This document shows, piece by piece, positions 1 through 24,936 of a stretch of 24,936 bases of DNA; position 1 is the first letter of the stretch; every line of letters starts with the position of its first letter. Both the position numbers and the translations under genes were made by a program. Location: positions 1 through 24,936 of the forward strand of contig CAYHAH010000054.1 of assembly GCA_964354575.1 (NCBI GenBank), read 5' to 3'. The stretch is from an uncultured bacterium (GTDB taxonomy: Bacteria > Margulisbacteria > WOR-1 > CAVSGV01). Below the pieces are notes generated by a model. That model did no database searches. It worked only from the letters and a program-made list of their open reading frames with translations, and had not been told where the DNA came from.

Positions 1-1695
1 AACGGCACGGGAAATTCGGATATTTTCTGCCAGAAAATATCATCGACGGGAGCGCCCCTCTGGTACCCTTACGGCATCTCCGTGTGCGAGGCTCCCGGAA
101 ATCAGGCGAACCTGAAAGCGGTCTCCGACGGCATGGACGGCGCGATAGTCGCCTGGCAGGATCAGAGAACCGGTACTGGCGGGATATTCGCGAGAAGAGT
201 GAACAAAGACGGCAAGGCCATATGGGCTCCCGACGGGAAAACCGTTTGCAGGGTAAGTAACGGCGCGGAGTTCCCTCAAATATCCGTATCAGGGAACGGG
301 AACGCAATGATAGCATGGCAGGATAAAAGGAACGGCGGATTTGACGTATACGCTCAGGGCTTGGACCTGATGGGAGTGGAAAGCTGGAGGAAGGACGGCG
401 CAGGAATAGTCCTGGGTTTCGGATCGGTGACACAGCAAAAGTCCCGGATAAAAAGAACGGGGAGCGGGGAATATATGATCGTATGGGAAGATTACAGGAA
501 CGGTTATTCGAACATATATGCTCAAAAGATCAATAACAGGGGGAAGCTTTTGTGGCCGCTGGACGGGATAAGGGTCTGCAACGCGGAAAGCAACCAAAAT
601 AACCCTGACCTGATAAGCGGCGATAACGGGGAGGCCGTGATCGTGTGGGAAGACACCAGATCCGGCGCCTCCAGGATATATGCCCAGAGGGTGGATGCAT
701 TCGGCAACATGCTGTGGGACGGACGCGGCATACAGCTGTGCCAGACGGATGGGATCGAGATAAATCCAAAACTGGCGAAAGATTCAAAAGGCGGAGCGAT
801 CGTCGCCTGGGAGGATTCAAGGAAAAAAGAAGGCGTATACAATGTATACGCGCAAAGAATAGATCAGAACGGATCCCTTTTGTGGAGGTTCGACGGAGTT
901 GCCGCCAAGATAAGCGATGGAACGCAGGCAAACCCGGACATTGGTTCGGACGGAGAAGAAGGGGCCATAATAACCTGGGAAGAGTACATGCGAAATTCAA
1001 AAACGCCGGATATCTGCGTTCAGAGGATCAGCGGCAGCGGCAATGTACTGTGGACGAACGACGGGCTTTCGGTTTGCAAAGCTCCGGAATCGCAGAAGCA
1101 TCCGAACCTGGGCGTCGGCAGCGACATAATAATCGCCTGGGAGGACAGCGGCGGCGGCAATTACGACATCTACGCCCAAAAATTGAGCAAGGACGGGACG
1201 ATCGCATGGACCTGCGACGGCATACCTGTATGCGCTGCGCCGTTTACCCAGATCGGCCCTAAAATCATGATGGATGAGGATGGCGGAGCCACGTTCGTCT
1301 GGGAGGACTACAGAAAAGCCAACTGGGACATTTTTGCCCAGAGACTCGACGCGGAAGGCAGGCAGGTGTGGGATCTTGACGGCGTTCCCGTATGCAGCGC
1401 GCCTGGCACGCAATATGCCCCGCAATTCGTAAAAAGCAGCGGGATGTCGACAATAATCTCATGGGAAGATTACAGGAACAAAGAAAGCTATAACATTTAT
1501 GCCCAGAAGATCTCCGGATCCGGGGAACTTCTCTGGGAAAATGACGGCATGCCCATATGCGTTACCGAGGGAGGGGCCAGAAGCCCGCAGATGGCGGACG
1601 ACGGGGAGGGCGGCGCGGTCGTCGTCTGGACGGATTACAGATACGGCTCCTACGACATTTACGCGCAAAGAATAAATGAAGCCGAAAATAAGTGA
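1..1695 (+). CDS. 5'-truncated beta-propeller repeat protein (about 55-aa W(E/Q)DxR...IYAQ(R/K)...LW...G..VC repeats)
   Basis: Frame 1 is open from base 1 (NGTGNSDIFCQKISSTGAPLW...), so the track start at 82 is internal. 9 complete and 2 partial repeats counted by eye; stop TGA at 1693-1695. Confidence 0.85.
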   Translation, partial: NGTGNSDIFCQKISSTGAPLWYPYGISVCEAPGNQANLKAVSDGMDGAIVAWQDQRTGTGGIFARRVNKDGKAIWAPDGKTVCRVSNGAEFPQISVSGNGNAMIAWQDKRNGGFDVYAQGLDLMGVESWRKDGAGIVLGFGSVTQQKSRIKRTGSGEYMIVWEDYRNGYSNIYAQKINNRGKLLWPLDGIRVCNAESNQNNPDLISGDNGEAVIVWEDTRSGASRIYAQRVDAFGNMLWDGRGIQLCQTDGIEINPKLAKDSKGGAIVAWEDSRKKEGVYNVYAQRIDQNGSLLWRFDGVAAKISDGTQANPDIGSDGEEGAIITWEEYMRNSKTPDICVQRISGSGNVLWTNDGLSVCKAPESQKHPNLGVGSDIIIAWEDSGGGNYDIYAQKLSKDGTIAWTCDGIPVCAAPFTQIGPKIMMDEDGGATFVWEDYRKANWDIFAQRLDAEGRQVWDLDGVPVCSAPGTQYAPQFVKSSGMSTIISWEDYRNKESYNIYAQKISGSGELLWENDGMPICVTEGGARSPQMADDGEGGAVVVWTDYRYGSYDIYAQRINEAENK

Positions 1696-3001
1696 ACTTC
1701 TCCTAATATTTGCATTGACGGCCCTTTTATCCCATGAATGTTTGTGCGGGCAGGAGCAAAACAAGTTCCTCTGGAGCAAGCAGATAATCCCCGGAATAAA
1801 TTATTCCCATATCAAAAAGCTCACCGATACGGGGGCGCTGCACGTCCACATCTTAAGAATTGATCTGAAGAACGAAAAGATCAACGTGAAGCCGGAGCTG
1901 GCAAAGGGGGTCATAGGGAACCTTGAAACGACGAGCGGCATAGCGATAAGGAATAACGCGATCGCGGCGGTCAACGGCTCGTTCTTCGAAACAAGGAAAA
2001 GGCTCCATCTTCCGGTCGGGTTCATGATAATCAACGGCCAGGTCGTGAACAAGTCCATTCTTGAGAGGACCGCCGTCGGCATAACCAGGGACAAGGACAT
2101 CATATTCGGGATACCCAAAACAAGGGGATATGTGCTGAACCTGAACAACAAAAAAAGCGTTGATGTATGGGGAGTTAACAGGCCCAGAAAAAAAGACGAG
2201 GTGATAATTTACACGGCTGAATACGGCGATACCACCAGAACGAACAAATACGGCAGGGAGATAATAGTCAATGAAAACGGCTCGATAGAAGAGATGGCCG
2301 ACGGCAATTCTCCCATACCAAAAGACGGTTTTGTCGTCTCGCTTCACGGCTGGTCGAGGGATTTTGCCGCGAAGACAAAAAGATCGGATAAGATCGGGCT
2401 TGTTTATGACCTTGCCGAAAAATGGAAATTTGTCGTTCAGGCGGTAACTGGAGGCCCCCTGCTCGTGAAAGACGGGCAGGCCGTGCACAAGGAAAGCCTT
2501 GTAACTGAAAAATTCAATAATGAATTGCTCGCGCCCAGCTCGAGAACGGCAATGGGGGTCTCAAAGGATAAGGAGCTGATACTTGTTGTTGTGGGAGGCG
2601 GAGTAACATACGATGAACTTGCCGAGATAATGAAGGAAGCCGGAGCCGACAATGCCATAGGACTGGACGGCGGTCACACAAGCGCCATGTACATTGACGG
2701 CAGGGTCGTCAATGAGCCGCTGAGCGGCTGGGAGGGCCTGGTAAGCAACGCGATAATCGTCACTTATGACGGATGGAAACTTGCCTCGATCCCAAAAGCA
2801 AGGGTGGTTTACCGGTTCGTTTATAAGCCTCCGAGCGAGGAAATGATAAAGGCGCTCGAGAGCGGCACGGAACTTTCGCCGTCCGCTTACATTCCGAGGC
2901 CGGAAGATTACGGGATGTTCGGATTGTACGACATTTACAACAGGGTGATAAAACCCGTGCTGCCCGTTTTTACGATCCAGCAGCCTTCTTCAGGATCTTA
3001 G
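1676..3001 (+). CDS. Secreted phosphodiester glycosidase family protein (NAGPA/DUF2233-like)
   Basis: N-terminal hydrophobic signal; family motifs [37 protein letters not shown]. Confidence 0.8.
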
Positions 3002-4166
3002 CCTTATCTGTTCTCTCCCAGGTCAGGTCAAGATCTGACCTCCCGAAATGGCCGTAAGAAGCGACCTGCCTGAATATGGGCTTCCTCAAGTTGAGCTCCT
3101 TTATTATCATGCCGGGCCTGAAGTCAAAATGCTGGGCAATGATCTCGTTTATTTTTTCGTCCGCTATCTTTCCCGTCCCGAAAGTGTTCACGGACACTGA
3201 GAGAGGCTTCGCGACCCCGATCGCGTATGCCACCTGAACTTCGCACTTATTCGCCAGCCCCGCGGCAACGACGTTCTTAGCCACATACCTCATGATGTAA
3301 GATCCCGACCTGTCAACCTTTGTGGGGTCCTTTCCGGAAAAGCATCCGCCCCCGTGCCGCGCGCTTCCGCCGTAAGTATCGATGATTATCTTCCTTCCGG
3401 TCAGCCCCGTGTCGCCCTGGGGTCCCCCGATGACGAATCTCCCCGTGGGATTCACGTAATATTTCGTGTTCTTGTCGATGTACTGCGCCGGGATTATTTT
3501 CTTTATGACCTGCTCTATAACATCGTTCTTCAGTTTGTCGTATTTGACGTCGGGAGAGTGCTGGGCGGCGATCAGGGCGCTGTCAACTCTTATCGGCCTG
3601 TCTCCTTCGTATTCGATCGTTACCTGGGATTTTCCGTCCGGCCTCAGGTACGGCAGTGTCCCGTTCTTTCTCACTTCCGCGAGGCGCTGGGCAAGCCTGT
3701 GAGCGAACATTATCGGCATGGGCATCAGTTCCGTCGTTTCGTCGGTGGCGTATCCGAACATGAGCCCCTGGTCCCCCGCTCCGAGAGCTTCGAGGTCTTC
3801 GTGTATCACTTCCCCGCCTTTCGCTTCAAAGCTTTTGTCCACTCCCATCGCGATATCCTTTGACTGTTCTTTTATCGAGACAAGCACGCCGCAGGTCTCG
3901 TAGTCAAATCCGATCTCCCTGCTGACGTATCCTATGTCGCGGATCGTGCTTCTCGTAATGGAGGGGATCTCCACATAGCAGCCGGTCGTTATTTCCCCGG
4001 CAACCAGCACCAGGCCGTTGGTCGCGAGCGCTTCACATGCGACCCTCGCCTGCGGGTCTTTCGCGATTATCGCGTCCAATATCGAATCGGCGATCTGGTC
4101 GCACATCTTGTCAGGATGTCCTTCCGTCACGGATTCCGAAGTAAACAGATATGTTTTATTAGCCAA
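2970..4166 (-). CDS. metK: S-adenosylmethionine synthetase
   Basis: Motifs [32 protein letters not shown]. Start placed at TTG 4166, 8 nt after SD GGAGGAG (4175-4181, - strand), rather than at 4208. Confidence 0.97.
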
Positions 4167-4198
4167 AATGATCACTCCTCCATCAAAAAATTGAGGCA

Positions 4199-4227
4199 AG
4201 TATAACATCGGTATGGTAAAATGTCCA
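4199..4227 (-). promoter_or_regulatory. Sigma70-type promoter of metK
   Basis: On the - strand: TGGACA (4227-4222), 17-nt spacer, TATACT (4204-4199), with an extended -10 TG. Confidence 0.65.
4214..4222 (+). promoter_or_regulatory. Extended -10 promoter of the M15 peptidase gene (probable leaderless transcript)
   Basis: TG-G-TAAAAT; GTG start follows 6 nt later; no SD upstream. Confidence 0.5.
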
Positions 4228-4228
4228 C

Positions 4229-4663
4229 GTGGGGAATCTAAGCGAGCACTACAACCATCAGGATTTTTTCTGCAAATGCGAAGCGTGCAAAGCCAGCAAG
4301 GAATATAAGATACATCTTGGGCTGGTGGGCGTGCTGGAGGCGCTTGCGGTAAAGCTGAACAGGCCCGTCAAGGTAAAAACGGCTTACAGGTGCGAAGCGG
4401 AGAACGAACGGCTGGGCGGCGGCAGGAAGAGCTTCCATTTGCGCGGCAAAGCGGCGCATATATATGTAGACGGCATGAAGCCCCAGGAGCTGTTCAAGAG
4501 CCTGGGGGAGATGGGAGAGGTGAAAGGCATTGGGCTGAACCTGGACGACGGGACCGTGCACATCGACCTGCGCAATGTTCCTGACAGGGAAGAATGGGTC
4601 AAGGAAAAAGGCAAGTACATAACGCTGACCGCGGACAAGAAGCACATCTATGGTCTTGAATAA
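4229..4663 (+). CDS. Peptidase M15A family (Zn D-Ala-D-Ala carboxypeptidase-like) with atypical zinc ligand
   Basis: F-C-K-C N-terminal motif, [15 protein letters not shown] (family pattern SxHxxGxAxD), HIDLR. Confidence 0.82.
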
Positions 4664-4667
4664 AAAT

Positions 4668-4725
4668 GTAGGGACGGCCTTTATGGCTGTCCGAAATTTC
4701 GGACAGGGACAAGCCCTGTCCCTAC
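4668..4725. repeat. REPIN-like element: two inverted GTAG-type REP palindromes
   Basis: GTAG-GGACGGCC-TTTAT-GGCTGTCC (4668-4692), spacer GAAATTTC, then the reverse copy, which reads GTAG-GGACAGGG-CTTGT-CCCTGTCC on - (4701-4725). Confidence 0.75.
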
Positions 4726-4728
4726 AAT

Positions 4729-5607
4729 ATGCATAACTACATTGAGCCCTTCCGTTCCTACCTCAAGTCGGAGCTTAATCTTTCGCCGCACACCGTTCTT
4801 GCATACTTAGGGGATGTCGATCAGTTCGTGGGTTTCGTCAAAACAAAGGGCTCGCTATTCGATAACCCCCGGAGGATAGACCCGGCTTTCGCAAGGAGCT
4901 ATCTAAGATGGCTCGAGCTCAAGGACCTTTCAAAAAAATCGGTCGCAAGGAAAATTTCGTCCTGCAGGGCGTTCTTCAGGTACATTTTCCGCGAGGGCAA
5001 AGTAAAACTCAATCCGTTCGAGCACATATTGTCCCCGAAACTAGGCAAAAGGCTCCCCTCTTTCCTGTATCCGGAAGAGGTCATTAAACTGCTGAACGCG
5101 GTGAACCTAAATCAAAAGAACGGCCCGCGCGACCTGGCGATCCTTGAATTGATATACGCTTCGGGCATGAGGGTGGGCGAAGTCGCGAAGCTGAGGGCTG
5201 ACAACATCGACCTGGACAGCGGCGAGGTCCTGGTCCAGGGAAAAGGCGACAAGGAAAGGATCGTCCTGATCGGCTCGCACGCGATCTCTTCGATAAAGAA
5301 ATATCTTGAAACAAGGGCCAAAGATGAAAAAATATTGTTCCTTGGACGGATGGGATCAAGGCTCACGAGCAGGTCAATGGAGAGGATGATAAGGAAATAC
5401 GCGAGGAAGGCGGGGATCGCAAAGCGTGTGACGCCGCATACTCTTAGGCACTCGTTCGCGACGCATCTCCTGAACGGCGGCGCAGACTTGAAAATTGTTC
5501 AGGAGCTTCTTGGCCATTCTTCTCTATCAACGACGCAGATATACACTCATCTCACAAAGGAAAAGCTGAAATCGATTTACGACAAGGCGCATCCTAGGGC
5601 AAAGTGA
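4729..5607 (+). CDS. xerC: Tyrosine recombinase, XerC/XerD family
   Basis: Complete catalytic set: RDLAILELIYASGMRVGE, GKGDKER, HTLRHSFATH, LLGHSSLSTTQIYTH; N-terminal SAM-like domain; 292 aa. xerC versus xerD cannot be decided here. Confidence 0.8.
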   Translation: MHNYIEPFRSYLKSELNLSPHTVLAYLGDVDQFVGFVKTKGSLFDNPRRIDPAFARSYLRWLELKDLSKKSVARKISSCRAFFRYIFREGKVKLNPFEHILSPKLGKRLPSFLYPEEVIKLLNAVNLNQKNGPRDLAILELIYASGMRVGEVAKLRADNIDLDSGEVLVQGKGDKERIVLIGSHAISSIKKYLETRAKDEKILFLGRMGSRLTSRSMERMIRKYARKAGIAKRVTPHTLRHSFATHLLNGGADLKIVQELLGHSSLSTTQIYTHLTKEKLKSIYDKAHPRAK

Positions 5608-5612
5608 CATGC

Positions 5613-5641
5613 TTGACTTTACAAACTCGCTACTTCATAAT
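5613..5641 (+). promoter_or_regulatory. Sigma70-type promoter of the lipoprotein gene
   Basis: TTGACT-17-CATAAT; SD-like AAGGGGGT before ATG 5678. Confidence 0.65.
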
Positions 5642-5677
5642 CTTGTGCGCTAACTAATAACGAAGGGGGTCACTCAA

Positions 5678-6775
5678 ATGAGAAAAAATTCCTGGTTCGG
5701 TGTGCTGATCGTTTCCCTTTGCGTCCTGTCTCTTGCAGTCATTTATGGATGCGGCTCGAATCCGACTGGTGGCGGAGGCGGCGGCGGGGCTTCAGGGCGG
5801 CCTTATTACGGAATAGACAGTCTGGGAGATACCGTTAAATGCTCAATGACCGATACTACTTTCAGCTTGCATTTTGTGACCGGCACAATGGATGGGGTCA
5901 CACTTTCAGGTAAAATAACGCACCTTGCAAGCGGATTATTGAGCGGTGAAATAACAAACTCAAGTGATCCAGATAGGATCCCCCCAGGTGAAACTTTATA
6001 TGCATATGAGATAACCAATGAAGTCCTTGTGATCGGAGGAGGCCCTGAAAACCAGGGAATTATCATGATCTGCCCGGCCTTATCAAATATAGCGCCGTCT
6101 GCATGTACGGCTGAGGGCATAATGATCCCAAATACAAATTGGATTGGCAATCTGGTGGCATGTATGACTGTGGAATTAATAGGATCTAATTCTTACACAT
6201 TTGAGGTAGATCTCTTTGATGTGGCGGGAGCGTATCTGGATTCAACTTCCGAGTCTAATTATCATTTTACCGGAGAAAAGTTATATAAAGCCGATAAACC
6301 GCAGCTTTTCTTTTCCCCAAAGGGAATGTTCGCGGGAACAAACGGCAAACGTGATGGTATTAATTGGGATGACGGCGGGATCGCAGGCACCATGTATGAC
6401 AGCACTGTTTCGACGCTGGAGATCGCTGACGGCTCCCGCACTTATATTGGCATAGCCTTTGACAGGAACACCTTTGATGGTGATGATAAAACGAATATAA
6501 AAGCGATATTAGCCGAGTCATATGCGTCCACCCTTCTCAGAGTATCTTCAATGGATGTTTCGAGCGGCGCAGCGCTCGGCGAGCCAATGGGAACCATTGA
6601 AGTGGGAACGATGAATAATCCAAGCCAGGGGATAATTGACGCGTTATGCGATAGACAGGGAGATACTGTCCCGGCCAAGATGGTGGCATATAAGTATACA
6701 ACTGATAAATACGCCGTCTGCGGATTTACCACTCTCGAGACCGGACCGCTAAGCTTTTTTATCATAGAACAGTAA
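5678..6775 (+). CDS. Hypothetical lipoprotein
   Basis: Basic N-terminus, hydrophobic stretch, lipobox IYG-C (Cys25, 5750-5752), Gly7 linker, then a beta-rich body with no family I recognise. Confidence 0.78.
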   Translation: MRKNSWFGVLIVSLCVLSLAVIYGCGSNPTGGGGGGGASGRPYYGIDSLGDTVKCSMTDTTFSLHFVTGTMDGVTLSGKITHLASGLLSGEITNSSDPDRIPPGETLYAYEITNEVLVIGGGPENQGIIMICPALSNIAPSACTAEGIMIPNTNWIGNLVACMTVELIGSNSYTFEVDLFDVAGAYLDSTSESNYHFTGEKLYKADKPQLFFSPKGMFAGTNGKRDGINWDDGGIAGTMYDSTVSTLEIADGSRTYIGIAFDRNTFDGDDKTNIKAILAESYASTLLRVSSMDVSSGAALGEPMGTIEVGTMNNPSQGIIDALCDRQGDTVPAKMVAYKYTTDKYAVCGFTTLETGPLSFFIIEQ

Positions 6776-6792
6776 AGCGATATTTTATTGAT

Positions 6793-6832
6793 AAGGCCGA
6801 TCGGGCAGGGCGTCCGGTCGGCCTTTTTCTTT
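6793..6832 (+). terminator. Rho-independent terminator
   Basis: 14-bp stem AAGGCCGATCGGGC/GTCCGGTCGGCCTT (two G-U pairs), 5-nt loop, followed by TTTCTTT. Confidence 0.85.
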
Positions 6833-6835
6833 GCC

Positions 6836-6864
6836 TTGACAAAGACCTCCCCCGACCCTATAAT
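6836..6864 (+). promoter_or_regulatory. Consensus sigma70 promoter of the yceD-rpmF-fab operon
   Basis: Perfect TTGACA (6836-6841), 17-nt spacer, TATAAT (6859-6864). Confidence 0.9.
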
Positions 6865-6920
6865 CACCCTTTGTTTACCCGCCGAAGATTCGGCGCTTTG
6901 GCCGAACGAAGGAGGGTTTT

Positions 6921-7448
6921 ATGAAAATCGATGTCTCCGACCTGCTGAAGAGCTTCGGGGTTGAACTTAAGATCGACAGAAGCGAAACCCTATCTTTCCC
7001 TCCGGTTGGCGGGGCGGATAAGGAAGAAAGCCTAAACTTAACGTCCCCGGTTCAGGTCAAGCTTAAATTGATGAACACGGGAGACACGGTTTTAGTCTCC
7101 GGGACGCTTAAAACCAGAGTGAAGCTGTGCTGCTGCCGGTGCCTGAAGGAATTTGACTATCCTCTCAACATAGAAATAGAGGAAGAATACGGCAGGAAAA
7201 AAAGCGCGCTTCCGGGCTCAAAGGACGAAGAGATCGAGCTGAAGGAAAAAGACTTCGTTTTTGAGATAGGCGAAGACAACATAATAGACCTGGACGAAGC
7301 CATAAGACAGAATATAATTGTGTCCTTGCCGATCAAGCCGCTCTGCAGCAAGGCCTGCAAGGTAGCGGCGCCGGCCAGTGAGAATAAAAAAAGCATCGAT
7401 CCCAGGCTGGCGAAGCTGAAATCGTTTAAAATATTAGGAGGGAATTGA
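6921..7448 (+). CDS. yceD: YceD/DUF177 family protein
   Basis: CCRCL, IDLDEAIRQNII, PIKPLC, IDPRLAKL; canonical position before rpmF; SD AAGGAGG. Confidence 0.9.
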   Translation: MKIDVSDLLKSFGVELKIDRSETLSFPPVGGADKEESLNLTSPVQVKLKLMNTGDTVLVSGTLKTRVKLCCCRCLKEFDYPLNIEIEEEYGRKKSALPGSKDEEIELKEKDFVFEIGEDNIIDLDEAIRQNIIVSLPIKPLCSKACKVAAPASENKKSIDPRLAKLKSFKILGGN

Positions 7449-7449
7449 A

Positions 7450-7707
7450 ATGCCTGTACCGAAAAAAAGACACTCGAACACAAGGACCCGGACTAGACGC
7501 GCCAACTGGAAGCTGAAACCGCTGAACCTGGCGGATTGCCCGCAGTGCCACTCAAAGATCTTGTCCCATCATGCCTGCTCCGTATGCGGCACGTACAACG
7601 GAAGGATGGTCCTTAAAATAGAGACCGAGGAAAAGAAAAAACCTGCCAAAGGCAAGGCACATGAAGAAAAAGCCGAGGCAGGCAAAGAGGAGAAGCCCAA
7701 GCATTGA
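7450..7707 (+). CDS. rpmF: 50S ribosomal protein L32, zinc-ribbon type, with a charged C-terminal extension
   Basis: MPVPKKRHS...RR N-terminus, CPQC and CSVC; SD AGGAGG. Confidence 0.95.
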   Translation: MPVPKKRHSNTRTRTRRANWKLKPLNLADCPQCHSKILSHHACSVCGTYNGRMVLKIETEEKKKPAKGKAHEEKAEAGKEEKPKH

Positions 7708-8693
7708 TCCGCATAGCGCTGGACGCAATGGGCGGGGATCATGCGCCTTCTGAAACAATAAAAGGCGCGATCATGGCCATGTCCCTCCTGCCGAACATCG
7801 AAATTATCCTCATCGGACAGGAAGACCGCATATCAAAAGAACTGAAAAATAACAAACGCGTCTCCGGTATAAGCATTTATAATGCGAGCGAGGTCATCTC
7901 CACAAGTGAACATCCCATACAGGCGATAAAGCAGAAAAAAGATTCTTCCATCGTGAAAGGCGTGTCGCTGGTCAAAGAAGGAGGAGCGGATGCTTTTGTT
8001 TCCGCTGGCAATACCGGCGCCTTGATGGCTTCCTCCCTTTTCGGCCTCGGAAGAGTTTCCGGGATCGAAAGGCCCGCGCTGGCCACGATATTCCCCTCCA
8101 AAAAAGGAAGGGTGCTCCTGCTGGACATGGGCGCGAATGTTGACTGCAAGCCCAAGCACCTTGTCTATTTCGCAAAAATGGGGAGCGTTTACTCGGAACA
8201 TGTGCTGAAAATAAAAAATCCGAAGGTCGGGCTTTTGAACATCGGGGAGGAGCCCGAGAAAGGCAACGAGCTTACAACCTCCACCTATCCCCTGCTCAAG
8301 GGATCCGGCCTGAATTTTTCCGGAATGGTGGAAAGCAAGGAAGTATTCTCGGGAAAAGTGGATGTGGTCGTCTGCGACGGGTTCATCGGCAACCTGGTAT
8401 TGAAATTCGGGGAATCCACCGCGACTTTCATTTTTGAAATGCTGGCGGGCGAGCTGAAAAGCCATCCGCTTGCGGCAATGGTCGCGCTTTTCCTGATCCC
8501 CGCCCTGCTTCGGCTGAAAAAGAAAGTGGACTATGATGAATTCGGCGGCGCGGAGCTTCTGGGGATAAACGGCGTCGTCGTGAAAGCCCACGGAAGGGCG
8601 AAGTCGAAAGCCATAATGAACGCCATAAGGGTCGCCGCGGAATCAGTTGAAGGAAAAGTGGTCGATCACATTTCGAAGGTTGGTGAGGCTTAA
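7704..8693 (+). CDS. plsX: Phosphate acyltransferase PlsX
   Basis: IALDAMGGD, SAGNTGA, LLDMGANVD, GLLNIGEE, VKAHG; TTG start overlaps the rpmF stop (TTGA). Confidence 0.96.
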   Translation: MIRIALDAMGGDHAPSETIKGAIMAMSLLPNIEIILIGQEDRISKELKNNKRVSGISIYNASEVISTSEHPIQAIKQKKDSSIVKGVSLVKEGGADAFVSAGNTGALMASSLFGLGRVSGIERPALATIFPSKKGRVLLLDMGANVDCKPKHLVYFAKMGSVYSEHVLKIKNPKVGLLNIGEEPEKGNELTTSTYPLLKGSGLNFSGMVESKEVFSGKVDVVVCDGFIGNLVLKFGESTATFIFEMLAGELKSHPLAAMVALFLIPALLRLKKKVDYDEFGGAELLGINGVVVKAHGRAKSKAIMNAIRVAAESVEGKVVDHISKVGEA

Positions 8694-9659
8694 ATGAGAC
8701 GGGCTTCGATCATAGGCACCGGTTCTTATGTCCCCAGGAAGGTCCTGACGAATTTCGACATTGAAAAAATGGTCGACACAACCGATGAATGGATAATGGA
8801 GAGGACCGGCATCAGGGAGCGGAGGATCGCGGACGAGAGCGAAGCGACATCCGACCTCGCCTTTGAGGCGGCGCGCAGGGCCATTGAGTCGGCAAAGATC
8901 GATCCGAAGGAACTTGAACTGATCATCGTCGGCACTTCATCCCCGGACATGCTTTTCCCGTCCACCGCCTGCATCATCCAGGACAGGATCGGGGCGGTCA
9001 ACGCCGCCGCGTTCGACGCATCAGCGGCATGCACTGGATTCAATTACGCTCTTGCGGCAGCGGCAAGCTTCATTGAATCCGGCGTATATAATAATGTAAT
9101 GGTCATAGGAGCAGATACGCTGGCCAAATACCTGGACTGGACCGACAGGAACACATGCATTCTGTTCGGGGACGGAGCGGGCGCGGTCATTCTTAAGGCG
9201 GCCGATGGCGAAAGCGGGATCCTTGCCAGCTACCTGGGAGCGGAAGGAAGCGGAGGAAAATACCTTATCATGCCGGGGGGCGGCTCGCGCGATCCCGAAG
9301 CGAAAAAAAGGTTCATCCAGATGGACGGGAAGGAAGTTTTCAAGTTCGCCGTAAAGATCCTGCCGAAATGCGTCAAGGCGGTGCTTGAAAAAGCAAAACT
9401 GAAAACCTCCGACATCTCCCTGCTTATCCCTCACCAGGCAAACACAAGGATAATCGATTTCGCCTTGAGAAATTTGGGCTTGTCAAAAGAAAAGGTATAT
9501 GTTAACCTCGACCGATACGGAAACACCTCGGCAGCCTCAATCCCCATAGCGCTGGACGAAGCGTTAAAAGAAGGAAAGATAAAAAAAGGGGACATTGTCG
9601 TGCTTGCGGGATTCGGGGCGGGGCTGACATACGGCGCAAACGTCATAAAGTGGTCGTAA
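8694..9659 (+). CDS. fabH: Beta-ketoacyl-ACP synthase III
   Basis: Cys-His-Asn triad in AACTGF, IPHQAN and GNTSAAS; also GFGAGLT. Confidence 0.96.
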   Translation: MRRASIIGTGSYVPRKVLTNFDIEKMVDTTDEWIMERTGIRERRIADESEATSDLAFEAARRAIESAKIDPKELELIIVGTSSPDMLFPSTACIIQDRIGAVNAAAFDASAACTGFNYALAAAASFIESGVYNNVMVIGADTLAKYLDWTDRNTCILFGDGAGAVILKAADGESGILASYLGAEGSGGKYLIMPGGGSRDPEAKKRFIQMDGKEVFKFAVKILPKCVKAVLEKAKLKTSDISLLIPHQANTRIIDFALRNLGLSKEKVYVNLDRYGNTSAASIPIALDEALKEGKIKKGDIVVLAGFGAGLTYGANVIKWS

Positions 9660-9681
9660 AGGGTTTTAGGAGGTAAGGAAA

Positions 9682-10839
9682 ATGGATTACGGATTCACCG
9701 AAGAGCAGAAAATGGTCCAGGAACTGGCCAGGAAGATAGCTGTAGAGAAAGCGCTTCCCGTAAGGGCGGAACTTGACGAGAGCGGGGAATTTCCCTGGGA
9801 AGTCGTGAAAGCGCTCGCGGAATCAAACCTCACGGGGATCGGCATCGACGAAAAATACGGAGGGATCGGCGGAGGAACCCTTGAATACTGCATCGCTACC
9901 GAGGAGCTCAGCATCGTGTGCGGCGGCATCGCTCTTGCCTACGCGGCCACGGGCCTGGGGACAATGCCCATCATATTGTTCGGGAACGAAGAACAAAAAC
10001 AGAAATACCTTCCCGACATAGCCGCGGGGAAAAAGCTGGCCGCATTCGGCCTTACCGAGGCGAACGCCGGCTCGGACGCTGGAGGAATGCAGACGACCGC
10101 AAAAAAAGACGGGGATCATTTTATACTCAACGGCACGAAACAGTGGATAACCAACGGCGGCGAGGCGGAGACATACTCCGTGATCGCGATAACCGACAGG
10201 AAAAAGGGGTCGAGAGGCGCTTCCGCGTTCATACTCGAAAAAAACATGCCGGGATTCACTTTCGGCAAGAAAGAGAACAAGATGGGAATAAGGGCTTCCG
10301 CGACAAGGGAGCTGGTTTTCCAGGACTGCAAGGTCCACAAGAGCCAGATGCTCGGCAAGGAAGGAATGGGATTCATAGTCGCGATGAAGACGCTGGACAG
10401 GACAAGGCCGGGCATCGCGGCCCAGGCGGTTGGGATAGCCCAGGGAGCTCTTAATGAAGCCCTGAAATATTCGAGGCAGAGAGAGCAGTTCGGCGCCAAG
10501 ATAAGCACGTTCCAGGCGATACAGCACATGCTGGCTGATATGGCCACGCAGGTGGAGGCCGCAAGGTGTCTTGTGTACGCAACGGCGAGAGCGATCGACT
10601 CGGGATCCGCCGAAACATCAAAGATGTCCGCAATGTGCAAGCTCATGGCGTCGGATACCGCCATGAAAGTGACAACGGACGCGGTCCAGATACACGGGGG
10701 CTACGGCTACATGAAGGAATACCCCGTCGAGAAGATGATGAGGGACGCCAAGATCACCCAGATATACGAGGGCACCAACCAGATACAGCGCAACGTCATC
10801 GCCCTTGAACTGATCAAGGAGCTCGCAGCCAAGAAATAG
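9682..10839 (+). CDS. Acyl-CoA dehydrogenase (Bcd/CarC-like)
   Basis: FGLTEANAGSDA, NGTKQWITNG, KMGIRAS, QIHGGYGY, catalytic YEGTNQIQ; SD AGGAGGT. Confidence 0.93.
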   Translation: MDYGFTEEQKMVQELARKIAVEKALPVRAELDESGEFPWEVVKALAESNLTGIGIDEKYGGIGGGTLEYCIATEELSIVCGGIALAYAATGLGTMPIILFGNEEQKQKYLPDIAAGKKLAAFGLTEANAGSDAGGMQTTAKKDGDHFILNGTKQWITNGGEAETYSVIAITDRKKGSRGASAFILEKNMPGFTFGKKENKMGIRASATRELVFQDCKVHKSQMLGKEGMGFIVAMKTLDRTRPGIAAQAVGIAQGALNEALKYSRQREQFGAKISTFQAIQHMLADMATQVEAARCLVYATARAIDSGSAETSKMSAMCKLMASDTAMKVTTDAVQIHGGYGYMKEYPVEKMMRDAKITQIYEGTNQIQRNVIALELIKELAAKK

Positions 10840-10841
10840 CA

Positions 10842-11624
10842 ATGAACATCGTCGTCTGCATAAAACAGGTCCCCGGCACAACCCAGGTAAAGATCAATCC
10901 GGAAACCAACACGCTGATAAGGGAAGGCGTTGAGAGCATCATCAATCCCTTTGACGAGAACGCCGTTGAAGCGGCGCTTCAGTTGCGCGACAAGCACGGC
11001 GGAAAAGTAACCGTCATTACAATGGGCCCTCCGCAGGCCGTGAACGCATTGAAAGACACCATCGCGCTCGGCGTCGATGAAGCCATACTTGTTTCCGACA
11101 GGGCTTTTGCCGGCTCGGACACATGGGCAACATCATATACTCTCGCGTCGACAATAAAAAAACTCGGGGCTTTCGACCTTATCATCTGCGGCAAGCAGGC
11201 GATAGACGGCGACACCGCGCAGGTCGGGCCGGGCGTTTCCGAATTCCTCAAGATCCCCCAGGTCACTTTCGCGGTCGGAGTCGAGATAAATGACGGCGTC
11301 ATGAAAGTTAACCGGCTTCTCGAGGAAACGAACGAGATAGTTGAAGTGAAACTTCCGGCCCTTATCACGGTCGTAAAACAGATGAACACTCCAAGAATGC
11401 CTTCATTCAAGGGCAAGATCAAGGCAAAGAACGCGGCAATCCCGCAGTGGGGCGCAAAAGACATAAATGCCGATGAAAATTGCATAGGGCAAAAAGGCTC
11501 TCCCACTTCCGTCGTCAAGATATTCACCCCTCCTCCGAAAGGCGGCGGCGAGATCCTTCAGGGATCGGTTGACGAAATGGTTGATTCGCTGGTGAAAAAG
11601 CTCAGGGACAGGAAGGTCTGCTAA
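10842..11624 (+). CDS. etfB: Electron transfer flavoprotein beta subunit (bifurcating-type motifs)
   Basis: VCIKQVP, NPFDENAVEAA, GSDTWATS, CGKQAIDGDTAQVG. Confidence 0.95.
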   Translation: MNIVVCIKQVPGTTQVKINPETNTLIREGVESIINPFDENAVEAALQLRDKHGGKVTVITMGPPQAVNALKDTIALGVDEAILVSDRAFAGSDTWATSYTLASTIKKLGAFDLIICGKQAIDGDTAQVGPGVSEFLKIPQVTFAVGVEINDGVMKVNRLLEETNEIVEVKLPALITVVKQMNTPRMPSFKGKIKAKNAAIPQWGAKDINADENCIGQKGSPTSVVKIFTPPPKGGGEILQGSVDEMVDSLVKKLRDRKVC

Positions 11625-12821
11625 ATGGGCATCAGGATAATTAACGACAAGTGTTTCGGATGCAAGCTGTGCATAGCGGCGTGCCCTCTTGGCGCCATCA
11701 AGGTTGAAAATAAAAAAGCCGTAATAGACCTGGACAAGTGCAACCTGTGCGGAGCGTGCCCCTCTTCCTGCAAATTCGGCGCCATCGAGATAACAAAGGA
11801 AGACGTCAATGTTGTCGACAAGAGCCAATATAAAGGCATCTGGGTCTTCGCCGAACAGTACGAAGGCAATGTGCATCCGGTCGCGCTGGAGCTTCTCGGA
11901 GAGGGAAGGAGGCTCGCAAAAGATCTCGGCGTGGAACTGTGCGCGATGCTTCTCGGGGACTCAAGCGTAGAGAAAGAAACAAAAAAGCTCATAGAATACG
12001 GCGCGGACAAGGTTTATGTGGCGACCGCTCCGGAGCTCGCGCACTACACGACCCTCCCCTATTCAACGGTCATATCCGACATGATAAGGCAGTACAAGCC
12101 CGAGATAGTGCTTTTCGGCGCAACAACCACCGGAAGGGACCTTGCATCCCGGATAGCCGCGCGCATAAACGCGGGGCTTACGGCCGACTGCACCGGGCTT
12201 GCGATAGACAAGGAAACCAGGCTCCTTCAGCAGACGCGTCCCGCGTTCGGCGGCAATATCATGGCCACGATCATATGCAAGAACCACAGGCCGCAAATGT
12301 CCACCGTCAGGCCGAAGGTCTTTAAGCGCGCTGTTCCCGACAATTCAAGAAAGGGGCAGGTGATCAAGTTCGCTCCGAAGATAGGCCGGGACGATCTGAT
12401 CGTGAAGATCGTCGATGTTATAAAGGACGCAACGGTCAAGGTCAATCTGTCCGAAGCCGAAATAATAGTTTCCGGCGGAAGAGGGCTTCAGGCGCCGGAG
12501 AATTTCAAGCTTGTCGAAGAACTCGCCGAGGTGATAGGCGGAGCCGTGGGAGCTTCCCGCGCCACGGTCGATGCCGGCTGGATCTCCTCGCACCATCAGG
12601 TGGGACAGACGGGAAAGACGGTGTGCCCGAAACTCTACATAGCCGTCGGGATATCCGGAGCCATACAGCACCTCGCAGGCATGGGGTCATCCGAAATGAT
12701 CGTCGCGATCAACAAGGATCCGGACGCCCCGATATTCAAGGTAGCGACTTACGGCATCGTGGGCGACCTTTTCGAAGTTGTCCCGAAACTCACAAGTAAG
12801 CTGAAAGAGGTAAGAGGATAA
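11625..12821 (+). CDS. etfA: Electron transfer flavoprotein alpha subunit with N-terminal 2x[4Fe-4S] ferredoxin domain
   Basis: [12 protein letters not shown] and [11 protein letters not shown], followed by [37 protein letters not shown]. Confidence 0.95.
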
Positions 12822-12833
12822 AGTGTTGATTAT

Positions 12834-12900
12834 GGAACCTGAGGCTGAAAGCCTCGGTTCCAAATAAATATCGGAACCGCGACTTTTAGTCGCAGGTTCC
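12834..12900. repeat. Second REPIN-like element: inverted pair of 28-nt bulged hairpins
   Basis: GGAACC-T-GAGGCT-GAA-AGCCTC-GGTTCC (12834-12861), 11-nt spacer, then a reverse copy reading GGAACC-T-GCGACT-AAA-AGTCGC-GGTTCC on - (12873-12900). Confidence 0.75.
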
Positions 12901-12920
12901 CTTCTAGAAAGGTTTTATAA

Positions 12921-13874
12921 GTGGCAAAAATAGCATTCGTATTTCCCGGGCAGGGTTCCCAGTATGTCGGCATGGGCAAAGACCTTGTGGCAAAATTCAG
13001 CTACACAAAAAAGTTCTTTGACGAGGCCAATGATTCTCTTGGCTTTGATCTTTCAAAGCTTTGCTTTGAGGGGCCGGATGAGGATCTCAAAAAAACGGAA
13101 AACACCCAGCCGGCGATATTGACGGTGTCAGCTATGTGCCTTGAAGCGCTGAAGTCATTCGGGAAAATAAGTGTCGAAGCGGCCGCGGGGCACAGCCTCG
13201 GGGAATATACCGCCCTGTATGCCGCGGGGTCCCTTAGCTTCAGGGACGCCGTAAAACTCGTCAATTCGCGCGGAAAGTTCATGCAGACAGCGGTGCCTCT
13301 CGGGGAAGGAACAATGGCCGCCATCCTGGGGCTTGATCATAATGTGGTGAAAGAAATATGCGCCAGGGCATCTTCAAAGGGAATAGTTGAAGCGGCCAAT
13401 ATCAACAGCCCTGGACAGATAGTTATATCGGGCAAGGCAGCCGGAGTTGCCGAAGCTTCCAGGCTGTGCAAGGAAGCCGGCGCAAAAAGGGTGATCGCGC
13501 TTCAGGTCAGCGCGCCTTTCCATTCAAGTTTGATGAAACCCGCGGCCGACCAACTGGCGGCGGAGCTTGATAAGATCAGCATAAAAGACGCTTCCATACC
13601 GGTGGTTTCAAACGTTACGGCGGATTACGTGACAGCCGCGGGCGCTATAAAAGAGCTGCTCATAAGACAGATGACATCCCCCGTCCTGTGGGAGGACTGT
13701 GTGAACAAAATGACGAACGACGGATTTGACACATTCATCGAGATCGGTCCGGGCAAAGTGCTTGCGGGGCTGATAAAGAAGGTCAATCCTAAAGCAAAGA
13801 TATATAATGTAGGCGATGCCGCGACCCTCGGGGATTTTTTGGGCAGCTGGCATCCGAGCGAAGGAGGTAAATAA
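12921..13874 (+). CDS. fabD: Malonyl CoA-ACP transacylase
   Basis: FPGQGSQ, TQPAIL, GHSLGEY, VSAPFHS, EIGPGKVL; GTG start. Confidence 0.96.
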   Translation: MAKIAFVFPGQGSQYVGMGKDLVAKFSYTKKFFDEANDSLGFDLSKLCFEGPDEDLKKTENTQPAILTVSAMCLEALKSFGKISVEAAAGHSLGEYTALYAAGSLSFRDAVKLVNSRGKFMQTAVPLGEGTMAAILGLDHNVVKEICARASSKGIVEAANINSPGQIVISGKAAGVAEASRLCKEAGAKRVIALQVSAPFHSSLMKPAADQLAAELDKISIKDASIPVVSNVTADYVTAAGAIKELLIRQMTSPVLWEDCVNKMTNDGFDTFIEIGPGKVLAGLIKKVNPKAKIYNVGDAATLGDFLGSWHPSEGGK

Positions 13875-13876
13875 AC

Positions 13877-14614
13877 ATGAAACTTAAAGGACGGGTAGCT
13901 TTTGTAACAGGCGCGGCTCAGGGAATAGGGAGATCGATTGCGGAAGCTCTGGCAAAAGAAGGAGCGGACGTGATAATTTCCGACATCAATATGGACGCGG
14001 CGAAAGTGACCGCGGGTGAGATCGGAAAACTCGGAGTGAAAGCGATCGCGCTGAAAACGAATGTTGCGGACGGCAGCGATGTCGCGGCTTCGGTCGAGCA
14101 GGCGGTCAAGGAATTCGGGAAAATAGACATATTGATAAACAACGCGGGAATAACAAGGGACGGACTCTTGATAAGGATGAAAGAGGATGACTGGGATGCG
14201 GTGATCTCGGTAAACCTTAGATCTATGTTCCTTTGCGCGAAAGCCATAGCCCCCTTGATGATGAAAAACAGGTGGGGTAGAATACTTAACATAGCATCGA
14301 TAGTTGGTGAAATGGGAAATTTTGGACAAGCGAATTACTCGGCTGCAAAAGCCGGGGCAATAGGCCTTACTAAAACGATAGCCAGGGAGCTTGCCTCCCG
14401 CGGCATTACCTGCAATGCCATAGCGCCCGGCTTTATCGACACGGCCATGACGCAAAAGCTATCAGACGATGTCAAGAAAAAATTAAGCGAACAGATCCCC
14501 CTTACGAGGCTGGGGGCTCCGGAAGATATAGCTAAAGCCGTCGTGTTCTTGTGCGCTGACGCGGACTATGTGACCGGGCAAGTGCTGAACGTAAACGGCG
14601 GCATGTACATGTAG
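13877..14614 (+). CDS. fabG: 3-oxoacyl-ACP reductase
   Basis: TGAAQGIG, NNAGITRD, YSAAK, NAIAPGFIDT, NVNGGMYM; SD AAGGAGGT. Confidence 0.96.
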   Translation: MKLKGRVAFVTGAAQGIGRSIAEALAKEGADVIISDINMDAAKVTAGEIGKLGVKAIALKTNVADGSDVAASVEQAVKEFGKIDILINNAGITRDGLLIRMKEDDWDAVISVNLRSMFLCAKAIAPLMMKNRWGRILNIASIVGEMGNFGQANYSAAKAGAIGLTKTIARELASRGITCNAIAPGFIDTAMTQKLSDDVKKKLSEQIPLTRLGAPEDIAKAVVFLCADADYVTGQVLNVNGGMYM

Positions 14615-14647
14615 TTTAGTGTTTAGGATTTCGAATTTAGGATTTTT
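14615..14647 (+). repeat. Degenerate heptamer tandem repeat
   Basis: TTTAGTG-TTTAGGA-TTTCGAA-TTTAGGA-TTTTT, directly after the fabG stop. Confidence 0.55.
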
Positions 14648-14671
14648 AAACGAAGGGGGTGAGAAACGTAA

Positions 14672-14917
14672 ATGGATGAATCAAAAGTTTTCGATCAGGT
14701 GAAGAAGGTAGTGGTCGATCAGCTTGGCGTGTCTGAGGACGAAGTGAAAAGAGAAGCTTCCTTCGTTGATGACCTTGGCGCCGACTCGCTGGATACAGTG
14801 GAGCTGGTCATGGCGCTTGAAGAAGCGTTCACAATGGAGATACCGGACGAAGAAGCGGAAAAGATCAAGACAGTAGGCGATACCGTGAACTATGTTTTGT
14901 CTCACTCAAAAAAGTGA
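14672..14917 (+). CDS. acpP: Acyl carrier protein
   Basis: [18 protein letters not shown] phosphopantetheine motif; acidic, 81 aa. Confidence 0.97.
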
Positions 14918-14993
14918 GGTCCGTTTCGGGATGATTGGATCGGAGGTCCTTTAATGGGATTTCGAGAATTGATCTTTAGTGGGAGGAAAGAAC

Positions 14994-15953
14994 TTGGAGC
15001 TTCCTGAGCTTAAAATTGGGAACCTTGTGGCAAAAATACCTATAATACAGGGCGGCATGGCGGTCAAGATATCAACAGGCCTGCTTGCGGGGACCATTGC
15101 TGCCGCCGGCGCTATAGGCGTGATCGGCGCTTCCGGAATGGACCTTGCAGAGCTAAGGGAAGAGATAAGGAAGGCAAAAGAGATCGCGAAGGGCGGACTG
15201 GTCGGGATAAACATAATGTTCGCCGCGAGGGAATTCCTCGGAGCGGTGAACACCGCGATAAGCGAAAAGATCAGTTTCATAACGACCGGTGCCGGGTTCT
15301 CCAGGGACATCTTCAAGATAGGAAAGGAATCCAACACTCCCATACTCCCGATAGTGTCGTCCGCAAAGCTGGCGAAGACGGCGACAAAATGCGGCGCCGC
15401 CGCAATAGTCGTGGAAGGGGTGGAAGCGGGCGGGCACCTGGGAACGGACAGGTCGATCGAAGTCATACTTCCGGAAGTCAGGGCTGTCACCGACCTTCCG
15501 GTCATCGCGGCCGGCGGAATAACGGACGGCTGCGACATCGTAAAGATGTTCCGCCTCGGGGCGAACGGCGTCCAGATAGCGACGAGGTTCGTCCTGACGA
15601 ACGAGTGCGCCGCGGCTCCGGAATACAAAAAGATCTATCAAAACGCGAAAAAAGAGGATGTCGTGCTGATATCAAGTCCTGTCGGAATGCCGGGGCGGGC
15701 CATAAAAACGAAGTTCGTCGAAAAGATACTCAATAAGACAGCTCCAAAGCCGATCGGATGCGATTACTGTCTGAAAAAATGTTCCCTCGAATACTGCATT
15801 GTTCAGGCTCTCATCAATTCGCAGCAGGGCAACGTCGACGAGGGGATAGTCTTCTCGGGCGACCATATCTGGAAAATAAAGGACAAGAGGATACGCCCTG
15901 CGGTTGAAGTGTTGAGCGAGCTTGTGAAAGAGGCCGAAGAATGCAAAGAGTGA
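14994..15953 (+). CDS. FabK/FabX-like FMN oxidoreductase (nitronate monooxygenase superfamily) with C-terminal four-Cys motif
   Basis: LKIG...[49 protein letters not shown]. Start placed at TTG 14994, 7 nt after GGAGG. Confidence 0.85.
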
Positions 15954-17185
15954 GAGTGGTCGTAACAGGCCTTGGATGCGTCACCCCGATCGGGATCGGG
16001 AAAGACGCGTTCTGGAACAATTTGATCTCCGGCAAGTCGGGGATCGGCAGGATCACGCTTTTCGATCCGACAAATTTTTCCTGCCAGATAGCCGCGCAGG
16101 TGAAGGATTTTGATCCCTCCCTGTACATGGACAAAAAGGATTCAAGGCGGATCGTGCGCTTCATACAATTCGCCATTGCCGCGGCAAAGATCGCGATCGC
16201 GGACGCGAAACTGTCCATAACGCCCGAAAACGCGGATCGCGCCGGCACCCTGATAGGATCGGGCATTGGCGGAATAGCTTTCCTTGAGGAACAAGCCAGG
16301 GCTCTTTTTGAAAAAGGCCCGGATAAATGCTCGCCCTTCATGGTCCCGTGGATGATAACGAACATGGCTGCCGGGCAAGTCTCGATATTTCTCGGCCTGA
16401 AAGGGCCGAACAGCTGCACCGTTACCGCGTGCGCGACGGGAACTAATTCCATAGGCGACGCCGCCAGAATAATCGAGCGCGGAGATGCCGATATAATGGT
16501 CGCCGGCGGGGCGGAAGCTGCCATTTCACCTCTCGGCATTGCCGGGTTTGCCGCCGCGAGAGCCCTCTCAACAAGGAACAACGATCCAGAGCACGCATCC
16601 AGGCCCTTTGACAGGGAAAGGGACGGATTCGTGATGGGTGAAGGCGCCGGAATTGTCGTTCTTGAATCGCTCGAACACGCTGTCAGGCGGGGCGCGAACA
16701 TTTACGCCGAACTTGCCGGATACGGAATGTCAGGCGACGCGCACCACATCACTGCTCCAGCTCCCGGCGGGGAAGGAGCAGTAAGGGCAATGGCCCTGGC
16801 CATAAAGGATGCCGGGCTCAAGCCTGAAGACATAGATCACATAAACGCTCACGGAACATCGACAGACCTGAATGACAAGTACGAGACAATGGCGATCAAG
16901 GCACTCTTCGGCGATCGCGCGAAAAAGATAGCGGTAAGCTCCAACAAATCCATGGTAGGGCACATGCTCGGAGCCGCCGGGGCCGTGGAGTTCATCTCTA
17001 CGGTGCTGACGCTAAAAAACGACATTGTCCCGCCGACAATAAACCTTGAGAACCCTGATCCGGAATGCGATCTGGATTATGTGCCGCTTAAAGCAAGGAA
17101 AATGCTTGTGCGCGCCGCGATCTCAAATTCGTTCGGATTTGGAGGGCACAACGCAGTAATTGCTGCAAAAAAAATTAAGATCTAG
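15941..17185 (+). CDS. fabF: Beta-ketoacyl-ACP synthase II
   Basis: [41 protein letters not shown]. Confidence 0.96.
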
Positions 17186-20100
17186 TTTTATCGTCCGCGC
17201 AGGTCTTCTCGCGACCGGATGTCTCCTGTTTGTCTTGTTTTTAAATGCCCCCGTGTTTTCCGCCGAAACTTATCCGCAGATCGATGTTACGGGTTACAAG
17301 CAATATACGTACACCGGGCTAAATGTCGACGAAATGGCGAACCTGTTCCAGGCGCAGGCGATGCTGGGCGGGTATTACGCGGGCGGACCGTGGCAGGAAA
17401 AATTGAAACTGCGCATAATCGGAAAGTTGACCGAAAAACTCTCCGTGTCATATGATCTCGAACAGCAGCCTGACATGCCGGACAAATTTGACGTAAAGGT
17501 CAGATATGACAAGACGGAATTGACCTTCGGGGATTTTCAGGCTAACTTCAGCAAAAATGAATTTGTCTCGACTTCCAAGTATTTGAACGGCGTCATGGTC
17601 ACATCTTATGATAACTGGTACGATCTCACGTTCGTTCCTTCTTCAAAACTGAAAAGCGAGACGCAGCGTCTCGTGTCACAAAGAGGCAATAACACAAAGG
17701 GCCCTTATAACCTGGGTCACGTCTCTATAATCGAGGGGTCCGAAAGAATTGAGCTGAACAACGTCCTGCTCAATTCCGATTCGGATTATACAATAGACTA
17801 CTTTGCCGGAAAGATAACCTTCTCCAGAATACTCTCTCCTTACGATGAATTCAAATATTCTTACGAATTCACCAACCTGATCGACCTGTTCTTTCCGACT
17901 GTCTCAAAAAGGGATTTTGTCGGCTTGCAAACAAGCATAACGGTCAGTCCCACGCTCCTCGGCATGCCGGCTCAAAAAACGGAAAAATCAATAAAGAAAA
18001 GGACGGAGGTCTTTCCGACAAATGTTGAGCTCCCGTTGCTGCCGGCCATAAAAGGGACGGTGACCATTTCGCCGGAGGCGAAAGCCGGAGCATATGCAAT
18101 TTACATCAATGATGTTCCTGCCCTGACCGTTCATCAATTATCAGGCGAAACGCAGGCATACATAAGGGCGAATTCAATAAAGAAAAATCTTGATTTGATA
18201 ATAGGATCCGGCATAACGACATTCGAAATAACCGCCGTGCTCGTGAACGGGGAAAAGGTCCTTGCGGTGAACGGCCGTCCCATTATTACGGTGCTGGGAT
18301 CGGAAGCGAAATATTCCGGCCTGTCAATCAAAGACCTTGCGGAAAAGTGGAGGAGCGGCATCGCAGCGGGGCTTGAGGCATACATGGGAGTGGCCGCAAA
18401 GCCGGCCGCCCCCGAAGCGGCCCTCAAAGAAGAATATCAATGGGAAAGCACCGGGAATTACAGGCTGAAGGAATCTCCCGTCATTCCGTACAGCGAAAAG
18501 GTGACTTTCCTGGGGAGCCAGTTAAAAAAGCTGGAAGATTACATTATCAATTATCAAGACGGGTCGATCACGCTGCTTCGTCCCAACCTCCCCACCGCTA
18601 CAGAGCCGCTGATCATTGAATACCAATATATCGAAGTTACCGAGGAATCTCAGGTCCTGCCCGGCGCCGGAAAGGGTCCGTACGCCCTTTCTTTCAAGGA
18701 TATAGTTGAAGAAAGCGAAACGGTTACCGTGAATAATATTCCTTACATCAGGGAGCTGGATTACAAGATAGACTATGACCTCGGCAGGATCATGTTCTTT
18801 GCCGACATTCCGCAAACAGCAAAGATCGTTGTCAAATATAAACACCTTGTTACCACATCGCCTCCCCCTTCTCCCGCGCCTGTCGTGCCGCGTTCGTTAA
18901 ATGTCGGCGTCAGTTATTTGAAAGAATCCGGCCAAAGAGGGGCAACGCCGCCGAGCGTTGCCGCCATGGATACAATATCCGGCAGTGAAATAATAATCAA
19001 CAATAACACCATATATCTGGATTTAAGGCCCGTGACCTCCACCGGTGAGGTTGAGGTAAGAAGGAATAATATATTACAGGTATACGGCGTAGATTATGTG
19101 TTCCCCACGGTTGAGGCGTCCACGGGCATTGTTATCCCGGCGACAAAGCTCGCATACATAACCGATCCCGCGGACGTCTCTGACGGACTAAAGACGGGCA
19201 CGATCAAATTTCTCGTAGCGCCCGCCGGAACGGACGAAGTCACGGTCAGCTATGATTACAGCAAATGGTCCTCCGACCGCTACAGCGGCTCGGGGATCAG
19301 CAGCACCAGGACTTACTATCTGGGGGGTTTCCGGAACCTTGTCCCCGGCGCGGAAGAAGTGCAGATATGGAGAAAGAACGTCCCCAATCCCGTAATAAAG
19401 AGACTGACTAGGAACAGCAGCATCGAGGTTTTCGACGGGCATTATTTCATCAATTACACCGATCCGCCGAACATCACTTTCAACAATGATCCGATAGTCG
19501 TTGACGGCGAGACCTTCTACCTGAATGACATCAATTTCACCGTGATCTTCAAGTTCGTGGCGCAGTCAAGCGCTTCGGAGGCCCCCATATCGCACGATGT
19601 CATCGGATCCGATTTCAGCTTGCAGGTCGGCGATTATATGAAATTCGGGGGCGCGTTCGCCAGATCGAAAACCGACCAGATATTCACGACCGTAAGCACG
19701 AATGAGACGTTCAGCGGCGACGCGACGACCAAGATCTTTAACTTGAAGAGCCCCGGCCAGATCATTGACGGGAGCGAACAGATTTTCCTGAACGGCCAGA
19801 AGCTGAACAGGGACGATCAATATTCTTTCTTTTACAATGCGAATTCCTCGGGAAAGTACGGCGTCCTGACCTTTTTCATAATAACCCCCGTGACCGCCGA
19901 TGTCGTTTCCGTTGATTACAGTTACCAGAGCACTGCGGGGGTCGTGACCTCTGTAAGCGAAAAACAAGGCAGCGCATATAAACTTAACGGAATGATCAAG
20001 CCGCTTCCGAACGTGGAGTTTTCCGGCGATTACAAGAAAATAGACGCTGATTTCACTCCGATGGGCGGCACATCCATTCCCATAGGGAGCGATTTCAGTC

Positions 20101-21632
20101 ACGCATACACGAAAATAACCCCGTTCCCGAGTTTCTGGTCCAGTCTCTGGTTTTCCGGCGACATAAAAGAAAGCAACGTTCCCATAAGCAACTATCCCGA
20201 TAAATTCCTGCACGCCCACGACAGGAATCTGTCGGCCGGGTTCAACCCGCAGGGATTGGCGCAGGTTGACATGAATTTCAGGGGATACGACACCCTGGAC
20301 GATCTTCTGCCGGCAAGCACGACGCACAATAACGATTTTAAATCCTCTGCCTATTCGGTCAGCGTGGTTCCCCGTTCAGTGAGCTTGGGAGCGTTCAATT
20401 TTTCCAACAGGAGCAACGCCAGCAAGTCCCTGTCTTACACCGACACTGAGGACAAGACGCTGCCGAAGGATTCGATAACCGATTACTATCACACAAATAA
20501 CGTTTTTGGCTTCACCGAAAGGGCCAAATGGATACTTGATTATCAGGTGAACCTGCCGAGCACCATATCATACGAGGCGGGCAGCAGATCGCGGGGGAAA
20601 ACTGTGCAGAGGAATGAGGCCAACGACCTGAGCTCCAACTTTAATCTTGACCTTACCTTCACCGGCGTGAAAAGACTTTACACATACTGGAACAAAATAG
20701 GCCACAATGATTACGATTTCATATTGGGGACCTCAAAATCGACCATTAACGAAACTTATCACGCCGACTTTGTGCCGATAGATCAATTAACCACAAGCGT
20801 GGATCACAACCGCCAGGAAATTCCGACAGTCACCACCGCTTACGGAAACCCGAAGACCGAGCGCTCGTCCGCAGATATCAGGCTCACTCCCTTCTCAACG
20901 ACATTGCTCGGCTGGTCGGGATCGATAGACGATTCTCTTCAGGAGAACGGCGCGATGGCTTCCGGCAATGCGAACGCGTATTCCATTTCACATACGCCTA
21001 TTTCAGCCTCAAATTACAAATTGACAACAGCATATAATCTTTCAACAAGCTTAAGGAACGGCCCGGTGGGGACCGCAGAGGTGACTACGGACACAAGATC
21101 GTTCAGCCAGGACTACAACCTGACCGTGACCCCCTCCAGCATCTTGACAATAACTTCGGGTCTCGGGCAGGAGGACTACACAAATATAAATAATGCTCCC
21201 ACCTCCCCTGTCAACACCAAATCCCAAAGCCAGACGATAAGGGCCGGATCTTCCTATAAAGCGTTAACCGACCTGAACCTCTCCGGAAATTACAGCGTAA
21301 AGGTCACGAGAACGCCTGACCAGAGCGCCCACAAGTCATTGGTCGACGCGCACGCCGTTTACATGGTGTTCACATACGGAACCTTGAACTACGACTGGTC
21401 GCAGGAGGATAACGGCGGTGAAATTCTCGGCGGCTCTTTCGTTGACCAGGATTTCACGAAGATATTGCAGTCGCTCTCCCTGAATGTAGTGATGCCGCAG
21501 AGCAATCAAATGATCCTCTCCAGCGTCGTGCTCAGGGCCGCCATCAAGTGGGCGGACTTCAAGGACAGGAACACTCCCGCGAACAGCTTCCAGGCAACGC
21601 TTCTCTCGTTTGAAGGAACGTTCAACTTCTAG
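17160..21632 (+). CDS. 1490-aa predicted outer-membrane beta-barrel protein with internal SE-x-V...DY-x-IDY-x2-G-x-I-x-F repeats
   Basis: Signal peptide ending ...PVFSA; long C-terminal run of amphipathic beta-strands; terminal ...FEGTFNF. The TTG start is uncertain (GGAGG 13 nt upstream). Confidence 0.72.
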
Positions 21633-21638
21633 TATAAT
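21610..21638 (+). promoter_or_regulatory. Sigma70 promoter embedded in the 3' end of the giant barrel gene
   Basis: TTGAAG (21610-21615), 17-nt spacer, TATAAT (21633-21638). Confidence 0.72.
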
Positions 21639-21646
21639 AACCCGAT

Positions 21647-22861
21647 ATGAAAAGTGAAAGTTTAGAATCGCGGGCCGGCAAGGTATTGTCCCCTGCCCTG
21701 TCCCATTACACCTCTCTTGAGATCGAAAAGGGAAGAGGCGCATACCTTTTTTCAAAGGACGGCAAGAAATATCTTGATTTCGCCTGCGGGATCGCCGTGA
21801 CGAATTTGGGCCACTGCCACCCGAAAGTCGTCGCCGCCGCGGTAAAACAGGCGGAAAGCCTGATCCACGCGTGCGCCGGAATAGTGTATTACGAAGCCAA
21901 CATTCTTCTCGCGGAAAAGCTGTCAAAGATCTGTCCGGCGGGGCTTAACATGAGCTTTTTCTGCCAGAGCGGCGCCGAAGCCGTTGAAGGGGCCGTCAAG
22001 CTTGCAAAATACGTGAAAAACAAGCCCGGAATAATCGCCTTTGAGGGCGCTTTCCACGGGCGGACACTCGGAGCTCTTTCGCTGACGACATCGAAACAGA
22101 AATACCGCGACCGTTATGAACCTCTTCTGCCAAACGTCTTTACGGCGCCCTATTCAAAGGAGAACTCGCTTCCCGAGGTCGAAAAGATCATTAAAGCGAA
22201 CCAGATAGCCGCGGTAATAGTTGAGCCTGTTCAGGGAGAAGGCGGCTATATCGTCCCTTCAAAGGAATTCCTCTCAGGGCTCAGGAATTTATGCAACAAA
22301 TACGAGGTGTTCCTGATATTTGACGAAGTCCAGACCGGTCTGGGGCGGACGGGAAAGATGTTCGCTTCGGAAGTGTTCGGCGTCTATCCGGATATCATGA
22401 CGCTGGCAAAAGGCATAGCTTCGGGTTTTCCGCTCGGCGCGGTGATCGCAAAAGAATCTATCATGAAGCAGTGGTCGCCGGGAGCTCACGGGAGCACGAT
22501 GTCCGGAAATCCCGTCTCCTGCGCGGCCGCCATTGCCACGCTGGATGTGATAGAGGGGGAAAAGCTTCCTGAAAAGGCCCTTAAAATGGGCAGCTACCTG
22601 AGATCAAAACTCGACAAATTGAAAAAGGACTACCCTTCGATCGTTGATGTCCGCGGCGTGGGACTGATGATCGGCGTGGAATTCAAGGATAATTCGGCCG
22701 CAAAGCAGGTAATGGAGGCCTGCCTTAAAGGCGGGCTCATACTCATTTCGTGCGGGAACCGCGACCAGGTGATACGGTTCATCCCGCCCCTGATCGTCAC
22801 GAAAGAACAGATAGATACCGCCGTGAGCATATTCGAGGAAGCGCTCAAAGACTTAAGTTAA
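21647..22861 (+). CDS. Class III PLP-dependent aminotransferase (GabT/ArgD-like)
   Basis: LGHCHP, GAEAVEGAVK, AFHGRT, EPVQGEGG, FDEVQTGLGRTG, TLAKG (PLP Lys), HGSTMSGNP. Confidence 0.92.
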   Translation: MKSESLESRAGKVLSPALSHYTSLEIEKGRGAYLFSKDGKKYLDFACGIAVTNLGHCHPKVVAAAVKQAESLIHACAGIVYYEANILLAEKLSKICPAGLNMSFFCQSGAEAVEGAVKLAKYVKNKPGIIAFEGAFHGRTLGALSLTTSKQKYRDRYEPLLPNVFTAPYSKENSLPEVEKIIKANQIAAVIVEPVQGEGGYIVPSKEFLSGLRNLCNKYEVFLIFDEVQTGLGRTGKMFASEVFGVYPDIMTLAKGIASGFPLGAVIAKESIMKQWSPGAHGSTMSGNPVSCAAAIATLDVIEGEKLPEKALKMGSYLRSKLDKLKKDYPSIVDVRGVGLMIGVEFKDNSAAKQVMEACLKGGLILISCGNRDQVIRFIPPLIVTKEQIDTAVSIFEEALKDLS

Positions 22862-23943
22862 TGAAAAATGCCGCATTTATCTTTTCAATATTGATCTTTG
22901 CGATCGCGATCTCTTTTTCTTCATATTGCGAAGAGATCGCTGTAAGGGAATGGTCGCCGTATTCAGGCGTTGAAGGGCTTTCATCGGCGGATAATGTGCT
23001 GACCTTAAGATCGACCTCATCAATGCCCCTCCTTGCGACAAAGGGCAACATATTCATCAACGCATCGAGATTAAAGTTCGTGGATATTAAGATGCGGTCC
23101 GATAAGAGCTACATGACAGGAAGAATGTTCTTCAGGCGCATCGGGGACCCCGGCTTCAATTACTACAATTCTTTCGAATTCCAGACGGGCATTAATAACA
23201 TGTACCATAGCAACATTATCGCCCTGAACAGGAACCCCAACTGGTTCGGGACAGTTACTCAGATAATGCTCAGCCCGATCAACGGAGAGGGCTCGGTCAA
23301 GATAGAAAGCGTCGATTTCCTGGAGCCTGGCATTCTTATTGCGGCCCGTGCGTATTGGCAGGAGTTTTTCACTCTTGAAGTGCCTCAAATGAGGACCGTC
23401 AATTTCATATACGGTCAAAAGATCAACGGCACATCAATATACTTGTATATCTATTGCCTGATCTTGTTGATCTCGATATTCGTCATCTCTGCTGAATACG
23501 TCAAACACAAAGACCTTAATGTCATTTATAGATCGGCTTCGATGAAGATATTAACGATCTGCGTAATATTCTGGGCGGTCCTTGACCTGCGCGTTCTTTT
23601 CGACCAGGCAAGGACGGTGATGCTCGATTCACAGACATATTCCGGAAAAAGCCTTGAAGAAAAAAGGGCGCTTGCGACCCTCGGGGACATTTACGGCTTT
23701 TTGTCCTTCTCCGGCTCAAAGATCCCGAAGGGTTCGGGGTTTAACACGGTGAATCCTCCATACTATTATTTCAGGGAGAAAGCGGTCTACTATCTTTATC
23801 CCAGGCGCGTTGATGAAAACGCAGCGTATGTCCTGGTATACAACACTGATAGATCTCAAGATAAGACGATCAGCGAATATATTAAAAAGGGTTACAAGAC
23901 ATTTTCGACATTCAAAGAAGGAGAGTTTATTTTAAAGAAATGA
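22861..23943 (+). CDS. Hypothetical membrane protein (signal/anchor, beta-rich extracytoplasmic domain, two TM helices, C-terminal domain)
   Basis: ATG 22861 overlaps the upstream stop (TAATG) and gives a clean hydrophobic N-terminus; TM segments IYLYIYCLILLISIFVI and ILTICVIFWAVL. Confidence 0.7.
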   Translation: MKNAAFIFSILIFAIAISFSSYCEEIAVREWSPYSGVEGLSSADNVLTLRSTSSMPLLATKGNIFINASRLKFVDIKMRSDKSYMTGRMFFRRIGDPGFNYYNSFEFQTGINNMYHSNIIALNRNPNWFGTVTQIMLSPINGEGSVKIESVDFLEPGILIAARAYWQEFFTLEVPQMRTVNFIYGQKINGTSIYLYIYCLILLISIFVISAEYVKHKDLNVIYRSASMKILTICVIFWAVLDLRVLFDQARTVMLDSQTYSGKSLEEKRALATLGDIYGFLSFSGSKIPKGSGFNTVNPPYYYFREKAVYYLYPRRVDENAAYVLVYNTDRSQDKTISEYIKKGYKTFSTFKEGEFILKK

Positions 23944-24936
23944 TCGACTATATTAAACTTTTGCCGGCCTTATTATTGCCTGTATTTGCGGGATATATCA
24001 TTACTTGCGTCATAGCGCCAAAAAAGGACGCCATCTCGGAGATCGAGAGACTGGCCCTTTCGTATCTGGTCGGATGCGGGACCTTCACGCTTTTGATCTT
24101 CATAATAGGAGCATTCGGGATCGCCCTTACCTTGCCCAATATATGCATCGCCGCGGCAATAGCGCTTGCGGCTCCAGCGTTCATCGCGGCAAAAAATAAA
24201 GCCCTCGCATTGGATCTGAGGTCAATGAAGTTTGAGCGCCTGAAATGGCACGAGATCGTGATATCGACATTGATAATTCTTAGAGTTGCTTTTGTTCTGT
24301 TCGAGAACCTCATTAAGCCGGTCATCAGCGTCGATGCCTTCGCGAACTGGAGCCTGAGGGCGAAAGTTTTCTTTTTTGAAAGCGGCCTGTCGACAAATGC
24401 CAGGGACGCGTATTTTGCCGGCGGGGGGCAAACGTTCTATCCGATCAACATTCCGCTCATGGAAACATGGATCGCAAAGGTCCTGGGGTACTGGAATGAC
24501 GAACTGTTCAAGGTTATTTTCGGGCTTTTCTTTATATCGCTTTTAACGGTATTTTACTGTTCCGTCAGGAGGTTCGCTTCAAGGCCCGTCTCGCTTCTCT
24601 CGACATATCTGTTAAGCGCGCTGCCTTTGCTCGTCCATCACGCGACCATCGAATATGCCGACTTCCCCTTGTGCGTTTACTTTATCTGCTCGGCGCTTTT
24701 CCTGATGAATTACTTTGAATCGAACGACGAAAGGCACCTTTATTTTTCGTCACTCCTCGCGGGCATAAGCACATGGACAAAGAGCGAGGGGATGCCGCTG
24801 CTCTTGATCAATCTGTTCGTCCTTTGTGTTCATTTGGTCAGGACAAATAAGGATGCCGGGACGATGTTCAACTGTCTCTCAAAATATCTTTTCATAGGAT
24901 TGGCATTTAAGATACCCTGGTCCATATTCAATGTTT
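23940..24936 (+). CDS. 3'-truncated polytopic GT-C fold glycosyltransferase (ArnT/PMT-like); absent from the supplied ORF track
   Basis: Translated by hand: MIDYIKLLPALLLPVFAGY... open to the window end, ATGA overlap with the upstream stop, many TM helices, motifs VDAFANWSLRAK, FYPINIP, EYADFP, WTKSEG. Confidence 0.8.
   Translation, partial: MIDYIKLLPALLLPVFAGYIITCVIAPKKDAISEIERLALSYLVGCGTFTLLIFIIGAFGIALTLPNICIAAAIALAAPAFIAAKNKALALDLRSMKFERLKWHEIVISTLIILRVAFVLFENLIKPVISVDAFANWSLRAKVFFFESGLSTNARDAYFAGGGQTFYPINIPLMETWIAKVLGYWNDELFKVIFGLFFISLLTVFYCSVRRFASRPVSLLSTYLLSALPLLVHHATIEYADFPLCVYFICSALFLMNYFESNDERHLYFSSLLAGISTWTKSEGMPLLLINLFVLCVHLVRTNKDAGTMFNCLSKYLFIGLAFKIPWSIFNV

What the first reader, a model, noticed from the sequence alone, without database searches (positions are those of the whole stretch)
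6836..17185. Integrated hypothesis: a redox-self-contained anaerobic fatty acid synthesis/desaturation operon
Seen: one consensus promoter and no clear terminator across yceD to fabF, with two Fe-S flavo-modules that are not standard FAS II parts. Inference: together they could form a loop. Electrons from FabX-like desaturation of acyl-ACP could pass via the EtfA ferredoxin domain to the ACAD, or ferredoxin reduced by bifurcation could drive the Fe-S FabK-like reductase. Either would be an unusual link between lipid synthesis and ferredoxin metabolism. fabZ and acc genes are not in the window, so the pathway cannot be closed from this sequence.
Basis: inference. Interest (0 to 1): 0.75.

Follow-up and report, generated by a model that had tools for sequence, protein, structure and literature searches.

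The report
Fatty-acid operon with flavoprotein enoyl reductase
This uncultured anaerobe's fatty-acid synthesis operon carries an acyl-CoA-dehydrogenase/electron-transfer-flavoprotein trio that most likely replaces the usual enoyl reductase FabI, plus a separate FabX-like iron-sulfur flavoenzyme, but the two modules do not depend on each other.

Summary
A perfect sigma-70 promoter (6836-6864) follows a strong terminator. It is followed by twelve tightly packed genes: yceD-rpmF-plsX-fabH-ACAD-etfB-(Fd)etfA-fabD-fabG-acpP-NMO(4Cys)-fabF, with no convincing internal terminator.

The proposed closed redox loop is not supported.
- In relatives the same cluster exists without the ACAD-etfBA insert. 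Those genomes have FabI, keep the 4-Cys NMO gene between acpP and fabF, and have no ETF.
- ACAD-etfBA sits in fab clusters of about ten phylum labels, mostly without any NMO gene.

What the data support is that ACAD plus the CarDE-like, bifurcating-type Etf is the enoyl-ACP reductase.
- In 211 genomes of two phyla, 118 have the ACAD ortholog and 77 have FabI. None has both (one marginal hit).
- Near-complete relatives have a single ACAD. They have no crotonase, no Hbd, no FabV, and no FabK over the curated cut-off.

The NMO protein keeps FabX's catalytic His and four cluster cysteines. It is most likely the unsaturated-fatty-acid branch enzyme, but a ferredoxin-dependent reductase role is not excluded.

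This scan has noted the ACAD/Etf-in-fab pattern before on other DNA. No paper describing it was found. Nothing here is shown biochemically.

The parts
6793..6825 (+). Intrinsic terminator of the upstream gene (14-bp stem, 9 GC pairs, T-run)
   Evidence: sequence
6836..6864 (+). Consensus sigma-70-type promoter TTGACA-17-TATAAT (12/12)
   Evidence: it is the only perfect match in 11.4 kb and sits in the intergenic gap before yceD
6921..7448 (+). yceD (DUF177, large-subunit rRNA accumulation protein)
   Evidence: Pfam PF02620, 80.5 bits
7450..7707 (+). rpmF (ribosomal protein L32)
   Evidence: Pfam PF01783
7704..8693 (+). plsX (phosphate acyltransferase)
   Evidence: TIGR00182, 380 bits, over cut-off
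8694..9659 (+). fabH (ketoacyl-ACP synthase III)
   Evidence: NF006829, 462 bits, over cut-off
9682..10839 (+). ACAD-family flavoprotein, Bcd-like; candidate enoyl-ACP reductase subunit
   Evidence: Three ACAD Pfam domains. Best solved relative is C. difficile Bcd 5OL2_C at 425 bits. Only ACAD in the genome. Mutually exclusive with FabI. Fab-linked in 34 of 80 closest loci.
10842..11624 (+). etfB, bifurcating-type (group 2) Etf small subunit
   Evidence: 251-267 bits to CarD 6FAH_B, 4KPU_B and 5OL2_B, against <=93 bits to canonical ETFs
11625..12821 (+). etfA with N-terminal 2x[4Fe-4S] ferredoxin domain (CarE-like)
   Evidence: Aligns 1-395 to CarE 6FAH_A 1-393, 456 bits. Pfam Fer4 x2 + ETF + ETF_alpha. 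Two CxxCxxCxxxC motifs are visible in the alignment.
12834..12900 (+). Pair of REP-like hairpins in the etfA-fabD gap (possible attenuator or stabiliser; dispersed repeat)
   Evidence: fold -40.7 kcal/mol, z = -5.5; 12 pattern matches, 11 of them clear hairpin copies, genome-wide
12921..13874 (+). fabD (malonyl-CoA:ACP transacylase)
   Evidence: TIGR00128, 380 bits, over cut-off
13877..14614 (+). fabG (3-oxoacyl-ACP reductase); the only classical SDR found in this genome
   Evidence: TIGR01830, 330 bits; SDR census
14672..14917 (+). acpP (acyl carrier protein)
   Evidence: TIGR00517, 116 bits
14994..15953 (+). NMO-family FMN protein with a FabX-like four-Cys cluster site (NMO4C). The likely start is the TTG at 14994 behind a GGGAGG ribosome-binding site; the longest ORF starts at 14979.
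   Evidence: PF03060. FabK model 189 bits against a cut-off of 453. Alignment to FabX and FabK. H153 and C261/C264/C268/C273 invariant in 35 homologs and kept in distant relatives. AF2 pLDDT 90. Foldseek TMq 0.86-0.87 to FabX and 0.79-0.82 to FabKs. Start site.
15941..17185 (+). fabF (ketoacyl-ACP synthase II); overlaps the NMO gene by 13 nt
   Evidence: TIGR03150, 655 bits, over cut-off

Best explanation
The stretch is the core FAS II operon of an anaerobic bacterium of the Margulisbacteria/Saganbacteria phylum. The usual NADH-dependent enoyl-ACP reductase FabI has been replaced by a three-gene module. This module comprises a Bcd-like acyl-thioester dehydrogenase (ACAD), an EtfB of the bifurcating type, and a CarE-like EtfA carrying two [4Fe-4S] clusters.

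Inferred mechanism. NADH reduces the EtfB flavin. One electron goes by way of the EtfA flavin to the ACAD flavin. After two rounds, the ACAD flavin reduces trans-2-enoyl-ACP made by FabZ. The other electron leaves at low potential through the EtfA ferredoxin domain to ferredoxin.

The 4-Cys NMO protein between acpP and fabF is a separate, older resident of the cluster. It is a FabX-like FMN/[4Fe-4S] enzyme. Most likely it makes the cis-3-enoyl-ACP branch intermediate for unsaturated fatty acids, by dehydrogenation/isomerisation or by isomerisation of FabZ's product.

The two modules are independent units, not an obligate loop.

What is shown: gene content, synteny, phyletic patterns, conserved cofactor ligands.
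What is inferred: the ACP-bound substrate, bifurcation, and the reaction of the NMO enzyme.
For: (1) Context. Among the 80 closest ACAD loci in 185,579 species genomes (65-79% identity), 34 lie in or beside fab genes, under about ten phylum labels. At least four different insertion points occur: fabH|fabD, after fabF, plsX|fabD, and after fabF-rnc.

(2) Displacement of FabI.
- Own phylum, 110 genomes >=80% complete: ACAD in 69, FabI in 33, both in 0. No taxonomic family mixes the two.
- Nitrospirota, 101 genomes: ACAD in 49, FabI at >=224 bits in 44, both in 0, plus one marginal 151-bit hit.

(3) Natural experiment. f39 genomes have the identical cluster minus ACAD-etfBA, plus FabI elsewhere and no ETF.

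(4) No other reductase.
- Of 34 fab-linked genomes, a true FabI occurs in 1.
- FabV is found in 0, though that search had no positive control.
- FabK over its cut-off is found in 0, and 8 genomes have no NMO gene at all.
- The complete Omnitrophota chromosome G007 has one SDR (FabG), no NMO, and one ACAD.

(5) Not a butyrate enzyme. G000 and four near-complete genomes have a single ACAD, no crotonase, and no real Hbd. The closest Bacillota homologs are not in butyrate operons either.

(6) Etf type. It scores 251-267 bits (EtfB) and 322-456 bits (EtfA) against five experimentally bifurcating Etfs, and <=93 and <=179 bits against canonical ones. The CarE-like Fd domain aligns over its full length. 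A full-length Fd-EtfA ortholog is present in 31 of 34 fab-linked genomes even where ACAD stands alone in the cluster.

(7) NMO protein.
- The catalytic His and four Cys align with FabX H182 and C300/304/308/320 (PMC8626469) and are conserved down to 36% identity.
- It co-occurs with another reductase candidate (ACAD or FabI) in 67 of 72 genomes.
- No FabA/FabB-type second dehydratase, no crotonase-fold FabM, and no desaturase was found in the five genomes examined.
Against: - There is no biochemical, genetic or expression evidence.
- Nothing in the ACAD sequence was shown to favour ACP over CoA thioesters. Its closest solved relatives are short-chain Bcds.
- The phyletic patterns come from related genomes, so the counts overstate independence. 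FabI lineages may also differ in lifestyle (aerobic versus anaerobic), which could confound the exclusion.
- Outside the two phyla sampled, 6 of 81 ACAD-bearing genomes do have a true FabI.
- FabL was excluded only by an SDR census in five genomes.
- Matheus Carnevali et al. 2019 judged these Etfs non-bifurcating (PMC6349859). Similarity to bifurcating Etfs is not proof of bifurcation.
- For the NMO enzyme, identity to FabX is only 33-34%, about the same as to FabKs.
- Two genomes (G048, G081) have the NMO gene but neither ACAD nor FabI.
- F. nucleatum FabX partly compensates FabK inhibition (PMC11091888), so a reductase role is possible.
- Net FabX-type dehydrogenation lacks an obvious high-potential acceptor in an anaerobe.
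Confidence: 0.58

Rival explanations
1. First reader's loop. The FabX-like enzyme and the ACAD-Etf module exchange electrons directly. In one version, desaturation electrons reach ACAD through the EtfA ferredoxin domain. In the other, bifurcation-reduced ferredoxin drives the NMO protein as a reductase. Either way the operon is redox self-contained.
For: Both modules are co-transcribed from one promoter in this genome. They co-occur, about 5 kb apart, in 62 of 110 genomes of the phylum. An anaerobic FabX-type dehydrogenation needs an acceptor near the enoyl/acyl potential, and another enoyl reduction would supply one (inference).
Against: The NMO gene keeps its acpP-fabF slot in 5 genomes that have FabI and no ETF or ACAD. 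ACAD-etfBA is fab-linked in many phyla with no NMO gene. Seven genomes of the phylum have ACAD without NMO. By analogy with CarE, the Fd domain belongs to the low-potential exit branch (own knowledge).
Confidence: 0.1
2. The 4-Cys NMO protein is the real enoyl-ACP reductase: a FabK variant fed by ferredoxin through its cluster. ACAD-EtfAB does something else and is only a passenger in the operon.
For: The fold and the catalytic His are shared with FabKs. FabK occupies a similar slot in Firmicute clusters (own knowledge). G048 and G081 have the NMO gene but no ACAD or FabI. Overexpressed F. nucleatum FabX gives partial resistance to a FabK inhibitor.
Against: It is ACAD, not NMO, that excludes FabI: 0 of 118 ACAD-bearing genomes have FabI, whereas 5 genomes have both FabI and NMO. 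ACAD-bearing genomes without NMO or FabI exist, including the complete genome G007. No alternative substrate pathway for the single ACAD exists. The NAD(P)H site of FabK is replaced, and the FabK model scores 189 bits against a cut-off of 453.
Confidence: 0.12
3. Both are enoyl-ACP reductases with a division of labour (for example by chain length, or by NADH versus ferredoxin supply), and unsaturated fatty acids are made in another way.
For: Many bacteria carry two reductases (own knowledge). Neither activity is known. The ACAD's nearest solved relatives are short-chain enzymes.
Against: The cluster site is FabX-like rather than a nucleotide site. No other known unsaturated-fatty-acid enzyme was found in the five genomes examined.
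Confidence: 0.12
4. ACAD-EtfAB is an ordinary butyryl-CoA dehydrogenase/Etf of fermentation, as annotated for Margulisbacteria and Saganbacteria in the literature. Its place in the fab operon is accidental.
For: 57-60%-level similarity to clostridial Bcd and Etf structures; reading of Matheus Carnevali et al. 2019.
Against: No crotonase and no Hbd in G000 and four near-complete genomes. Fab linkage recurs at different insertion points in about ten phylum labels. There is strict exclusion with FabI.
Confidence: 0.05

Closest known systems
CarCDE, the caffeyl-CoA reductase-Etf complex of Acetobacterium woodii (PDB 6FAH)
   Same: Same three-gene order: ACAD, EtfB, then EtfA with an N-terminal 2x[4Fe-4S] ferredoxin domain. 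The EtfA aligns end to end with CarE at 456 bits, and the EtfB with CarD at 267 bits.
   Different: The ACAD is closer to Bcd (425 bits) than to CarC (341 bits). The module sits inside a FAS II operon in a genome with no CoA-ester pathway that could feed it. The presumed substrate is enoyl-ACP, which is untested.
Bcd-EtfAB, the electron-bifurcating butyryl-CoA dehydrogenase of Clostridioides difficile and Acidaminococcus fermentans (PDB 5OL2, 4KPU/4L1F)
   Same: It is the nearest solved ACAD, and its Etf is of the bifurcating type. The reaction class is the same: NADH-dependent reduction of a trans-2-enoyl thioester coupled to ferredoxin reduction.
   Different: Those EtfAs have no ferredoxin domain. 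They belong to butyrate operons with crt, hbd and thl, which are absent here.
FabI (and FabK, FabL, FabV), the known FAS II enoyl-ACP reductases
   Same: The inferred role is the same. FabI and the ACAD ortholog replace each other in 211 genomes.
   Different: There is no homology: FabI, FabL and FabV are Rossmann-fold enzymes and FabK is a TIM-barrel enzyme, whereas this is an ACAD fold with an Etf partner. The reaction may also yield reduced ferredoxin.
FabX of Helicobacter pylori (PDB 7E1Q), an FMN/[4Fe-4S] acyl-ACP dehydrogenase/isomerase
   Same: NMO TIM barrel, catalytic His, and four Cys in the C-terminal subdomain at aligned positions. It gives the best query-normalised structural match, TMq 0.86-0.87. 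Like FabX, the gene accompanies a separate reductase.
   Different: Only 33-34% identical. It is about 40 residues shorter. The Cys spacing is C-x2/3-C-x3-C-x4-9-C instead of C-x3-C-x3-C-x11-C. It lives in strict anaerobes where O2 cannot be the acceptor. It is fixed between acpP and fabF.
FabK (TIGR03151), the FMN- and NAD(P)H-dependent enoyl-ACP reductase II
   Same: Same fold and length, same catalytic His, 29-33% identity.
   Different: It scores 189 bits against a cut-off of 453. The region that binds NAD(P)H in FabK carries the four-Cys motif instead.

Membership tests
Bifurcating ACAD-EtfAB complexes (Bcd-EtfAB / CarCDE) | ACAD subunit with N, middle and C domains and the catalytic Glu in the YEGT motif | tested here: met
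   Pfam PF02771/PF02770/PF00441. IYEGT is conserved in the alignment to 5OL2_C and 4L1F.
Bifurcating ACAD-EtfAB complexes (Bcd-EtfAB / CarCDE) | EtfB of the FAD-binding (group 2) type rather than the AMP-binding type | tested here: inconclusive
   By similarity only: 218-267 bits to five bifurcating EtfBs against 72-93 bits to canonical ones. No residue-level motif test was done. Matheus Carnevali 2019 stated the opposite for this lineage.
Bifurcating ACAD-EtfAB complexes (Bcd-EtfAB / CarCDE) | CarE-type N-terminal ferredoxin domain with eight Cys for two [4Fe-4S] clusters | tested here: met
   Pfam Fer4 x2. Two CxxCxxCxxxC motifs align with CarE residues 1-60.
Bifurcating ACAD-EtfAB complexes (Bcd-EtfAB / CarCDE) | A pathway supplying an enoyl-CoA substrate (crotonase and Hbd, or a phenylacrylate CoA pathway) | tested here: not met
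   ECH_1 found in 0 of 5 genomes. 3HCDH_N gives only partial Rossmann hits of <=28 bits.
Bifurcating ACAD-EtfAB complexes (Bcd-EtfAB / CarCDE) | NADH-dependent ferredoxin reduction coupled to enoyl-thioester reduction | not testable with these tools
   Needs an enzyme assay.
FAS II enoyl-ACP reductase (functional class) | Encoded with the fab genes and present where no other reductase is | tested here: met
   Synteny. Exclusion with FabI in 211 genomes. No FabI, FabK or FabV in most of the 34 genomes.
FAS II enoyl-ACP reductase (functional class) | Acts on ACP-bound trans-2-enoyl substrates from C4 to C16 | not testable with these tools
   Needs an enzyme assay with ACP-bound substrates.
FabX (H. 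pylori-type dehydrogenase/isomerase) | NMO-family FMN TIM barrel with the catalytic His (H182) | tested here: met
   PF03060. H153 aligns with H182 and is invariant in 35 homologs. AF2 model and Foldseek.
FabX (H. pylori-type dehydrogenase/isomerase) | Four Cys ligating a [4Fe-4S] cluster in the C-terminal subdomain (C300, C304, C308, C320) | tested here: met
   C261/C264/C268/C273 lie at aligned positions with a shorter last loop. Cluster binding itself is untested.
FabX (H. pylori-type dehydrogenase/isomerase) | Sequence identity above 50% to H. pylori FabX (criterion used in PMC8626469) | tested here: not met
   33-34% identity in the structural alignment.
FabX (H. pylori-type dehydrogenase/isomerase) | FabX-specific ACP-contact residues (R164, T130, basic helix alpha7) | not tested
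   No FabX sequence was available as a file for residue mapping.
FabK (TIGR03151) | Score over the curated equivalog cut-off | tested here: not met
   189.3 bits against 453.1.
FabK (TIGR03151) | C-terminal NAD(P)H-binding region | tested here: inconclusive
   The aligned segment of C. difficile FabK has no Cys and differs in length. PMC8626469 states that the FabX cluster domain replaces the FabK NAD(P)H motif. No direct structural test was done.

The most novel reading that the evidence does not exclude
The last step of every fatty-acid elongation cycle in these anaerobes is carried out by a flavin-based electron-bifurcating ACAD-EtfAB complex acting on enoyl-ACP. Lipid synthesis would then generate reduced ferredoxin, which published genomes of related anaerobic lineages suggest could be used by Rnf or group 4 hydrogenases. 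The complex would be a fifth class of FAS II enoyl reductase, unrelated to the other four, and found in FabI-lacking anaerobes of many phyla. Alongside it, the 4-Cys NMO protein would be an anaerobic FabX-type enzyme. Its cluster would keep the flavin reduced for redox-neutral trans-2/cis-3 isomerisation, or would link the enzyme to the same ferredoxin pool.
Probability: 0.3. Interest if true: 0.9.

Novelty: new variant of a known kind. Interest (0 to 1): 0.72.

Why it matters
Enoyl-ACP reductase is the pace-setting and best-drugged step of bacterial fatty-acid synthesis. Only four enzyme families are known for it.

A fifth family, an Etf-coupled reductase of the ACAD fold, would explain how large groups of uncultured anaerobes that lack all four make lipids. 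These groups include Margulisbacteria/Saganbacteria, Omnitrophota, and about half of the sampled Nitrospirota.

It would add a biosynthetic reaction to the short list of electron-bifurcating systems. It would also change how 'Bcd/EtfAB' genes are read in metagenome-based metabolic reconstructions, where they are currently taken as evidence of butyrate fermentation.

The 4-Cys NMO enzyme poses the open question of how FabX-type chemistry runs without oxygen.

Tried and rejected
- Complex prediction of an ACAD dimer with AcpP gave no verdict. It is not used as evidence either way.
- Public sequencing runs: no RNA holder was listed, so co-transcription could not be examined. Only wetland and sediment DNA runs held part of the stretch.
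- I guessed that the recurrent neighbours of ACAD in Nitrospirota were efp-accB-accC. Pfam showed a phosphoribosyltransferase, QueD/PTPS and PmbA/TldD instead, so those loci are not lipid-linked.
- The FabV search (PF12241) found nothing in 34 genomes, but also nothing in the 14 control genomes, so it has no positive control.
- The [FeFe]-hydrogenase family (PF02906) was not found in five genomes. Ferredoxin sinks are therefore taken only from the literature on this lineage: Rnf and group 4 NiFe hydrogenases (PMC6349859).
- Literature searches found no paper describing an ACAD/Etf in FAS II. They covered combinations of enoyl-ACP reductase, ETF, bifurcation, ACAD and fab genes. The library lacks most subscription journals.
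- Garcia Costas 2017, which holds the Etf motifs, was not held, so no motif-level test of bifurcation was made.
- Mean identity across fab-linked loci is higher for ACAD (70%) than for FabF (58%) or FabG (56%). The loci were chosen by ACAD similarity, so this is biased and not used as an argument.

Full report
**What is there**

The window is contig C54 of a 0.9 Mb, 71%-complete metagenome-assembled genome. Its proteins are closest to Margulisbacteria/Saganbacteria.

On the + strand, a strong terminator (6793-6825) is followed by the only perfect TTGACA-17-TATAAT match in the region (6836-6864). A tight gene array follows:
- yceD, rpmF, plsX and fabH
- an acyl-CoA-dehydrogenase-family gene (ACAD, 9682-10839)
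- etfB
- an etfA with an N-terminal two-cluster ferredoxin domain
- fabD, fabG and acpP
- an NMO-family gene (likely start TTG 14994)
- fabF

Terminator-like hits inside the array are at chance level and lie in coding sequence. The only sizeable gap, etfA-fabD, holds two very stable hairpins without a U-tract. These belong to a dispersed REP-like repeat. No terminator follows fabF, and a 1490-aa secreted-protein ORF overlaps its end.

The genes it could not find are present elsewhere. FabZ, fused to LpxA in an lpxC-fabZ/lpxA-lpxB cluster, is on C56. AccA and AccD are also present.

**The ACAD-Etf module**

The EtfB and EtfA score far higher against the five structurally characterised bifurcating Etfs than against canonical ETFs:

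| Subunit | Bifurcating Etfs (CarDE 6FAH, 4KPU, 5OL2, 7KOE, 7QH2) | Canonical ETFs |
|---|---|---|
| EtfB | 218-267 bits | <=93 bits |
| EtfA | 322-456 bits | <=179 bits |

The EtfA matches CarE end to end, including both CxxCxxCxxxC motifs. The ACAD is nearest to C. difficile Bcd.

Matheus Carnevali et al. 2019 saw these genes in Margulisbacteria and Saganbacteria. They read them as a probably non-bifurcating Bcd/EtfAB and did not mention the fab context.

**Is it a butyrate enzyme?**

G000 and four near-complete genomes were examined, three from the same phylum plus one complete Omnitrophota chromosome. In all five:
- there is exactly one ACAD, the fab-linked one
- there is no crotonase-fold protein (the control search hit 13 of 14 reference genomes)
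- there is no real 3-hydroxyacyl-CoA dehydrogenase

The only enoyl thioester these cells can make is FabZ's enoyl-ACP. The closest Bacillota homologs also sit among housekeeping genes, not in butyrate operons.

**Synteny across phyla**

The 80 closest ACAD loci among 185,579 species genomes are 65-79% identical. Thirty-four are in or beside fab genes. They carry about ten phylum labels:
- Margulisiibacteriota and Saganbacteria
- Omnitrophota
- Nitrospirota
- Thermodesulfobacteriota
- Edwardsiibacteriota
- Firestoneibacteriota
- MAGs labelled Myxococcota, Pseudomonadota and Actinomycetota

At least four insertion points occur:
- fabH|fabD with etfBA
- after fabF with etfBA
- plsX|fabD without etf
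- after fabF-rnc

The ACAD tree follows taxonomy rather than context. Where ACAD stands alone in the cluster, a full-length Fd-EtfA ortholog is usually elsewhere in the genome (31 of 34 genomes).

**Displacement of FabI**

| Sample | Genomes | ACAD ortholog | FabI | Both | Neither |
|---|---|---|---|---|---|
| Own phylum (>=80% complete) | 110 | 69 | 33 (224-314 bits) | 0 | 8 |
| Nitrospirota (independent sample) | 101 | 49 | 44 | 0, plus one 151-bit marginal hit | 8 |

In the own-phylum sample no taxonomic family contains both types.

Among the 34 fab-linked genomes from many phyla:
- a true FabI occurs once
- FabV was never found, though that search had no positive control
- FabK over its cut-off was never found
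- eight genomes have no NMO-family gene at all

The complete 1.1 Mb Omnitrophota chromosome has one SDR (FabG), no NMO gene and one ACAD. The second SDRs in two relatives look like sugar-acid dehydrogenases, not FabI or FabL.

Counter-examples exist outside these samples. Six of 81 ACAD-bearing genomes have FabI. The counts also come from related genomes, so they overstate independence.

**The natural experiment that decides the 'loop'**

Five genomes of family f39 carry rpmF-plsX-fabH-fabD-fabG-acpP-NMO4Cys-fabF. This is the same cluster without the ACAD-etfBA insert. They have FabI and no ETF at all. Two conclusions follow:
- ACAD-EtfBA and FabI are the alternates.
- The 4-Cys NMO enzyme is an older, independent resident that needs neither Etf nor ACAD.

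Conversely, ACAD-EtfBA works in many genomes with no NMO gene. Within the phylum the two co-occur often: 62 genomes have both, 7 have ACAD only, 10 have NMO only. This follows shared ancestry and is broken both ways.

**The NMO protein**

- It scores 189 bits on the FabK equivalog model, whose cut-off is 453.
- It aligns about equally with FabK and FabX.
- It keeps the catalytic His (H153, equivalent to FabX H182).
- It carries four Cys (C261/264/268/273) at the positions of the FabX cluster ligands C300/304/308/320 (PMC8626469).
- These residues are invariant in 35 homologs and are kept down to 36% identity, with spacing C-x2/3-C-x3-C-x4-9-C.
- A confident AF2 model (pLDDT 90) matches FabX best when normalised by the query (TMq 0.86-0.87, against 0.79-0.82 for FabKs), at 33-34% identity.

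The five genomes examined have one FabZ, no FabA-type paralog, no crotonase-fold FabM and no desaturase. This protein is therefore the only candidate of a known kind for introducing the double bond. It almost always accompanies another reductase candidate (67 of 72 genomes).

I therefore favour a FabX-like branch-point role. Because O2 is not available, the chemistry may be redox-neutral isomerisation of FabZ's trans-2 product with a reduced flavin, or it may use an unknown acceptor. This is inference.

A ferredoxin-dependent reductase role remains possible. G048 and G081 have the NMO gene but neither ACAD nor FabI. F. nucleatum FabX partly offsets FabK inhibition.

**Prior knowledge and novelty**

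Six full-text searches found no paper describing an ACAD/Etf as part of FAS II. The library is incomplete.

This scan has noted the ACAD/Etf-in-fab pattern at least 17 times on other genomes. Later checks there gave modest odds for the reductase reading and cautioned about Desulfobulbus.

New here:
- the strict FabI exclusion in two phyla
- the with-insert and without-insert cluster pair within one phylum
- the absence of any CoA-ester pathway
- the demonstration that the 4-Cys NMO enzyme is independent of the Etf module

**Verdict**

- Observation: confirmed.
- Interpretation: partly supported. The modules are real and unusual, but the self-contained loop is not supported.
- Best explanation: an Etf-coupled, probably bifurcating, ACAD-type enoyl-ACP reductase replacing FabI, plus an independent FabX-like Fe-S flavoenzyme.
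- All functional statements are inferences from comparative genomics. None is shown biochemically.

Noticed in passing
window 12834-12900; also G000 contigs C82, C86, C95, C100, C117, C125, C132: GGAACC...GGTTCC hairpin units of about 28 nt, often in pairs about 10 nt apart. There are 12 matches to the pattern in 0.9 Mb, 11 of them clear hairpin copies. The inner stems differ but stay complementary, so this is a dispersed REP/REPIN-like family. One pair fills the etfA-fabD gap.
   Followed up: partly
window 17160-21632: A 1490-aa ORF whose TTG start overlaps the end of fabF by 26 nt. It has an N-terminal signal peptide and no Pfam family apart from a sub-threshold DUF2460 hit. It may be co-transcribed with the fab operon.
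   Followed up: no
G000 contig C56 (L001 1168-2460): FabZ is fused to LpxA in one 430-aa protein, inside an lpxC-fabZ/lpxA-lpxB cluster. The same long open frame (429-464 aa) is seen in four other genomes, including an Omnitrophota chromosome.
   Followed up: partly
L012, L015, L016, L019, L024, L057, L067 (Bacillota and unlabelled MAGs): The closest Bacillota ACAD-etfB-(Fd)etfA trios sit among housekeeping genes (spoIIR, pseudouridine synthase, G6PD, asd, prkA) rather than in butyrate operons. Four of the Bacillota genomes also have FabI, so the module's role there is open.
   Followed up: partly
G090 C1 1417052-1417746 (closest complete relative): The fabG of the nearest single-contig relative is interrupted by an in-frame TGA. 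This could be an assembly error, a pseudogene or recoding.
   Followed up: no
G048 and G081 (L095, L096): Two genomes of the phylum (97% and 90% complete) have the 4-Cys NMO gene but neither the ACAD ortholog nor FabI. They are the best places to ask whether the NMO protein can be the sole enoyl reductase.
   Followed up: no
window 5678-6775 and 22750-23943: Two ORFs of 365 and 397 aa with no Pfam family flank the operon region.
   Followed up: no

Follow-up and report, generated by a model that had tools for sequence, protein, structure and literature searches.

An acyl-CoA dehydrogenase-Etf module in a Margulisbacteria fatty acid synthesis operon as a candidate electron-bifurcating enoyl-ACP reductase

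Introduction

What are genes resembling those of an electron-bifurcating Bcd-Etf complex doing in the middle of a type II fatty acid synthesis (FAS II) operon, and might their products carry out the enoyl-ACP reduction step of that pathway? The question is raised by a 24,936-nucleotide stretch of contig CAYHAH010000054.1 (the window; assembly GCA_964354575.1), which comes from an uncultured bacterium (Margulisbacteria/Saganbacteria; class WOR-1) and in which an acd-etfB-etfA module lies between fabH and fabD. The original prediction for this locus offered two readings, namely, that the module encodes an electron-bifurcating enoyl-ACP reductase, so that fatty acid elongation would yield reduced ferredoxin, or that it makes saturated short or branched acyl-CoA primers for the adjacent FabH.

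Enoyl-ACP reductases are major antibiotic targets, and, to our knowledge, the only known families are FabI, FabL, FabV, and FabK; we know of no acyl-CoA dehydrogenase (ACAD)-Etf complex that reduces enoyl-ACP. Our literature search found no paper describing acd-etfBA in fab operons. The genes were read as Bcd/EtfAB, with bifurcation doubted, by Matheus Carnevali et al. (2019).

Results

A strong terminator-like hairpin (positions 6793 to 6825; a 14-bp stem and then a T-run) closes the upstream unit, and just 3' of it, 5' of yceD, lies a perfect sigma-70-type promoter, TTGACA-17-TATAAT (6836 to 6864; 12/12). From this promoter to fabF, twelve genes form a single FAS II operon on the forward strand, beginning with yceD (6921 to 7448; PF02620), rpmF for ribosomal protein L32 (7450 to 7707; PF01783), plsX (7704 to 8693; PF02504), and fabH (8694 to 9659; NF006829, 462 bits, above its cut-off). 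The module follows with acd (9682 to 10839), etfB (10842 to 11624), and etfA (11625 to 12821), and the operon continues with fabD (12921 to 13874; TIGR00128, 380 bits), fabG (13877 to 14614; TIGR01830, 330 bits), acpP (14672 to 14917; PF00550, with its DSL motif at residue 38), an NMO-family flavoprotein gene that we call NMO4C (14979 to 15953), and fabF (15941 to 17185; TIGR03150, 655 bits), the scores of fabD, fabG, and fabF all being above cut-off.

The open reading frame check agrees with the predicted gaps of 22, 2, and 0 nt between acd, etfB, and etfA and their respective preceding genes, and an AGGAGG sequence stands 5' of the acd start codon. The claim that no evident promoter or terminator separates the module from plsX-fabH also held: no terminator-like site with a T-run was found between the module and the fab genes, and promoter-like sites occur at no higher rate than in shuffled sequence. 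The 99-nt gap between etfA and fabD contains two stable hairpins, formed by tandem REP-like palindromes of the form GGAACC...GGTTCC (12834 to 12900; fold z-score, -5.0). We rejected a terminator or regulator role for them, as they belong to a dispersed, genome-wide palindromic repeat, of which the 0.9-Mb assembly has 11 hairpin copies. No RNA-seq runs containing acd were listed in our search; the DNA data sets that contain acd are wetland and sediment metagenomes.

All the domains and motifs that the original prediction read from the three proteins were located by motif and Pfam searches. Acd matches the three ACAD domains PF02771, PF02770, and PF00441, and its IYEGT motif, with the putative catalytic residue Glu363, aligns with 5OL2_C and 4L1F_A. 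EtfB matches the ETF domain and carries DTWAT at residues 93 to 97 and DGDTAQVG at residues 122 to 129, the latter being invariant in 20/20 relatives. EtfA matches ETF_alpha (PF00766) and Fer4, with RPAFGG at residues 205 to 210 and two CxxCxxCxxxC motifs (residues 10 to 20 and 39 to 49) in an N-terminal 2x[4Fe-4S] ferredoxin domain (residues 1 to 60; nucleotides 11625 to 11804) that is missing from the EtfA of one family of the set (f11). We take DGDTAQVG in EtfB to be the mark of an FAD site (for the second, NADH-linked FAD) as opposed to the AMP site of nonbifurcating ETFs, a link between motif and FAD binding that was reportedly made by Garcia Costas and colleagues in 2017.

The predicted likeness to CarCDE and Bcd-EtfAB is borne out by the nearest solved chains, which are Clostridioides difficile Bcd for Acd (5OL2_C, 425 bits), CarD for EtfB (6FAH_B, 267 bits), and CarE for EtfA (6FAH_A, 456 bits, matched over its full length including the ferredoxin domain). 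For both Etf subunits, the top solved matches are exclusively bifurcating Etfs, with human ETF scoring far lower (456 versus 179 bits). Thus, judged by domains and motifs, Acd-EtfB-EtfA would belong with the bifurcating ACAD-EtfAB complexes, and its homology is to the ACAD and ETF families and to none of FabI, FabL, FabV, and FabK. Inspection of the Acd/Bcd alignment revealed no obvious adaptation to ACP docking in Acd, and a co-fold of the Acd dimer with AcpP, run without controls, gave a score of 0.00, which speaks neither for nor against docking.

Confinement of the arrangement to this genome would have refuted the original prediction, but the order fabH-acd-etfB-etfA-fabD...acpP-NMO4C-fabF is kept in 20/20 genomes from 12 families. 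A single-copy acd with 71 to 96% identity is present in 39/41 relatives, and in this assembly it is the only ACAD gene. Across the phylum set of 146 genomes, an acd ortholog occurs in 83, FabI (41 to 49% identity) in 51, and both together in none, a split that reflects only a few evolutionary events, as the genomes are metagenome assembled and mutually related. This split also follows anaerobic versus aerobic lifestyle. In the FabF tree, the acd-less families f49 (with FabK) and f50 (with FabI) form a clade (100/99) that groups with the acd-bearing f48 (92/92, which falls short of the confidence mark for this tree), and these three families group inside a clade (98/95) in which all other rows have acd.

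The window contains no FabI, FabL, or FabV gene, as had been predicted, and the class as a whole appears to be without the first two: no E. coli-FabI-like and no FabL-like gene was found in 65 class genomes, nor was there any member of either family among the short-chain dehydrogenases (SDRs) of five near-complete class genomes. The FabV domain (PF12241) was found in 0/146 genomes and in none of 14 control genomes either, so this search has no positive control. An MDR-type enoyl reductase as a common alternative was rejected on the patchy distribution of PF00107 among five genomes: three (G005, G106, and G046) have none, four copies occur in G064, and the single copy of G012 is part of a reading frame of 785 residues.

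Good genomes with neither acd nor FabI carry other candidates, a FabL-like SDR in G068 and G041 and a Cys-less FabK-type gene (279 bits) in G113. Conversely, three good genomes have no candidate reductase other than acd-etf. In G106 (97% complete), acd-etfBA lies in the operon and there is no NMO gene; in G046 (94%) and G064 (90%), the fab operon is canonical, acd-etfBA is located at another place, and genes for NMO, FabI, and FabL are all lacking. Two genomes (G110 and G063) have acd plus a FabK-type gene. By its placement in fab operons and its mutual exclusion with other reductases, Acd-EtfBA thus behaves, at the level of the genomes, as an enoyl reductase would be expected to.

A comparison with Firmicutes points in the same direction. 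At 21 Firmicutes loci, a colinear operon has the order fabH-FabK-fabD-fabG-acpP-NMO4C-fabF, and the FabK in the slot between fabH and fabD scores 473, 488, and 500 bits, in all cases above the curated cut-off of 453. At 17 Margulisbacteria loci, the slot that FabK holds in Firmicutes is filled by acd-etfBA, and no locus with NMO4C has fabH directly beside fabD. Because acd-etf occupies the slot in which related operons carry FabK, it probably performs enoyl reduction. When five FabK-bearing Firmicutes genomes were searched for close acd orthologs, the best match was 58% identical (Pelosinus).

The original prediction overlooked the FabK-family gene NMO4C, which lies between acpP and fabF in the same operon and is the sole NMO-family gene. 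An ordinary FabK there would refute a reductase role for the module, and this possibility was ruled out: NMO4C scores 189 bits against the FabK model TIGR03151 (curated equivalog cut-off, 453), far from the true Firmicutes FabKs, and the only PDB match of its C-terminal 95 residues is Helicobacter pylori FabX (E value, 2.6e-7), with no FabK structure matched. Four Cys residues (C261-x2-C264-x3-C268-x4-C273; nucleotides 15759 to 15797) align with the FabX [4Fe-4S] ligands C300/C304/C308/C320, and H153 aligns with FabX H182; all five are invariant in 12/12 phylum-wide and 17/17 class sequences. NMO4C thus has the putative catalytic His and the four Cys of the C-terminal [4Fe-4S] subdomain that characterize FabX and UfaA of Neisseria, which we take to be a FabX-type enzyme. 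Its identity to H. pylori FabX is 34%, below the >50% used as the FabX criterion by Zhou et al. (2021), and the ACP-contact residues (R164 and T130) are not conserved, the R164 region being deleted in the alignment. In one genome (G098), the slot of NMO4C contains a version that is longer and closer to FabX.

Most likely, NMO4C has a separate function, as a FabX/UfaA-like FMN/[4Fe-4S] enzyme predicted to make the cis-3 double bond of unsaturated fatty acids. FabM, an ECH-family enzyme, was not found by the ECH_1 search of 41 relatives. FabA/FabZ-family genes number one (FabZ family) in each of G005 and G012, and G106, which is without NMO4C, has a second.

Could the enoyl-ACP reductase nevertheless be NMO4C itself, as a variant of FabK with a [4Fe-4S] cluster in place of the NAD(P)H site, with Acd-EtfBA either supplying its electrons (by way of free ferredoxin or the ferredoxin domain of EtfA) or having an unrelated role? 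It belongs to the FabK/FabX superfamily, its fold is almost as close to FabK (TM, 0.81 to 0.85) as to FabX (TM, 0.86 to 0.88), and it occurs together with acd-etfBA in 62/64 class genomes, where a surface Fe-S cluster beside a ferredoxin-fused Etf is suggestive. Moreover, F. nucleatum was partly relieved of the effect of FabK inhibition when FabX was overexpressed (PMC11091888). We nevertheless think this unlikely, since NMO4C without acd-etfBA is always paired with another reductase, namely, FabI (f50), a FabK-type (G113) or FabL-like (G068) protein, or, at the 21 Firmicutes loci, a true FabK in the same operon. Furthermore, G106, G046, and G064 have acd-etfBA and FAS II genes with zero NMO genes, and it is with acd-etfBA, not with NMO4C, that FabK alternates in the operon slot. 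Most acd-bearing genomes carry NMO4C, and as a FabK superfamily member it could in principle be a reductase.

A second alternative is that Acd-EtfBA acts on CoA esters only, either to make the primers of the original prediction's second reading or as a Bcd-type fermentative redox sink (Matheus Carnevali et al.), its placement among fab genes being a matter of coregulation. The module adjoins fabH, Acd is highly similar to genuine Bcd and AcrC, its nearness to a CoA-specific Bcd being a counterpoint to any enoyl-ACP role, and a spore-forming Firmicute has a 75% identical acd-etfBA that stands alone, away from fab genes. However, the crt/hbd/thl or CoA-activation genes that would supply a bifurcating complex with enoyl-CoA are missing from the window, as had been predicted. 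Among 41 relatives, neither an ECH_1 crotonase nor a true thiolase was found, and only 3 have a real 3HCDH (hbd), so that the class seems to have no route to enoyl-CoA. The module also alternates with the enoyl reductases FabI, FabK, and FabL and not with primer-making enzymes, and reading it as CoA specific would leave the class without any enoyl reductase. We therefore consider a CoA-only function quite unlikely, and the primer supply reading is not sustained.

Very improbable is an oxidative, anaerobic "backtracking" role, in which Acd-EtfBA would convert decanoyl-ACP to trans-2-decenoyl-ACP by Etf/ferredoxin confurcation to NAD+ and NMO4C would then isomerize the product; the two do share an operon, but there are genomes with only one or the other, FabZ already supplies trans-2-decenoyl-ACP and makes the dehydrogenation needless, and the enoyl reduction step would again be unfilled and the complementarity with FabI unexplained.

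Discussion

Our results lead us to favor, by a modest balance of probability, the reading that Acd-EtfB-EtfA stands in for a conventional enoyl-ACP reductase in FAS II, with electron bifurcation proposed, and that NMO4C does something separate. The enoyl reductase role thus has strong comparative support from the equivalence with the FabK slot, the exclusion with FabI, the missing CoA-level genes, and the genomes in which the module is the sole candidate; the original prediction, however, had not seen the FabK-family gene in the operon, which needed to be excluded first. The analysis shows gene order, domains and motifs, conservation, the slot shared with FabK, and a phyletic distribution complementary to those of FabI, FabK, and FabL; we infer that enoyl-ACP would be the substrate, reduction the direction of the reaction, and ferredoxin the coreduced partner.

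In the mechanism that we propose, FabZ would make the trans-2-enoyl thioester and the FAD enzyme Acd would reduce it in each elongation round, with electrons passing from NADH through the two-FAD Etf to Acd. If the analogy with Bcd-EtfAB and CarCDE applies, a second pair of electrons from NADH might be driven uphill to ferredoxin by flavin-based electron bifurcation, by way of the ferredoxin domain of EtfA; reduced ferredoxin would in that case flow from lipid synthesis back into the hydrogenase/Rnf economy of the cell. In its full form, in which Acd-EtfBA is a fifth, unrelated, electron-bifurcating FAS II enoyl-ACP reductase that oxidizes two NADH, reduces one enoyl-ACP, and yields one reduced ferredoxin per round, the proposal is tentative, and we would stop short of calling it probable. 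Moreover, we speculate that the EtfA ferredoxin domain might also be the missing anaerobic redox partner of the operon's FabX-type [4Fe-4S] enzyme.

Should the proposal be true, a Bcd/Etf-type complex would be a fifth and unrelated answer to enoyl-ACP reduction and the first case of flavin-based electron bifurcation within an anabolic core pathway. Membrane-lipid synthesis would then be partly energy conserving in strict anaerobes, which would change estimates of what lipid synthesis costs energy-limited anaerobes, and the "missing" reductases of many uncultured phyla would be explained. With NMO4C, moreover, a FabX-like [4Fe-4S] enzyme is assigned to fab operons of strict anaerobes, among them cultured Firmicutes such as Pelosinus propionicus and Thermincola ferriacetica, which carry FabK and NMO4C in one operon. 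This assignment bears on the route to unsaturated fatty acids in anaerobes that have neither FabA nor FabM and on which electron acceptor replaces O2 for FabX.

Among known systems, the closest to NMO4C are FabX and UfaA, the decanoyl-ACP dehydrogenases/isomerases of H. pylori (7E1Q) and Neisseria gonorrhoeae, with which it has in common the NMO TIM barrel, the catalytic His, and the four-Cys C-terminal subdomain. It is about 40 residues shorter than FabX, the insertions of which, among them the ACP-binding R164 region, it lacks; its Cys spacing is Cx2Cx3Cx4C rather than Cx3Cx3Cx11C; and its host is presumably a strict anaerobe, in contrast to the known use of O2 by FabX.

With FabK, the FMN/NADH enoyl-ACP reductase II (TIGR03151; 2Z6I and 7L00), Acd-EtfBA shares the fabH-fabD slot of colinear operons and, as we propose, the job, but the two are not homologous, and FabK is a single polypeptide without ferredoxin coupling. 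CarCDE, the caffeyl-CoA reductase-Etf complex of Acetobacterium woodii (6FAH), has the identical gene order and, in CarE, the same ferredoxin-fused EtfA; the differences are that Acd matches CarC (341 bits) less well than it matches Bcd and that caffeate-activation genes are absent here, making for a different pathway context. Bcd-EtfAB (C. difficile 5OL2; Acidaminococcus fermentans 4L1F/4KPU) consists of the same three proteins, with the ACAD fold, the catalytic Glu, and EtfB and EtfA motifs of the bifurcating type. In contrast to that complex, the EtfA described here has an additional 2x[4Fe-4S] domain, the genes lie within a FAS II operon rather than beside crt/hbd/thl, and the proposed substrate would be enoyl-ACP of all chain lengths instead of crotonyl-CoA.

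Acd-EtfBA as a candidate enoyl reductase

The acyl-CoA dehydrogenase and electron transfer flavoprotein encoded between fabH and fabD (Acd-EtfBA) may well serve as the FAS II enoyl reductase of this bacterium, a reading of the sequence comparisons that we slightly favor, and the further proposal that the complex is also bifurcating is put forward more tentatively. A full-text literature search found no description of an acyl-CoA dehydrogenase/Etf enoyl-acyl carrier protein (ACP) reductase.

The fab operon and its conservation

The window corresponds to contig C54 of a metagenome-assembled genome (MAG) of 0.9 Mb (completeness, 71%), and homologs of its proteins bear the names Candidatus Margulisiibacteriota, Saganbacteria, or WOR-1. 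A strong terminator (6793-6825) precedes a perfect sigma-70 promoter (6836-6864), after which runs an unbroken row of genes, everything lying on the + strand: yceD (6921-7448), rpmF (7450-7707), plsX (7704-8693), fabH (8694-9659), acd (9682-10839), etfB (10842-11624), etfA (11625-12821), fabD (12921-13874), fabG (13877-14614), acpP (14672-14917), a nitronate monooxygenase (NMO)-family gene designated NMO4C (14979-15953), and fabF (15941-17185). As the original prediction stated, acd, etfB, and etfA follow their upstream neighbors by 22, 2, and 0 nt. The sole sizeable gap, the 99-nt etfA-fabD interval, contains two stable hairpins (z = -5.0) formed by tandem 28-nt palindromes, GGAACC...GGTTCC (12834-12861 and 12873-12900). 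Because the palindrome is a dispersed REP-like repeat, counted 11 times in hairpin form across the 0.9-Mb assembly, the pair is not a dedicated terminator. Tandem pairs of the palindrome also occur on contigs C100 and C125. The last 26 nt of fabF are shared with an open reading frame of 1490 residues (17160-21632) that has no Pfam domain above cut-off; homologs (39-68% identity) follow fabF in several sampled relatives and also on an Omnitrophota-labelled contig (L056), with a class-III aminotransferase gene coming next.

The arrangement is not unique to this genome. All 41 relatives carry acd (71-96% identity; single copy in 39), and all 20 genomes sampled, which represent 12 families, preserve the order fabH-acd-etfB-etfA-fabD...acpP-NMO4C-fabF, one of these loci ending at a contig end right after etfA. 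In three relatives, unrelated genes, several on the opposite strand, lie inside the module (L030, 2730-7013; L033, 10152-12591 and 14584-16807; L034, 5301-9010) and include amidohydrolase, AAA/DUF4143 ATPase, protein kinase, saccharopine dehydrogenase-like, and Orn/DAP-decarboxylase genes; in these genomes the trio and the fab genes cannot form a single transcript. Genome G001 has several stop codons in both acd and NMO4C (C6:340628-346901), which points either to decay of the two genes or to errors in an assembly of 6 contigs that may be long-read, and one in-frame TGA is present in fabG of G005.

Relationship to bifurcating complexes

The predicted likeness to bifurcating caffeyl-CoA reductase (CarCDE) and butyryl-CoA dehydrogenase (Bcd) is borne out, as are the motifs DGDTAQVG and DTWAT in EtfB and RPAFGG and two CxxCxxCxxxC motifs in EtfA. 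The nearest solved proteins of all three subunits come from bifurcating complexes: Clostridioides difficile Bcd (5OL2_C) for Acd (425 bits), CarD for EtfB (267 bits), and CarE (6FAH_A) for EtfA (456 bits over the full length, including the ferredoxin domain), whereas human ETF-alpha matches EtfA with just 179 bits. Compared with solved Bcd, Acd has the look of an ordinary enzyme of that type. In L031 and L032 (family f11) and in L056, EtfA is 335-344 residues long and has no N-terminal 2x[4Fe-4S] domain in an otherwise identical operon, so that in this lineage the domain is either dispensable or provided by a separate protein.

NMO4C is FabX-like

The original prediction was right that the window contains no FabI, FabL, or FabV, but it overlooked NMO4C, which belongs to the family containing the enoyl-ACP reductase FabK and could therefore have made an Acd-EtfBA reductase unnecessary. 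A classical FabK can be rejected (FabK equivalog model: score, 189 bits; cut-off, 453). The sole PDB match of the last 95 residues is Helicobacter pylori FabX (E 2.6e-7), whose [4Fe-4S] ligands C300, C304, C308, and C320 align with the cysteines C261-x2-C264-x3-C268-x4-C273; 17/17 class members and 12/12 phylum-wide sequences share these cysteines and the catalytic His153. FabX is also the top match of an AlphaFold model (pLDDT 91; TM 0.88, 34% identity), with FabKs just behind (TM 0.81-0.85). NMO4C is FabX-like, but its identity to FabX does not exceed 50%, and it differs in the ACP-contact region around R164. In G098 (family f44; L066, 13214-14284), the acpP-fabF slot holds a longer version of about 357 residues with FabX-like insertions, which is a link between the short four-Cys proteins and canonical FabX.

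Distribution of enoyl reductases

The relatives are short of the genes that usually accompany a Bcd. Crotonase and true thiolase were found in none of the 41 relatives and a genuine 3-hydroxyacyl-CoA dehydrogenase in just 3, which leaves no butyrate pathway and no beta-oxidation as a source or sink of acyl-CoA. Neither E. coli FabI-like nor FabL-like genes occur in the 65 class genomes, and the short-chain dehydrogenases of five near-complete genomes include no FabI or FabL family member. The relatives yielded no second NMO gene, no shared MDR-type reductase, and, in a search run without a positive control, no FabV.

Across 146 phylum genomes, an acd ortholog is present in 83, FabI (41-49% identity to E. 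coli FabI) in 51, and both together in 0, a split that, among MAGs of related lineages, represents few evolutionary events and also follows lifestyle. NMO4C is distributed independently of the two: its companion is acd-etfBA in the class and in families f45-f48, FabI in f50 (rpmF-plsX-fabH-fabD-fabG-acpP-NMO4C-fabF), a Cys-less FabK-type gene in G113, and a FabL-like SDR in G068. G106 (97% complete; L059), the only sampled genome with acd-etfBA in the fab operon but without NMO4C, shows the order fabH-acd-etfBA-fabD-fabG-acpP-fabF and is devoid of NMO genes altogether. In G046 (94% complete), the stretch of contig examined reads fabD-fabG-acpP-fabF, and G064 (90% complete) has the full canonical operon rpmF-plsX-fabH-fabD-fabG-acpP-fabF; in both, acd-etfBA lies at another locus, and genes for NMO, FabI, and FabL are absent. 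Thus, acd-etfBA is the sole candidate reductase in some good genomes and NMO4C in none; this distribution and the FabX-like features make NMO4C an unlikely enoyl reductase of the operon. Both acd-etfBA and a FabK-type gene are present in G110 and G063.

In a midpoint-rooted FabF gene tree, families f49 (FabK) and f50 (FabI), both without acd, are joined in a clade (100/99). With it groups f48, which has acd (92/92, a value under the tree's confidence mark), and the larger clade around them (98/95) otherwise holds acd-bearing rows only. The pattern suggests that where sister lineages lost acd-etfBA, a conventional reductase was present, a different one in each.

Proposed roles

We propose that Acd-EtfBA would reduce the trans-2-enoyl thioester of every FAS II cycle with NADH electrons delivered via Etf, probably reducing ferredoxin simultaneously, given a bifurcating-type Etf with a CarE-like ferredoxin domain. 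According to PMC6349859, Margulisbacteria and Saganbacteria ferment and depend on hydrogenases, Rnf, and complexes that bifurcate electrons, which would give reduced ferredoxin a use. The same study noticed the Bcd/Etf genes, without mention of their fab-operon position, and doubted bifurcation on domain grounds that the motifs and structure matches do not support.

NMO4C would most likely provide the cis-3 double bond. We count as indirect support that no FabM-type ECH gene was found in the relatives, that FabZ, present in the relatives, is represented by one family gene each in G005 and G012, and that G106, which has no NMO gene, carries a second FabA/FabZ-family gene (C44:11022-11387), which may offer another way to unsaturated fatty acids. 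The single FabZ domains of G005 (C1:1351834-1352202) and G012 (C1:1213574-1213942) lie in open frames of 430-457 residues, suggesting that they belong to a fusion protein, perhaps LpxC-FabZ. What is new here is the complementarity across the phylum and the finding that the operon's FabK-family gene is FabX-like and can probably be discounted as the enoyl reductase.

Comparison with known systems

FabX, which as a decanoyl-ACP dehydrogenase/isomerase introduces the cis double bond into unsaturated fatty acids, occurs alongside FabI in H. pylori and alongside FabK in F. nucleatum. Scanning one genome per species with the NMO4C alignment gave 80 loci: 17 in Margulisbacteria with fabH-acd-etfB-etfA-fabD-fabG-acpP-NMO4C-fabF, 21 in Firmicutes with fabH-FabK-fabD-fabG-acpP-NMO4C-fabF, 30 in Firmicutes, including Desulfotomaculum and Pelotomaculum, with NMO4C away from fab genes, and 12 cut by a contig end; in none of the 80 does fabH directly adjoin fabD. 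The Firmicutes slot gene exceeds the curated FabK cut-off (473, 488, and 500 bits versus 453); NMO4C of these operons reaches 214 bits. Thus, acd-etfBA lies exactly at the place of a bona fide enoyl reductase, and NMO4C, kept with either, has a constant, separate function. No close acd ortholog was found in five FabK-bearing Firmicutes genomes (best match, 58% identical); a trio 75% identical to acd-etfBA stands alone in a Firmicute. The FabK-slot Firmicutes include Sporomusaceae, Syntrophomonadaceae, and three cultured, tractable species, Pelosinus propionicus (L144), Thermincola ferriacetica (L185), and Heliorestis acidaminivorans (L187), which carry a true FabK and a FabX-like four-Cys NMO gene in one fab operon.
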